NCBI GenBank assembly: GCA_963664015.2
Contig: CAXXLF010000001.1
Coordinates: forward strand, 736,001 to 800,000
DNA: 64,000 nt
Reading direction: 5' to 3'
From: Candidatus Binatia bacterium
GTDB taxonomy: Bacteria > Desulfobacterota > Binatia > UBA9968 > CAXXLF01
Shown: positions 1 through 64,000 of the stretch, one piece after another
Layout of the letters: every line of letters begins with the position of its first letter
Position numbering within the stretch: the first letter of the stretch is position 1
The notes under the pieces: model-generated
What the model saw: the letters and a program-made list of their open reading frames with translations, nothing else
Told to the model about the DNA's origin: nothing
Databases searched by the model: none
Made by a program: the position numbers and the translations under genes

Positions 1-626
1 ACACAGAATAGAGCGGGCTCGACGGTGATGGCCACGGCAACGGGACAACTCTTCCCCTGGGCCCACCACTTTTGCATTTTCAGGTTTCCGTGGTGCATGG
101 GTGAGACCAATAAGTCGAGGGTATTCTTGTCATGAAGCATGCAGCGATAGGTTCCGACGTTGACCCATCCCTCGACCGGGTCCCGGGTAATTACGGCACA
201 ACTGGTTCCCAAATAGGGTCCTCCGTCTTTCTCGTGCCATCGAGGGGAGGGAAATTTCATAAGATCCACCCCGTCCCCTTCAAAAACATTTTCCATAATG
301 GGACTCGAGGATACGGCAACCGGCTTGATGGGACGAAAATCTCTCAACCTCTCCTTCCAGACCTTGAACATTTGGAATTGGGACACGCCCTGGGGAAGAT
401 TGAGGGCCAGAGCCGTCCGTAACGGAGTCGCATAGGGTTTGGCGGCTATCCGATACCCCTTGGGATAACCGTGGATGCGGTCAAATAGCAGCATCGGCCC
501 ATTGCGTTCGCACATCAGTTCCGTCAATGTCCCGATTTCCAAATCGCAGTCTGCCTCTTCAACCACCTTTACCTCACCTCTGGCTTCTGCCTCGGCCAAA
601 AAAGCGCGAGAGTCCCCCAACGCCAG
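1..626 (-). CDS. UbiD family decarboxylase, 5' part (runs off the window edge)
   Basis: Not in the ORF track. Manual translation gives ALGDSRAFLAEAEARGEVKVVEEADCDLEIGTLTE..GPMLLFDRIHGYP..PRWHEKDGGPYLGT..GWVNVGTYRCMLHD..GKSCPVAVAI. Start is CTG at 626 or TTG at 620 after a G-rich RBS. Confidence 0.92.
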   Translation of the reverse strand, partial: MALGDSRAFLAEAEARGEVKVVEEADCDLEIGTLTELMCERNGPMLLFDRIHGYPKGYRIAAKPYATPLRTALALNLPQGVSQFQMFKVWKERLRDFRPIKPVAVSSSPIMENVFEGDGVDLMKFPSPRWHEKDGGPYLGTSCAVITRDPVEGWVNVGTYRCMLHDKNTLDLLVSPMHHGNLKMQKWWAQGKSCPVAVAITVEPALFC

Positions 627-963
627 GGTTCCCCCCTTTCTATCTCCGCACAGTAACGAATCCCTCATTCATACTAAAAGAACCCATTCGGTCACCGACC
701 CTGACCCAAGCCTAGCAAAAAAGACTCAGATGGCCTAGCCGCCGGGCCCAGGGTCCATTCCCCGCCACTGATCCATTACCTAAATTTCTAAAGAGATGCA
801 GGGATCGTAGAGAGTTTATCGAGCAATAGACCATTAGATCAATGGACCGCATTGTCGCAGTACTTCCGGTCCATTCTTCTACTATCCACTGCTCCAATGC
901 TCTAAGGCGAATATCGCCTTCCACCCATTGTCTTACTGCTCTGTTTTGATATGATCTTCCACC

Positions 964-1734
964 ATGGACTACTTGGTCATCCGTAATCTCACCAAAAGAT
1001 TCGGTAACTTCGTTGCGGTCAACGAGGCGAACCTGAACGTGAGCGCGGGAGAGCTCCTGGTAGTGATTGGGGGAAGTGGCTGCGGCAAGACCACCCTGCT
1101 CCGTCTTATCTCCGGTCTGGAAGACCCCGATAGCGGCATCATCTACATCGGCGGCGAGGCCGTAAACGACATCCCTGCAGGTCAGCGGGGAGTCCAGATC
1201 ATCTTCCAACACTTCGCCCTTTGGCCCCACATGAAGGTGTTCGACGAAAGAAGAGACTCCAATATGGGGTTTCCCCTACGAATCCGGAGATGGGCGAAGG
1301 AGAAGATTCGCGAACATATTCGTTCCCTGGCAAAGAGCCTGCAGATCAACGAAGCCCTATTCGATCGTAAGCCCGACACGCTTTCCGGCGGTGAGAAACA
1401 ACGGGTCGCCATGGCTCGGGCCATGGTGACGGCACCGAGGGTACTCGTCATGGACGAGCCTTTGAGTAGCCTGGATCCGGCCAGCCGGGTAACCCTGAGG
1501 GCTGAGATCCGTAACTTCCACAAGGAAAACCACTTGACCACTATCTATGTCACCCACAACGTAGCCGACGGTATCGATCTGGGAGACCGGATTGCCGTTA
1601 TGCGCGACGGGCGCTTTGAACAGATTGGCACGGCAGAGGAGCTGATTAAAAACCCGGCAAATTCCTATGTAGCCGATTTCTTCAAGCCCCCAGATCTGAG
1701 GTTCGCTGAGATGCGACCATGGCAAAACCGGTAA
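964..1734 (+). CDS. ABC transporter ATP-binding protein (PotA/MalK/FbpC-like, no C-terminal TOBE domain)
   Basis: Walker A GGSGCGKT, signature LSGGEKQRVA, Walker B VLVMDEP, H-loop YVTHN. Confidence 0.93.
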   Translation: MDYLVIRNLTKRFGNFVAVNEANLNVSAGELLVVIGGSGCGKTTLLRLISGLEDPDSGIIYIGGEAVNDIPAGQRGVQIIFQHFALWPHMKVFDERRDSNMGFPLRIRRWAKEKIREHIRSLAKSLQINEALFDRKPDTLSGGEKQRVAMARAMVTAPRVLVMDEPLSSLDPASRVTLRAEIRNFHKENHLTTIYVTHNVADGIDLGDRIAVMRDGRFEQIGTAEELIKNPANSYVADFFKPPDLRFAEMRPWQNR

Positions 1735-2795
1735 GTTTATGTCCGGCGGGAGCGTCAGATAAGATCTGTAGTAGATTGACCCTTTCTAGTTCGGTGACCC
1801 CCTCCAAAAGTCTCCATACCTTTCGGTGTCTACTTTGGCTGTTCGTCAGCGGCGCCCTTTCACTCGCATCAGGATGTGCAGTCCCGGGTTGGAAGACCAC
1901 CTTCGAGTTGGAGCATCCCTTGACCGGCCGAATCTGGGACGGGTCCAACCGCCGGTTCGTCGATGGTGATACCCTTGTGGGCCGCCTGGTTCGTGCCCGC
2001 TTCGTGCTGTTGGGAGAAAAACACGACAACCCGGATCACCACCGCCTGCAAGCGCAGCTGCTTAGAAAAATAATCGGATCGGGACGCCGCCCCGCAGTCG
2101 GTTTCGAGATGTTTAACGTCGACGATGCGTTTGCCATAGCTAGGCATCTCGCTGCGGCCCCGAGGAACGCGGCGGGACTGGGACCGGCCGTTAACTGGAG
2201 TGAACGAGGCTGGCCCGACTGGAAGCTCTATCAACCCATTGTCGAAGCGGCGCTGGGGGCCGACCTGCCCATTGTCGCAACGGATCTTCGTCCGGCAATT
2301 TTGAATCGACTGCGCCACGGGGGGGCAGCAGCGCTGGATAACGCAGTTTTACGCCAACTGGAGCTTGACCGGCCCCTCTCTAAAGACACCCTGGAGAGGA
2401 TGACGGCGGATATACGCAGTGCACACTGCGGCTACGCATCCAAGAAACTGATCATGACAATGGTCAATATACAACGGGCGCGCGATGCTCAGATCGCACA
2501 GAGCCTGATGGCGGCGGCTCACGTCGACGGCGCCGTACTGATCGCTGGAGCGGGCCACGTACGGAAAGATTACGGTGTGCCGACCTACCTTAACTCAAAG
2601 GCTACCGGCCAGAGGGTGATCAGTCTAGCCTTTCTGGAGGTCGACGGTACCACCACCGAACCTGAGTCCTATGCCCAACAGTTTAACGGCATAAAATTAC
2701 CGTTCGACTACGTCTGGTTCACGCCACGGCTAAAAAACCTGGACCCTTGTGAGAGTTTTGAAGCGGAACTAAATCGCTTAAAAAAGACCGATTAG
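1719..2795 (+). CDS. ChaN family lipoprotein (haem-uptake/Tiki-EreA superfamily)
   Basis: VLLGEKHDNPDHH, GFEMF, QRARDAQIA and LIAGAGHVRKDYGVP motifs; lipobox-like LASGC. True start may be downstream. Confidence 0.85.
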   Translation: MAKPVSLCPAGASDKICSRLTLSSSVTPSKSLHTFRCLLWLFVSGALSLASGCAVPGWKTTFELEHPLTGRIWDGSNRRFVDGDTLVGRLVRARFVLLGEKHDNPDHHRLQAQLLRKIIGSGRRPAVGFEMFNVDDAFAIARHLAAAPRNAAGLGPAVNWSERGWPDWKLYQPIVEAALGADLPIVATDLRPAILNRLRHGGAAALDNAVLRQLELDRPLSKDTLERMTADIRSAHCGYASKKLIMTMVNIQRARDAQIAQSLMAAAHVDGAVLIAGAGHVRKDYGVPTYLNSKATGQRVISLAFLEVDGTTTEPESYAQQFNGIKLPFDYVWFTPRLKNLDPCESFEAELNRLKKTD

Positions 2796-2807
2796 AGGAC
2801 AGCATCA

Positions 2808-3864
2808 ATGCCGAAATTCCGTTACGAACATCTGGTGACCCTTGCCCAGCGGATCCTTGCCAATGCTGGGTTACCGCGAAACGAGACTGAACTGGTCGGC
2901 AAGATGCTCGTCAAGGCCGACCTCAACGGATATCCTGGGCACGGTATCGCCCACATTCTCTCCTACGTCGATAGAATCAAAACGGGCCTAATCCAGCTGG
3001 AAACGCGCCCAACAGTTGTCCGTGAAGGAAAGGCAACGGCCCTGATGGACGGAAACTCCTACGTCGGACAGGTCGTGGCCTACGAAGGAACCCAACTGGC
3101 GCTACAGAAGGCCGCCGAACATGGCACCGGTACGGTTTGCATTCGGCACTCGGGACACATCGGCCGCCTCGGCGATTTCATGGCACTCATTACCGAGTCG
3201 GGCATGATCGGCGTTTCAGCGGTCAGTGTGGGCGGGAGCTCCATTGCGTCCTACGGAGCTATGGAATCCTATGGGATACGGTATTTTCCGACGTAGCAGC
3301 GAACCGATCATCCTGGATTTCGCAACGGGAGCATCGAGTATGGGAGAGCTGAGGAAGAGAGTCCGTCTTGGAGAGAAGATCCCCCCTGGAGTCATGCTTG
3401 ACGGCCAGGGGCACTCGAACACGAACTTCAAAAAGTTTACGGGTCCGCCCAAGGGTGTGCTCCTCCCTTTTGCTGGGTACAAGGGCTCGGGGCTCCATCT
3501 CATGGCCGAGATCCTCGGCGGGATCTTAAAGGGTAACGGACTGGGCAAGGAGTGGTGGGAGCGTGGCGGACCGGCAATCAATGGCCTCATGCTACAGGCC
3601 ATCCGCATCGAAGAGTTTTTTCCTCTCGAGGAATTTTACGACAAGATCGAAGAACTCGTCGTGTGGATAAAATCAAAAAAGACGTCCCCTGGTTTCTCCG
3701 GCGTCACCCTCCCCGGCGAGAACTCCAAGATGAGGGCAATAAGGAACTTGAAGGAAGGGATCGAGATCGAGGCAGAAACTTGGGAGAGGATTAGCCAATG
3801 CGCCGCGGAGCTGGGTGTCGAGGACACTCCCCTTCCATTTTCTCACACAGGGCCTTCTACCTGA
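2808..3864 (+). pseudogene. Ldh_2 (malate/L-lactate/sulfolactate dehydrogenase, YbiC/ComC-like) oxidoreductase, frameshifted near 3265
   Basis: The N-half (ADLNGYPGHG, HSGHIGRLG) is in ORF 2808-3296 and the C-half (NPMGYG, ILDFAT, GYKGSGL, LPGE) is in another frame to 3864. The residues normally preceding NP appear deleted. Confidence 0.85.
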
Positions 3865-4933
3865 CAGGAGGGAGAGGTCTGGGACCGGCGATTCGTCGGT
3901 AAATCTCTGCGACCTTGGGATCCTTGGGTATCCGCTTGAGTGCCGCGTCGATTTCCGCGCCCGTTACCGGGTCCGAGAGTTGGCCGGTCAAACGCCGGTA
4001 TTCGGTTGCGTACTCAGGATCCTTCCATACCTTGTTAAATCCTTCGCGCAACGTGGTGTGCGCCTCCTTGGGTAACCCCTTGGGCACCAAAAAGTTAGCG
4101 CTCCCCGGCCTGCTCGAATTGTGAAAACGAAGAATCGCCCGTTTCAAGTCGGTGTCCGCAAAGTCTTCCAAATGGGGTCGATGAGGTAACTCTGGAACCC
4201 ACGTCCCACCACGTCCTTTGGAATTCTTTACCACAATCGGGGCCGTGTACCCATTTCTTAATTGTTTAAGCCCGTCTCACCGCAGAAAAGTTGTCAGGTT
4301 GGTGGTATGGGCATCAGCCTCACCCTTCTCGAGGGCCGTAATAATGCCCTGACTGCTGTAGCCCACTTTCCATTTTGGATCCTTGAGTTCAAGGACGTAG
4401 GCGATGACACGGTCCAAGATGTACTGGGAATGTCCAATGCTCCTCTGGACAAAACGCAGGCCCTTGTAGGCCCTTAACGCCTTCACTGTATTCAATCTCA
4501 GCTCCGGCCGAATCTCCACCGTGTACGGGCCTCCCGTATTACTCGTACCGAAAAAAACAAAATCGTCGATCTTGAAACGAACCCCTGGGGCGTTGAAAAT
4601 GGCATGGGAAAACATCCCCGTGCCGATGTTTGCGATTGTAAGCCCGTCCCTTTTTGCGACATTCGCCATATAATTGGCTGCTGCCATGCCGCCTTCACTG
4701 GGCATGAACTTGAAGACAACGGTGGGATGCCCGGGAAGGTTCTTACTCAGATGCTGCGCTCCGATTTGGGTTCACAAGCTACCGGCCCCTCCAGGTGGAT
4801 AGCCCACAACCACGATCAGGGTTTTATTCTCGTAGAACGGCGTCGCTTATACCCTAACGGCATAGCCCATTAGAATCAGAGCCAGGATCAAAAAGGCTTC
4901 GGATACGCGTTGTGCGCTCTGTCGATAACTCAT
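3857..4933 (-). pseudogene. Tripartite tricarboxylate transporter substrate-binding protein (TctC/Bug-like) with three in-frame stops
   Basis: One frame from ATG 4933: signal peptide, then ATPFYENKTLIVVVGYPPGGAG..LPGHPTVVFKFMPSEGGMAAANYMANVAKRDGLTI. Stops are TAA 4847-4849, TGA 4772-4774 and TGA 4277-4279. Confidence 0.85.
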
Positions 4934-5305
4934 TCTTATAGTCCGTAAGCTATATCTTTGCGTTATAAAACTCACGGCGGGACGAAGCCTCCACAGGCAT
5001 TCGCCCAAGGTCCCTCGCGGAGGCGGACTAAGGACCCAATCTACCTGCGGCCGGTTACCTATTCCACTTGGCCGCTAGGCATTAATCCAACAGGGCTGAA
5101 CATGTCAATCAATTCGAAACACCCCCCCAAACACCCCTGGATTGATTTGATTTCCTCCACTGACCCTTATCTATTTTTACCCCATTGCTTTTCGACAACC
5201 GTTCTTATAGCATCACGAAAAGTAGACTCTGACGTCCTCATTTAGATTACAGGCACCTTGGTCCCGCGTCCAATCTCCAGCGGACACTATCGAAGTGAGG
5301 TAGCC

Positions 5306-6118
5306 ATGCGTAGCAAATCTTTCTCCGCACTCATTCTCATTCCTGTTTGGGTAAGCGCCTTGCTCGTAACGCCCACGGGTGTCCAGGCCAAATGCCGCGA
5401 CCCGGAGGTGGCCCGGCCTTGGGGATCGGTCGCCCACGCGGCTGCACCGGATGTGACCATCCGATACTTCGGCCATAACTTTTTCCACATCAAAACCGCC
5501 AAAGGAACCACCATCATCACGGATCCTCTAGGACCAGGACGCTACCCCTACCCGGTACCCGATGTCTCCGCCGACGTGGTTACCATCGGCAGAGAGCACT
5601 ACAATCACAACTTTGTCGAAATCGTCCAGGGCAGCCCGCTGGTCCTCCGTGGCCTCGCCAACTACGGCTTCGAATGGAACCGGGTCAACAGCAGCTTTAA
5701 TGAAGTTTTCATCTACAACGTACCGATTTATCACCACTCGGAGAGCATGGAAAACATCAAGGGGGCTGCTTTCATCTTCGATCTCGGTGACCTCTGCATC
5801 GCGCACCTGGGAGACTTGAGCCAAAAATTAACCCCCCAACAGCTCAAAATGATCGGCAAGGTAGACATTGCCCTGACGCCCATCGGTGGTTGGCGCACCA
5901 TGGCTCCGGACCTGGCCAGAGAAGTCTTAGCCCAGCTCAAACCCAAGATTGCTATTCCCATGCATTATCGGGATAATCTCTACGTGATCGAGGAGTTTAC
6001 GGCAGGGATCAAGTCACGGATTATGAATTCGGACACGCTGGTCGTTAGCAAAGATGGGCTACCCTCTTCGCTGGAGATCCGCGTCCTGACTCCCGAGGGG
6101 GCGGAAAGCTTCCAGTAA
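5306..6118 (+). CDS. Exported MBL-fold metallo-hydrolase (Lactamase_B_3-like)
   Basis: IRYFGHNFF, IITDP, AHLGDL and IPMHY motifs; N-terminal signal peptide; RBS GAGG before ATG 5306. Confidence 0.85.
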   Translation: MRSKSFSALILIPVWVSALLVTPTGVQAKCRDPEVARPWGSVAHAAAPDVTIRYFGHNFFHIKTAKGTTIITDPLGPGRYPYPVPDVSADVVTIGREHYNHNFVEIVQGSPLVLRGLANYGFEWNRVNSSFNEVFIYNVPIYHHSESMENIKGAAFIFDLGDLCIAHLGDLSQKLTPQQLKMIGKVDIALTPIGGWRTMAPDLAREVLAQLKPKIAIPMHYRDNLYVIEEFTAGIKSRIMNSDTLVVSKDGLPSSLEIRVLTPEGAESFQ

Positions 6119-6248
6119 AATAAGGCAAAAGTAAAAAGGTAAAAATTTAAATAGAGTATTCACGAACTTTTACCTTTTCCCCGATTTGTCTCATTCCTCC
6201 GGTCTATATCGTCTATTCTCATTTTTCTATTGTCTATCTTCTATTCCC
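6119..6248. repeat. Low-complexity AT-rich intergenic repeats with an inverted repeat (AAAAGGTAAAA / TTTTACCTTTT) and repeated TCTAT units; possible bidirectional terminator
   Basis: Seen directly between two convergent genes. Confidence 0.45.
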
Positions 6249-6249
6249 T

Positions 6250-7014
6250 TTACCATTTTCCCTCATGCACGTTGTCAAAGGCGTTCTTCGCCATATCGAA
6301 GATAAACCGGGCTGCACTTGGGGGATCCATCCGGTCGAGGTCGGCAAATTGGTACCCCACCAGCGAATAGGCTACATAGATCTTGCCGTCGGCTTCAGGC
6401 ACTGCTTGACCGCCGATTACCGGGACCTTAATACTTCGGCATACCTCCGCGTAAATTTCCGGCGACACGCTGGTCAGGTCGATCATAGAGGCACCGGCGT
6501 CTTCAACGGCGTGAGCCCATTTGAGGATGTGCCCGCGGTCAGCCTCAGTCCCGTGAAGCACGCCCCCTCCCCCAACGGCGGGAAATCCGATCTGGGGATA
6601 GACGGGCAGACCAATGTCGAGAACGGCACGGACATCGTTGAATAGCGCCTCTTCCTTCCCGCGCAGATCCACCTTGGGCATGTCGGCTCCAACTTCGTCC
6701 TTAATTCGGCGCGCCGCCTTTGCGACCTCCAACGGCCCTGAGTTGCAGGTACGGGTCGGCATATCGACGCTCACAACGGCACGTTCGGCGGCACGCCGAA
6801 CCGCTTTGGCGAACGGGATCATATCGTCAAGGGTGCAGTCATCGACACCGGGCTGACCTAAAAACCGCCGTCCCAAGCTGTCTCCAACTGACAGGAGGTC
6901 AGCCCCGGCTTTCTCACAGATTTTCGTCATTTGATAATCGTAAACAACCGCGGCTGCTATCTTTTTCCCATCTCGTTTCATCTGCTGCAGGTCCTGAATA
7001 GTTAACCTGGCCAT
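6250..7014 (-). CDS. Divergent PanB-like protein (3-methyl-2-oxobutanoate hydroxymethyltransferase family)
   Basis: RLTIQDLQQMKRDGKKI, YDY, SVGDSLG, VDMP and VPVIG motifs; RBS AGGAGG before ATG 7014. Several catalytic positions differ from PanB. Confidence 0.8.
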   Translation of the reverse strand: MARLTIQDLQQMKRDGKKIAAAVVYDYQMTKICEKAGADLLSVGDSLGRRFLGQPGVDDCTLDDMIPFAKAVRRAAERAVVSVDMPTRTCNSGPLEVAKAARRIKDEVGADMPKVDLRGKEEALFNDVRAVLDIGLPVYPQIGFPAVGGGGVLHGTEADRGHILKWAHAVEDAGASMIDLTSVSPEIYAEVCRSIKVPVIGGQAVPEADGKIYVAYSLVGYQFADLDRMDPPSAARFIFDMAKNAFDNVHEGKW

Positions 7015-7313
7015 GGTAGCACCTCCTGATAAATTTGAGGGATTTGTACGGGGAATGACTTTGGCAGGCAACTTAGTCGGCAAGGCCGGATAAGTCAACA
7101 CACCCACCTGGCTGCTGATTGGCTCTCAGATCACGAATAAACCAACCCCAATTTCGGCTTTCCTTCCGGTTCCATTTCCCATACCCAATCTATTGCCTCT
7201 TTAACGCTGTGCGTGATAAAAGCAGGGAGTTCAACCCATACACGAACCAGCCAGCTAAGGGCGGAGACAACCGTTCCGGTTGGGATCAATGCCCTAAGGA
7301 AGGACGGCGTAAT

Positions 7314-8792
7314 ATGAAATTGTCACCCTTTCCTCTTTGCAAAGCGCTTTTCAGTTCGTTCACTGTCTTTGCCTTTCTTCTATTACTCACCGCCCCACTG
7401 GCCTGGGCCGACGGGGACCACAGCTACGGTGCCGGACCGAAAGCGGTGGCCCCCTGGTGGGTCTGGGTTGGCGGCATATGCCTCCTCACCGCTGTGGCAT
7501 TTCTCGTGGTCACAATCGGCATGAAGCGCAGCCGCGGCGGAGGTGAATTAGAAGGTTTCAGCCGAAATGCAAAGTTGCTCCTGATTCAGAGTCCCTTCGG
7601 TGGTCTCACCGTAAGCCTGGTCCAGCTCCTCTTCAACATCTATCTACTCTCCCTAGGCTTCGATCTGCTTTTCGTCGCCAAATTCGTGGCCATCCAATGG
7701 ACCCTTCACGGATTGGCCGTCATCCCCTTCGGCATCTTAGCGGACCTGTTCGGACGCCGGCGTATTTACCTCACCTCCTACACCGGCAACATCATCTTTA
7801 CCTCCATCGTGTTATTCACGCTGAACCCCACTTGGCTGCTCGTCCTGGCCGGCATCACCGGTTTCTTCCAGGGCGGACATGCCATTATCGGCCCGCCTTT
7901 CATGCGGGAACAGAGCCGGCCCCACGAGCGAGTCCATCTCTTCAGTCTCACTGGAGGTATCCGCGTGGGAGCTGCCGGGTTTGGAAATCTAGCGGCTGGA
8001 ATGCTCCCCATTCTCTACGCGACGCTCTTTGGCATTGGTCCCGACAGCGCCTGGGCCCTTCGTGCCAGCCTGCTCACGGCCTTACCGCTCATGGCCTGCT
8101 CCATGATTCCCTACATCCTGATTCAGGAACAGTGGAAGGTCATGGACATTCGCCGCTGGGTCAAGGGGATTGAGAGTTTTGGTCCCATCGGCATGCTTTC
8201 CTTTACCGAAGCAATGGTCGGGATGGCCATGGGGTTCACAACCCCTTTTTTGAACATCTTCTTCATCCAGCATATTCGAGCTTCGACTGACCAGATTGGT
8301 CTCATATTCGCCGCCGCTTCGGTACTCACCGCAGTCGTTACTATATTCGTACCGTTTATCGTGGGTCGCCTCGGGCGGGTTCGGGCCGTCACCATCATCA
8401 AGCTTCTTGGCATCCCTTCTCTGATCCTGCTGGGAATGACGAACGATCTGATTTGGGCTTCGATCTTTTACGCTCTTACGATCTTTATGATCGGCGGTCC
8501 ATTCCCCAATCGGGGGATCGCTGATCCCATCTTCAGCCTAATCGCCATGGATGCGGTGAAGGAAAGAGAGCGGGGAACCACCAACGGCATTATGCACGCT
8601 TGCGTCGAAATCCCGAGGGGTTTTGGGGCGAGTTTAGCTGCGCCGTTCATGGTAGCCGGCAACTGGCGTGTTCCGTTTACCATTGGTGGGCTTATCTTTG
8701 CTGCTGCGTTTATCCTTTATTACTTTTATTTTGCGCGCCTCGATGGGCCCCAGGCCGCTGTGGAGGGGGCAACAGCGCCAACCCTCGACTAG
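7314..8792 (+). CDS. MFS transporter with an N-terminal extension
   Basis: About 12 core TM segments; motif A GILADLFGRRR and GRLGRVR; RBS AAGGAAGG before ATG 7314. Confidence 0.88.
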   Translation: MKLSPFPLCKALFSSFTVFAFLLLLTAPLAWADGDHSYGAGPKAVAPWWVWVGGICLLTAVAFLVVTIGMKRSRGGGELEGFSRNAKLLLIQSPFGGLTVSLVQLLFNIYLLSLGFDLLFVAKFVAIQWTLHGLAVIPFGILADLFGRRRIYLTSYTGNIIFTSIVLFTLNPTWLLVLAGITGFFQGGHAIIGPPFMREQSRPHERVHLFSLTGGIRVGAAGFGNLAAGMLPILYATLFGIGPDSAWALRASLLTALPLMACSMIPYILIQEQWKVMDIRRWVKGIESFGPIGMLSFTEAMVGMAMGFTTPFLNIFFIQHIRASTDQIGLIFAAASVLTAVVTIFVPFIVGRLGRVRAVTIIKLLGIPSLILLGMTNDLIWASIFYALTIFMIGGPFPNRGIADPIFSLIAMDAVKERERGTTNGIMHACVEIPRGFGASLAAPFMVAGNWRVPFTIGGLIFAAAFILYYFYFARLDGPQAAVEGATAPTLD

Positions 8793-8811
8793 GTCTTCTA
8801 GGAGTTAGAAC

Positions 8812-9175
8812 TGGGCAAATTAACCGCAGCTTTTCGCTGATTATCGCAGATTAAGGATTCGGACATTTCACCGCAGAGACGCAGAGGGCGCAGAGAAAAG
8901 ACAGAAAAAATTCAACTGCTCATTTACACCGATTGTTACCGACAATAACTATTTTTCTTTGTCGGGAGACGACGTCAAGCAAAAAGGTGAACTATATTGC
9001 CCAATCGTCGTCTGCCGATTGGGCAATATAGTTTTACCTCAGCGCACTTTGCCCTTCGCCCCCTCGACAGGCTCGGGGTCCCGAGCCCCGTCGAGGACGT
9101 CTCTGCGGTAAGAGTCTTAATGTTTTCTTTATTTGTGTCCATCTGCGTAAATCTGCGGTAAAATTCTTAATTGGG
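8812..9175. repeat. Nested palindromic REP/MITE-like intergenic element
   Basis: Perfect 18-bp stem at 8990-9007/9016-9033. The arm TTCACCGCAGAGACGCAGAGGGCGCAGAG near 8867 has an interrupted complement at 9038-9111. Inner hairpin CCTCGAC..GCTCGGG..CCCGAGC..GTCGAGG. Confidence 0.75.
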
Positions 9176-9306
9176 CAAGAATCTAACTATAGAGTGTCCC
9201 CACCGTTGATAAACGGTCAATTTACTTTTCTTGGCATCGTGACGGGGCAACCGGCATTGTCGGAAGCCCGAACACCAAGCCTTGATCCCTCTCTTAGTGC
9301 CCGGCA

Positions 9307-10263
9307 ATGGATCGAGCGGCTCGCTTGCCCCGGCTACGAAGCCTCCTCCACTCCATCGATGGAGAAATGGTCGAGGAGCGTTACTTTAATGGCGCACGCG
9401 CCTCCCAATGGGCCAATTTAAAATCCGTCTCCAAGAGTGTCCTCTCGATTCTCGTGGGCATTACCCTCGAGCAAGGCCTCCTCAAGAGCCTCAGCTATAG
9501 GGTCGAGAAGTTCTTTCCTCACTATTTCAGCAGTTCGGATAACCCGGCCGAGAAACGAATCACCCTCGAGGATCTCCTGACCATACGTTCGGGGCTCGAG
9601 CCCACCAGCCGTCGGAACTATGGCCGATGGGTTCAGAGTAGCAACTGGGTACGTCACGTACTCACGCGCCCGAGGATCGACACACCTGGCGGCCGCATGA
9701 TCTACAGCACGGGGAACACGCACGTGCTGTCCGCTGTTTTGACCAAGGCAACCGGGTCCAGCACCTTTGAATTTACCCGCCGCCATCTGTCCCAACCCCT
9801 AGGTATTCCCATCCGCCCGTGGTTACGGAATCCGCAGGGAATTTATTTCGGCGGCAACGAGAGGCACCTCATGCCGCGCGCGATTCTCAAGATTGGTGAG
9901 CTCTCCCTTCACGGCGGCCGAGTGGGTAAAACACAGATCGTGTCGGAAGGCTGAATCCAACAGTTGTTGACACCGCGAACCTGCTCCCGCTTTAGTGGGC
10001 GCGAATACGGTTACGGCTGGTGGATCGACACGTTGGCCGGGCACGACGCCTACCTCGCCTATGGCTACGAAGGGCAGTTTATCTTCGTCGTGCCGGATCT
10101 CAAGTTGACAGCCGTCGTTAGCTCATCCACATCACCCAGGCAAACGCGCGAGGAGCGCCGGGGACACCGTCAAGGCGTCTACGATATTCTGGAGGAGGAC
10201 CTCATCCCCGCTGTGCGCAATGGGCGCATGTCACTGCGGCGCAGCAACGGCACCGCCCCCTGA
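9307..10263 (+). pseudogene. Serine hydrolase (class C beta-lactamase/NylB-like) with internal TGA and a damaged N-terminus
   Basis: SxxK (SVSK), LEDLLT, YST and YGYGWW motifs. TGA at 9952-9954 falls at an expected Trp (EG*IQQ) and the frame continues. Confidence 0.85.
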
Positions 10264-10311
10264 TCGCCAATAAGAAATCCCCCGTGCCGTATCGCCACCC
10301 TCTTTCCCCCC

Positions 10312-10533
10312 TCACTTATCCCAAAGTCTCTCAACAACTTCTTTTTGTTTCAGGGAAAGCTTTCTCCCCTGCGCCATTTGCCGAGCCAAACTGGTGACAA
10401 ATTGTCGCTCCCAATCGGTGAATTTTGGATCCCTTGTTTCTTCACTCAGGCAGGCAACCATATACTCTTCACGTGTCTTCTGCCGTTTTGCACGTTCCGG
10501 TTCCTTGGATATTTTGACTAGCTTTAGGGCCAT
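10312..10533 (-). CDS. Small hypothetical protein (TDWERxFV..GRKLSxKQ motif)
   Basis: 73 aa, ATG with purine-rich upstream sequence, protein-like helical composition. Confidence 0.7.
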   Translation of the reverse strand: MALKLVKISKEPERAKRQKTREEYMVACLSEETRDPKFTDWERQFVTSLARQMAQGRKLSLKQKEVVERLWDK

Positions 10534-10755
10534 GAATTCGGTCTTCCCTCTTTACATTGTTGTTTAAATAAAAAGGGATTCAACATAAGGCCCCAAGGAG
10601 TGAAAGGTCAAGAATAAAAGGTAACGTCCCAAAAACGCCACGCACGCCCCCCCCCGATCGGTTCATCCTTCGCCCCAATTGGGGATAAGAAAACGAGAAA
10701 CAGATTGAACCCTCGACCCATGCAAGTGGGCCCTCTGACACCCTTCGGTCGATTC

Positions 10756-11508
10756 TTAATGCCCGGGAAGATAGCGGGAACCACCGAGGGCCTTCACCTG
10801 CCCCTGCACCCAACTGGCACGTTGTAAAACGTACGCTGATGGCCTGACGGGGTGCATGCGCCCCGGGCTCGGGAGGACTGCGGCGAGGAGTGCCGCCTCA
10901 TGCTCCGTTAGCCTGGAGGGTGACTTTCGGAAGAATCGCCTACTGGCTGCGCCTATACCGAAGGTGTGATCGCCGAACTGAATAATATTGAGATAGACCT
11001 CAAGGATTCTAAGCTTAGGCCACGACAACTCGATGAGAACGGTGAAGTAGGCTTCCAGCCCCTTGCGCAGCCAGCTTCGTCGAGGCCACAGGAATAGGTT
11101 CTTAGCGACCTGCTGCGAAATGGTGCTGGCACCCCGTAGCCGACCCTCAGCCTGCTGCTCACGAATGGCATCGCTGATTGCCCCCAAATCAAAACCCCGA
11201 TGTTCAGGGAATCGCTGATCCTCCGCCGCAACAACTGCTATGGGCATGTTCGGTGAGATATCCGGCCACGTAACCCATTGGTGATAGACTTTTGCTCCCC
11301 TCTCGCCTGCAAAGAATACGGCGACTCTACTTTGGAGAATAAAAGAAGATGTTGGCGGAGTCACCCAGCGAAGGCATACAACGGCGCTCAAGGATGCGAT
11401 GAGAAAGATCACAAAGCTCTTCAGCAAGGCAAACACGATGATACGGAACAGTCCAGGTAACATTGAGGCCATAGTTGCGACCATACTTAGGTGTTCGAAC
11501 ATTCTCAA
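10756..11508 (-). CDS. mtgA: Monofunctional biosynthetic peptidoglycan transglycosylase
   Basis: GT51 motifs AAEDQRF, RGASTISQQVAKNLFLW, RKGLE, RILEVYLN, AALLAAVLP. Start may be ATG 11463. Confidence 0.95.
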   Translation of the reverse strand: MRMFEHLSMVATMASMLPGLFRIIVFALLKSFVIFLIASLSAVVCLRWVTPPTSSFILQSRVAVFFAGERGAKVYHQWVTWPDISPNMPIAVVAAEDQRFPEHRGFDLGAISDAIREQQAEGRLRGASTISQQVAKNLFLWPRRSWLRKGLEAYFTVLIELSWPKLRILEVYLNIIQFGDHTFGIGAASRRFFRKSPSRLTEHEAALLAAVLPSPGRMHPVRPSAYVLQRASWVQGQVKALGGSRYLPGH

Positions 11509-11933
11509 GATAAAGTCGGCATGGTGTAAAAGCTGAGGTATCGAACACTATTCGGAATTCCATTCGGGATAGAATCGGAGCTTAGCGGAACGTCAGTGCA
11601 CCTGCTGCAGTCGCGTTTTGGGAGGGGCTTCAAAGGCAAAACGAAATGACTAAATCGTAAATCTGGGCTGGACTCAATTATAGCGTCGTTAAATTGTGTT
11701 TTGAGAAGAATTTAAGGCCTGCTAGCTCGAGTTGACATCATAGGGCGTTATCAAATATGGTCCACACAAAACAGAGGAGGGCTGGCCCGTTTGCTTGTCC
11801 GGCACTCCCTTGGAGCTCTCAATGGTGCGGCGTAGGAAGCTATTTTGGGAATCTGTGATTTCTTGGCGAATCGGCTTCAAAAAGAAGTTACTATCATTAA
11901 TTTGATGCGACTGACGGAAAAGAGGAGATAGCT

Positions 11934-12581
11934 ATGACTCCAACTGGCCCGGAGATAGAAAAGTCTGCGTTGATCATTGTCGATATGCAAAATGATTTCG
12001 TACACCCCGAGGGCCAGTTCGGCATAATGGCCAAACAAAGCCCTGAGCGGAATATCGATCTCAATTTCCTATCGTCGCCGATATCTCGTATCAAACGGCT
12101 GGCTGCAGCGTTCCGGAATGCCGGCAGGCCAGTGATCTATGTCGCCCATGTATTGAAGTCCGACTATTCTGACGCGGCGTTTCCATACTGGCGGCGCGAG
12201 CGCCCTAACAACTCTCAGTTCATCGTTGAGGGGACCTGGGGTGCAAAGATCATCGACGAACTGAATCCAGAGGAGGGTGAGCATCTGGTGGTCAAGAAGG
12301 GGTACGGTGGTTTCAGTAACACGTCTCTGGACACGATCCTGCGCACTCTCGGCGTCACAACCTGCGTGGTCACGGGTGTCACCACATGCACATGTGTTTC
12401 GACGACGATTCGCGGGGGAGTTGAAAAGAACTACCGAATGATAATTGTTGGAGATGGAACCGCCGATACACAACGGGAGGCTCACGAGCACGAACTCAAG
12501 ACCATGGCCCGAGTCTTCGGCGATGTTAAAACGACAGATGAAGTTATTGATTTGTTGGCGCGGCGAGCGCCATGCAGATAA
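11934..12581 (+). CDS. Cysteine hydrolase (isochorismatase family, RutB-like)
   Basis: Asp-Lys-Cys triad: IVDMQNDF, VVKKGY, GVTTCTCVSTT; RBS GAGGAG. Confidence 0.92.
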   Translation: MTPTGPEIEKSALIIVDMQNDFVHPEGQFGIMAKQSPERNIDLNFLSSPISRIKRLAAAFRNAGRPVIYVAHVLKSDYSDAAFPYWRRERPNNSQFIVEGTWGAKIIDELNPEEGEHLVVKKGYGGFSNTSLDTILRTLGVTTCVVTGVTTCTCVSTTIRGGVEKNYRMIIVGDGTADTQREAHEHELKTMARVFGDVKTTDEVIDLLARRAPCR

Positions 12582-12713
12582 CCGAGTGATTCCGCGATTG
12601 CTTCAAACGCAACGAATGCGTCGTTGAGTTGCGTCTTGCGATTAAATTTAGGTCTGCTAGGCTGAGTTGACATGACTCCCCGTTATTGAATACTGTCCCT
12701 ATGAGGAGGATCA

Positions 12714-12941
12714 ATGGCCACTAACTTCACTCCAACCCTCAAGCGAGTTTTGCGAGAGCTGCAGACACTGAGAGCAAGGATAGACCTGCAGATCAAGGTG
12801 ATGCAGAGCGTTATTCGGACCTCCACGGTTCCCCAGACCAGGGGCCAACAAAGCACGAATAAGGCCCGTCCTTCCGCTATGGTCGGTTACGCCCGCGATC
12901 GCCGTGTCCTGACGCGTAAGCGTACGCAAAAGCTCCGGTAA
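12714..12941 (+). CDS. Small basic hypothetical protein with an N-terminal coiled coil
   Basis: Strong RBS AGGAGGA, upstream TTGACA at 12668, heptad LRELQTLRARIDLQI, Arg/Lys-rich tail. Confidence 0.6.
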   Translation: MATNFTPTLKRVLRELQTLRARIDLQIKVMQSVIRTSTVPQTRGQQSTNKARPSAMVGYARDRRVLTRKRTQKLR

Positions 12942-13219
12942 ATCTTTGCGACTGTCCATTCCTTCTATACATCGAATGAGCAGGCCCTCGTCATTTCCTT
13001 CGATCCTTAGGCCAGTAAGACGCATCAGGTTAGCTCTTGAATTGCGTCCAGGCTATTCTAGGCTTCGCAAATCCAGCCCCAGAGCGGCTTCCGGCCTGCC
13101 TAGAAGTGACATTTGATGAGATTGGTTCTGGGCCTGTAAATGAGTAAAGTTTGTAGAAAGGCTGATCTCGGTGAGGCCGGTTTTAAAATAAAGCGGGCAA
13201 CAAAGTTGAACTAACGTGA

Positions 13220-13702
13220 TTACGAAATCCTTTCCGTTTCGTAGGACTTCCTCTGTTTCTGCCACTCCAGAACCCCGTCGATAGTCTCCGCTGCAAGGGG
13301 GTCCTTGACCGGTGAGTGCCGGACGTTGGCCTCGGCGAAGAGTTCTTCCGGAGGGATTTCCAGGAAGAACTCGACGAAGGTGTCGGTTTGGGGTGTGAAC
13401 ACAGGGCAGTGATCGGTGCGCCAGCTTATGCGGTACATGGCGATGTGATCCGTCGTTTTCGAATCACCCTTCAAAATCTTCGCCTTGGCTTTCGCCACTT
13501 TGTCTCCGGCCTTGATGATAACTTCGGGGTGCGCCATAACGTTTTGCACCCAGTCCCTTTTTTTATTCGGATACGGAGAAGTGGCGATAAGCCGCCCGTT
13601 CCAATAGTAAATCCGAATCTGTACCGTACGGTGTTGCCCGCTTTTCCTCCCAACCGTGGTAACGTGAGGAACAATCTCGGTCCCGTTTGCAGGTGTATGT
13701 AT
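13220..13702 (-). CDS. Nitroreductase family deazaflavin (F420)-dependent oxidoreductase (Ddn/FDOR-A-like), non-canonical start
   Basis: The frame of ORF 13220-13549 stays open upstream: HTPANGTEIVPHVTTVGRKSGQHRTVQI..KRDWVQNVMAHPEV. Only ATA 13702 or CTG 13705 is available after AAAAGG. Confidence 0.75.
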   Translation of the reverse strand: MHTPANGTEIVPHVTTVGRKSGQHRTVQIRIYYWNGRLIATSPYPNKKRDWVQNVMAHPEVIIKAGDKVAKAKAKILKGDSKTTDHIAMYRISWRTDHCPVFTPQTDTFVEFFLEIPPEELFAEANVRHSPVKDPLAAETIDGVLEWQKQRKSYETERIS

Positions 13703-13729
13703 CAGTTCTACCTTTTAGATTTACTCGAT

Positions 13730-14812
13730 CTATCTACCGAACACGGTTTTTAGAAACGGTACGAGTTTAGTTTTAACCCGCTTGCGGTTCTCAATCCCAT
13801 AGGTCTTGACCGCGCCGGGCTGCGGGATCCTCCATGTCGGGGCGTGGTCCGTCGGCACGTCCAGGCGTTTACTGATATATCCGGTAGCTTTGACGAAGGG
13901 TATCTGCCCTTCCTTCGACAGAAGCCAATTGATATAGACCTTTGCCGCATTGGGGTGGGGCGCGTTATTGAACATCCCAAGCTGGCCGATACCCGGACTG
14001 ACGTCAGAGCCTTCCTTGATCTGGCGGACATCAACCCTTGCAATCGGGACTCCCTGTCGGATTCTTTGGTCTGCCATGCTACTGGAGAGGCCCAGACCCA
14101 CGGGATACTTGCCGCTACCCACATGGTCAACCTCTTGGCCATAGTTTTTCAAAATGAGTGGCTGTTGTTCGGCCAGCGCTCGAATAAATTTCGGCCCCAA
14201 ATCAGGATGTCGATAAAAGAAATCGAACGTGGCCTGCCCTGGACCGGGCTTGCGCGGATCATCGATAATGATTTTCCCCTTCCACTTGGGGGAAAGAAGA
14301 TCCTTATAGGAGCGAAATTCATTTGTGCCCACCACCTTGGTGTTCACGAAAAGAATGTCTCTCTGATACGATGCAACAACAAAGACGGACCGGTTCGGGT
14401 CAAGGAACTCAAACATTCCCTCACGCCAGTTTTTCTGATCTTTGACCTCTGGAAGGATGAATGCCGGCTCAAGGGGCGCCAAAACGTTCATGGGATAAAG
14501 CAGGACCTCCTGCGCACCGGCAACAACAAGATCCCAAAGGTAACGGCGTGCCCCCCGCTCGGCACTTATTCTCGGTGGAATCCCTGAGGCCCGGCCACCC
14601 AGAAAATCGACCTCAATACCGTACTTCTTCTGAAACGGTAAAACGAGAGCATCCCGCCTGTCCGTACCGGTAGGCCCAAACATCGCTACCCTGCCCTCTT
14701 TTTTTGCGGCCTTAACCGTGCGCTCCCACTCTTCTTGCCAGGCAGCTCTGGAATCTGCCGAGCTCATGAGTCCTACCAATAAGATACTTAAGAAGATTAA
14801 AGACCTCACCAT
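13730..14812 (-). CDS. ABC transporter substrate-binding protein (AfuA/SBP_bac_6-like)
   Basis: Signal peptide, AAKKEG, DLLSPKWKGKI, APHPNAAKVYINWLLSKEGQ. Confidence 0.92.
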   Translation of the reverse strand: MVRSLIFLSILLVGLMSSADSRAAWQEEWERTVKAAKKEGRVAMFGPTGTDRRDALVLPFQKKYGIEVDFLGGRASGIPPRISAERGARRYLWDLVVAGAQEVLLYPMNVLAPLEPAFILPEVKDQKNWREGMFEFLDPNRSVFVVASYQRDILFVNTKVVGTNEFRSYKDLLSPKWKGKIIIDDPRKPGPGQATFDFFYRHPDLGPKFIRALAEQQPLILKNYGQEVDHVGSGKYPVGLGLSSSMADQRIRQGVPIARVDVRQIKEGSDVSPGIGQLGMFNNAPHPNAAKVYINWLLSKEGQIPFVKATGYISKRLDVPTDHAPTWRIPQPGAVKTYGIENRKRVKTKLVPFLKTVFGR

Positions 14813-14877
14813 TACTATCTCCTCTCACACCCTTTATTTTAAAGCTAACATTCTTATTCTGATCGTGCTCGGGTCTG

Positions 14878-15957
14878 CTAGCGCCCCATCACTGATCGCA
14901 CGAACGGCCGTATCTCTTTCTTCATTCTAGCACGGTATTCCAGTCCATAGGTTTTGATGGACCCAGGCACTGGGACCTTCCAATGGGGGGCGTGATCCGT
15001 CGGCACATCCAAGCGAGCGCTAATGTACCCCGTTGCCCGGGCAAACTCGGTCTGGCCCTCTTTAGAAAGGAGCCAGTTTATATAGACCTTCGCCGCATTG
15101 GGATGAGGGGCCCGGTTGAACAGACCCACCTGACCCACAGCAGGATTAATGTCGGAACCTTCCTTGAGTTTACGCGGATCGGTAATCAAAATGGGGACTC
15201 CCCGCCTTCGTCGTGCATCGGCTGTGCTCTCAGAAAGGCCGATTCCCACAGATCTTTTGCCGCTACCGACGATGTCAATTTCTTGACCATAATTTTTCAA
15301 TATGAGCAGATCCTGTTTAAACAATTGCCGAATGAAGTCTTTGCCCAAATCGGGATGCAAATAAAAGAACCCAAAGGTGGCCGCACCTGGCCCTGGCTTG
15401 AGTGGATCGTCAACGACAATTTTTCCTTTCCACTTGGGCTTCAGGAGATCTTTGTATGATGTAAAATCCGATTCGCTCACGAGTTTCGTGTTAATGAACA
15501 ATTGACCGCGGGTGAAAGGGGACAGGACCAAGGCCGTCCGTCCATCATCTAGGAACTCGAATTCCCCGTTGCGCCAGTTCTTCAGATTCTTCACTTCCGG
15601 CAGGATCATGGCCGGCTCCAGGGGAGCCAAGACTTTCATTGGGAGCAATAGGGCTTCCAAGGCGCCTGCGACAATAAGATCCCACCCATAATGGCCTGCG
15701 CCGCGCTCGGCAGCTATTCTGGGTGGGAAAGTTGTTACCCGTCCCCCCAAGAATTCTACAGGGATTCCGAACTTCTTCTCAAACGCCTGCACAAGACCAT
15801 CCCGCCGGTCCGTGCCTGTGGGTCCAAACATGGAGACCTTGCCTTCTTTCTTCGCGGCCTTAACCGTACGCTCCCAATCTTCTTGCCAACCGGCTCTGGA
15901 ATCCGCCGAGATTAAGAGTCCTACCACCAAAATGCATAGAAGAATTAAATACCTCAT
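14878..15957 (-). CDS. ABC transporter substrate-binding protein, tandem paralog of 13730-14812
   Basis: Same motifs and a near-identical N-terminus. Confidence 0.92.
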   Translation of the reverse strand: MRYLILLCILVVGLLISADSRAGWQEDWERTVKAAKKEGKVSMFGPTGTDRRDGLVQAFEKKFGIPVEFLGGRVTTFPPRIAAERGAGHYGWDLIVAGALEALLLPMKVLAPLEPAMILPEVKNLKNWRNGEFEFLDDGRTALVLSPFTRGQLFINTKLVSESDFTSYKDLLKPKWKGKIVVDDPLKPGPGAATFGFFYLHPDLGKDFIRQLFKQDLLILKNYGQEIDIVGSGKRSVGIGLSESTADARRRRGVPILITDPRKLKEGSDINPAVGQVGLFNRAPHPNAAKVYINWLLSKEGQTEFARATGYISARLDVPTDHAPHWKVPVPGSIKTYGLEYRARMKKEIRPFVRSVMGR

Positions 15958-16049
15958 AGCCTCAATTTCCTTTCATCTATTAGTTCGACTTGTATGTCTA
16001 ACATTTTCAGATTAGTCGTGCTAGCGCTTTCTCGCTCTGTGGCCTTGTC

Positions 16050-18344
16050 TCACATTTGACCCGCCGCCTTGAGTGCCCGATATACTTTTTCTGCTGTGAT
16101 AGGTAGTCCTTCGAAACGTATGCCTATGGCATCATAAACAGCATTTGCAATCGCTGCCGTTATGGGCAGGTTACCAAGCTCGCCGGCGGCCTTCGCTCCG
16201 TAGGGACCTGGCCCTACTCCGTCGGTAATAAGCAGGGTTTGAAGAGGCGGGACGTCCTGAATGGTGGGGATCTTGTAATCGTGAAATCCAAGGGTTTGCA
16301 CCTGCCCATCCGCTAGCCTCAATTCCTCCGTCGTTGCGAAGCCCAAACCCATGACCATCGCACCTTCAATCTGACCCGTTACTCCGATGGGATTTAGGAC
16401 CGTCCCCACATCGCTGGCGACGACCACCCGACGAATTTTGACCTGACCGGTTTCCGGATCGACCTCCACCTCTGCCACATGAGCCACAAAGCTGGTGCCA
16501 GTCGGAAGCTTCCATGCTTCGAAACGGCAGCTTCCTATCACAGGATCACCGTCACTGCAGGCACGGGCTGCAACCTTGGTAAAGGGGATGGTTGTATTTG
16601 GTCGATTCCGGTTTCGAAATACCCCTTTGATAAGCTCAACTTGACCCTCGGGACAACCCAGATGCTCGGCGGCAACGGCCGCCAATTTACTGCGCACCTC
16701 AGTGGCGGCCCTCAGCGTTGCTTGACCCGCCACATGAGTCACACTCATACCCGAGCTTCCGCGATCCCAAATACCGGAGTCCGTACCGGTAACCACAAGT
16801 CTTACCCGGTTCAGCGGTAACTGAAGCTCGTGGCCGACGATCTGCACCAGAATGGTAAAGGGACCGGACCCCTGATCGTTGACGCCGGTCTTCAAGGTAG
16901 CACTCCCGTCCCGATGGACCTCAACAATGGAAGTGGACCCTCCAAAGCCGGCGACATCCTGACAGATGGCCACGCCCCTCCCGACGTTCGGGGGTTTGGG
17001 CCGTCCCCAGCCGGAGGCGCTCTTGACTGATTGCAGGCACTCTTTGAGACGAATAGACGTCCACGAATCACCGAGGGGCGCCGATTCACCTTCTTCCACC
17101 CCGTTCTTGAGCCGAAACTCCAGGGGATCCATCCCCACCGCTTCGGCTAAACGGTCGATATCCGATTCACATGCAAATGCCGCCTGGGCCCCGCCGGGCG
17201 AGCGCATGTGACCCGCAGGGACGTGGTTGGTATAGACAATCGTGCATTCCACTTTAATGTGCGGAACACGGTACACTCCGGCTGCCACGTGTAAGCCCCA
17301 AAGCCTGGCGTATGGGATGGGCTTGTAACCCGCGTAGGCCCCGCTATCCATTACCATCTTGACGTGTCGAGCCACGATCCTCCCGTCGCGTTTGAGACCG
17401 CTGCGAATGGTGATCCAGGCCCCATGGCGCGGGTTGCCGGACATGAACTCAGAAACACCGTCCATGACGATCCGCACGGGCCTGCCGGCTTCCTTGGAGA
17501 GAAAATAGGCCAATGGAATCAGCATGGGTGATCCCTTGCCGCCAAAATCGCCACCCACGAAAACCGGCTCGATGACAACCTTATCGGGCGGAAGATCAAG
17601 GTCCAGGACTAGCAAATCTTTAAGGGTGAAGGGCGCCTTATTGGAAGCCCAAACGCGCACGGTTCCATTGGGTTCCACTGACACCAAACATGTGTGTGGC
17701 TCGATGTAGCCCTGATGCTGGATAGGCGTAGTGTACTGATGTTCCAGTACCAAATCGGCCTCCCGAAATCCCTGCTCGATATCGCCTTTGCTCTTCTCTT
17801 CGTAGGAGCACAGGTTCCGTATGTCGGGCAGGTCCACCTTGTCTCCTACGGAGTAGTCGCCCAACTTGTATCCGTGGCGGTATTCCCGAAACCGTGGGTG
17901 CAAAAGAGGCGCATCTGGCGTCATTGCTTCGAAGGGATCGTAAACCGCGGGCAATTCCTCGTACTCAACTTCGATTAGCCCGCATGCCTCTTCAGCCGTG
18001 TCACGGTCCTCGGCCGCCACCGCGGCAACGGGTTCCCCTATGAGACGTACCCGTTCGAAGGCAAGGATGGGGATATCTGCAACCGCGCGTCCGAACAACT
18101 TTCCTTCCAAATTCTGTCCGGTCAAAACGGCGTGCACTCCCTTTAAGGCGCGCGCTTTGCTGGTGTCGATCCGGATCACCCGAGCGTGGGAAAAGGGGCT
18201 GCGGTGCAGAGCCCCCCACAGCGTTCCGGGAATTTGAACGTCGGCCGTATACTTGGAGCGACTCGTGACCTTGCCTTCCCCATCCACCCGTCCGACGGGG
18301 CTACCGATTGTTGAGACGGTATTTGTAAGTTTAAATTGAGACAT
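16050..18344 (-). CDS. Xanthine dehydrogenase family molybdopterin-binding (large) subunit
   Basis: HQGYIEPH, VGGDFGGK, GHMRSPG, GQIEGAMVMGLG, GPYGAKAAGE motifs. Confidence 0.93.
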   Translation of the reverse strand: MSQFKLTNTVSTIGSPVGRVDGEGKVTSRSKYTADVQIPGTLWGALHRSPFSHARVIRIDTSKARALKGVHAVLTGQNLEGKLFGRAVADIPILAFERVRLIGEPVAAVAAEDRDTAEEACGLIEVEYEELPAVYDPFEAMTPDAPLLHPRFREYRHGYKLGDYSVGDKVDLPDIRNLCSYEEKSKGDIEQGFREADLVLEHQYTTPIQHQGYIEPHTCLVSVEPNGTVRVWASNKAPFTLKDLLVLDLDLPPDKVVIEPVFVGGDFGGKGSPMLIPLAYFLSKEAGRPVRIVMDGVSEFMSGNPRHGAWITIRSGLKRDGRIVARHVKMVMDSGAYAGYKPIPYARLWGLHVAAGVYRVPHIKVECTIVYTNHVPAGHMRSPGGAQAAFACESDIDRLAEAVGMDPLEFRLKNGVEEGESAPLGDSWTSIRLKECLQSVKSASGWGRPKPPNVGRGVAICQDVAGFGGSTSIVEVHRDGSATLKTGVNDQGSGPFTILVQIVGHELQLPLNRVRLVVTGTDSGIWDRGSSGMSVTHVAGQATLRAATEVRSKLAAVAAEHLGCPEGQVELIKGVFRNRNRPNTTIPFTKVAARACSDGDPVIGSCRFEAWKLPTGTSFVAHVAEVEVDPETGQVKIRRVVVASDVGTVLNPIGVTGQIEGAMVMGLGFATTEELRLADGQVQTLGFHDYKIPTIQDVPPLQTLLITDGVGPGPYGAKAAGELGNLPITAAIANAVYDAIGIRFEGLPITAEKVYRALKAAGQM

Positions 18345-18808
18345 ATTTTTGCTCTTATGGGTGAGAATTTGACAGCTCCAGGTCCTTACCCCGTCACGGC
18401 CGGGAACTATAATACAAAGATCTCACGGGGTGCAAGGGTCAAGCCATACCGCCATTAGCTATCGGCAACGCTAGGGAAATCCAAAGGCGTTGACAATAGG
18501 GAAGTGAAATGGAAGCCATTGATCATTGGGGGCAGAGATCCCAGACGTCCCAGTCCAGGCGAGGTAGCTTTCACACTTTTTCATGTATGCTGATCTGGGT
18601 CCAAAGTTCATCTGGGCGTTGGCGCGGAGATAAACTCCGGTCTAACCGTGCTGGATATGAGATAAATTGTATTCTCATGACGGAGTTGTTACAGAGTGAG
18701 TGTTCTGACGTAATCCTTGGTACGGGTTTACTGATTCCGCTTCAGCGTCGGGCTAAAAGGCTACGAGTTATCATATCGTAATACACTTTAACAAAGGAGA
18801 ATCCTACC

Positions 18809-19887
18809 ATGGCAACCAAATATGATATCTCTGATTCCGACGGTCACGTGTACGAATCGGACGCTGACCTTCTTGAATTCCTGGACCCGCCGTTTCGAGG
18901 CAAAGAAGAGCTCCTGAGGCATCCACTCTTTCCTACCGGCGACGGGTGGCATCGGACCGGGGTCGCCATGACTGAAGGAGGCAGCTCCTGGGTGAAAGGA
19001 AAGATTACCGCCCAGAAATGGATCGACTTCTTGGATCAGGTCGGCATCGAGAGTACGGTCCTATATCCGACCTGCGGATTGGGAATCGGGGCAGTGGCAA
19101 GTCAAAAGTGGGCCGTCCTCCTTGCAAGGGCCTATAACAATTGGCTGCACGAGAAAATCCTGAGGGAGAGTCCCCGCCTGAAGGGTATCGCCATTCTCCC
19201 TCTCCAGAGTCCCTTGGATGCAGTCGAGGAGCTGAAACGTGCAGTGAATCAACTAGGCATGGTAGGAGCCTATTTGCCCGGCGGAGGTCTCAAGCGTCTC
19301 CTCGGAGATCCTTTTTATTACCCTGTGTATCAAACGGCGGAGGAGCTTGGCGTTATATTGTCCGTGCACACGGGGGTCCCGCAAAAGGGTCTGTTACAGG
19401 ATCTAGACCTCTTTGACCACCTGCAGGGATGCGCTGCCTGCTTCACCCGGTGGGACAGATGACTCAAATGACCCATCTGATGTTCAACGGGGTATTTGAC
19501 CGGTTTCCACACCTGCGGATGGCGTTTCCGGAGGCCGGCTCCGCCTGGGTCCTTTGCCTGTATGAAAGACTACAGCGAGAATACAAACATTGGGGAGAAC
19601 TGATCTCCGGATTGAGGCGGGAACCCAAAGAACACCTGAGGAGCGGCCGGCTATTCGTCGAGGCGGAACTCGACGACGAGCTGCTTCCAATCTTTGTGGA
19701 GAAACTGGGAAACCGAGGGCTTGCCTTCGCATCCGATTTTCCCCACTTTACCAGTCCGGAGCATACCGCCGACCGCATCAAAAACTTCCAGGAGCGCTCT
19801 GACCTTTCCGACGAGACCAAAGCCCGCATCCTGGGAGAGAACATTCGCGGCTTCTGCAAACGGGAGCCATGCCCCCCTAAAGCATAA
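18809..19887 (+). pseudogene. Amidohydrolase_2 family protein, frameshifted near 19427
   Basis: DSDGHV, AYNNWL and SVH in the first frame; GVFDRFP, EAG and FASDFPH in the second. Adding one G to GGG 19426-19428 restores HLQGMRCLLHP. Confidence 0.85.
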
Positions 19888-19962
19888 CCTCCCGTTACTG
19901 CACATGACCGTCGGATTGAGGAAAAACGCTCGGTTCCCGAATTAGGCGTTGAGAGAGTCAGC

Positions 19963-20679
19963 ATGAGAAAAAAGATATTCCAGTGGCTGGGTAAAGAATT
20001 TGTCGCCCTCTCGTGTGAAGGAAAATCAGGAGCGACGGCAACTGAGGAAATGCAACATGTATATAGTCGCTTCGAGGAAGAGCTGCGGGAACTGGGACTC
20101 TCGTTGGAGAACACGGTTCGAACCCGACTCTGGGCTAGAGATCAGGAAAGCCGGCATCAGGCGAGCGAGGTAAGGTTCAAGGTGCTGTCGGGCAAGGCAA
20201 GGGCCTCAAGCACCAGTTTCATTTCCAATACCTATTTTGACTCGGAGGCGCGGGTGGGCCTGGATTTGATCGCCATGAGACCATCAGAACCTGGTCTCAC
20301 AAAAAAGGTTGTTGAATATGATCCACCCAAGAGACCCTGTTGCTATGTCATCTACGATTCCTTTGTCTTTTTAACCGGGGAAGAGGCTGAAACGGACCTC
20401 CGACCTCCAAACCTTGCAGGTCAATTGGACAATATCCTTTCGGTCCTCGGAGAATCTCTGGTCCATGCCGGGACCTCGTGGAATCAAGTGGTCAAGGTCT
20501 CTTCATTCCTCCACCGCACCCAGAAACCTGAGACTCTCAAAGGGCTATTTGAAAAAAACCTCAAGGGAGTGATTCCCCAGATGGAATATGTCCCTGTCGA
20601 TGGCTTTGCCATACAGGGAGGAGTGCCCGGTGGGGGGGAAGGGATACTCGAGGTGGAGGTAACCGCAAAGATCCGTTAA
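19963..20679 (+). CDS. Tandem YjgF/RidA-like domain protein
   Basis: Two Rid-like repeats: GLSLENTVRTRLW, and FVFLTG..AGTSWNQVVKV..LEVEVTA. Confidence 0.7.
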   Translation: MRKKIFQWLGKEFVALSCEGKSGATATEEMQHVYSRFEEELRELGLSLENTVRTRLWARDQESRHQASEVRFKVLSGKARASSTSFISNTYFDSEARVGLDLIAMRPSEPGLTKKVVEYDPPKRPCCYVIYDSFVFLTGEEAETDLRPPNLAGQLDNILSVLGESLVHAGTSWNQVVKVSSFLHRTQKPETLKGLFEKNLKGVIPQMEYVPVDGFAIQGGVPGGGEGILEVEVTAKIR

Positions 20680-20779
20680 CAAAGACGAATCAGTGCCTGT
20701 CAAGCCCGCCCGTTGCGCGCACCACGCCCCAACCATTACAAGGTGGATCTCAGCAAGGCTCTTGTTAAGAGGGCTCTCC

Positions 20780-21334
20780 TTAACCTAGCCGATCAATAAA
20801 CTGCTCTTTCATGGCCCGGCCGTGGGCGTAGGGTTCCCCCCGCCCGCCGGTCCTGTCCGGTTCGATCTTGAGCACGTAAAAGCGAAGCCCTGGTTCCCGC
20901 AGCGCTGGTTCGACAATCTTGGCAAATTCTTCCAGACTTCGAACCGTACCGGTAATTTTAATCCCGGCCCCTTGAGCCACCCTCTCCAGATCGGCGCCCC
21001 GCGCGGTAGCCGTCGACGCCATACCCCGATAATGCTCGTTGTCAAAGACAATGATCAGTAGATTCGGAGGATCGACATCGGCCACGGTGAACAGGCTGCT
21101 CGGATCCAGCATGAAGCTGCCATCGGAGTCTAAGGCGATGACCTTTCGCTCCGGCCGAGCCATACTCAGCCCCAAAGCCATGGGAATGCAAAGACCCATG
21201 TTGCAGCCGATAAAATTAGCCCCCTGGGAGCGCAACGTGTTCCAAATACCAGCGTTTGCGGAAAGGCTGGTTACGGTGATCACCTGCTCCTCTGCCAAGG
21301 AGGCTAATCGGTCAAGACAGTCATAGCGTTTCAT
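20780..21334 (-). CDS. ThDP-binding decarboxylase beta subunit (ComE/sulfopyruvate decarboxylase-like)
   Basis: NMGLCIPMALGL and the ThDP motif DSDGS..IIVFDN. Confidence 0.85.
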   Translation of the reverse strand: MKRYDCLDRLASLAEEQVITVTSLSANAGIWNTLRSQGANFIGCNMGLCIPMALGLSMARPERKVIALDSDGSFMLDPSSLFTVADVDPPNLLIIVFDNEHYRGMASTATARGADLERVAQGAGIKITGTVRSLEEFAKIVEPALREPGLRFYVLKIEPDRTGGRGEPYAHGRAMKEQFIDRLG

Positions 21335-21357
21335 GAAGTACCTCTTTACGAAAAAGA

Positions 21358-22791
21358 TTACTGAGCAATACCTGCCAGCTCCTTTGCCAAACGAACTTGG
21401 GAACTCAGGTCATAGGAGTTCATTAACCTCATCTTGTTTTGTGCCAAGTTTCCCGAGTTGTACATTTCGAAGAGCAGCTGACGGGATCCAAAGGAATCGC
21501 AGGCATATTCCCAGGCCAGATGAAGCATCCGGAAACGATCGGGCGCTCGCTCATCGTTGCCCATAAAGTAACGACGAAGGTGAGGACCGATCTCGGGATT
21601 GGCTAGATCATCACGACTGGGAGAGGTGAGAAGACCGGAGCTACAGAACTCCCGCACGACTTGAAGTATTTGCGGGTGGCGCTCTACTGAAGAGATATGC
21701 GCCACCAACAACTGGTGGGATCCGGGCGCTGATAAACCGGAGCGTGACGGGATAGGATTGGTCTCTGCGGCCTGGATAAGGGCCCGGAGGGTTTCCGAGT
21801 AAACTACGAGCTCAGAGAGGGCGGTCTGAACCTGAGGTTGATTTTCAGTACCTAGATAATCCGCCATCGCCTTGCAGATCCCAGCCAACACCTCCGCCTT
21901 GACGGCCTTGCGGACCTGGGTATAGTAAAAGGTCCAGGTGATGGTCCACAGAAACAACTGGGTCAGAAACGGAATGTTGTCAGGCGTCACAGGTTTCAGG
22001 TAGAAAATTCGCTCCTTGGGAATAAACACGTCGTCGAATAGAACCAATGCATCCATCTCATCCCAAGATGCAGATAGAGGATGGTCCATTGGATCTGTCG
22101 GTGCCAAAGGTTGCCGGCAAACGATTCGAACTCCCTTGGCATTCATCGGAACAGCAAAATAGACGACCTCATCGATCCCGTGACCCGGCCGGGCAACCAA
22201 TCCTAAGAACTCGTCGGCGTAAGGCGCCGAAGTCGCCACGGGTTTGCAGCCCCTGATAACCATGCCCTTGGGCCCTCGTTCGGCCACCTTTAAGAACTCG
22301 AAATCCTTTGAGGGCTTCTTTTGATCCCGTTGGGGATCCCCGAATGCGACGGTCAAGCACAGGTCATTCTCACGGCAGTACTCGAAGTATTGGAGAATGT
22401 TGTCGGCGAAGGCTGGATCCTCCTGGCCCAGAATCTCCCTGATGTCGTAGAGTGCAACAAGCATCGTTGCCATGTATTGGGGAAGACGGGCAGCGGTTCC
22501 ACCGCTCCGCCGTTCCAAGAACTCGATCATTTTCCGTCCTCGGATAAGATCCTCGCTCGAATGGGGCAAAAGGTAACCCAAGCTGACTAATTGCCCTGAA
22601 CTAGGCGACTCCATGGTCAACAGGTCCTGGTAAGCAGGGTCGTGCTGGAGGTCGTATATTTCAGCTAGCGAACGAGCGCAGCCGGCCAGTGCCGGATGGG
22701 TCGTAACATCATCTACCTTCTCGCCTCGCAGCCAAACCTGCCGGCCATCCCTGAGGCCCTGCAAAAACTGATCACCCCGTCTTATCGCCAT
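21358..22791 (-). CDS. 4-hydroxyphenylacetate 3-hydroxylase family flavin monooxygenase, oxygenase component
   Basis: LRDGRQVWLRGEKVDDVTTHP, DHPLSASWDEMDA, FDDVFIP, FGSRQLLFE. Confidence 0.92.
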   Translation of the reverse strand: MAIRRGDQFLQGLRDGRQVWLRGEKVDDVTTHPALAGCARSLAEIYDLQHDPAYQDLLTMESPSSGQLVSLGYLLPHSSEDLIRGRKMIEFLERRSGGTAARLPQYMATMLVALYDIREILGQEDPAFADNILQYFEYCRENDLCLTVAFGDPQRDQKKPSKDFEFLKVAERGPKGMVIRGCKPVATSAPYADEFLGLVARPGHGIDEVVYFAVPMNAKGVRIVCRQPLAPTDPMDHPLSASWDEMDALVLFDDVFIPKERIFYLKPVTPDNIPFLTQLFLWTITWTFYYTQVRKAVKAEVLAGICKAMADYLGTENQPQVQTALSELVVYSETLRALIQAAETNPIPSRSGLSAPGSHQLLVAHISSVERHPQILQVVREFCSSGLLTSPSRDDLANPEIGPHLRRYFMGNDERAPDRFRMLHLAWEYACDSFGSRQLLFEMYNSGNLAQNKMRLMNSYDLSSQVRLAKELAGIAQ

Positions 22792-23001
22792 TAATTCAGC
22801 TCCTTAAACAGTCTAAGATTTCATTTTGTCGGGTACAAAAACAACGGCTCACTGTGTACCGCCGCCGCATGAAAGAGTCAAGGGGCTGATATCGCGAGTC
22901 CTTTTCCTAAATTCCTCTTTCCATTACATACTGTCCTATTGTCGGATCCTCAGGGAGCCAATGCATGAACAGTTCAATATCCCATAGGTCGCTCCAGGGA
23001 T

Positions 23002-23031
23002 TTGACAATGGATCGAGTTCGGAGTTATGAA
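23002..23031 (+). promoter_or_regulatory. Putative sigma70 promoter
   Basis: TTGACA-18nt-TATGAA upstream of 23080. Confidence 0.45.
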
Positions 23032-23079
23032 AGCCTGATTACAACAACTGCCAAATTTCTGAAGTGAAGGGAGAATATA

Positions 23080-24060
23080 ATGGAAGCTGAGCAAAAAAAA
23101 CGGCCCTTTGCGATACCGGTCACCACCCGGTCCCTCGTCGTCCTTGAAGTCGCCTCGGAACTGGTTGGACGAAAACGGAACCAGTGGCCCTATCCGCAAG
23201 CCAAAGTGAGCCTGCGCAATCAAGGCGACGAGGAATGGAAACTATGCTTTTTCGGCAGCGATACCCCCGGCGCCATTGACGACGTGGCCAGTGGTAAGGT
23301 CGATGTGGCCATCATCAACCCAGCAGAGCCACTCAACCTAGCCGTACGCGGAACCGGCCCTTACAAAGAGCCCATACCACTCAGGATTATCGGAGTGATC
23401 CCCTCGTTCGATCAACTCGGTTTTGCCGTGACCGAGAAAACCGGTTTAACTTCACTGGCACAGATCCGAGAGCGCCGTTTCCCTCTCAAGGTCTCCTTAA
23501 GGGGTCAGAAGGATCATTCGCTGCACTTTATGGTGAAGCACGTGCTCGCAGCCTATGACTTTACTCTGGATGATATCGTCTCGTGGGGAGGAGAGGTTCG
23601 CTACGATCCGGGTCTGCCCGATGAGGGATCCGGCCGTCTCGGTGCCGTCGCCCGTGGAGAGATCAACGCCATCTTCGACGAGGCAATCAACGTCTGGCTC
23701 AACCAAGGATTGGACCTGGGCATGCGCTTTCTAGAACTGGAAGAGCCATATCTCCAGAAGTTGGAAAAGATGGGCTACCACCGTGCCCCCATCACCAAGA
23801 AAGAGTTTCCCAGGATAGACCGTGACATCCCGACGATCGATTTCAGCGGGTGGCCCATCTTTACCCACGCCCGCGTATCCGATGATGTCATTACTTCATT
23901 CTGTTCGGCCCTCGAGGCCCGAAAGGACCGGATCCCGTGGCAGGGAGAAGGCCCTTTACCCACAGAGCGTATGTGCAAGGACAGTGCCGACTCACCTTTA
24001 GATATCCCGCTCCATCCAGCGGCGGAACGCTTCTGGCGGGAGCGCGGCTACCTACCGTGA
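23080..24060 (+). CDS. TAXI/NMT1-like periplasmic-binding-fold protein without a signal peptide
   Basis: VASGKVDVAIINP, FAVTEKTGLTSLAQI, IPLHPAAERFWRERGYL (TAXI-type C-terminus). Confidence 0.75.
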   Translation: MEAEQKKRPFAIPVTTRSLVVLEVASELVGRKRNQWPYPQAKVSLRNQGDEEWKLCFFGSDTPGAIDDVASGKVDVAIINPAEPLNLAVRGTGPYKEPIPLRIIGVIPSFDQLGFAVTEKTGLTSLAQIRERRFPLKVSLRGQKDHSLHFMVKHVLAAYDFTLDDIVSWGGEVRYDPGLPDEGSGRLGAVARGEINAIFDEAINVWLNQGLDLGMRFLELEEPYLQKLEKMGYHRAPITKKEFPRIDRDIPTIDFSGWPIFTHARVSDDVITSFCSALEARKDRIPWQGEGPLPTERMCKDSADSPLDIPLHPAAERFWRERGYLP

Positions 24061-24857
24061 GGACATCCGCGACGAAGCTTAGCGCCATGGATTGGACCAA
24101 GGAAAAAAGAGAACTGATCCAGTCGCTCGAGAAAGCTACGGGAAACTTTTAGGCCGGTGAAGCAGAGGTCGTCCGGATCTATTTCAGCGAAGCCCGCACA
24201 CGCGAGCAAGACGTTGTCTGGCTAAGGCACCAGACGTGAAAAGACATCAAACAAATCCCAATCATCGCTCATAACATCATCGAAGCGACAAAAGAAGTAG
24301 GATACGAAGTTACTTACGGGGAGTACCTCGAAATCACCCAGAAATCTCACGACGAGGCAACCCACTATGTGTGGATGGCCCAGTGCCTACAGGAACTTGT
24401 TAGTAAGCCCATCGGCCTTGAAGAATCCATGGGCCCGTTACCCGAGCAGGTCAAGCTCGGCGATATGAGACGGGCCTTCGCCGCAAAGAACCGGCATCCG
24501 GCCGTCGAGACGGCATCCAGCGCCTGGCCCGAGGGCGGCGGCAGCTCCATAACCTTCAAGGCGCTGAGCAAGATCACGGGCGGCAGGTTAGAATCCAAGA
24601 TCGCCGCGGCGGCGAAGAAGATCTATGAAAATGAGGTCGGCCATGGGGTCCAAGCCGCACAAGCCATTATCAGGGCTATGAAAAGGTTCGGCCTGGACAA
24701 AGAGACCAGAACGATTATGCTCGATGCTGCCCGTAGCGTCTGTAGACAGAGGCTCAGGATGCGAAATGAGATGTTCGGCTTCCCGCTCACTGAGGAAAGA
24801 CTCGCTGAGATCGAAGAAGGAAAGAACGTCACACCAGTCCGCCTGCAAGACCTGTGA
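24057..24857 (+). pseudogene. Ferritin-like diiron protein with two in-frame stops
   Basis: One frame from GTG 24057 or ATG 24087, with TAG 24150-24152 and TGA 24237-24239. ExxH motifs DEATH and NEVGH. Confidence 0.75.
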
Positions 24858-24962
24858 CGGCAAGGAAGACAGGAAAGAAAGGATCCCCCCTACCCCTTCA
24901 CACGAAACTCATATCCCAATTCGCAATAAGACCTCCGGCGCCTAACAGGACCGTCAGCCCTG

Positions 24963-26081
24963 TTACTCCATTGCATGGAGCTTGGGAATGACCTCCTTCC
25001 CAATCATACGGACGTTGTTAAGGACCAACTCTTGTGGCATGGCTCCCATGCGGACAATAGCCATAAAGGTCCCGAACCCACCCAACTCATCATACTGGGA
25101 TTTGAGATCGCTGAGGACTCGATCCGGCGTACCCACCAGTAGAAATCCGTCGTCACGCATCTTTTCCATGGAGGTCGTGTCGAAGGGGTACGGCGTTTTT
25201 ACCTGATCCCGGGAAATTTCGGGATTCTGCTTCAGTAATTGTTCGATCGCCCCATTGTTGATCTTTCCCAAAAGGCTGTGGAAGTAATACTCAAAGTGAC
25301 GCTTGCAGAGCTTCTCAGCTTCCTTTTGGCTTTCCGCTACAAAAACATGGCGTGCAAGTAGGACATCTTTATTTGTAATCGAGCGTCCAGCCTCTGCGCA
25401 CGCCTCACGGAAGATGTCTAGCTGCTTTTTGATGGCGGATGTGGGCTGAAAGGTCACGCAAAGGGTCACCCCAGGCCTCCGAGCCACGTTCCTGGTGGGA
25501 TCCGGACCAATGGCGCCGACCCATACGGGAGGGTGAGGTTTCTGATAAGGTCGTGGCCACATATCGACGTCCTGGTAATTGTAGTATTTACCATGGTGAG
25601 TGAACAAATCGCTGGTCCAGGCGTTTATAATTACATCAAGGGCCTCTTCAAATCGGGGTCGCCCTTCTTTGACCGGAATACAATAGGGAAGGTACTCCCG
25701 AGGAATACCCCGGACAAAACCGCCGATAATACGGCCCCGGGTCAGGTTGTCCAACATCGCCAACTCCTCGGCAACGCGTAAAGGTTGGCCATGAAGCGGA
25801 AGAAGATTCCCCGTCATGGCGAGCTTGATGTGTTTGGTCTTCGCAGCAATGTAGGCACAAAATAGATTGGGCGAATTATCCAAACTGTAAGGGCTCCCAT
25901 GGTGCTCGTTGAGACAGACCCCGTCGAAGCCTACCTCTTCCATGAGTTGGAACTGCTCTACGTGGTTCTCGTAAGTTAGGGCCGCCACTTCACGCTCATA
26001 GTGCTGGATCCCCACAGGGTAACCCAGGCGTCCGGTAAGGTCTTTGACGTAGGGTACAAAATCAAAGCTGAATACTTCCAT
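24963..26081 (-). CDS. LLM class (luciferase-like) flavin-dependent oxidoreductase
   Basis: GFDGVCLNEHH, PLRVAEELAMLDNLTRGR, PRPYQKPHPPVW. Confidence 0.93.
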   Translation of the reverse strand: MEVFSFDFVPYVKDLTGRLGYPVGIQHYEREVAALTYENHVEQFQLMEEVGFDGVCLNEHHGSPYSLDNSPNLFCAYIAAKTKHIKLAMTGNLLPLHGQPLRVAEELAMLDNLTRGRIIGGFVRGIPREYLPYCIPVKEGRPRFEEALDVIINAWTSDLFTHHGKYYNYQDVDMWPRPYQKPHPPVWVGAIGPDPTRNVARRPGVTLCVTFQPTSAIKKQLDIFREACAEAGRSITNKDVLLARHVFVAESQKEAEKLCKRHFEYYFHSLLGKINNGAIEQLLKQNPEISRDQVKTPYPFDTTSMEKMRDDGFLLVGTPDRVLSDLKSQYDELGGFGTFMAIVRMGAMPQELVLNNVRMIGKEVIPKLHAME

Positions 26082-26190
26082 GTTATTTCTCCCTCCTGTA
26101 ATGTTCGCTTAATTTTCTGTAGTTCGTTAACTCTTCTTGGGCGCCCAATGCCGTTATGCACTTAAAACTCATTCGCCCCACATCCTAACT

Positions 26191-26856
26191 TCATTCTGTC
26201 TCCGCTTTGGTTTTCATGGACAGACTCTTTATCGCCGAAAGAGAAAACTGGGTGACATGTCGTGCAAGTCTCTCGATATCGGCGGCGCCAAAATTCTGTG
26301 CCGGATATAAACGGCTGATAACGGCCCGCGAATGGTGGTAGAAACCACACTGGCTAACAACGCTCAACATACACAGCCGGACTATTTCATCGTTGGTTTC
26401 TAAACCGAGCAATTCCACAATAATGGACTCGAGCTCCTGGCTAAGTGGACGGATAGCCTCGTCCACAATAACATCGAGGGCGGGGGTCGGTTCGATCAAC
26501 TCCCTTGCCGCCAATTTTATGTGCCAGTTGGGACGTCCCTCACTCAGGAGACGATGCAATAATGACCGGATAAAAGCGTGAAGCCTGTCTTCCGCATTGG
26601 CTCCTGGTTGAAGCCCGAGACTAGGGGGATAGATATCGGTTGCATTCGTATGCAAGTAGCGCAGTACCGCCAGGTAGAGACCATCCTTATCGCCAAAGTA
26701 ATAATTGACGGATGCCAAGTTGGCCTTTGCCTTTTCACAAATCTGCCGAACGGTAGCAGCACGGTAACCGTATTCGGCAAAGACCTCGCCAGCCGCCTCC
26801 AAGAGGCGCTGCTCTGTCCCCGAACTCGAAGCTTCCGTTCCCGTTTTCATAGTCAT
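26191..26856 (-). CDS. TetR family regulator, CecR/YbiH-like (DUF1956 C-terminal domain)
   Basis: HTH FAEYGYRAATVRQICEKAKANLASVNYYFGDKDGLY; ARELIEPT and SVVSQC in the C-domain. Confidence 0.9.
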   Translation of the reverse strand: MTMKTGTEASSSGTEQRLLEAAGEVFAEYGYRAATVRQICEKAKANLASVNYYFGDKDGLYLAVLRYLHTNATDIYPPSLGLQPGANAEDRLHAFIRSLLHRLLSEGRPNWHIKLAARELIEPTPALDVIVDEAIRPLSQELESIIVELLGLETNDEIVRLCMLSVVSQCGFYHHSRAVISRLYPAQNFGAADIERLARHVTQFSLSAIKSLSMKTKAETE

Positions 26857-26897
26857 ACGTTTAAAACACTTGTATTAAACTCACGTATGATTGTCAA
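26853..26897 (-). promoter_or_regulatory. Sigma70 promoter overlapped by a palindromic operator (probable TetR autoregulation)
   Basis: TTGACA-17nt-TACAAG on the minus strand. Inverted repeats GTTTAAAACA/TGTATTAAAC (26859-26880) and TCATACGT/ACGTATGA (26853-26890). Confidence 0.65.
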
Positions 26898-27132
26898 GCT
26901 GATTTTATTCTCCAAAAAGCAGCCCCGCAAGTTACTAATTTATAATGGGTTTATTAGATGACGCGAATGTAAGAATTTGATTTAAAATGCAGAGGAGGAC
27001 TTCTAGAGCCCCATTCCAGGATTCGAATTCCCCCTCTGCCTGTAACCTCTCTGCCGGTTCAAAATCCCAGCAGAGCCGAAGATTATTTTAGACTTCGATC
27101 CAACAGGAGATCCAGCTGCTTCTTTGCATTCG

Positions 27133-28212
27133 TTAGCGACCAAACACCTTCTGCAGCTTGACTTTGAGTTCGGCCTTTACCTTCATCGCCTCGAGGGTAT
27201 AGGTCTTAATCGCACCGGGCTTGGGGACGCGCCACGGTGAATGCTCCGTCGGAACGTCCCGTCGCGCGCTAATATAGCCCATCTTACGTGAGAACAGGGT
27301 CTGGCCCTCTTTGGATAGGAGCCAGTTGATAAAGACCTTGGCTGCATTGGGGTGGGGTGCATTGTTGTACAGTGCTAGGGCTCCGTTGGAAGGGTTCACG
27401 TCCGCGCCCTCCCGGAGTTGAGCAGGTTTCACAATGGCTATAGGCAACCCCTTTTTCATCAGGACCTCGGCGGGCAACTCCCAGCCACCGAGGAGGATCG
27501 GAAATTTGCCTTGAGCCACCAGATCGACTTCCTGGCGGTAGTTCTTGAGCAGAACAGGCTTCTGGCGCGCGAAGGCCCGGATAAAGTCCATGCCCAATTC
27601 AGGATGTAAATAAAAGAACACAAAGGTCGCATTGCCCGGGCCAGATTTCCGAGGATCGTCGACGAGGATCTTGCCCTTCCACTTTGGGTCCAGGAGGGAC
27701 TTGTAAGACGTGAACTCCTCGGGGTCGGCCATGTTAGTGTTGACAAAGATAGTGCCTCGGTAAGAAAGCGTCATTACCATCAGCCGATGGCCATCATCGA
27801 CGAACTCCATGCTCCCCCCACGCCAGTGCTTGGGGTCTATGACCTCCGGCAGAATAAGCGCAGGCTCCAATGGCTCGAAGGCCCCCGCGGGCACCATAGT
27901 CGTCAGACCCGTAGTCGTGCCCTGGATGTAAACATCCCATAAGAACCTGCGTGCCCTGCGCTCAGTTAGCACGCGGGGCGCGGTTGTCCTCCCGGAACCA
28001 CCGACGAAATCGACAGCAATCCCGTACTTCTTCGTGAACGGCCTGATCAGCGCCTCGCGCGCCTCGGGCCCGCCGGGGCCGGTGATCGCCACCCTCCCTT
28101 CCTGCTTGGCCGCTGCCAGGACGCGTTCCCACTCCTCCTGCCAAGCCGCCTCTACGTTACCCAGGAACAGTATCGCTACAAAGACAATGACTGAGAAGAA
28201 TATCTGTCTCAT
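27133..28212 (-). CDS. ABC transporter substrate-binding protein (AfuA/SBP_bac_6-like)
   Basis: Signal peptide, AAKQEG, LLDPKWKGKI, APHPNAAKVFINWLLSKEGQ. Confidence 0.92.
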   Translation of the reverse strand: MRQIFFSVIVFVAILFLGNVEAAWQEEWERVLAAAKQEGRVAITGPGGPEAREALIRPFTKKYGIAVDFVGGSGRTTAPRVLTERRARRFLWDVYIQGTTTGLTTMVPAGAFEPLEPALILPEVIDPKHWRGGSMEFVDDGHRLMVMTLSYRGTIFVNTNMADPEEFTSYKSLLDPKWKGKILVDDPRKSGPGNATFVFFYLHPELGMDFIRAFARQKPVLLKNYRQEVDLVAQGKFPILLGGWELPAEVLMKKGLPIAIVKPAQLREGADVNPSNGALALYNNAPHPNAAKVFINWLLSKEGQTLFSRKMGYISARRDVPTEHSPWRVPKPGAIKTYTLEAMKVKAELKVKLQKVFGR

Positions 28213-28421
28213 GGTAAATCCTCCATTTTTTGAGATCGTAAGCGTTCCTACCGATCTCAGGGCATGTAATTATGTTCAGCAGGGTTGATATATCATATCG
28301 GCTGGACCTGTCAACCAAATATCCGTTAAATGCAGACGTCCATCAAAGCGCTTAGAAGTGAGATCAAAAGCACCAAGGTGAGGCCCAACCAGTGCTCACT
28401 AAACAATATAAGGGGACAAGG

Positions 28422-28441
28422 GGGCGACCTTCGGGTCGCCC
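28422..28441. terminator. Perfect GC-rich hairpin (terminator or REP-like)
   Basis: GGGCGACC-TTCG-GGTCGCCC downstream of the cupin gene. The U-tract is weak. Confidence 0.5.
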
Positions 28442-28510
28442 AAGTAACTCGAAAAGATTAACGGAAGTTATCCTGATGAAAAGAGCCTAAGGCAAAGGCC
28501 ACAGGCCCCC

Positions 28511-29650
28511 CTAGGGAACGACCATTTTCGGCACGAACCTTTCCTGACTGTACTGAATCGCCGGCATTCCCAGCGGAATTCCCTCTTTGGCAAGTTCCCT
28601 CTCGTATATGGCACGGACCTCTCTTGGTTCATCCTCGTGCTCCATGATATGCCCCCCATCTCGCTCGGAAACAGTAGCGAGCCATAAGGTTCCCACACCT
28701 CGCAAGCCGCTGCGTAGCGCCAAATGCCGAGCCGGCTCTTTGCTGGTGGTAAAGTGGGAATGGTACCAACCTTCCGGAGGGACCAAGAGACTGCCCTTCC
28801 GCCAGTCAAATTTAACGAACTCTCCCCCCGGCGGCCACATGAGGCTATATCCCTTTCCGCTTAGAACGACCACTTGAGCCCCCGGGCCATGTCGGTGGGG
28901 TTTCCTATAGGTTCCGCTCTCAATTTGCATGATATGGCCGATCATCGCCGTATTGTTTGAACCGCTAATTCCAAGCCGGCTGAATCCGGCACCACGGGTT
29001 GGATATTTGGTGAGCTGCACTGCATTCGCATCCGGGATAAAATTCACGGAGGTGTCTTCCAATTCGCCCTTCTTCATTTCAGCGCTGAAATAATCGCTCT
29101 CACCGGAAAAACGATCGGCAAATTCATAGGGCGCATTGAAGATAAAATCCGCCGAGCCGATGATATTGAAGATTAACGGTGCGTTATTGGCCGCCACAAA
29201 GCGTACGGGTTCGCTTGACGAACCGTTGAAGTGCTGGAATCTGGTATTCAACGGTGGTGAGAAGATGCTTCCCGGCTGCCATTCCACGGTCGTTGCCTTC
29301 CCGGTCCTTTCAGACCAGATTTGGGTCGCCCCGTGCCCCTCCAGGATGAGGATCAACTCCTCATAAAAATGACGCATTGGCTTTAGACTCTGACCCGGCG
29401 GTATCTCCGCGACCAGCGAACCGAGATATCCCTGGGTCCCCTCAAGGTGACAGTAGGCAGCGGGGCCTCCAAGCCGGTCCCATGGTTGGAGCGGCGCGGT
29501 TCGCAGGTCTTCAACCCCGTAGCCGGTGATCACTGAAAGCCCGTCGGCTTCGCAAAACCTCAAAAATCGAGATTTGACCAGGAACCTGCTCTTTGCCTCT
29601 TCCTCCAACTCGGCCATTGATCTATCGCTAGTCTTTGAAGCAACCGCCAT
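28511..29650 (-). CDS. Bicupin domain protein
   Basis: PMRHFYEELILILEGHG..FQHFN and PHRHGPGA..WYHSHF; RBS GGAGG before ATG 29650. Confidence 0.88.
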   Translation of the reverse strand: MAVASKTSDRSMAELEEEAKSRFLVKSRFLRFCEADGLSVITGYGVEDLRTAPLQPWDRLGGPAAYCHLEGTQGYLGSLVAEIPPGQSLKPMRHFYEELILILEGHGATQIWSERTGKATTVEWQPGSIFSPPLNTRFQHFNGSSSEPVRFVAANNAPLIFNIIGSADFIFNAPYEFADRFSGESDYFSAEMKKGELEDTSVNFIPDANAVQLTKYPTRGAGFSRLGISGSNNTAMIGHIMQIESGTYRKPHRHGPGAQVVVLSGKGYSLMWPPGGEFVKFDWRKGSLLVPPEGWYHSHFTTSKEPARHLALRSGLRGVGTLWLATVSERDGGHIMEHEDEPREVRAIYERELAKEGIPLGMPAIQYSQERFVPKMVVP

Positions 29651-29737
29651 TGATCTATCCTCCTTCTTTGGGCAAAACACTTTTAGCAGGCAACATTAAA
29701 AACCCCGATTCCTTACATGGAAAGAACCCGACTCCAT

Positions 29738-30337
29738 TCAGGAGGAGGCCCCGGTTTTTCTACCCCAATAATCGGGGTGCTTCATCACGGCCTCCACAAA
29801 CAACTCCTTCATGGACCGGCCGGAAGTGCGGCGGGGATCCCTCTTGAGACGCACGGTTTCCGCTTTGACTTTGACCACGAAGAAGTGCGGCCCGAGCTCC
29901 TTTACCGCCGGCTTAACTACCCGGATGAAATCCTCCAGCGTCCGGATTGTTGCAGTCTTTTTGATCCCTGCGCCCTGGGCCATCTTTTCCAGGTCCGTGT
30001 TGCGGGAAGTCGCGGTGGGACCCATGCGGGCGTAGGACTCGTTGTCGAAGATCAGGATCATCAAGTTGGTTGGATTGGCCTCCGCCATGGTGATCAGCGC
30101 GCTGGCATCGACCATGAAGCTCCCGTCCGAGTCCAGGCCTACCACCTTGCGCTTGGGAAAAGCGAAGCTAAGCCCCACGGAGAAGCCCACTGTCAATCCC
30201 AAGTTCCAGGCGTAAAAGTTGACCCCTTCCTCTCTCAGGGAGGCCCACACGGCTGTGTTGGAAGACAGGCTGGTCACCACGGGATCATTCACATCGATCC
30301 AAGTTACGAATTCTTTCAAACAGTCCAGCCGATTCAC
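29738..30337 (-). CDS. ThDP-dependent decarboxylase beta subunit (ComE-like)
   Basis: DSDGS..ILIFDNESY motif; start overlaps the stop of the alpha subunit. Confidence 0.87.
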   Translation of the reverse strand: MNRLDCLKEFVTWIDVNDPVVTSLSSNTAVWASLREEGVNFYAWNLGLTVGFSVGLSFAFPKRKVVGLDSDGSFMVDASALITMAEANPTNLMILIFDNESYARMGPTATSRNTDLEKMAQGAGIKKTATIRTLEDFIRVVKPAVKELGPHFFVVKVKAETVRLKRDPRRTSGRSMKELFVEAVMKHPDYWGRKTGASS

Positions 30338-30846
30338 CAGAGCACCTCCCCGGTCAAGAGCACGACCACCGGTGAGCTGTAGTCATGGGCAGCGAAGTTG
30401 GCGTCCCGAATCGAACGCTTCAGATCGCTTTTCTTATCGATCACGCGGTAGGGGACCCGGAGTGTGTCCAGCAGAGGCTCCGCCACCTGCTTGAACAACA
30501 GGAGTTGGGAACCTGGTATCCCGCTGTGGTCGCCGATATCGCCCCGGTAGGAAGCCATGATCAGCATGGGCACCCCGTAAACGATGGCCGACTGGGCTAG
30601 AGCCCAGGTCCCCACCATTAAACCGGCGATCCCGGTGACAAACATCACCCTGCGGCCGCCCAGAGCCGCCCCCGCACAAAGGGCAATGCCGTTGCCCTCT
30701 GCAGCCACCGTGAGGGAGGTAAAATAGGAGTCCTCACGAATAGCTTCGGTCAGGGAAAAGGTCGGTTCCTCCGGTAGCGTCACAACCATGTCGACGCCCT
30801 CTTCCTTAAGGGTCTCGATAATCAACTGTCCCGATTGTGGATCCAT
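30334..30846 (-). CDS. ThDP-dependent decarboxylase alpha subunit (ComD-like, Pyr domain)
   Basis: LKEEGVDMVVTLP, conserved Glu in AAEGNGIALCAGAALGG, ASYRGD. Confidence 0.87.
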   Translation of the reverse strand: MDPQSGQLIIETLKEEGVDMVVTLPEEPTFSLTEAIREDSYFTSLTVAAEGNGIALCAGAALGGRRVMFVTGIAGLMVGTWALAQSAIVYGVPMLIMASYRGDIGDHSGIPGSQLLLFKQVAEPLLDTLRVPYRVIDKKSDLKRSIRDANFAAHDYSSPVVVLLTGEVLW

Positions 30847-30914
30847 ACTTCTTTTTTATCCTCGCCTTTGAAAGTTTCTGTTGAATTCTAGATTACGGAA
30901 TAGGGAAACAGATG

Positions 30915-31135
30915 ACTCCCCTGTGGAATAGCGCTTCGGGTGAACAAGTCGAACTCGGTCGTGTCGGTATTTCACGGGGCGAGCCCCGTGAAATAATGCC
31001 ATGAATAAATAGATAACGCCTCTGTGGAATGGATATTCCACGGGGCGAGCCGCAAAGGCACAAAGGACGCCAAGTTCGGATAAATAGAAAAAATAATTTT
31101 CTTTGCGGGCTTTGCGACTTGGCGCAAAAAGATTT
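30915..31135. repeat. Composite REP-like palindromic element
   Basis: TATTTCACGGGGC-GA-GCCCCGTGAAATA hairpin, a second ATTCCACGGGGCGAG copy, CTGTGGAAT copies, and imperfect arms CGCAAAGGCACAAAGGACGCCAAG / CTTTGCGGGCTTTGCGACTTGGCG. Confidence 0.75.
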
Positions 31136-31173
31136 TTTGATATTCTTCTGTTGACCATTGTTTCAATAAGAAT

Positions 31174-32583
31174 CTAACGTCCTTTGCCGCCTGGTACGCT
31201 CAGAGTGATTCCATAGCGGTCCCAATCCCGCTCTACCTTGGCTCGAGCCTCGGCCTCGGGCTGACAGACAGCTGGAAAGCTCTTGGAATTGTAACGGGTA
31301 GCGTCGATGATCATCTTAGAACAGCGAGCGGGGCCCGCCTGTTCTTCCGGTGGCAAGGAGGGATCGAGAAAGATCCCCGTGACCTCCCGCAGGATCTCCA
31401 CATCACGGTGGGCCTGCACACGTGTAGCCACCGCCCACTCTACCGCCAGCGAGTCGGTGGGATCCACATCGTGGTCCACCACGGTCACGTGTTTAATGTG
31501 GCGCCCGCTGGGAGAACCCAGCACGGCCATCCCGACCATCTTGCCGTATCCCTCGTAGAGTTTCTCCACCGAGATAACCGCATGAAAGACACCACACCCC
31601 CCCTCGGGGAGATGAATTCCCCGGATGCCGGGCAGCTTGATGGCACGAAGGATCTCCGATTCCTTGCCGATCGCAGTCAGCACGTCGGTTTCATGGGGCG
31701 GAGCGCCTTGATAGGCCAGGTGCTGGATAAAATTCTTGCGATGGGTGATGGCCGTGATGTGAATCGTGGCACGGGGCAGTCTTGGACCGCCATAGTGACC
31801 GGTAAACTCTCCAAATGGACCTTCCTCGCGTTTTTCCGCAGGCCGAACCTCTCCTTCGATAACGATCTCTGCATCCGCAGGGACCTCCAACGGAACTGTT
31901 TTGCACTTGACCATCTCGATAGGTTTGCCGCGAAGCGCCCCGGCCATCGCGAGCTCATCGCTATCAAAAGGGAAAGGGGAGCAGGCAGCCATGACTACCC
32001 GGGGATCCGCCCCCATGGCAATTGCGACGGGAAACGGTTCATCGGGCGCCTGGCGATGCTGCAACATGATATGGGTATAAGGCCCCGACAGCAGTCCAAG
32101 GGTGTGATTATCATGCACCATGTTACGATAGACCCCTACATTGCGTTCGCCCGTGGTCGGGTCCTTGGTGATGTGGCACGAGAGGGTAAGGTAGGGACCA
32201 CCGTCACGTTCGTTTAATATGGGAGCCACGAGTTTGGTCAGGTCAGCCTCGTCTCCGAGCCAAACCTGTTCCTGACAGATTCCACTTTCGACGAGCACTG
32301 GAGGCAGTGGGTTGTTGGCACGACGGTTCCACACCTCATGGATCTCCTCTTGCTTGCACTCCATGGCCAGCGCGTAACGGCGCCGGGTCGCCAGCAGGTT
32401 GAATACGGTCGAAATATCTTTCCCTCCCGGCTTTTCGAACAGTAACGCCGGTCCGTATGCCTTCAGGCTCTTAACGCAGATCGCGCCAAGCTCCTGATTG
32501 AGATCGACAGGGATCTTCACACGAGCGAGTTCCCCCTCCTTTTCCAACAGGTCAATGAATTCGCGTAGTCCCTCAAAAGGCAT
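31174..32583 (-). CDS. UbiD family decarboxylase
   Basis: GPALLFE, DGGPY, NVGVYR, EGPFGEFTGHY, VDHDVD; catalytic Arg/Glu/Glu intact. Confidence 0.95.
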   Translation of the reverse strand: MPFEGLREFIDLLEKEGELARVKIPVDLNQELGAICVKSLKAYGPALLFEKPGGKDISTVFNLLATRRRYALAMECKQEEIHEVWNRRANNPLPPVLVESGICQEQVWLGDEADLTKLVAPILNERDGGPYLTLSCHITKDPTTGERNVGVYRNMVHDNHTLGLLSGPYTHIMLQHRQAPDEPFPVAIAMGADPRVVMAACSPFPFDSDELAMAGALRGKPIEMVKCKTVPLEVPADAEIVIEGEVRPAEKREEGPFGEFTGHYGGPRLPRATIHITAITHRKNFIQHLAYQGAPPHETDVLTAIGKESEILRAIKLPGIRGIHLPEGGCGVFHAVISVEKLYEGYGKMVGMAVLGSPSGRHIKHVTVVDHDVDPTDSLAVEWAVATRVQAHRDVEILREVTGIFLDPSLPPEEQAGPARCSKMIIDATRYNSKSFPAVCQPEAEARAKVERDWDRYGITLSVPGGKGR

Positions 32584-32624
32584 TTCTTACCTCCCATTAA
32601 AACCGGCCATGGACCGACACTTGC

Positions 32625-33746
32625 TCAACGACGGCGCATTACACTACGCAAGAACCCAACGACCTCATTACGTCGCATCACGTATTTTTCGGTGGACAAT
32701 TGGGGGTAGGTCATTCCCTCCGTCGGCACCAATTGTTCCAAAACGTGATCGTGGGGCACTCCACGCCGGAGACTAGCAAACCCTGAGCCCTTGCTCCACC
32801 GGATTTGACCTTCTGGCGAGAGGAGATAGTCGAGATAAACCATAAGGGCATTGGGGTGTGGCGGGTTTTTCATGGTGACCAGGGCCCCGTTTCCCGCCGT
32901 AATATAGGTCCCCTCTTTCATATCCTTGGGATTGAAATGCTTGAGCGGCAAACCCCTGCCGATCAGCTCGTTGGTCAAGACATCACTGGGGCCGATACCG
33001 ATGGGATTTTTACCCTTAGCGACAAAATCCAGGATCTGGCGGTCGTTCCCCGAGACCACCATGTTTTGACTGAACAGCTTCCGTATGAATTCCTTACCGA
33101 GGGAAGGGGTAATGTACCACAAGGTAGCGTTCCCCATCCCTCCCCCGGGCCTCGTGGGATCACGTAAGGCAATCTTATTCTTCCACTTGGGGTTCAAGAG
33201 GTCTTTCCATGACTTGATCCCGCTGGCGTCAACGACATCGGGGTTGTAGATGAACGGCGCCTTCACGTAGGCGCTCATGATGATAACGAATCTGCCAGCA
33301 CTATCCGCAAAGGTGTACTTTCCGCCGAGCCACGCTGACGCGTTTTTACTATTGGGACCGACGAGATGGGGCATGATGGGAGAAATGGCTTTGGCCGGCA
33401 TCAATCCCGTTATACCAGTAGTTGTACCCACCACCGCCAGGTCCGTCAGGAACTTCCGAGCTCCCTGCTCGTTGAGCACTCTTGCGGTGACCGTGGATCC
33501 CCGCATACCGCTGTGCTCCATCTTGATTTCGGGATACTTCTTCATGAATCCCCGGGTGAGTCCGTCTTTGGTCGCCGTGCCCTGCGGCCCAATTATTGAG
33601 ATTCGTCCTTCTTTCTTAGCCGCGGCCACGATCTTATCCCATTCCGCATCGGCCCACGCCGAAGCCGGTACGAGCAAAAGCCCGACCCCAAGAGCAAAAC
33701 TCAAGGCTGCAGCATAAAACATCGCAAATAAATTACCTCGCCTCAT
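32625..33746 (-). CDS. ABC transporter substrate-binding protein (AfuA/SBP_bac_6-like)
   Basis: Signal peptide, AAKKEG, DLLNPKWKNKI, PPHPNA. Confidence 0.92.
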   Translation of the reverse strand: MRRGNLFAMFYAAALSFALGVGLLLVPASAWADAEWDKIVAAAKKEGRISIIGPQGTATKDGLTRGFMKKYPEIKMEHSGMRGSTVTARVLNEQGARKFLTDLAVVGTTTGITGLMPAKAISPIMPHLVGPNSKNASAWLGGKYTFADSAGRFVIIMSAYVKAPFIYNPDVVDASGIKSWKDLLNPKWKNKIALRDPTRPGGGMGNATLWYITPSLGKEFIRKLFSQNMVVSGNDRQILDFVAKGKNPIGIGPSDVLTNELIGRGLPLKHFNPKDMKEGTYITAGNGALVTMKNPPHPNALMVYLDYLLSPEGQIRWSKGSGFASLRRGVPHDHVLEQLVPTEGMTYPQLSTEKYVMRRNEVVGFLRSVMRRR

Positions 33747-33798
33747 AGATGCACCCTCCTTAGTTAAATCGCTCCAAGTTTGGTTTCCAAGAAAATTC

Positions 33799-34903
33799 TT
33801 AGCGTCCCAGCGCTTTTCTTACAAAACTTACTATCTCAGGCTTCATGTCGATAGCGGCCTGGTCGTAGGTTTTGATCGATCCCGGGATTGGAACACGCCA
33901 GGGCGAATGGTCCGTAGGAACGTCCAGCCGGGCACTGATATACCCCGCCGCCTGAACGAAAGCGGTCTGGCCTTCCCTGGAGAGAAGCCAGTTCACATAG
34001 ACCTTGGCCGCGTTGGGATGGGGGGTCCGGGTAAAAACGGCGATGGACGCTGAGCCCGGGCTGATGTCCGAGCCTTCCTTGATCTTGCGCGGATCCACAA
34101 TGCGGATCGGTAGGCCCTGGGCAATCCTTGCCTCGGCCACAGAATCGGATGTCCCCGAGTAGGACCGGATACTTCTCCTGTCCAATGAGATCGATTTCTT
34201 GACGGTAATTCTTGATGATGAGTAGATTCTGGCGAGCCAGAGCACGAACAAATTCGGGGCCGAGAGCAGGGTGCATGTAAAAGAATCCGAAAGCCGCTTG
34301 ACCTGGGCCCGGTGTTCTGGGATCGTCGACAACGATCTTCCCCTTCCACTTTGGCTTCAACAGGTCTTTATACGACTTGATTTCCCCGGGCTTGACCAGT
34401 TTATTGCTCAGAAACAGTATGGCCCGTTGTGACGGCGCCATCACCAGCATTTGGCGGCCCGAATCGACGAATTCAATAGCACCGCCGCGCCAGTTCTTAG
34501 GATTTTTCACCTCGGCCGAGATGAGAAAGGGATCCATCGATTGAAACGCCCCCATGGGTATCAATGCCGTCAGGCCGGTCGTTGTCCCACCGATAAAGAC
34601 GTCCCACATGTAGTGACCAGCCCTCTGCTGGGCGCCGATCAGCGGTGAGGCACCGGAACCCCGTTCGCCCCGGTACTCGACTAAGATTCCGTATTTTTTC
34701 CGGAATGGCATAGTGAGGATATCCCGTCGATGAGACCCCGTCGGACCCATGACCGTGACCCGCCCCTCCTGTTGAGCGGCCTTCACGATGCCGTCCCAGT
34801 CCTGCTCTCCGGCAGCAATAGACACTCCCAAAACCGAAAGTCCTGTCACCAGGAATATCGTCCACAGGGTGACACTTAAAATAGAAAGGGTCTTCTTTTT
34901 CAT
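33799..34903 (-). pseudogene. ABC transporter substrate-binding protein, +1 frameshift near 34155
   Basis: An extra G in the run at 34153-34156. Removing it restores KYPVLLGTSDSVAEARI..PHPNAAKVYVNWLLS. Confidence 0.85.
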
Positions 34904-34985
34904 GAGGTAAATCTCCTATTGGATCAGACTAATCACCAAACACTTTTTTTAGAACGGCAGGCCCACCCATCACCCTACCAGTTTT

Positions 34986-36632
34986 TCACCGGCCGATAGC
35001 GATATCCTTTTTTTCAATATCGGCGGTAACTGTCTTCTGGCGCTGGGCGGTCTTCTCCCCCACCTCGTGATACTTCCCTTCTACGATGAGCCGTGCGAAT
35101 TCGACCTGCTCCTCGCTCCAATTACCCAAACTGTACCCGTGCCATGGCTCCCGTAGTCTGGGCTGTGGCAGCTCTTTATGCTCCGCCCACATGGCCATGG
35201 CTCGCTCCATGTACTGCTTTTCCGGCAATCCCACAGGGGCGTACGCCCACTTTCTCGTCGCATTGAACAAGACCCGGCTGTGGTGGTGGTTCTGGAGCAA
35301 CGAGGAGCCATAAACCATTTGGCCATGACCCGAACCAGGGGGTGTACCAGAAGGGTCAAGAGCGGGGTTGCGGCCATGAATGATCTCAACGTCTAACTCG
35401 GGCCGGCATCGATAGGACATGGCCCAAAGGATCGCATCCTGGTCTCTAACATCGATATCACTGTCCACAATCACGATGTATTTGGAGCCTCCCATCAAAC
35501 CGGCTGCGGCATGGAGTACCGTCCAAGGGTCTACCCCCCTCTGGGGCTGCATTCGAATCAGGCACCATTCTCTGCCTCCGGTGCTGTCGGGAAAATGGAT
35601 GTCTTCTATAGGATAACCGGCACCGTAGCGGAGGTGATCGTACAACATGGCCGGATAGGTAAAGCTCAAAATCGTGTTGGAGTCGCTAGGATACATCCCA
35701 ACGGTGATCGGGGTAAAGATCGCGTTCTTCCGGTGGGTGATGGCCGTTACCTTGATGACGGGCAGGTAAGTTGATTCCGTCGACATGTAACCCGGGTATT
35801 CACCAAAGGGCGTGAGTTCCTCCGTGGTCTCAGTGGACATGAGGCCCTCGATGACGATCTCCGCAGTAGCCGGAACCTCCAGGGGAATCGTCTTGCACTT
35901 GACCAACTCCACCGGCTCACCCATGATCCCGCCAGCGACGGCCAGCTCATCGAATCTTCCGTAGGGGATGGGGGCTGAGGCCACGATCATGATGATCGGA
36001 GTCACTCCGATAACGATGGCCACCGGTAAAGGCTCCTTCCTTTGCCTCGCCTTGGGCCAGTGATAGGCCATGGCGTCATGAAAGACAGCCGAGCCCGACA
36101 CAATGCGGTCTCGTGCACGAAAGAAACCGTTATAGGCCCCCACATTGCGCATCCCCGTCTCAGGATCTTTGGTTATCATCGGGGTCCCTGTACGAATCAT
36201 GCAGCTGAAGCCGGGCTCCTCCACCGGAGCGGGCAACTCGTCAAGGCCCAACTCGGTAAGCTCTTTTCCCGTGTGCACTACTTCATGGACGGGACCGTCC
36301 TTGACCACGATGGGCTCGATGGGGTGAGCGATGCCTTCGTGCCACTTGTCCAGGGCCTCCCGCATGGACTCACAGCCCATGCCCCAGGCGACAAAATCCG
36401 GCGTGGCTCCGTAAACACCGGTGGCGACTCGCATAGGAAAGCGCTTCCCGTCGGCTCCTCTAACGTCATTGAACTGTAAAATTTTACGTTCTCCTTCGGG
36501 TAGACCACGCATCTGGACCCGAAACAGAGGCATCAGTTCCGTCTCTTTGTTGACTGGCTCAGTAAATATGTGCAGACGACCTCGCCGCTCAACTTCCGCC
36601 ATAAACTCCCTGAGGTCTTTATAGTATGGCAT
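34986..36632 (-). CDS. Divergent UbiD family protein
   Basis: YKDLREF, ITKDPETGMRNVG, PATAEIVIEG, PFGEYPGY, IVDSDID; C-terminal extension; start ATG 36632. Confidence 0.9.
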   Translation of the reverse strand: MPYYKDLREFMAEVERRGRLHIFTEPVNKETELMPLFRVQMRGLPEGERKILQFNDVRGADGKRFPMRVATGVYGATPDFVAWGMGCESMREALDKWHEGIAHPIEPIVVKDGPVHEVVHTGKELTELGLDELPAPVEEPGFSCMIRTGTPMITKDPETGMRNVGAYNGFFRARDRIVSGSAVFHDAMAYHWPKARQRKEPLPVAIVIGVTPIIMIVASAPIPYGRFDELAVAGGIMGEPVELVKCKTIPLEVPATAEIVIEGLMSTETTEELTPFGEYPGYMSTESTYLPVIKVTAITHRKNAIFTPITVGMYPSDSNTILSFTYPAMLYDHLRYGAGYPIEDIHFPDSTGGREWCLIRMQPQRGVDPWTVLHAAAGLMGGSKYIVIVDSDIDVRDQDAILWAMSYRCRPELDVEIIHGRNPALDPSGTPPGSGHGQMVYGSSLLQNHHHSRVLFNATRKWAYAPVGLPEKQYMERAMAMWAEHKELPQPRLREPWHGYSLGNWSEEQVEFARLIVEGKYHEVGEKTAQRQKTVTADIEKKDIAIGR

Positions 36633-36694
36633 CCCCTTCGTCTCCTTCCTCTTATCCTTTAACACAAGTCGTCATACAGAATTCACACTAATCC

Positions 36695-37786
36695 TTACCT
36701 CTTCATAATCTCTCTGAGCAGTCCCAACATAAGTGGCTTCGATTTCATTGCCTCTTCGGTATAGGTCCGGAGGCCCCCCTTCATCGGGTGGCGCCAGGAT
36801 TCTATGTGATCCTGAGGAATATCGTTCCGAAGGCTGGAAATGCCCGTGACTCTACTAAATTGTGTCTGCCCTTCCTTTGAGAGAATCCAGTTGATATAGA
36901 CCTTGGCTGCATTGGGATGGGGCGCTTTATTGACCAACATCAGACTGGCAGGACCCGGGCTTAAAGGTCCCCCTTCCTTCAACTGTTGGGGCGGAATCAT
37001 TGCGATGGGCACTCCCCGATTCATCAGATCCCTCGTCACCGTTTCAGCAGGCCCGAGCAGAATACTGAATTTCCCCTTACCCAGCATGTCGAGGGACTGA
37101 CGGTCATTGCGTAGAATCGTTAGGTTCTGCTTCATCAAAGCCCGGATGAAGTCGGGACCTAGCTGTGGATTCAGATAAAAGAACGTGAAAATGGATTGTC
37201 CGGGCCCCGGGCCCCGGGGGTCTCGGCCTACAATGATTTTCCCCTTCCACTTGGGATCCAAAAGATCCCTGAAGGCTTTAAACTCCTTGCCATTTACGAG
37301 TTTAGTGTTGATCACAAAGGCAGGTCTAGTCGTCAGTCCCAAGAGCAGATCGTAACGACGTGTCTTATCGGCGTACCAGAGGCCTCCATTCCGCCAATTT
37401 TTGGATTCCTTCACTTCAGGGAGAATCAACGCAGACGTAATCGGGTCCAAGGCGCCAGCGGGTATCATACCCGTAATGGCAGTAGTCGTCCCCTGAACAA
37501 AAACATCCCATAGGTATTTACCAGCGCGCCGCTCCCTCATTACACGGGGGATCATTTGCGACCCTCTCGCCGCCAGGTAGTTAACCCTCAAGCCATATTT
37601 TTTCTCGAACGGCAGAGTAAGGACCCGACGAAAATCGGCCCCAACCGTCGCACCCACAGAGACTGTGCCTTCTTTTTTCGCCGCCTGCAGGGTCTGTTCC
37701 CACTCTCCCGTCCAGCCATGGGTCGCGCTGACAAAGACCAAAATGGCGGCAAATGACATGAGAACAAAGCGATCTTTTCGAATCAT
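36695..37786 (-). CDS. ABC transporter substrate-binding protein (AfuA/SBP_bac_6-like)
   Basis: Signal peptide, AAKKEG, DLLDPKWKGKI, APHPNAAKVYINW; RBS GAGGAG before ATG 37786. Confidence 0.92.
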   Translation of the reverse strand: MIRKDRFVLMSFAAILVFVSATHGWTGEWEQTLQAAKKEGTVSVGATVGADFRRVLTLPFEKKYGLRVNYLAARGSQMIPRVMRERRAGKYLWDVFVQGTTTAITGMIPAGALDPITSALILPEVKESKNWRNGGLWYADKTRRYDLLLGLTTRPAFVINTKLVNGKEFKAFRDLLDPKWKGKIIVGRDPRGPGPGQSIFTFFYLNPQLGPDFIRALMKQNLTILRNDRQSLDMLGKGKFSILLGPAETVTRDLMNRGVPIAMIPPQQLKEGGPLSPGPASLMLVNKAPHPNAAKVYINWILSKEGQTQFSRVTGISSLRNDIPQDHIESWRHPMKGGLRTYTEEAMKSKPLMLGLLREIMKR

Positions 37787-37864
37787 GACTTTTCTCCTCT
37801 CCAAGCAGAAAAAGCAATGTTGGATTAGTATCTTAGGCCGTGTTTGGAACGAATTAGCTAGTTG

Positions 37865-37950
37865 CTCTAATAGTACGTTTCGGCTCGGTCTGTCAACCTA
37901 ACGATTTTGTCTCCAACTCTTGACAAGATGACCCCGCTCCACCTAGTTTC
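37865..37950. promoter_or_regulatory. Back-to-back putative sigma70 promoters for the SBP/UbiD operon and the Rieske operon
   Basis: Minus-strand TTGACA at 37891-37896; plus-strand TTGACA at 37920-37925 with TAGTTT 18 nt downstream. Confidence 0.5.
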
Positions 37951-38072
37951 GTAATTGTCTAGATCAATCTTCGGGGGGATTAACATCCTGCAAGTTAAGG
38001 GATAGAATTTAAAAAAAGGGCATTGTGAGAACCGAAGGCGAACGCCCGGCTAAGAGGACCAAAGAAGGAGAG

Positions 38073-39383
38073 ATGGCGACCGAGAATGACGACATACTGA
38101 CACGGACGGATCCAGGAACTCCATGCGGGGAGTTGATACGGCGCTACTGGCAGCCCGCGGCACTATCCGAGGAGCTGCCGACGGGTGGAGCTCCCCTGTC
38201 GGTTCGGTTGCTTGGTGAAGATCTGGTCCTTTTTCGTGATGAATCCGGAGACATCGGCCTCCTGGGGCTCCATTGCTGCCACCGTGGGGCGGACTTGAGT
38301 TACGGCCGCGTAGAGGACGGCGGCCTGAGGTGTATTTACCATGGCTGGCTCTACGATATTCACGGCCATTGCATTGATCAACCGGGAGAGCCCAATGGAA
38401 GGACACAACAACAAAAGATTCGCCATAAAGCCTACCCGTGCGTTGAGCGCAACGGTCTTATCTTTGCCTACTTGGGTCCAGGCGAACCGCCCCTGCTTCC
38501 CAACTATGAGTTCTTAGTCAATCCGGAAGAACACGTGTTCGTCACCAAGATCTTCAGCGAGTGCAATTACCTCCAGGCGAACGAGGGCAACATCGACCTG
38601 CTCCACGTATCGTTCCTCCATTACAGCAGCCGGGATCTGATGATCGAGAACAGCGCCAATCGCCAGGGAGTCGCCGGTTCTGTGGATGCACTGTGTCCCA
38701 GGGGATCGGCCCCGGAGATGGAGACGACAGAAGCCGAAATCGTCGACATCGGTTTACGCGTCTGCAAAATCCGGAACCTCGATCGGGACAACCTTTACAT
38801 TCGCGTGGGGACGCTGGTCCTCCCCAACCTATACGCTTTCCCCGCCGGCGGTTTGAACTGGCATGTCCCCATCGACGACACGCACCATTGGAAATACATC
38901 GTCTCGTTCGACCGGGACAAGCCCTACGACAAAGAGGCCATGCGTCGTAATCGCGACTCCTTTACCCCACCTCCGGACTACAGGCCGGTTTTGAACCGAT
39001 CCAACCGCTACCGCCAGGACCGCGCGTCCCTGAAGGCGGACAGTTATAGCGGAATCGATAAGATGAACTTTCCGGCCCAGGATCTATGCGTGACTGAAGG
39101 CGCAGGCCCTATCCAGGATCGTTCCAAAGAACACCTCATGGCCTCCGATGGACCCTTGGTGGCTGGCCGTAAGCTTCTCCATAGCGCCATTAGGGAGGTC
39201 TTGGACGGACACGATCCACCTGCCGTCGTGCATGACCCGGCAAAGAATAATTTCTCGACCATCGTCGCCACCAACGGCGTGATCCCTAAGTCTCAGGGCT
39301 GGAAGAACTACTGCCGGAAGTTGGTCACTGAGGGTCGTGGATGGGTCGGCAGGCCGAGCCTGACGGACCCGTTAGCTAAATAA
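38073..39383 (+). CDS. Rieske non-heme iron oxygenase alpha subunit (phthalate 4,5-dioxygenase/LigXa-like)
   Basis: Rieske CCHRGADL..CIYHGW; mononuclear Fe site EGNIDLLHVSFLH and QD; HVPIDD. Confidence 0.93.
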   Translation: MATENDDILTRTDPGTPCGELIRRYWQPAALSEELPTGGAPLSVRLLGEDLVLFRDESGDIGLLGLHCCHRGADLSYGRVEDGGLRCIYHGWLYDIHGHCIDQPGEPNGRTQQQKIRHKAYPCVERNGLIFAYLGPGEPPLLPNYEFLVNPEEHVFVTKIFSECNYLQANEGNIDLLHVSFLHYSSRDLMIENSANRQGVAGSVDALCPRGSAPEMETTEAEIVDIGLRVCKIRNLDRDNLYIRVGTLVLPNLYAFPAGGLNWHVPIDDTHHWKYIVSFDRDKPYDKEAMRRNRDSFTPPPDYRPVLNRSNRYRQDRASLKADSYSGIDKMNFPAQDLCVTEGAGPIQDRSKEHLMASDGPLVAGRKLLHSAIREVLDGHDPPAVVHDPAKNNFSTIVATNGVIPKSQGWKNYCRKLVTEGRGWVGRPSLTDPLAK

Positions 39384-39415
39384 GACTTTATCAAACACAC
39401 CTTAAGGAAGAAACA

Positions 39416-40642
39416 ATGGCAGATATATTAAGACTGGGAATCGTAGGACTGGGCATGGGTGCCGGCAGGGTTATCCCCGAGATCGCCAACCTTCCCTATA
39501 TCCGGCTAACCGCCGGCGCCGACGTTCGCCCCCACGCGGCCAAGCAGTTTCGAGAAGACTTTGGCGCCGAGGCTTACGAGAGCGTGGAGGAGATGTGCCA
39601 AAGTCCCAACGTCGACGCGGTCTATGTCTGCACCCCCCATGAATACCACGCCGAACATACGATCATCGCGCTGAAAAACAAAAAACACGTCATCGTGGAA
39701 AAACCTATGGCCGTTTCCATCGAGGAATGTGAAGCCATGAACCAGGCGGCGGAAGCCAATGGGGTGAAGCTCCTGTGCGGGCATACCCACAGCTTCGACC
39801 CACCGGTTCAAAAGATGGCTCAGGTCATTCGAGGCGGCGCCCTGGGCAAGCCACTCATGATCAACAGCTCCTATTATAAAAACTTCATTTACCGCCCCTT
39901 CTCAGATCACGATGTGAGCATGAGCCGCGGTATCGTCTTGAATCAGGGCCCCCATCAGGTCGATATCGTACGTTTACTGGGGGGCGGCCGGGTACGCAGT
40001 GTTCGGGCCATGGCCGGTGTGGGAGATCCAAGCCGAGGGAAACCACGGCCTGCGGAAGGCCACTACGTCTGCTATCTGGAGTTCGAGGACGGACTGCCCG
40101 CCAGCCTTGTTTTTAGCGGCTACGCCTATCTGGATTCGGCTGAGCTGGTTTGGGGTATAGGTGAAGGAGGACAACAGGTCGATCCCGAAGCCTTTGTCGG
40201 GGCCCACCGCTTTTTTAAAGAGATCGGCACCGGACCAGACCGGCAAAAGAAGATGGAGGAGTTGCTCGAATCTTGGCGCTACGGGGGCGCTAATGTAGGG
40301 GAATGGTTCCACGCCGGCAGTTCGGGGGCAATGCCCGGCAAGCGGCACCAGCCTTTCTTCGGTCTGACTATCGTGACCGGCGAAAAAGGCGACTTGCGTC
40401 AGTCGCCCGACGGGCTTTACCTTTACACGGAAGAAGGGCGCAGTGAGATTCCTATAGAGGCGGGCGCCCATGGTCGCGAGGCTGAGATGCGAGAACTATA
40501 CGAAGGCGTGATGGAGGGCCGCCCTATCTTCCACGACGGCCGATGGGGGGAAGCGACCATGGAAGTCTGTCTTGCGATCCTTCAGTCCACGGAAGAAAAA
40601 CGTGAGATCCTGATGTCCCATCAGGTCCCGGTACCGGTTTAG
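39416..40642 (+). CDS. Gfo/Idh/MocA oxidoreductase, phthalate cis-4,5-dihydrodiol dehydrogenase (OphB/Pht4)-like
   Basis: GIVGLG, VEKPMA, GHTHSFDPP, FIYRP, HQVDIVRLLGGGRVRSVRA; follows the Rieske gene. Confidence 0.88.
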   Translation: MADILRLGIVGLGMGAGRVIPEIANLPYIRLTAGADVRPHAAKQFREDFGAEAYESVEEMCQSPNVDAVYVCTPHEYHAEHTIIALKNKKHVIVEKPMAVSIEECEAMNQAAEANGVKLLCGHTHSFDPPVQKMAQVIRGGALGKPLMINSSYYKNFIYRPFSDHDVSMSRGIVLNQGPHQVDIVRLLGGGRVRSVRAMAGVGDPSRGKPRPAEGHYVCYLEFEDGLPASLVFSGYAYLDSAELVWGIGEGGQQVDPEAFVGAHRFFKEIGTGPDRQKKMEELLESWRYGGANVGEWFHAGSSGAMPGKRHQPFFGLTIVTGEKGDLRQSPDGLYLYTEEGRSEIPIEAGAHGREAEMRELYEGVMEGRPIFHDGRWGEATMEVCLAILQSTEEKREILMSHQVPVPV

Positions 40643-40678
40643 ACCGGCGCAAGAGAAACTACAGCGAGGAGAACGAGT

Positions 40679-42136
40679 GTGATAGATGACCTGCGGACCT
40701 TTCTTGAAAATCTCGATCACTGCGGGGACCTCAAGCGGATCAGCGGCGCCGATCTCAATATTGAAATGGGGGCGATTTCCGAACTGTCCTTTCAACATCA
40801 CGGACCGGCCCTTCTCTTCGATCGAATCGATGGTTACCCCTCAAACTACCGCATCGCCTCCAACGTTTGCAGCACCAGGGAAAGGTCGCTGCGCGCCGTC
40901 GGCATGGATCCCCGACTATCCGAGGTCGACGCCATGCAGCAATTCAAAAGAAGATGGACCGCATACAAACCCATCGGCCCGATTTTTGTCAAAGACGGGC
41001 CATTGATGGAAAACACCCTGAGTGGCGAGGACGTCGATCTCTTAAAGATTCCCGTGCCCGTTTGGCATGAACTGGATGGGGGACCGTATATCGGCACGGG
41101 ACTGGCCGTCATCGTCAAGGACCCGGAAAGCGGTTGGGTCAATCTAGGGAGCTACCGTCTTCAGCGGCACGACCGTAACACCACGGGGATTTTCTCCGAA
41201 CCGGGCAATGACGGGACAAAGATTATGCGCAAGTACTGGGCCGCCGGTAAGGCGTGCCCTGTGGCGGTTTCCGTCGGCCCCGAACCCATCGTTTTTCTCA
41301 CTGCCTCCGGTTGTACGGGCTGCCCCAAGGGCTTCCCCGAGTACGACTATGCGGGATTCGTCATGGGAGAACCCATTTCTGTGATCGAAGGCCCGTTAAC
41401 GGGGCTACCCATTTCCGCCCATTCGGAAATTGCCTTCGAGGGGGAGATCCCCCCACCCCAGGAGGAGATGAGACCCGAAGGCCCCTTTGGCGAGTGGACG
41501 GGCTACTACATGGGCGGCTCTCTCCCCGAACCGGTTATCCGAGTCCAGGCCCTGTACCATAGAACGGATCCAATCCTCTTTGGAGCCTCACCCCTCAAGC
41601 CCCACGATGAAGCCTATTCATTCTCGCTGCCCATGTTGTTTGTCACAGGGTTATGGAGTCGCTTGGAGGGAATGGGTTTACCCATTCGCCGGGTGACGAA
41701 TCCGGTCAAGATGGGCGTGACCGTAATCAGCATTCACCAGCAGGGAAAAGACGATGTCGAGCTAACGATGAAGGCCTTAGAGCAGGTCGGTGGACCCCAC
41801 CGGCTTTTTATTCTGGTCGACGACGATGTTAATCCGGAGGATCCACGGGATGTGCTGTGGGCTGTCAGCACACGTTTCGACCCGAGTTCGGGGACCCGGG
41901 TCAGCACCACGGAAAGCGAATGGCTGCTGGATCCCTTACGCACCGTAGAGCAGCGAACCCAGCGTTCCCCCCAACCCTACAAGCGCCTGATCATCAACGG
42001 GTGTCGCCCCTATGAGCGCATCAAGGACTTCTCGAACGTTAACCTCCTCAGTGAAGGACGGTGCAACGAAACGTGGGAAAAATGGCAGATGCAGGATTGG
42101 ACGGATCGGCGAATCAAGGATCAATCAACGGATTAA
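40679..42136 (+). CDS. UbiD family decarboxylase
   Basis: GPALLFD, WHELDGGPYIGT, NLGSYR, EGPFGEWTGYY, VDDDV. Confidence 0.93.
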   Translation: MIDDLRTFLENLDHCGDLKRISGADLNIEMGAISELSFQHHGPALLFDRIDGYPSNYRIASNVCSTRERSLRAVGMDPRLSEVDAMQQFKRRWTAYKPIGPIFVKDGPLMENTLSGEDVDLLKIPVPVWHELDGGPYIGTGLAVIVKDPESGWVNLGSYRLQRHDRNTTGIFSEPGNDGTKIMRKYWAAGKACPVAVSVGPEPIVFLTASGCTGCPKGFPEYDYAGFVMGEPISVIEGPLTGLPISAHSEIAFEGEIPPPQEEMRPEGPFGEWTGYYMGGSLPEPVIRVQALYHRTDPILFGASPLKPHDEAYSFSLPMLFVTGLWSRLEGMGLPIRRVTNPVKMGVTVISIHQQGKDDVELTMKALEQVGGPHRLFILVDDDVNPEDPRDVLWAVSTRFDPSSGTRVSTTESEWLLDPLRTVEQRTQRSPQPYKRLIINGCRPYERIKDFSNVNLLSEGRCNETWEKWQMQDWTDRRIKDQSTD

Positions 42137-42152
42137 AAAAAAGGAGTCACCC

Positions 42153-43601
42153 ATGGGCTATAAGTCCCTCGGCGAATTTATCGATGCCGCGCGAGCAATC
42201 GGCGAAGTCAAGGTCATTCACGGCGCCGATCTCGATACTGAGGTCGGCTGTCTCACCGAGCTGGCAGCCGAGCAGAACGGACCATTACTACTGTTCGACC
42301 AGTTCAAAGGGTTTCCGACGGATTTTCGCATTGCCAGTAACGTTGTCCGCAACAGCCGGCGTCGCTATGCCCTGGCCGTCGGCTTACCAGTGGACGCCCA
42401 TCCGATTGAATTGGTGCGAAAACTCAGGGAACAGCGGCACACTCAGAAACCCTTCCCCCCCGTAGAAGTCAACGACGGCCCCGTGCTCGAGCATCGGCTC
42501 ACTGGCGAAGACGTCGATGTCGAGAAGTTTCCGGCTCCCAAGTGGCATTCGGGTGATGGTGGGCGATATATCGGGACCGGTGATATTGTTATAATGCGGG
42601 ACCCCGAGTCCGGCTGGATCAATTTCGGGACCTATCGGGTCTCCGTACAGGGAAAAGACCGACTCAGCATCTGGATCATCAAGCACAAGCGCGGTCGTAT
42701 CATTGCCGAAAAGTACTGGGCCAATGGGCAGCCCTGCCCGGTTGCAGTTGTCGTTGGTTGCGACCCGCTGACCTTTATGTCGGGCACGAGCCGATTGAAA
42801 TACGATCACGCGGGGGCCCTGCACGGTGCCTCGGTAGAAGTCGTCAAGGCACCGCTAACAGGACTGCCAATCCCAGCGCATGGGGAACTCGTATTCGAGG
42901 GGGAAATCCCCTCGCCCGAGGAGGAAAGTGTCCAAGAGGGTCCCTTTGGCGAATGGCCAGGCTACTATGCCCATAGCGATCGGGAATGCGTGGTTCGGGT
43001 GAAACAAATCGTGCACCGGAACTCTCCCATCGTCAACGGGAGCCCCCCTCTGCGGCCCCTGCTTGGATTTCGTGATGACGCGCCAACTCTGCCAATAGCC
43101 ATATGGGACCATCTCGATCGATCGGGCATTTCTGATGTGGTTGGAGTCTGGGGGCATGCTAACTCGCTCATGATTGTCGTGGCCTTGAAGCAGCGCTACG
43201 CCGGCCATGCCCAGCAAGCACTCATTGCCACCGCGGGGCTACGCAGTTCGGCCAGTATGAACACCTACTTTGTCACCGTTGATGAGGATATCGATCCTTC
43301 TGATTTGAGGGACGTTCTATGGGCCATGTGCACGCGGGTCAACCCGTCTACTGCCGTGGACGTTATCAATAACGCCTGGACCAGCGACCTCGATCCAAGG
43401 CTGACACCGGAGCAAAAATCCTCCGGAGACTACACCATGGGACGATTGCTGATCAATGCGTGCAAGCCCTTTGCATGGAAGGATTCTTTTCCCAAGACCA
43501 ATATCTTCACCGCCGAAGAACGAAAGCACGTCCGGGAGAGATGGACCGGGGTGCTCCAGGAGATCGAGGAGCAAGCCAGGAAGAACACCCAGACCCGCTA
43601 A
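42153..43601 (+). CDS. UbiD family decarboxylase
   Basis: RBS AAGGAG before ATG 42153; DGGRYIGT, NFGTYR, EGPFGEWPGYY, KQRYAGHA, VDEDIDP. Confidence 0.95.
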   Translation: MGYKSLGEFIDAARAIGEVKVIHGADLDTEVGCLTELAAEQNGPLLLFDQFKGFPTDFRIASNVVRNSRRRYALAVGLPVDAHPIELVRKLREQRHTQKPFPPVEVNDGPVLEHRLTGEDVDVEKFPAPKWHSGDGGRYIGTGDIVIMRDPESGWINFGTYRVSVQGKDRLSIWIIKHKRGRIIAEKYWANGQPCPVAVVVGCDPLTFMSGTSRLKYDHAGALHGASVEVVKAPLTGLPIPAHGELVFEGEIPSPEEESVQEGPFGEWPGYYAHSDRECVVRVKQIVHRNSPIVNGSPPLRPLLGFRDDAPTLPIAIWDHLDRSGISDVVGVWGHANSLMIVVALKQRYAGHAQQALIATAGLRSSASMNTYFVTVDEDIDPSDLRDVLWAMCTRVNPSTAVDVINNAWTSDLDPRLTPEQKSSGDYTMGRLLINACKPFAWKDSFPKTNIFTAEERKHVRERWTGVLQEIEEQARKNTQTR

Positions 43602-43685
43602 TGGCCTAAGGGGTTTCGCCTGGGAACCTATCTAGTCGCGTTGTGCTCAATCAGGCCGGACTTTTATTTGGGTCCGAGTTCAGCT

Positions 43686-45131
43686 TTACTCCAGCTCCTT
43701 TTTCCATTTCTCGGTTATTCGATCGCGCAACTCAGGGCTCAACTTATTGACCGGGGGAAACTGGTCAATCCAGGCGTAAGGTCGGCAAGCGTTGATGATG
43801 GCCCGACTATTAACATAGTCGTTTGCCTCCCTTTTGGCCGGTGGCAAGGTAGGATCCAGCGGTGTACTCCAACAACCGTCCACAACCGTCATGGCCGTTT
43901 TCGGGTCGCAACGGGTCGAGATAGCCCAGATCACCTCTCCCAGATCCGTCGGATCGATATCCTCATCAACCACCACTATGAATCGGCCATGGTAGTTTCC
44001 GGCACGAGAGGCCAGGGCGGCCAACGCCGCCTGTTGGGCGTGTCCGTGATACCGCTGTTTGAGCGAGACTACGAAAAATGGAGCACCGCCACCCGGAGCC
44101 GAACCGCCACAGAAGGCCCACACACCTTGAATATCCGGCACGTCGGCCTTCTCCAGGTAGTTCCAGATAGCCGCCGCTCCGATGGGGACTCCAAACGTCA
44201 GACTAGGCGGTCTCAAGGGCGGCGCCCCTGCGATAATGGGATTGTTCCGAAAATAGAGCGCCTTGACTCGTATGATGGGCTCCGTCTTCGCCCCATGGGC
44301 ATAGTAGCCCGGCCATTCGCCAAAGGGACCCTCGACGCGACTCTCTTCACTAGGTGGAGGAACCTCGCCTTCAATGGCGATTTCCGCGTGTGCTGGAATC
44401 GGTAGACCTGTGACCTTTCCACGTACAACCTCGACGGGTTCCTGACGTAACCCCCCGGCATAATCAAACTCGGATACCCCGAAGGGAACCGATAGCCCTG
44501 CAGCAAGCCACATGGTCGGGTCCTGGCCGAAGGTCACCGCCACCGGGCAGGCCTTTCCCCTGGCCCAGTACTTTTCCCGAATGATACGAGCGTGATGTCC
44601 CGGAGAGATATAGGTTCCCAGGATTTGTTTGTCGTGGACCTGGACACGGTAAATCCCTACGTTGACGTAGTCGTTGTCCGGGTCACGTGTGATGACACAG
44701 CATCCCGTTCCGATATATCGACCGCCGTCCTGTTCATGCCAACGGGGCGTAGGAAAGGAGGTCATATCTATATCCCCACCGGTACGCTCGTTTTCCAACA
44801 AGGGGCCGTCCGAGACGAATTTCGGCGGGATGGGTTTCAGATCGGCAAGGATCTCACGCCATCGCCACACAATATCTCGCTTGGATGCGTTTGGGGACAT
44901 CCCGACCATCAAGGCTGCCCGGCGCGGGTGCAGAACCAAATTGGACGCCACCCGAAATTGGGCTGGATAGTCGGGTATCTGATCGAACAAAAGCAGCGGG
45001 GACGGTTCCCGATAGGCAAAGATCTCGGTCAAGGCACCGATCTCCAGGTCCCAGTGGGCACCATGGATTTCTTTGACTTCCCCTATCTCCTTCGCCGCAT
45101 CGATGAATTCTCGCAAATCTTTAAACGCCAT
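43686..45131 (-). CDS. UbiD family decarboxylase
   Basis: FKDLREF, DGGRYIGT, NVGIYR, EGPFGEWPGYY, KQRYHGHA, VDEDIDP. Confidence 0.95.
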   Translation of the reverse strand: MAFKDLREFIDAAKEIGEVKEIHGAHWDLEIGALTEIFAYREPSPLLLFDQIPDYPAQFRVASNLVLHPRRAALMVGMSPNASKRDIVWRWREILADLKPIPPKFVSDGPLLENERTGGDIDMTSFPTPRWHEQDGGRYIGTGCCVITRDPDNDYVNVGIYRVQVHDKQILGTYISPGHHARIIREKYWARGKACPVAVTFGQDPTMWLAAGLSVPFGVSEFDYAGGLRQEPVEVVRGKVTGLPIPAHAEIAIEGEVPPPSEESRVEGPFGEWPGYYAHGAKTEPIIRVKALYFRNNPIIAGAPPLRPPSLTFGVPIGAAAIWNYLEKADVPDIQGVWAFCGGSAPGGGAPFFVVSLKQRYHGHAQQAALAALASRAGNYHGRFIVVVDEDIDPTDLGEVIWAISTRCDPKTAMTVVDGCWSTPLDPTLPPAKREANDYVNSRAIINACRPYAWIDQFPPVNKLSPELRDRITEKWKKELE

Positions 45132-45343
45132 TATTTCCTCCTTAACTTTTCCGTCTGAGGATTGCCCTTAGTCAGTTCTATCGTTCCCTTCGCATCCTTT
45201 GTATTCAATTGGATGGGTCCCTTCCGACCGTTCAGCACAGCTCGGTCCCACAGGCAGCTTGGTGCACCTAGCATCGCGCGCCGCGTTTCCCGATTTTCCT
45301 TGGCCTCCTCTCCCAGTTGCCTCCCCTCTAATCCCGGATAGGC

Positions 45344-45532
45344 CTATTGCCCGATCCAGTTCAAAACGAGGTCCTGGGGTACGGATATCATTCCCGCCGG
45401 CCACGGGATATGCAATATATAATGAAAGATCCCGAGAAGGAACAACACCATGATCGCCGTGTACACGAGGGATAAACCAACCGTCTCCCGAGCTTGGACG
45501 ATAAGATAAGAAAAGACAAAGAGTGGCACCGT
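45344..45532 (-). pseudogene. C-terminal remnant of a TctB-like membrane protein
   Basis: VPLFVFSYL..GIFHYILHIPWPAG resembles the TctB C-terminus and begins immediately after the LLM stop, with no RBS. Confidence 0.6.
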
Positions 45533-45533
45533 G

Positions 45534-46517
45534 TCATTTAATCTTGGGCAACACCTCTTTGGCCATCATCTCCATTGAGTCCAGCGCCTTCTGTTGATCC
45601 ATAGTGGCAAAGTTCATCATAAAGATGATGTAGTTGGTCCCCGTGGCTTTGATCTCCTCAATCTGCTCAATGCAGTGTTGAGGATCCCCGACCATGAGTA
45701 TCTGATCCCGAAGCATCTCATCATAATTGCGGGGCCTGATGTGAAGTCGGTGCCGATAAAACGAATCCATAGGTTCCCTGGCATTTTTATGGGCCTCATC
45801 ATTGGATTGGGCAACATGCGCATGGAAGCACTGGACGACATCGAAGGCATTCGGATCACGCCCTGAGGCTTCAAGAGTGTCCCGATAAAATTGGACGTTG
45901 CCCCGGATATCCGCGATGTTCTTGCACGTGGCATAGGGGATACCGAGGATCGGGTATCCCCTTTCGCCGGCGAATTTATACGATGCCTGGCTGAGACAGG
46001 CAACAAAGATGGGAGGACCCGGCCGTTGGAGAGGGATGACGTTTACAAAGGTCTCCTCAATCTTTTTGTGATTCCCCTGGTAGGCGACCTTGCCCTCACG
46101 CCAGGCCATTTCTACCACATCCAGGCATTCGATGAAGAGATCCCGGTTGTCCCCCTTGACTCTAAAGCCGACGAATTCGTCTGGGGTTCCCCGTCCCACA
46201 CCGAAATCAAGGCGTCCCCCGCTTATCACATCGACCATAGCGTAATCTTCCGCGACAAAGAGGGGATTCCGATAAGGAAGAAGACTGACCGCAACCCCGA
46301 GCCTGATCTTTTCAGTACTCTTGGCTGCAACGGACATGAGAACTGGGGGCGACGGGATGATTCCGAAAAAATCGAAATGGTGCTCACCGAACCAAAAGCA
46401 CTCATACCCGAGTTGTTCGGCCCACTGCACCTGTTCGATCATCTCATCGTAATAGTCCTTCAGTGGTTTCTTAAGCTCTGGATCGCTGTCGCCGATCAAA
46501 AAGATTCCGAATTTCAT
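45534..46517 (-). CDS. LLM class (luciferase-like) flavin-dependent oxidoreductase
   Basis: MKFGIF start at 46517, FWFGEHH, AEDYAMVDVISGGRLDFGVGRG. Confidence 0.93.
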   Translation of the reverse strand: MKFGIFLIGDSDPELKKPLKDYYDEMIEQVQWAEQLGYECFWFGEHHFDFFGIIPSPPVLMSVAAKSTEKIRLGVAVSLLPYRNPLFVAEDYAMVDVISGGRLDFGVGRGTPDEFVGFRVKGDNRDLFIECLDVVEMAWREGKVAYQGNHKKIEETFVNVIPLQRPGPPIFVACLSQASYKFAGERGYPILGIPYATCKNIADIRGNVQFYRDTLEASGRDPNAFDVVQCFHAHVAQSNDEAHKNAREPMDSFYRHRLHIRPRNYDEMLRDQILMVGDPQHCIEQIEEIKATGTNYIIFMMNFATMDQQKALDSMEMMAKEVLPKIK

Positions 46518-46563
46518 CTTCCCCCGGTTTATTCCACAATTTTTGGGCTCTCTGCATCTATAA

Positions 46564-47358
46564 ACCGACTTTCCCGGAGTGGCAACCATGTTCCGCCGTC
46601 TCCTAGGCTCCCCCGCGTTCCCTGCGACGGACCTATCGAGTCTTCGCCTTGGCGTTTTCGGGGCCGCCCCCTGCCCTTGGGACTTGGCACGGGAATGGAA
46701 AGAACGAACCAGGACCAGAATTTTACGGGGATACGGGATGACCGAGCTCTTTCGCCCGATTTCTCACCTTGCCTCTGAATCGATGGAGCTTCCGGAGGCT
46801 GTGGGTCGACCGGTACCAGGCGTCGAGATCCGCATTGTGGATGATACCGGGGGATCGGTTCCGGTTGGACAGATCGGTGAGCTCTTGATCAAGAGCCCTG
46901 CGACAATGGCCGAATACCTGAACAACCGGTCAGATACACAAGCTGTTCTAGTCGACGGCTGGTTTAGCACTGGCGACCTTGCTTTGCTTTTACAGGACGG
47001 ATTCGTTCAAATTGCGGGGCGAAAGGAAGAGAGGATCCTCCGCGGGGGCTATTCCATCTTTCCCCAGGAAGTGGAGGCCGTCCTGCTCTCACATCCGGCA
47101 ATCGCCGAGGCCGGCGTGGTTGGCATCCCCAGTCCGGACATAGGAGAGGAGGTCGCGGCGTTTATTACCCTTAAACAAGGGGTAAGGGCCACCGTCGAAG
47201 AAATTGAGGCCCACTGCAAGGAACACCTTGCCGGGTACAAGTATCCGCGGCAGATTACGATTCTGGAAAGCCTCCCTAAAGGAACCACGGGAAAGATTAT
47301 CAAATCACGCCTAAGGAACCAGCCCCTTTCTGGACCAACCCAAAAGTCGTCGCCTTAA
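46564..47358 (+). pseudogene. 5'-truncated acyl-CoA synthetase (AMP-binding) fragment
   Basis: GYGMTE, STGDL, GRKEE and LPKGTTGKI are present. The N-terminal half with the TSGTTG P-loop is absent, and an in-frame TAA precedes TDFPGVATMF. Confidence 0.85.
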
Positions 47359-47487
47359 TCTTAGCTCTGTAAACGTTCGGGATGAGAGCATAGAGGTCCC
47401 GACCCTTGAGTTCGAGGTCATTTGACATCACATCCCCTAATCGATAGGCTTTCACGAAACTCAGCTCCGGAACGGAAGCAACTAGCA

Positions 47488-48777
47488 ATGGCTCAGACCT
47501 CCCGAGAATTTCAAATATTTGCCAAACCCGTTGGCGCCATATGCAATCTGGACTGCCACTATTGCTACTACTTGAAAAACGAAGATTTCTACCCAAAAGG
47601 GTCCTTTCGGATGCCCGACGATGTATTGGAGAAATACATCGTCCAGACCATCGAAGCCACACCGACTCCGATCATTCGCTTTTCCTGGCACGGCGGCGAG
47701 CCCACTCTCCTGGGTTTGGACTTCTTTCGTAAGACCGTCGAATTACAAAAAAAGCATCAGCCGTTCGACCGAAAGATTCTCAACGGGATCCAGACCAATG
47801 GGGTCACCCTCAACGACGAATGGTGCCGCTTTTTTAAAAACGAAGGCTTTCATGTTGGCATCAGCATCGACGGCCCCAAGGAATTGCACGATCTGTATCG
47901 GGTAACCAAAGGCCAAAAACCAACCCACAAATCGGTCATGCAAGGATACCGCCTTTTACGCCAGCACCATGTCCCGGTGGACCATCTCTGCGTGATCAAC
48001 GACCAAAATGTCCGCCACCCCACGGCGGTGTACCGATTCTTCAAAGAGATCGGCGCCGAATACCTTACGTTTTTACCCCTGGTGGAGCGAAGCAAGGAAA
48101 CCGAAAGCGGGGTGAGCACACGCACGGTGCCGGCTGAAGCCTTCGGCACATTTCTTTGCACGGTCTTCGACGAGTGGGTCCGAAAGGATGTCGGCCGGAT
48201 CATGGTACAGATCTTCGATGAAGCGGCACGGTCGGCCTACGGCCTTGAACACGCGCTCTGCATTTTTCGGGAAACCTGCGGTGACGTACCTGTCCTAGAA
48301 CATAACGGGGACCTTTTCTCCTGCGATCACTTCGTCGACCATCCCTACCATTTGGGGAATATTCAGGAGGCCTCCCTGACCACAATGATCGAGAGCGAGC
48401 AACAAAAAAAGTTCGGCGAAGACAAGCGAGACACGCTGCCTCGCTACTGCAGGGAGTGTGAGGTACGCGCTCAGTGTAACGGCGGCTGCCCTAAGGACCG
48501 TTTCATTCGAACTCCCGACGGTGAAGAAGGGCTCAACTACCTCTGTGCGGGCTTCAAAAAGTTTTTCAACTATAGCCTTCCATTTTTGGAGAAGATGGTT
48601 TCCTTGGATGTCGCCGGCGAACCCCTAGAGAAGCTCATGACCGCCGTACGAGCCGAAGATGCCGCCAAGGCATCAAACAGCCCCCGCCGTAATGATCCCT
48701 GCCCCTGCGGTAGTGGTCAAAAGTACAAAAAATGCTGCGCCAGTAAGCAGTCTCCGTACACCCCTACTACACTCTAA
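47488..48777 (+). CDS. Anaerobic sulfatase maturase-like radical SAM/SPASM protein with a C-terminal SEC-C motif
   Basis: CNLDCHYC, WHGGEP, SCDHFV, CRECEVRAQCNGGCPK, NYLCAG, RNDPCPCGSGQKYKKCC; TTGACA-17-TAGGCT promoter at 47422. Confidence 0.93.
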   Translation: MAQTSREFQIFAKPVGAICNLDCHYCYYLKNEDFYPKGSFRMPDDVLEKYIVQTIEATPTPIIRFSWHGGEPTLLGLDFFRKTVELQKKHQPFDRKILNGIQTNGVTLNDEWCRFFKNEGFHVGISIDGPKELHDLYRVTKGQKPTHKSVMQGYRLLRQHHVPVDHLCVINDQNVRHPTAVYRFFKEIGAEYLTFLPLVERSKETESGVSTRTVPAEAFGTFLCTVFDEWVRKDVGRIMVQIFDEAARSAYGLEHALCIFRETCGDVPVLEHNGDLFSCDHFVDHPYHLGNIQEASLTTMIESEQQKKFGEDKRDTLPRYCRECEVRAQCNGGCPKDRFIRTPDGEEGLNYLCAGFKKFFNYSLPFLEKMVSLDVAGEPLEKLMTAVRAEDAAKASNSPRRNDPCPCGSGQKYKKCCASKQSPYTPTTL

Positions 48778-48984
48778 ATAATATCGATATATCCATATAG
48801 CCCAGATCGGGTTGTCGCCGAGACAGCAACCGTCTGTAACGGGTGGTACATTTGGGGGATTTGATTGGTCAAATTGGACGTCCATTAGGGATAAAACCCC
48901 TCAAAGACAAGAGGCTTACTATCTGGCACTCCTTTTGCGTGAAGAAGCCTTAAGCAACCTGGAGACGGGACAGCCTGAGCACAG

Positions 48985-49395
48985 GGCAAAAAAATCCTTA
49001 TTGTCGAAGATAGTGTCGACATCATGGAGTTCGTAAAGGAACTCCTGCAATCACTTTCATACGAGACGGTGATTGCTACCGATGGCAAACAGGCCGTGGA
49101 CAGGGCTTCCGCGCACTTACCGGATCTGATCCTGATGGACGTCGTCCTACCCTAAATGAACGGACTCGATGCGGCCCGGCGGATCCGTCAAAACCAACAG
49201 TGCCAGTCGATCCCGATTATCGCGATGACCGCTCCGGTGCTTCCCGAGGCAAGGGAACAGTGCCTCCAGAGCGGCTGCAATGACTACATTTCCAAGCCGT
49301 TTTCACCCAAGCAACTTCTCTCCCGAATTCAAAAGCTGCTGCCAAAACATGAAGCCGCCAAAAGGAAAACTTCAAACCCTATTACCCAGCCCTGA
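48985..49395 (+). pseudogene. Response regulator receiver (DivK/CheY-like), interrupted
   Basis: ILIVEDS..PDLILMDVVLP*MNGLDAARRIR..IIAMTA..DYISKPF with TAA at 49153-49155. Probable frameshift in the A7 run 48988-48994. Confidence 0.85.
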
Positions 49396-49598
49396 CTACC
49401 GGCCATAGGTGTTTTCCTCCTCCCCCCGGCTTTTTAATTTTCAAACCCCAATTCCATACCAGCTCATTGCCACCGCTCTTCCATAGTTCGGGGCGCACAA
49501 CCTTCATATTAGGCAATGGGGTTGCTCCTCTATGCGCATTGCAATCGAGATCTCCCGGTTTCAGTTTATTCGTTAGCGATGGGCCCTGAGGAGGTATC

Positions 49599-51016
49599 AT
49601 GAACCGGGAAGTAGAAGTTGCCATTTTTGGAGCGGGGATCGCCGGCATTTCGGCCGTTCGTGAGGTCCGAAGGATCACTCAGGACTACGTGATCATTAAC
49701 GGCGGGCACTACGGCACCACCTGTGCGCGGGTGGGATGTATGCCTTCAATGGTTTTGATTCAGGTAGCTAACGATTTCCATCGTCGTCATATTTTTTCGA
49801 CTCTGGGAATCCACGGTGGGGAGAATCTTGCAGCCGATATTCCCGCAGTCCTGCGCCACTCCCGCCCCTCAGGGATCGCTTCGTCGGCAGTGTGATGAAA
49901 GACATGGAAGAGTTGGGATATCATAACATTCAAGGATACGCCGAGTTTGTCGAGCCCAATGTGCTAGAAGTGGACACTATGATCCTGTAGGCAGACAGAA
50001 TTGTCCTGGCGACCGGATCACGGCCCTTCATTCCCCCACCGTGGCAACCTTTTGCTTCACGTTTGATAACCAGCGACGATTTTTTCGAACGCGACGATCT
50101 ACCGCCGACTCTGGCCATGGTCGGTCTCGGAATCATAGGATTGGAACTGGATCAGGCGTTGCACCGTTTACGCATCAAGACAACCTGCGTGGGCCGAAAC
50201 AAATTCATCGGTGGCCTGACTGATCCGAATGTAAATAAATATGCGATCGCTGCGATGAGCCGGGAAATGGACTTTTACCCAGGCCAGGAGTCCGAGATAG
50301 AACCCAATGAAGACAAGTTTAGCGTCACTTTTGGAGACCGGAGTGTTGTCGTGGACGGTATCCTGGCAGCCCTGGGGCGAAGGCCTACCCTAGAGGGCCT
50401 TGGGATGGAAAAGCTCGGAGTCAAACTCGACGCCCATGGACTCCCTCCGTTCAATACCCAGACCATGCAAATAGGAAACTTCCCCATATTTCTGGCGGGT
50501 GACATGAAAGGAGAACGACCAACCTTGCATGAGGCTGCAGACGAGGGTCGTATCGCCGGATATAATAGTGTCCGCCAGGTTCCCTCTACGTTCAGCCGCC
50601 GGGCCCGTCTGAACATCACCTTCTCTCATCCGAACATAGCGGTAGTTAGCCGCTCCTATGCCAGCCTTAAAGACACGACTTACTCCATTGGCGAGGTAAA
50701 ATTCGATGGCCAGGGACGATCACTCGTAATGGCGGAGAACTCGGGCACCTTGAGGGTCTATGGGGACACTCAATCGGGTAAATTACTGGGCGCAGAGATG
50801 ATGGCCCCAGCCGGGGAACACCTCGCCCATCTCTTCTCTTGGGTCATCCAAAGAGACTTGACTGTTTTTGAGGTCGTGCAATTGCCCTATTATCACCCGG
50901 TGGTTGAGGAGGGCCTGCGTACTGCCTTACGAGACCTGGCAAGGAAGGTAGAATCGACCCGTCCCCAATTTGAGTTGGCCCTTTGCGGAGAGAGTGGAAT
51001 CGAATGTTTGAGCTGA
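49599..51016 (+). pseudogene. Dihydrolipoamide dehydrogenase-like flavoprotein disulfide reductase, interrupted
   Basis: GAGIAG, GTTCARVGCMPS, ATGSRP and YYHPVVEE motifs; frameshift near 49865 and TAG at 49988-49990. Confidence 0.88.
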
Positions 51017-51038
51017 GTTCGGAATTGGAAACCGACGC

Positions 51039-52397
51039 TCACAGGATCTTTGTCTTCCAACGACCTCGATAAAACCAATAGGCCATGGTACTTCCCCACG
51101 CCGTAAATCCGCATGAGATGGCCAGCCACAGGCCATTCTCCCGTAGGCCAAATAAATGAGGAAGAACAAGCGCTGCAACGATCTGTACGCCGGCCAAGGA
51201 AATGGCTGTGATCACCATAGGTGGAACCGTGTCACCGGAACCGCCAAGAGCCGAAGCGAGGACCATCGCCAAGGCCAAAAAGAAGTAAAAAGGGGATGTG
51301 AGCTGGAAGAACCTCGTTCCCTGACGGATTACCTCTGGATCACGATTGAAAAAACCCACGACATTTTCCCCAAAGAGTAAAAACACAACGGTGAACATCA
51401 ACAATATCCCGCCGTACAGCAAAACCGCTGCCCATGCGCTTTTTTCGGCTCGCTCGGGCTTACCAGCCCCCAGGTTCTGACCCACCAACGTTGAAGCGAC
51501 GCTGGACATACCCCAACCCGGGGAAAGGACCAAAATGAGAATACGCATAACGATTCCGTAGGCCGCCAGCGTGTGGGTACCGAATCCAGCAACGATCTTG
51601 ATCATCGCGATGGCTGTTAATGCGCGAAACGAACGCTGGCAGGAACGTGGGATTCCGATCCTGAGAATCTTCCATAGCATAGCCCGGTCCACGCTCATTG
51701 AGCGAAGCGATATCTGGACACCCCTGCATCCGCGAAATAGAACGGAAAGGAGATACCCGGTGGCGACCACATAGCATAAGACCAGACTGACCGCAGCTCC
51801 ATTCACACCGAGGGAAGGCACAGGACCCCATCCGAACACAAGGATGGGTTCAAATGTGAGGGTAAGGATGGTCACTAGCAACATCGCCCGGGCAGGAATC
51901 CTAGCCTCTCCCGCACCTTGAAGGATCGCTGTGATGGCATGGGCCAGTAAATACAAAGAAGCGCTTAGGATGATGATGCGGAAGTACCCAGTAGCCAATG
52001 GGACAACGGCGGGCTCGGCCCCGAGCCATATCGTAATGGGTCTTGCCAAGAGCCCCCCCACCAAGACAATTGGGAGGGAGACCAGTAGCGTAAGTAAGAT
52101 CCCCTGTTGGGCCACGTGAGTCGCCTCCGTATAATCTTTTGCCCCAACAGCGCGAGAGATCAGTGCGCGGAAGCCCATGCTCGTCCCCGAGATAAATGTC
52201 CAGAGAACATCGAGAACAACCCCCCCGATTGAGACCGCGGCAACGGCTTCTGGACCTAACTGACCTACAAAATAGATGTCCGCGACACTAGAAAAGTTCT
52301 GCAGGAGACTGCCGATCACCATCGGGACAGCAAGAAACCAAACCGCTCGGAAAATCGGTCCTTCAGTCAGATCGCGAGTTTCTTCCTTCACGTTCAT
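51039..52397 (-). CDS. MATE family efflux transporter
   Basis: DLTEGPI, DIYFVGQLG, LGVNGAA, LVGQNLGAG; 12 TM segments. Confidence 0.93.
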   Translation of the reverse strand: MNVKEETRDLTEGPIFRAVWFLAVPMVIGSLLQNFSSVADIYFVGQLGPEAVAAVSIGGVVLDVLWTFISGTSMGFRALISRAVGAKDYTEATHVAQQGILLTLLVSLPIVLVGGLLARPITIWLGAEPAVVPLATGYFRIIILSASLYLLAHAITAILQGAGEARIPARAMLLVTILTLTFEPILVFGWGPVPSLGVNGAAVSLVLCYVVATGYLLSVLFRGCRGVQISLRSMSVDRAMLWKILRIGIPRSCQRSFRALTAIAMIKIVAGFGTHTLAAYGIVMRILILVLSPGWGMSSVASTLVGQNLGAGKPERAEKSAWAAVLLYGGILLMFTVVFLLFGENVVGFFNRDPEVIRQGTRFFQLTSPFYFFLALAMVLASALGGSGDTVPPMVITAISLAGVQIVAALVLPHLFGLRENGLWLAISCGFTAWGSTMAYWFYRGRWKTKIL

Positions 52398-52612
52398 ATT
52401 GAGTTTTCCATTGATCTCATGATGCAGGGGTTCGGGGAGGGACGTAAGCACCAAAGGACGGATACCACCACTATCCGTATTGTCCTATGGCCCTGGAGGA
52501 ACTGCTCTTACCGGAGTGGGATTGAGTGAACGGCTACGCCCATACTCGCCGTGGAGAATTACCCCGAGCCCTATCCTTCACCCTATGGCAAGGATGGGTC
52601 TCAATTGGGCGC

Positions 52613-53314
52613 TCATAACCAGGCCTTGCCGATTCCGGCATCAGTAATCCCATCGAGATAGACCTTCCATGCTATCATGGAGTCCTCTGCGGCTCGCAGA
52701 GCTACCTCTCTCTCTGATTCCGCAGAAAGATACTTTTCCAAGTACTCAACCGTACCCTCACTGTGGATTTGATCCACCGAATCGTGGAGGGTCCAGAACT
52801 CGACATCTTCTAGTGAGAGGCCAAGATGGCGCCTCCAGTTCTCTGTTTCCATGGCTGAGAAGTTACCGCATTCGGGTTTATTGGTCCGCTCTAGCATCAC
52901 CTTCGCCGCCACTCCTTCATACCAGGTCCGGTTCTTGGTCAAGGTTTCCCATGTGTGTAGCGCGACAATGGTTGTGGGCAAAGGTTGGGCTTGTTGGATT
53001 TGCTCCTCGGAAAGGCCAATGGATTTGCCCATACGAAGAAGCAGCTCGAAATGTGAGCGTCCCTCAATAGCCTCTTCCTCGTAAAGGTTTTCTGTAACGA
53101 TAAACTTGCGTAGGTCCACGTGGGGACAGTTACCGACCACGTAGGCCCAGCATCGGCGACTATGACGATTAAAGACACCCCATTGTTGCACTAAGACCCT
53201 CGCCCCGTCAACACCAAGACGGTCACGGGAGTAAGCAAACCATTTCGTGTTCGGATGATACTTAGCAACGATTCCGTCCAGGGCTTTTGCAAAAGCAGAT
53301 TGATTTGCACTCAT
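52613..53314 (-). CDS. Heme-oxygenase-like diiron oxidase (CADD/PqqC/TenA superfamily)
   Basis: E-x6-H (EAIEGRSH), a central Glu (MLER) and H-x3-D-x2-H (HDSVDQIH); start ATG 53314. Confidence 0.85.
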   Translation of the reverse strand: MSANQSAFAKALDGIVAKYHPNTKWFAYSRDRLGVDGARVLVQQWGVFNRHSRRCWAYVVGNCPHVDLRKFIVTENLYEEEAIEGRSHFELLLRMGKSIGLSEEQIQQAQPLPTTIVALHTWETLTKNRTWYEGVAAKVMLERTNKPECGNFSAMETENWRRHLGLSLEDVEFWTLHDSVDQIHSEGTVEYLEKYLSAESEREVALRAAEDSMIAWKVYLDGITDAGIGKAWL

Positions 53315-53339
53315 CGAGATATTCCTAAAACTGAGCAAA

Positions 53340-53417
53340 ATCCTACGTGACGTAACGTGGAGTGTCAACCTGAGAGAGGTAAACTCATTTGACACTGGGA
53401 ATGTTTCAATGTAGGTA
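53340..53417. promoter_or_regulatory. Back-to-back putative sigma70 promoters
   Basis: Minus strand TTGACA-17-TAGGAT; plus strand TTGACA-17-TAGGTA. Confidence 0.55.
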
Positions 53418-53437
53418 GGCCGCAGGGGAACGACCAG

Positions 53438-54433
53438 ATGGCAGGAAATAGAATTTTGGTGACCGGTGGTTCAGGACTCGTAGGGGTCTATGTAGTCGCC
53501 ATGCTCCTGGACAGAGGAGAACAACCCATCGTCTATGATACGGGCGTCAACCGGAATCTACTTAGTGCAGTAGGCGTGGATATAAAAGCGATCCCCTTGA
53601 TTCAGGGCGACGTTTTGGATCTACCTGGACTCGTCTCGGTGATCCGAGAGCATCGCGTTGACCGGGTGATTCATATGGCAGGTCTTTCGGGTGAAGAGGT
53701 GCAAAGACACCCCTACAACGGGGTGACGCTCAATGTTATGGGGACGATGAACGTCCTTGAAGCCGCTCAACAGGAAGGGATATCCCGAGTGACCTACGCA
53801 AGCTCAGGGTCCGTCTATCTAGGTTCTCTGGAGCTTGGGTCTCTGGGTGAAGGAACCCAAGGGATCGATGAGACCATTGCCGTCAATCCTCCGTCAATCT
53901 ATGCCGCTACCAAAGCGAGCTCAGAGTTTCTCGGACAGGCCTATGGGCAACGCTTTGGCTTCGAGTTTGTATCTGTCCGTTACGTTGGAGGACTCTACGG
54001 GCCTTCTCCTGTGGCGATGAAGTCCACAAGGGAGCAGGCCATCAGGACCATGGTGCAAGTTGCACTCAAAGGTCAAGCTGCCACCATACAATGGCCTGAG
54101 GGCACCATGGAGCTTCTCTACGCCAAGGACGCGGCTAAGGGGACTGTCCTAGTATGCCTCAAGGATCGGTTAAAAGATCACCTCTTCCACATCGGGAGCG
54201 GGGAATTGCTCAACGGAGAAGACTTTCTCCGGGTACTGAAAAGTACCTTCACCAATGTAAAGATTACACTTCAGAATGTTAGGAGGCCCTTGCCTCACCC
54301 GGAAATCCAGCTCCTCAACGACAATACCCGATCCTGGGAGCAGCTCGGCTATGAACCCGATTATCCCTTGGAAAGGGCCCTGGAGGATTACGCGGCCACA
54401 CTCAGAAAGCTGGAAGCCCACTCAAGCCTCTAG
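53438..54433 (+). CDS. NAD-dependent epimerase/dehydratase family (extended SDR)
   Basis: VTGGSGLVG, IHMAG, ASSGSVY, YAATK. Confidence 0.92.
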   Translation: MAGNRILVTGGSGLVGVYVVAMLLDRGEQPIVYDTGVNRNLLSAVGVDIKAIPLIQGDVLDLPGLVSVIREHRVDRVIHMAGLSGEEVQRHPYNGVTLNVMGTMNVLEAAQQEGISRVTYASSGSVYLGSLELGSLGEGTQGIDETIAVNPPSIYAATKASSEFLGQAYGQRFGFEFVSVRYVGGLYGPSPVAMKSTREQAIRTMVQVALKGQAATIQWPEGTMELLYAKDAAKGTVLVCLKDRLKDHLFHIGSGELLNGEDFLRVLKSTFTNVKITLQNVRRPLPHPEIQLLNDNTRSWEQLGYEPDYPLERALEDYAATLRKLEAHSSL

Positions 54434-54655
54434 CAAGATAGCTAGTTGGGCGGGCTTCCAGACTTTGATAGCCGAATGGAAAGGCTTCTAAGAAGAAAAC
54501 AATCAACGACATCAACGGCCGCGAAACATCTTTCTCCACTCCTTATCACGCTTTACCAACATATAGGCTTCTGTGTTTTTTGATGACTTCCCAAGTGGCG
54601 ATGGTCTTTTCCATGCAACAAATCGGTCCCCTTGCTCTACTGCCTGGACCCTGGA

Positions 54656-55843
54656 TCAAGAATTTTGCAGATGGAAAAACTCAATCGTGTTGCCACAGAT
54701 CATCTTATACTTCTCATCCTCCGGAATACCCGCAAAGCTTTCCGCGATAACCTTGTCCGAGTTTGGCCAATCGGACTCGAGGTGGGGAAAGTCATTCGCC
54801 CACAGAACTTTATCCACGCCCATTTCCTGACGCGCGACACGGACCCCTGTAGGATTGCGATTGAATCCCCAATAGGCATGTTCCCGTGCGTATTCGCTCG
54901 GGAGCTTGGCAAGCGGCGGAAGGCCATAGACACGCTCGACCCAGAACCGCTGGCGGCAATACTCGTTATCCAGCTGGTCCAGCCAATTGGGAATCCATCC
55001 GATCTGGACTTCTGCGATATAGACGTTCAGCTTCGGGAAACGGTCGAATACTCCAGCCCAGATAAGCTGTGTAATCTGCATGGCCCCGCGAAAACCATAT
55101 TTATTGAACCGGTCAACCACGTCCGGTACCGCAGCCTCAGGGTCCGGGGTTTTAGCATACTTGAAAGAGGGTGCCGGCGGCGGCGGTGCTCCACGCTGGG
55201 GGAAGCCAAAGGCCACATGGACGGTTAATGGCATGGCCATCTCAACTGCTGCAGCCCAGAATTTGTCATCTTCAGGCAACGGGAATCTCTTACCAGAAGG
55301 AAAGGCATTCAAGGCAACAGCCTTCAATCCCAGCTCTTTGCAGTGCACCAGCTCGACCACGGCGTCATCCAAGTTGGTCATGGGAATCACGCCGACACCA
55401 ATGAGACGGTCAGAATTTACGGAGCAGTACTCCTCGGCCAGCCAGTCGTTATAGGCGCGGAACATTGCCCTGAAGGCATCGTCATTTTTAATGCCACGCC
55501 AATAGCTAGGACCCACATTACCCGGGAACAAGACCTCGGCATCAACACCGTCCATGTCCTGTTCTTTCATGCGCTGTTTGGGGTCTCCCGTTCCCGGTGA
55601 ATTATCATAGTTATCTCCTGGAAGCGGGTCAAAAGGACGTCTCTCCTCGTAAGGCTTGCCGGAGGAAATATTGCAGATCAGCCTCTCTATGGGCTTACCT
55701 TCTTGCAACACGCCGAGGGTACCGTCCTGCAGGGTGATGACCTGGGGCGCATGGTCGCGGTACTTCTGGGGCAGTCGCTTAGTGTAACGATCAGGTCTAA
55801 TCTCTAGGTGGGAATCGGCTGATATACATCGGTACTGCATCAT
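54656..55843 (-). CDS. Amidohydrolase_2 family protein
   Basis: ISADSH, QDMDGVDAEVLF, AYNDWL, GVFDRFPKL, WANDFPH. Confidence 0.92.
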   Translation of the reverse strand: MMQYRCISADSHLEIRPDRYTKRLPQKYRDHAPQVITLQDGTLGVLQEGKPIERLICNISSGKPYEERRPFDPLPGDNYDNSPGTGDPKQRMKEQDMDGVDAEVLFPGNVGPSYWRGIKNDDAFRAMFRAYNDWLAEEYCSVNSDRLIGVGVIPMTNLDDAVVELVHCKELGLKAVALNAFPSGKRFPLPEDDKFWAAAVEMAMPLTVHVAFGFPQRGAPPPPAPSFKYAKTPDPEAAVPDVVDRFNKYGFRGAMQITQLIWAGVFDRFPKLNVYIAEVQIGWIPNWLDQLDNEYCRQRFWVERVYGLPPLAKLPSEYAREHAYWGFNRNPTGVRVARQEMGVDKVLWANDFPHLESDWPNSDKVIAESFAGIPEDEKYKMICGNTIEFFHLQNS

Positions 55844-55852
55844 CTCTCCTTA

Positions 55853-56569
55853 CTAAGGCCAACGGTTACGCAAATCCGGTCGTACTTTCCAGTAGTCTTC
55901 GAATGCCTTGGGGCCGGCACGCTCATAAACTCGGTGGTGGACCTTCTGCTCCGCATGATGCAACACAACCCGCTCCGAGTATTGGGTGTGCAGCGTTTCC
56001 CCTTCGGCCACCAGACGGTCTGCGAGGGTAAGGTCCTCCAAGTACTGTTTCAACTCGGTCGAGTTCATGATGTTGCAGCGGTAGATCAACCGCCCATCTT
56101 TGTGGATTACGAATACGGCGTTGGGCCAGATACAATAGCCACGATGGACCGTCCCTGCCAGGTCGTCGACCAAGATGGGCACGCGCACATCCTCCAACCG
56201 TTGAAGGTCCCGGGCATGGGAGGCCTTTTGCTCCCAGGAAGTGTGATGGGGGTATTTCTCACCGGGGTGGGATTCCCGTGTATAGAGAAGAAAGGAAAAG
56301 ACCCCCTGCTTCTCGAACTGATCATGGAGACGGTTGAACGCCGGAATTTCATAGGCACACATGGGACTGGTGATCGCGCCTGTCATAAAGACCACATGCC
56401 CCTTGGCGCGCAACTCACTGAGCCCAAGGGACTTCCCCTCCAGGTCCTTTACCTCAAATTCAGGGGCCGGGAAACCGACCTGGGCCGGCATCAATGCACC
56501 GGGGTTTTCCGGCGCCGCGGCGCCAAAGACAAAGTCAGGGGTATTGTACGGTTTTTCCTTTTCGCTCAT
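55853..56569 (-). CDS. Iodothyronine deiodinase-like / AhpC-TSA thioredoxin-fold protein
   Basis: VGFPAPEF, GAITSPMC, YTRESHPGE, ILVDDLAGTVH, WPN. Confidence 0.75.
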   Translation of the reverse strand: MSEKEKPYNTPDFVFGAAAPENPGALMPAQVGFPAPEFEVKDLEGKSLGLSELRAKGHVVFMTGAITSPMCAYEIPAFNRLHDQFEKQGVFSFLLYTRESHPGEKYPHHTSWEQKASHARDLQRLEDVRVPILVDDLAGTVHRGYCIWPNAVFVIHKDGRLIYRCNIMNSTELKQYLEDLTLADRLVAEGETLHTQYSERVVLHHAEQKVHHRVYERAGPKAFEDYWKVRPDLRNRWP

Positions 56570-56581
56570 TGAAATCGGCTC

Positions 56582-57604
56582 CTAATTCTGGCTTTCCTCT
56601 CGGTAAAGCCCCATCGCCTCCAACAGCGGCCGGTCGGTGTTTGAAAACAGGATGGCCGGCTCGCCCTTGGAACCATTGACATGGCGGTGCCAGCTCCAGT
56701 TGGGTATGACAAAGAAATCCCCCTGCTCCCACTCAATCTCTTTCCCCTCGGACTCCGTAACACCTGTCCCCTGGAAGACATGGTAAAGGTGGTTGGCCGT
56801 ATGTCGATGCGTTACGGTTTCTTCGCCGCCTTCGAGCATCTGGATCCAGCAGGAGAAGGTGGGGAAGGTGGGACCGCCATTGGGGTTGCGATATTCCAGA
56901 AGGCGTCCATCATAAGGAGTTTTATCTTCCGGCAGCATCCCTTCCAGCGCCGATAGAGTTTCCCCCCACTTGAAGACCAGCTTTTTGACGCTTTTTCCCG
57001 GAGGCGCGAGTGTGGTAGGGTTGCGCACTGCGTTATCTACCGGGCTGTTGAAGAGCTTGACGTCCTCGGCGGGATGGGGCTCTTGAAACATCGTACGCAA
57101 CATTCCCATCAAGCCAACGTCGAGACAATCGATCCAAACGGCGTCCTTATCGGTTTCATTGATGTGGTTATGCCAGCCCCAGTTGGGCTGAATCAGCATG
57201 TCACCCCGCTCCATTACGCATTTTTCCCCGTTTGTAATGGTGTAAACGTCCTTGCCTCCTTCGAGGACAAAGCGCATGGCGGCTGCCGTGTGCCGGTGAG
57301 AGTAGACCGCCTCCCCTGCCTTGACCAGCTGAACCGCCATCCCTATGGTATTGCTTGTACCATGGGCCATGTTGGGATGGACGAGTTGAAGAACCCGGCG
57401 CGCCCCTTTGTAATTGGTAGGAATCAATCTACCTGCTACGTCCAGCCCTTCCCTGATAGTGGGCCATTTCCAGAGCTGGGGGGGGCCGTACGGTTTCGGC
57501 GCGCGAAAGATCTCCTCACCGGAGGCCCACAGCCCGCGCATGGACTCACCCTCCAGCTTTTGATCCAACTCCTTGAGGTCTTTAATTTCTTGCCATGAAG
57601 CCAT
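56582..57604 (-). CDS. Gentisate 1,2-dioxygenase-like bicupin
   Basis: QLWKW, RRVLQLVHP, SHRHTAAAMRF, WHNHIN, WIDCLD, THRHT, PNWSWHRH, TDRP. Confidence 0.9.
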   Translation of the reverse strand: MASWQEIKDLKELDQKLEGESMRGLWASGEEIFRAPKPYGPPQLWKWPTIREGLDVAGRLIPTNYKGARRVLQLVHPNMAHGTSNTIGMAVQLVKAGEAVYSHRHTAAAMRFVLEGGKDVYTITNGEKCVMERGDMLIQPNWGWHNHINETDKDAVWIDCLDVGLMGMLRTMFQEPHPAEDVKLFNSPVDNAVRNPTTLAPPGKSVKKLVFKWGETLSALEGMLPEDKTPYDGRLLEYRNPNGGPTFPTFSCWIQMLEGGEETVTHRHTANHLYHVFQGTGVTESEGKEIEWEQGDFFVIPNWSWHRHVNGSKGEPAILFSNTDRPLLEAMGLYREESQN

Positions 57605-57681
57605 GGGCTACTCCTCCAACGATTCTAAATGGATCCCGCAGCGTGACCCACCATGCCTGGACTGGAAACAAGACGTTATCT

Positions 57682-57774
57682 TTTATATCGCGGGGAAAGC
57701 CCTTGTCAAGGTACGTTTTTTCGCCCTCTCACCGAGTCGAGGCCATTGACGGGGTCAGCCTATCCCGCTACTAT
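57682..57774. promoter_or_regulatory. Back-to-back putative sigma70 promoters
   Basis: Minus-strand TTGACA (57704-57709) with TATAAA downstream; plus-strand TTGACG-17-TACTAT. Confidence 0.5.
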
Positions 57775-57813
57775 TTCTATCTTTTCGAAACGAAAGTCTA
57801 GGCCCTGATCTAA

Positions 57814-59067
57814 GTGGAAAATTCTGACGATAAAGCCCCCCAGGAGTCACTCCCCAGCAAGATAAGGCCATGGTCCTCACTCCTGATCCGGGACTATGCC
57901 CTGATCTGGAGCGCCAGTTTTTTTGCGGCTACCGCATCTCAAATGCGCCAGGTGGCCAATCTTTATCAAGTCTATGACCTTTCAGGGTCATCCATCAAGT
58001 TAGGCCTTGCAGGTTTTTTCCAGTCTCTCCCTTTTATTTTCTTCGGGATCTTTGGCGGCGTTCTGGCCGACACCTTTGACCGAAAAAAGCTCATCGTCGC
58101 TTCCCAGTTCCTGAATTTGATACCCGCCTTCGCACTGGGCATCCTGACCCTATCCGGCACAATTCAGGTGTGGCACATCTATATTTGTAGTCTGATGACC
58201 TCTTTTGTTCAGGTCGTAAGCCAGCCTGCCCGTGCGGCTATTATTCCCAACCTGGTTCCCCGTTCCTATCTGATGAACGCGATCACCCTGAATATCATGA
58301 CTCACCAGGTCAGCTTGCTCATTGGGCCGGCTCTAGCCGGATTTCTCATCGACTTCATCGGCCTGGACCGGACCTACTTCCTCAGCGCCGCCCTTTTCGC
58401 TCCCGCCATCATCGGCGTCGCGGCCATCCGGAGCTCCGGCGTCCCCGCTGGGGTAAGACGCCAGGTAAGTTTCCGCAACGTCATCGAAGGGATCCAGTTT
58501 ATCTGGGTCCAGCGCATAATCCTCTCCCTTTTGTTTCTGGACTTCGGCACCATCCTGGTAGGTTTCTATCAACCTCTACTTCCCGTCTTTGCCAGCGATG
58601 TCTTTCGCGTAGGTGCCAGTGACCTGGGGCTTCTCTATACCGCACCGGCCATTGGTGCCATCGTGGGTTCAACCTCGCTCCTCATCGCCGGCGATATCGC
58701 GAGGAAAGGAGCCCTGGCCGTGGTTGCGGCCCTCCTATTTGCAGTCAGCCTCGGCCTCCTCGGACTCTCGCCCTGGTTTTGGTTAGGGTTAGTGGCCGTG
58801 GGCGGCCTGAGCCTGACCGACGCCATTAGCGTGTCAACGCGCCGCACGGTTATGAATCTACTGGTAGCGGATACCATGCGCGGGCGGGCCTCAAGCCTAA
58901 TTAGCGTGTTCGCACAAAGTGCCAACGCACTGGGGGCTTTGATAGCGGGAGTCGCAGCCGCCCTGTTGGGAGCCCCCAGGGCCTTGGCCATTGGAAGCAT
59001 TCTGTGCGTCACGGTTATCCTCGCCATCTGTCGAGCCATCCCACAGCTCTGGCGATATCGCACCTAG
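57814..59067 (+). CDS. MFS transporter (EntS/DHA3-like)
   Basis: GGVLADTFDRKK, PARAAIIPNLV, MRGRASS; 12 TM segments. Confidence 0.92.
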   Translation: MENSDDKAPQESLPSKIRPWSSLLIRDYALIWSASFFAATASQMRQVANLYQVYDLSGSSIKLGLAGFFQSLPFIFFGIFGGVLADTFDRKKLIVASQFLNLIPAFALGILTLSGTIQVWHIYICSLMTSFVQVVSQPARAAIIPNLVPRSYLMNAITLNIMTHQVSLLIGPALAGFLIDFIGLDRTYFLSAALFAPAIIGVAAIRSSGVPAGVRRQVSFRNVIEGIQFIWVQRIILSLLFLDFGTILVGFYQPLLPVFASDVFRVGASDLGLLYTAPAIGAIVGSTSLLIAGDIARKGALAVVAALLFAVSLGLLGLSPWFWLGLVAVGGLSLTDAISVSTRRTVMNLLVADTMRGRASSLISVFAQSANALGALIAGVAAALLGAPRALAIGSILCVTVILAICRAIPQLWRYRT

Positions 59068-59705
59068 CCGTGCCCCACCACCGACTCCCAGTGTAACCCC
59101 ACGATACCGGTCCCGGTGTGGCCAGTCGTAATCCCAATCGATCCCTCTCGCTCCTGATCCTCCTACGGGATATGTGTGATAAGGAATCAAAGTGGCCACA
59201 TCCGCGCCACCAGGATTCGAAAAGATCCAAGGGACTGATTCTAAATTTACACCCCAATAAATTTTAAATAAAATTAGACTATCAGGAGACGGATTCTCAA
59301 AAATAGAACACTCAACCCACCGATTGAGAGCCTAGGGGTAGACAGGCTATAGGGAGAAAAGTTGGCAACCGTTTTGCTTCTGCAGGTAAAGAGGCCCATG
59401 AATATCATCGAGAACATCAGTATGATTTTAAACGCCATGGCGATAGAACCGTGGGAGATTTTCTCCTACACTTCTCTCGGCAGCGTTTATATATCCATGG
59501 GCCTCTACCAATCATTCCTCTTAGGCACTTTTGTTTTTACCCACTAATGGGGGTACAAGAATCTGCTCGAGGACCTAGCCCAGACTGGAGGGCATTCGGA
59601 GGCAGTCGTTTTTCTATACGTGATCTGCGGCTTGTTCATCGTAATCGTGGCTATATTGAGCTGCTTTGCCAAACAGTTGAGACGGGCGTTTATCATGCCT
59701 CCGAT

Positions 59706-61263
59706 CTAATAGTATTTTCCCTTAGTCGCTTCATTGGCCTTTGATTCATCCTCGGCTGTCCACGACCCCAAGGAATACCCGTATCAGAGTGTTTTAAGCG
59801 TAAGGGGCGGTAATCCTTCCTCTTTCCAGATCTCCAATGCCTTTTCCATGAAGGGTCACTTGGGCAAACCGACGGCCGGGTATGCCCCCTTTCGGGTCGC
59901 GTCAATCAGCAATCCGGAGCATCCTTCGGGGGGCGAGAACGAACGATTCTCTGGCTTGGTCATCAACGACTCGGCCGATGGATCGAGCAGTGGCGAACGG
60001 GACATGATCACCCGCGTGTCACGATGCAGCTGCATGGTGAAGCTCATCGCCCACGTTACCATATCAGAATTTTTTGGATCAATATCTTCATCGACCACGA
60101 TGATGACCTTGTTGTAAAGCCCATGGAGGAGGCCGCCTGCAGCACCTGCCACGGCTTACTGGGATGAGTCTTTCGAATCCGAATAACCCACCAGTTCCAA
60201 CCCCCACCCATCTCCGGGCAGCACACCTCCAACACTTCCGTTATATTGCAGCCATGCCTAAGATATTCGTGAAGCATCATCTCACGGCATGTTCGTGAGA
60301 TTCCATTGGCTTCACTCGGCGGCAGCCCGACCAGGATGGCCGGTAACAGGGCATCCTTTCGATGGGTGATGGCCTTAACATGGATAACGGTCCTACTTTG
60401 CCGTTCCGCCATTACATATCCCGGATAATCACTGAAAGGGTCCATAGGCTCCATCGCTCCAGGTGGCATCTCTCCCTCGATGACGATCTCGGCCTCTGCC
60501 GGCACCTCAAGGGGGATGGTCTTGCAGGGACCATCTCTACCGGCCGCCCTCTAAGGCCTCCAGCAACGGCCAGTTCCTCCACACCATAGGGCAGATTAGC
60601 CGCCGCAACGTAGTTGATATCGGGGAGCGCCCCTAGGACAATGGCCACCGGTAGAGGCTCTCCACGACGAACAACCGTAGGATATTGGTAAAGCATGGCA
60701 TTGTGAATACGGGCAATACCGGCAAGAAGACGATCCGGACCATAGAAATGACCACTGTACATACCCACGTTACGGGTACCGCTCTCCAAGTCCCGCGTAA
60801 TAAAAGGCCCCGTGACACGAACTCCTCCGCTGAAACCAGCCTCCTCCACCGGGGCAGGAATTCGGTCCAAGCCGGACTTTTTCAACTCGGCACCGATGTG
60901 AACTACCTCTTGCACTGCCCCGCGGCTCACTGTTTGCGAGTTTATGGGTTGTGCCACCGCATGGTGCCATTTCTCGTGGATTTTCTGCGGGTCCTCGCAT
61001 CCCAATCCCAGGTCCATAATCTGACGAGATGAGCTGTAAGCTCCGGTAAGAACCTTCATATCATAACCGCCGCCTTTGGAATCAGTCACCTTCTCCTAGA
61101 GAAAGGCGCGGCGTGCTTCGTCGGGAAGCCCTCGATAATGGAGCCGCATTAAAGCCATAAGTTCGGTATCCTTGTTCACCTCGCGTTGCCATCGGTAAAG
61201 CTTGCCCCGACAATCCAAGTCCTCGATAAATTCACGAAGATCAGCATATTACGTACTGGTCAT
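59706..61263 (-). pseudogene. Degraded UbiD family gene, paralog of 34986-36632
   Basis: MTST*YADLREFIEDL..EVNKDTELM..YGYSLGSW aligns along the whole of 34986-36632. Stops at 61249, 61096, 59856, 59784 and 59706; frameshifts near 60530 and 60125. Confidence 0.88.
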
Positions 61264-61579
61264 TTCCTTTTACTCCTTTTTTGTTTCGTTCCTTTGCTAA
61301 ATTTTCACTTGAAACGTACGACCTCGATGAAATGGAGCTATCCCATGGGAATTCAACCGGTGGGCTAGCACTGTGGATAGTTACGTCCGTTTGTTTCAAT
61401 CCAGTTTGATCTTCCATCTTGCCCAGGCTTTCGACTACGACTCTTATCTCATCTAAGCCCGCGAGACGAAGGATTTGACCTGCCGATTCTCCAGTGACTG
61501 CCGCGATAGAAAATAATAGCCCGATGATCGCGCCCAAACGGACCATAAGCGAACTCCTCCTGTAGGGTGGTATCTTCAT
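61241..61579 (-). pseudogene. Probable truncated exported hypothetical protein
   Basis: Signal peptide, then LAGLDEIRVVVESLG..GLKQTDV. After that the sequence loses coding character and runs into the next gene's RBS. Confidence 0.4.
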
Positions 61580-61803
61580 ACACCGGATACAATGCTGTCA
61601 ACCCATAAACCCCTATTCGCGGTAACGGGATCGTAGCCGGAAAACATAACAACTAGGAGCTGAGGACTGACGGGTTACCTCCCATACCGGCAATGCCTTG
61701 CTTGACATCGATCATCGCCACGGCCTATGCTTTCCTACCCTCGGATACGAGGACAAACTCGACGTGATTTTAAATTTTGTCTGCGAGCGCAGGGGAGAAA
61801 ACA

Positions 61804-62571
61804 ATGTTGCTTGAAGGTCAGGTTGCCATGGTAACGGGGACGGGTCCTAACCTGGGGAGTGAAATCGCTCGGACGCTCTCTATCAACGGTGCCAAGGTGG
61901 CGTGCCTCGATGCCCGCGCCGACCAGGCGGAGAAGGTCGCCGATGAGATCCGTCAAAAGGGTGGAGAGGCACTGGCCGTGGTGGCAGACGTAACCAAGCC
62001 AGAGGACGTTCAGCGGGCCGTGGACAAAACAACCCATCAGTTCAGCGCCCTGCATATCCTGGTCAACAGCGCTGCCATATCGCCGCGAACTGCACTGTTT
62101 GACTTCAAATTAGAGGATTGGCGAAAAACGCTTGATATTATCCTGACGGGAGTCGTCCTGTGCACCCGTTACGCGGCTGAAAAGATGGTGGAGCAAAAGC
62201 AGGGGGGCTCTATTATCAATATCCGCTCGACATCGGGGTACCGGGGACGGACAGACGTCCTTGCCTATTCCACCGCGAAAGGAGGCCTGATGAACCTCAC
62301 CCGGAGTCTTGCCCTGACCCTGGCGCCTCACAAAATCCGGGTAAACTGCGTCACTCCTTCTTCTGTGGGCATTCCCCTCGCCAGTGACGGCCAAGGCCGT
62401 CCCCGCAAGGAGAGCGGCCCTCCCAACCACATTCCTCTCGGTCGATGGAGTGAGGTGGAGGATCCAGCTCAAGCGGTGCTATTTCTGGCCTCGCCCAATT
62501 CCAGCTTTATTACTGGTATCGACATTCCCGTCGATGGCGGCACACTAGCCAAGGGCGGCGGCGCCGGCTGA
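61804..62571 (+). CDS. SDR family oxidoreductase
   Basis: TGTGPNLG, LVNSA, YSTAK, IRVNCV, FITGIDIPVDGG; RBS GGAG before ATG 61804. Confidence 0.93.
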   Translation: MLLEGQVAMVTGTGPNLGSEIARTLSINGAKVACLDARADQAEKVADEIRQKGGEALAVVADVTKPEDVQRAVDKTTHQFSALHILVNSAAISPRTALFDFKLEDWRKTLDIILTGVVLCTRYAAEKMVEQKQGGSIINIRSTSGYRGRTDVLAYSTAKGGLMNLTRSLALTLAPHKIRVNCVTPSSVGIPLASDGQGRPRKESGPPNHIPLGRWSEVEDPAQAVLFLASPNSSFITGIDIPVDGGTLAKGGGAG

Positions 62572-62832
62572 TAACTCCGGGACCCGCATTCGTGGGGAAA
62601 GGCGAAGGGAAATTCTGATCATTCGTGCCTTCCAACTTGCCCTAATCCTATGCATTTAATAGACTAAGGTTAGGGTGCCGTCCTACCAACCAATTTGGGC
62701 CGCTATCGGCAACTTGAGTCCTTTACCTTTGGCGTCCCGCCGGGGTATTTGCCATCGGGTCCGTACGGGCAGAAACCGCTTATGAGAGATCTAAGCAGGG
62801 ATCGGCGGAGGCACTCGCGCTAGTTGACCTGA

Positions 62833-64000
<1,168 letters not shown>

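Follow-up and report, generated by a model that had tools for sequence, protein, structure and literature searches.

Four genes lie on the forward strand at positions 38073-43601 of the window, i.e., the whole 64-kb stretch analysed here from the 3.5-Mb genome of a marine Candidatus Binatia bacterium. They encode a putative Rieske oxygenase alpha subunit (38073-39383, 436 aa, ATG after AAGGAG), a Gfo/Idh/MocA oxidoreductase (39416-40642, 408 aa) and two prFMN-type decarboxylases, UbiD-1 (40679-42136, 485 aa, GTG after GAGGAG) and UbiD-2 (42153-43601, 482 aa, ATG after AAGGAG). The genes are separated by 32, 36 and 16 nt and a ribosome-binding site lies ahead of every start, in agreement with the original prediction of a co-oriented layout with gaps of 16-36 nt; the identities proposed there (Rieske alpha subunit, dihydrodiol dehydrogenase and two UbiDs) were borne out by Pfam domains and by the solved relatives 9ina, 7wzd and 7pda. 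The Rieske protein contains the Pfam domains Rieske (5.6e-19) and LigXa_C (1.9e-29), its best solved relatives, all full-length, are isophthalate dioxygenase (9ina, 3.8e-68) and phthalate dioxygenase (7fjl, 3.9e-64; also 7fhr), and its Fe ligands as placed by alignment (H178, H183 and D337) are invariant in 24 of the 24 aligned sequences; it can be assigned to the phthalate-family (alpha3-type) Rieske oxygenases of the PDO/IPDO clade. The second product, with GFO_IDH_MocA (4e-29) and C-terminal domains, is most similar among solved proteins to 7wzd, “4,5-dihydroxyphthalate dehydrogenase” (8.2e-77, residues 5-397 of 408), and is predicted to be a Gfo/Idh/MocA (GFO) dehydrogenase of the phthalate dihydrodiol type.

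UbiD-1 and UbiD-2 each contain all three Pfam domains of the family (UbiD_N, UbiD and UbiD_C) and, as judged from their sequences, belong to the prFMN-dependent UbiD decarboxylases. Both carry N-x-G-x-Y-R (NLGSYR in UbiD-1, NFGTYR in UbiD-2) and EGPFGE, which we take to be the catalytic motifs of the family (the metal/Arg motif and the acid pair, respectively). The nearest solved relative of both is PhdA (7pda; 1.6e-98 and 334 bits for UbiD-1, 3.2e-157 and 527 bits for UbiD-2), and the second Glu of EGPFGE aligns with Glu269 of PhdA. AroY (5o3m) matched much more weakly (1.4e-25 for UbiD-1, 9.1e-28 for UbiD-2), as did VdcC (7ae4; 3.2e-37 and 1.9e-43). UbiD-2 is thus nearer to PhdA, which works on a non-phenolic tricyclic acid, than to the AroY-type enzymes.

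The intergenic region 37805-38072 separates the four genes from a divergent operon on the reverse strand, which begins with SBP-1 (36695-37804), an exported solute-binding protein with a signal peptide, and continues with UbiD-4 (34986-36665), a variant with NVGAYN, an EGPFGE motif without the first Glu and a long C-terminal tail. Further along this strand are two more exported solute-binding proteins (SBP-2, 33836-34903, and SBP-3, 32625-33746), UbiD-5 with intact motifs (31174-32583), a split TPP-dependent decarboxylase (TPP_N 30334-30846, TPP_C 29738-30337), a bicupin dioxygenase-like protein (28511-29680), a further SBP (27133-28212), a TetR/CecR-type regulator (26191-26856) and a luciferase-like monooxygenase (24963-26081). 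Downstream and convergent to the operon, UbiD-3 (43686-45131, reverse strand) also has intact motifs, and the window counts five complete UbiD genes in all, besides two that are broken. A candidate sigma-70-like site (TTAACA-17-TAGAAT, 37980-38008, forward strand) is a consensus match only, two such sites being present vs a shuffle mean of 2.6, and the sole RNA evidence for the operon is two 151-nt contigs, both within UbiD-2. The Pfam scan of the window, which covered ORFs of at least 150 aa plus four shorter ones, revealed no phenazine genes. Genome-wide searches for Fer2 and NAD_binding_1 gave zero matches in the window, which confirms, as far as these two families go, the earlier statement that no reductase or ferredoxin is encoded there. 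Across the genome a single Fer2-FAD-NAD reductase gene was found, and in this assembly it is broken.

The predicted pocket of the Rieske oxygenase (R210, R244, H264, A258, L176 and V179) was compared with PDO-KF1, using as reference its carboxylate-binding Ser179, Ser182, Arg207 and Arg244 and its stacking Phe280 and Phe339, and with IPDO-KF1 (reference residues G172, T175, R234, I246, F249, H257, I294 and F333) at G172, T175, R234, F249, H257 and V178. Arg244 and Phe339 of PDO-KF1 are retained, whereas Leu, Val and Ile stand in place of Ser179, Ser182 and Phe280; Arg207 perhaps corresponds to R210, an equivalence that is uncertain because two pairwise alignments conflict in that loop. With respect to IPDO-KF1, R234, H257 and V178 are retained (R244, H264 and V179 in the window protein) and G172, T175 and F249 are replaced by Asn, Leu and Ala. 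R244 and H264 are near-invariant in the Rieske subclade that is coupled to UbiD genes (see below) and variable outside it. Given the loss of both serines and Phe280, the protein was not classed as a phthalate 4,5-dioxygenase acting on o-phthalate, and with carboxylate-binding residues of both the phthalate and the isophthalate type in its pocket, o-phthalate is unlikely to be its substrate. The conserved Arg and His suggest that the enzyme's own substrate would nevertheless be an acid.

About 50 UbiDs (ca. 1.5% of the gene total), 59 Rieske homologues and a single UbiX (238.9 bits, cut-off 108.9) were found in genome-wide searches. Same-strand Rieske-UbiD neighbours numbered 6; shuffling the labels gave 1.09 on average, and 6 was reached in 1 of 2000 shuffles. 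Same-strand Rieske-GFO neighbours numbered 5, vs 0.18 (0 of 2000). A same-strand UbiD gene lies no more than 1.6 kb away for 7 of the 8 closest Rieske sequences (the window's own included) vs 5 of the 51 others; the subclade to which the window protein belongs is thus specifically UbiD-coupled. A paralogue of UbiD-1 (71%) directly follows another Rieske gene at G000:C1:816699-818132. Six of the nine GFO homologues of the genome adjoin a Rieske gene. An adjacent dehydrogenase is present for only 2 of the 8 members of the UbiD-coupled subclade, therefore the dihydrodiol route may not be general. The idea of a single variant phthalate operon had to be given up: this genome, with its about 50 UbiDs, has several Rieske-UbiD modules, and the locus is just one of them. 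In the classical phthalate pathway the decarboxylase slot is occupied by the cofactor-free Pht5/OphC. A protein of this type (similar to PDB 9jp7, 7.8e-56) is encoded beside another Rieske-GFO pair (G000:C2:415562-420892), and 15 Pht5-like paralogues are present in the genome but none in the window, where UbiD genes stand in the usual place of this decarboxylase, as had been proposed. With neither a Pht5-like ORF nor a reductase-family match in the window, the locus was not classified as an oph/pht phthalate operon, and since canonical Pht5/OphC clusters coexist in the same genome, the UbiD version would be a true alternative within one organism.

The search for four-gene synteny that the original prediction had set as a test found the association in two Binatia families and on a metagenome contig. 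In the sister genus (G002) the arrangement UbiD-5-SBP-UbiD-4, divergent to Rieske-GFO-UbiD-1-UbiD-2, is preserved at 76-87% identity, and the metagenome contig (L119) shows the same type of arrangement together with SBP-1 (81%). UbiD-4 is kept at 85-87% in both of these and in a further genome (G004), and UbiD-5 at 86-88% in G002 and G004. In the sister genus the luciferase-like and regulator genes are also conserved, as is the order of the bicupin, TPP_C and TPP_N genes, the place of UbiD-3 is not, and a TctA tricarboxylate-type transporter lies downstream. A seawater strain (ca. 98.7% identical) links Rieske-GFO-UbiD-1 with UbiD-2-UbiD-3; among 40 differences listed (there are 49 further ones), 28 are synonymous, 11 non-synonymous and one intergenic. 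Another Binatia family (f3) has the genes rearranged on one strand, in the order LigB, Rieske, GFO, cupin, UbiD-1-like, hydrolase, SBP, ABC ATPase, permease, a 194-aa protein and UbiD-2-like (G030; the coordinates in G034 and G040 agree and L122 is similar). In G004, GFO-UbiD-1-UbiD-2 are kept but the Rieske gene is lost, its remnant matching residues 397-431 of the protein only. Paralogous Rieske-UbiD modules are flanked by LigB and alpha/beta-hydrolase genes, pairs without a GFO gene recur in G002, G004 and L120, and in G002 relatives of UbiD-1 and of UbiD-2 are each paired separately with their own Rieske gene. Rieske-UbiD coupling also occurs in two Dehalococcoidia loci (L061, L066). Of the 80 loci anchored on relatives of UbiD-2, those of the four PhdA-like genes from outside the Binatia lineage (51-56%; L028, L029, L030 and L043) contained neither Rieske nor GFO matches. 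The four-gene association is thus beyond chance.

The operon resembles the classical phthalate pathway in its Rieske clade, its Gfo/Idh/MocA type and the logic of oxygenase, dehydrogenase and decarboxylase, and it differs in the two UbiDs, in the Leu, Val and Ile of the pocket together with an IPDO-type His, and in the lack of a reductase in the cluster. PhdA, the phenazine-1-carboxylic acid decarboxylase of Mycobacterium fortuitum, shares the catalytic Glu but comes from another phylum and acts on unhydroxylated tricyclic acids (phenazine-1-carboxylate, anthracene-1-carboxylate). Loss of a carboxyl para to a ring hydroxyl, the chemistry proposed here, is that of the hydroxyarylic acid decarboxylases AroY and VdcC/BsdC, which are far more distant in sequence. 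Phthaloyl-CoA and isophthaloyl-CoA decarboxylases also belong to the UbiD family, depend on UbiX and take a carboxyl off phthalate, but they require a CoA ligase or transferase, and their products enter the benzoyl-CoA route, which is independent of oxygen, whereas the operon has an O2-dependent oxygenase and no CoA-activating gene; the part of a 2026 review cited here places UbiD solely in that anaerobic CoA-dependent phthalate route. Marine SAR202 Chloroflexota likewise have expanded phthalate-dioxygenase-like families: their RHD alpha paralogues number up to 62, and most carry the annotation phthalate 4,5-dioxygenase, although phthalate was doubted as their substrate (Saw et al. 2020, PMC6946804); UbiD coupling, central here, is not mentioned in the phthalate, Rieske and decarboxylase passages of that paper.

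On balance we lean towards one operon for the O2-dependent catabolism of a carboxylated aromatic, in which the UbiDs replace Pht5/OphC. The substrate would be captured by the exported solute-binding protein of the divergent operon and its ring dihydroxylated by the Rieske oxygenase, which would draw its electrons from a reductase whose gene lies elsewhere; the Gfo/Idh/MocA enzyme would then make the cis-dihydrodiol aromatic again, as a catecholic (poly)carboxylate, from which the two UbiDs would remove one or more carboxyls before extradiol or cupin-type ring cleavage. This reading builds on the observed gene identities, intact catalytic motifs, conserved association and coexisting canonical clusters, and on these grounds it is reasonable to place UbiD in the decarboxylase slot. 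We infer the order of the steps, the substrate, and whether the UbiDs act sequentially (it is possible that they do) or on different substrates. Of the variant phthalate-type route first envisaged, the phthalate-dioxygenase type of the oxygenase and the UbiD in the decarboxylase slot stand, and phthalate itself does not fit well; a fused-ring acid, or an aromatic acid with two or three carboxyl groups, is more likely than o-phthalate.

The order might be reversed, with an imported polycarboxylate, fused-ring or heteroaromatic acid first decarboxylated by UbiD and the product then attacked by the Rieske enzyme and the dehydrogenase. The closeness of UbiD-2 to PhdA, which decarboxylates its tricyclic acid ahead of any oxygenation, would fit this, as would the Rieske-less operon in G004 and the ABC importer genes flanked by UbiD-1 and UbiD-2 relatives in family f3; yet the pocket Arg and His call for an acid as the Rieske substrate, and the four PhdA-like genes outside the lineage stand apart from Rieske and GFO genes, and we regard this order as unlikely. 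It is still less probable that UbiD acts on the cis-dihydrodiol itself, an alpha,beta-unsaturated acid suited to prFMN 1,3-dipolar cycloaddition (the mechanism proposed for PhdA and Fdc1), with dehydration then giving a phenol without a dehydrogenase. The GFO-less Rieske-UbiD pairs and the six of eight subclade members without an adjacent GFO gene are consistent with such a route, but this operon does have a dehydrogenase, similar over its full length to the phthalate dihydrodiol enzyme, and we know of no UbiD that decarboxylates a non-aromatic cis-dihydrodiol.

Nor do the two UbiDs look like subunits of one hetero-oligomeric (de)carboxylase comparable to phenylphosphate carboxylase alpha/beta, an explanation we consider very improbable. 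Relatives of both do occur together in two families, and the top NCBIfam model for each is phenylphosphate carboxylase beta, but the scores (245 and 268 bits) fall well under the cut-off of 469 and that identity, for which a score above the TIGR02723 or TIGR02724 cut-off was required, was rejected. Full catalytic motifs are present in both proteins, paralogues of either type also stand singly beside their own Rieske gene, the context is aerobic, and conserved genes for small subunits of the gamma/delta type are lacking (there is no room in G002 for a counterpart of the 100-aa ORF at 30856-31158). Mere chance is equally improbable and already disfavoured: the abundance of UbiDs in the window and genome, and the loss of the Rieske gene in G004 with the rest of the operon retained, would be compatible with an accidental neighbourhood, but not so the conservation over genera and families, the subclade-specific coupling or the shuffle test.

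Under the preferred reading, with UbiDs in the place of Pht5/OphC, the operon points to a previously undescribed O2-dependent removal of carboxyl groups from aromatic acids. More speculatively, and we hold this to be doubtful, it could be one unit of a lineage-wide expanded Rieske-UbiD system with which marine Binatia degrade polycarboxylated aromatics, similar modules being present in Dehalococcoidia. If so, the targets would be compounds such as the benzene tri- and polycarboxylates that stem from dissolved black carbon or from the oxidation of lignin; up to three basic pocket residues (Arg, Arg and His) could bind an ortho-plus-meta tricarboxylate, from which, after dihydroxylation, the prFMN enzymes would take off two carboxyls in turn to leave a protocatechuate-like compound, and the roughly 50 UbiD paralogues, all supplied by one UbiX, would handle the remaining substitution patterns.

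Four co-oriented genes occupy positions 38073-43601 on the forward strand: a Rieske alpha subunit gene (38073-39383; 436 aa, ATG after AAGGAG), a Gfo/Idh/MocA-type (GFO) dehydrogenase gene (39416-40642; 408 aa, ATG after AAGGAAG), UbiD-1 (40679-42136; 485 aa, GTG after GAGGAG) and UbiD-2 (42153-43601; 482 aa, ATG after AAGGAG), separated by 32, 36 and 16 nt, respectively. Pfam assigned Rieske and LigXa_C domains to the first ORF, Gfo/Idh/MocA domains to the second, and UbiD_N, UbiD and UbiD_C to both of the others. The solved structures nearest to the Rieske protein were 9ina (3.8e-68), 7fjl (3.9e-64) and 7fhr (1.3e-62), the first being described as the isophthalate dioxygenase (IPDO) and the second as the phthalate dioxygenase (PDO) of Comamonas testosteroni KF1. 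The dehydrogenase was closest to 7wzd, a '4,5-dihydroxyphthalate dehydrogenase' (8.2e-77, residues 5-397), and both UbiD-1 (1.6e-98) and UbiD-2 (3.2e-157) were closest to 7pda, which PMC10850782 identifies as the Mycobacterium fortuitum enzyme PhdA, a decarboxylase of phenazine-1-carboxylic acid. The series first noted, of Rieske protein, dehydrogenase and two UbiDs with gaps of 16-36 nt was thus confirmed by ORFs, Pfam and solved relatives. NCBIfam gave only sub-threshold matches for the four proteins, so that no equivalog name applies to them. Neither the promoter scan (2 promoter-like sites against 2.6 in shuffles) nor the terminator scan (9 terminator-like sites against 6.4) showed an excess, and the latter found no clear terminator 3' of UbiD-2. 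Among the RNA-labelled runs, only X14 covered a small part of the stretch, with two 151-nt contigs that both fall within UbiD-2; X18-X23 contained next to no sequence words of it.

The search for the four-gene synteny recovered the complete order outside the source genome (G000). In G002, a genome of another genus of the same family, UbiD5-SBP3-UbiD4 is divergent from Rieske-GFO-UbiD1-UbiD2 (76-87% identity), with a luciferase-like monooxygenase, a TetR regulator, a bicupin and a split TPP enzyme upstream and a TctA transporter downstream; on the metagenome contig L119, UbiD4-SBP1 is divergent from the same four genes (76-85%). Genome G004 has the same locus with GFO-UbiD1-UbiD2 intact and the Rieske gene deleted, the remnant upstream of GFO (L109:11182-11286, on G004:C5) covering residues 397-431 only. 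In another Binatia family (f3) the genes are rearranged: G030 carries on one strand LigB, Rieske (62%), GFO (53%), a cupin, a UbiD-1 relative (65%), an alpha/beta-hydrolase, an SBP, an ABC ATPase, a permease, a 194-aa ORF and a UbiD-2 relative (65%), while in G034 and G040 the UbiD-1 relative lies, by its coordinates, about 0.8-1.2 kb downstream of the Rieske-GFO pair. The arrangement of a UbiD-1-like gene, an SBP and, further on, a UbiD-2-like gene is common to six f3 loci (L026, L027, L031, L032, L033 and L075), and locus L122 has the order Rieske-GFO-bicupin-UbiD-1-like. A second recurring order, UbiD-Rieske-GFO, was found in six f3 genomes, in genome G001 and in the source genome itself (C1:973714-979045); Rieske-UbiD pairs that lack a GFO gene are present in G002, G004, locus L120 and the source genome (C1:816699-823419). 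Among 80 loci anchored on UbiD-2 relatives, 14 had a Rieske homologue. The four-gene operon is real and conserved. Although related genomes do not count as independent samples, the association extends over two or more families and takes several gene orders. Further afield, Rieske-UbiD pairs with gaps below 150 nt are present in Dehalococcoidia MAGs, where the Rieske gene is directly upstream of UbiD (L061:6589-9482 and L066:543-3681), and in an alphaproteobacterial MAG with the order UbiD-Rieske-UbiD-UbiD (L073:7878-13890).

Within the source genome, a UbiD gene lies on the same strand within 1.6 kb of seven of the eight Rieske genes forming the subclade of the window's Rieske (at least 460 bits to it, its own gene counted; one of the seven partners is a UbiD fragment), compared with 5 of the 51 other Rieske matches. 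A Rieske gene adjoins six of the nine GFO homologues. Label shuffling (2000 shuffles of a greedy set of 3255 ORFs, counting neighbours on the same strand no more than 300 nt apart) gave a mean of 1.09 Rieske-UbiD neighbours against 6 observed (reached in 1 of 2000 shuffles), 0.18 Rieske-GFO neighbours against 5 (0 of 2000) and 0.30 neighbours of Rieske and Pht5-like genes, i.e., those resembling the classical decarboxylase, against 3 (4 of 2000), figures that overstate independence because catabolic genes cluster anyway.

The classical enzyme is encoded in the same genome. The ORF G000:C2:419915-420892 matches 9jp7, a '4,5-dihydroxyphthalate decarboxylase' (7.8e-56, residues 1-317 of 325), and clusters with another Pht5-like ORF and with Rieske and GFO genes at C2:416826-418076 and C2:415562-416788, respectively; this canonical-looking cluster (G000:C2:412538-420892) has a third Pht5-like ORF nearby. 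Altogether 15 Pht5-like ORFs were found in the genome, several of them adjoined by Rieske genes, and one mixed cluster (C1:948292-953332) has the order GFO-Rieske-Pht5-like-UbiD. The occurrence of both decarboxylase kinds beside Rieske-dehydrogenase pairs is the best support for UbiDs as occupants of the decarboxylase slot. The proposal that prFMN enzymes take this slot in a phthalate-type pathway is plausible, and the canonical clusters support it; the operon is, however, just one of the modules that make up a large lineage-specific system, and its substrate is probably an aromatic acid other than o-phthalate.

The motifs N-x-G-x-Y-R and EGPFGE are kept in UbiD-1, UbiD-2 and the neighbouring UbiD-3 and UbiD-5, and we take them to represent the family's catalytic Arg/Glu/Glu set; PhdA Glu269 corresponds to the second Glu of EGPFGE, given a six-residue offset in the PDB chain. 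In UbiD-4 (34986-36665, reverse strand), the first motif reads NVGAYN, with Asn replacing the Arg, the first Glu of EGPFGE is absent, and there is a C-terminal extension of about 100 aa. Despite these changes UbiD-4 is 85-87% conserved in G002, G004 and L119, and the Y-N change recurs in one other UbiD ORF of the source genome (C1:184508-186169, NAGMYN).

The Rieske pocket was mapped by pairwise alignments to PDO and IPDO, by published residues and by an alignment of 24 paralogue sequences. The Fe ligands are H178, H183 and D337; R244 corresponds to PDO R244 and IPDO R234, H264 to IPDO H257, and F333 to PDO F339, while A258 stands at IPDO F249, L176 at PDO S179, V179 at PDO S182 and I280 at PDO F280. 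IPDO H257 binds the meta carboxylate according to the published structural work, which also equates PDO R207 with IPDO L198. Only the alignment to PDO pairs R210 with PDO R207; that to IPDO, together with this equivalence, shifts the position six residues earlier, so this assignment is uncertain. Among the 24 sequences, R210, R244 and H264 hardly ever change across the UbiD-coupled subclade and its relatives and are variable in distant paralogues; the subclade itself is variable at positions 176 and 179. From these alignments we infer that the substrate is an acid gripped by two or three basic residues, probably not o-phthalate itself, and that specificity differs among the Rieske paralogues.

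In the route that we propose, the substrate would be taken up via exported SBPs, on which signal peptides are visible, the Rieske enzyme would dihydroxylate the ring, the GFO dehydrogenase would re-aromatise it, one or two prFMN-dependent decarboxylations would follow, and the ring would be cleaved by an extradiol or cupin-type enzyme. The last step is suggested by the LigB and alpha/beta-hydrolase genes that flank paralogous and orthologous modules and by the conservation of the bicupin in the divergent operon. Several observations stand against this route or leave it open: the loss of the Rieske gene in G004, the adjacency of a GFO gene in only two of the eight subclade Rieske genes, the unhydroxylated nature of PhdA's own substrate, and the split state of a reductase gene (C2:482930-483923). 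Relatives of UbiD-1 and of UbiD-2 are each paired with a Rieske gene of their own in G002, which favours independent enzymes that may act in sequence or in parallel. The reductase gene in question (also L105:2431-3424) is the only Fer2-FAD_binding_6-NAD_binding_1 gene found; as assembled, it is spread across three frames and interrupted by an in-frame stop, which may reflect an assembly error or a pseudogene, in contrast to about 59 Rieske oxygenase homologues.

Two candidates among the window's ORFs were rejected: 30856-31158 as a UbiD partner subunit (it has neither a family match nor a paralogue, and there is no room for it in G002), and, as a possible Pht5-like enzyme, the NMT1_3 ORF 23080-24060, which resembles a TAXI-SBP instead. 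A split TPP-dependent decarboxylase (29738-30846, reverse strand), resembling sulfopyruvate decarboxylase alpha/beta below the cut-off, adjoins the bicupin; G002 retains this order, and the source genome has a second copy of the split enzyme (G000:C2:686577-687769). Split or shortened genes were seen at 3-668, 2808-3864, 18809-19887, 46579-47358, 50063-51016 and 60412-61089, among them two broken UbiD genes, an Ldh_2 gene in two overlapping ORFs and an Amidohydro_2 gene in two; an AMP-binding enzyme without its N-terminal two thirds and a Pyr_redox_2 protein without a start are also present. They point to frameshifts or gene decay. Downstream of the truncated AMP-binding gene, 47422-48777 (forward strand) encodes a radical SAM protein that carries a SPASM domain and, at its C-terminus, a SEC-C motif.

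The source assembly (3.51 Mb in two contigs, 97% complete; the window is G000:C1:736001-800000) is exceptionally rich in paralogues, with 52 UbiD-domain matches (48 ORFs of at least 400 aa), 59 homologues of the window's Rieske (50 of at least 350 aa), 9 GFO homologues, 52 ORF matches to the window's SBPs, 45 bicupins, 37 Amidohydro_2 proteins, 24 xanthine-dehydrogenase-type large subunits and 15 LigB matches; no intradiol dioxygenase was found in the genome. A single UbiX accompanies the 52 UbiD-domain matches in these 3.5 Mb. All 41 genomes of the order that were searched, the source genome included, had from 21 to at least 57 UbiD-domain matches, and of 60 further genomes sampled across the phylum, 57 gave at most 7 first-look candidates and the remaining three 54-60. 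The stretch was present in host-labelled runs and in seawater metagenomes; one run, which may be the source of the assembly, yielded a 31.6-kb contig identical across the 7.6 kb compared. Seawater run X7 contains a close strain (about 98.7% identity), with contigs spanning 39017-42109 and 42127-44125; among the 40 differences listed (49 more lie beyond these), 28 are synonymous, 11 non-synonymous and 1 intergenic, and this mostly synonymous pattern fits purifying selection. In X7 one extra G follows 39364, at a distance of 19 nt from the downstream Rieske stop codon, so either the C-terminal residues differ between strains or one of the sequences is wrong.

UbiD enzymes are known from ubiquinone synthesis, anaerobic aromatic degradation and a few detoxifying decarboxylases. 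A 2026 review of phthalate degradation, in its accessible text, assigns UbiD to the anaerobic CoA-dependent route alone; a 2019 review regarded the membership of dihydroxyphthalate decarboxylases in the UbiD superfamily as unclear at that time. For SAR202, up to 62 phthalate-dioxygenase-like RHDs were reported, with UbiD unmentioned in the accessible part of that paper (Saw et al. 2020, PMC6946804). Our literature search found no paper joining Binatota and UbiD; within the main articles, the publications listed for UbiD and dihydroxyphthalate described no aerobic UbiD step in their available portions, those on UbiD and Dehalococcoidia or DOM no pathway of the operon's kind, and those on trimellitate or benzenepolycarboxylates with a dioxygenase or decarboxylase no benzene tricarboxylate pathway. 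What is new is plausibly the building of UbiDs into an oxygenase-initiated pathway in place of the cofactor-free decarboxylase, and the classical version alongside in the same genome offers a natural comparison of the two decarboxylase solutions. If the substrates are carboxyl-rich aromatics of marine dissolved organic matter, the modules supply candidate genes, open to testing, for a section of the carbon cycle for which we know of no enzymology; biocatalysis, too, would gain from them a large natural library of aromatic (de)carboxylases.
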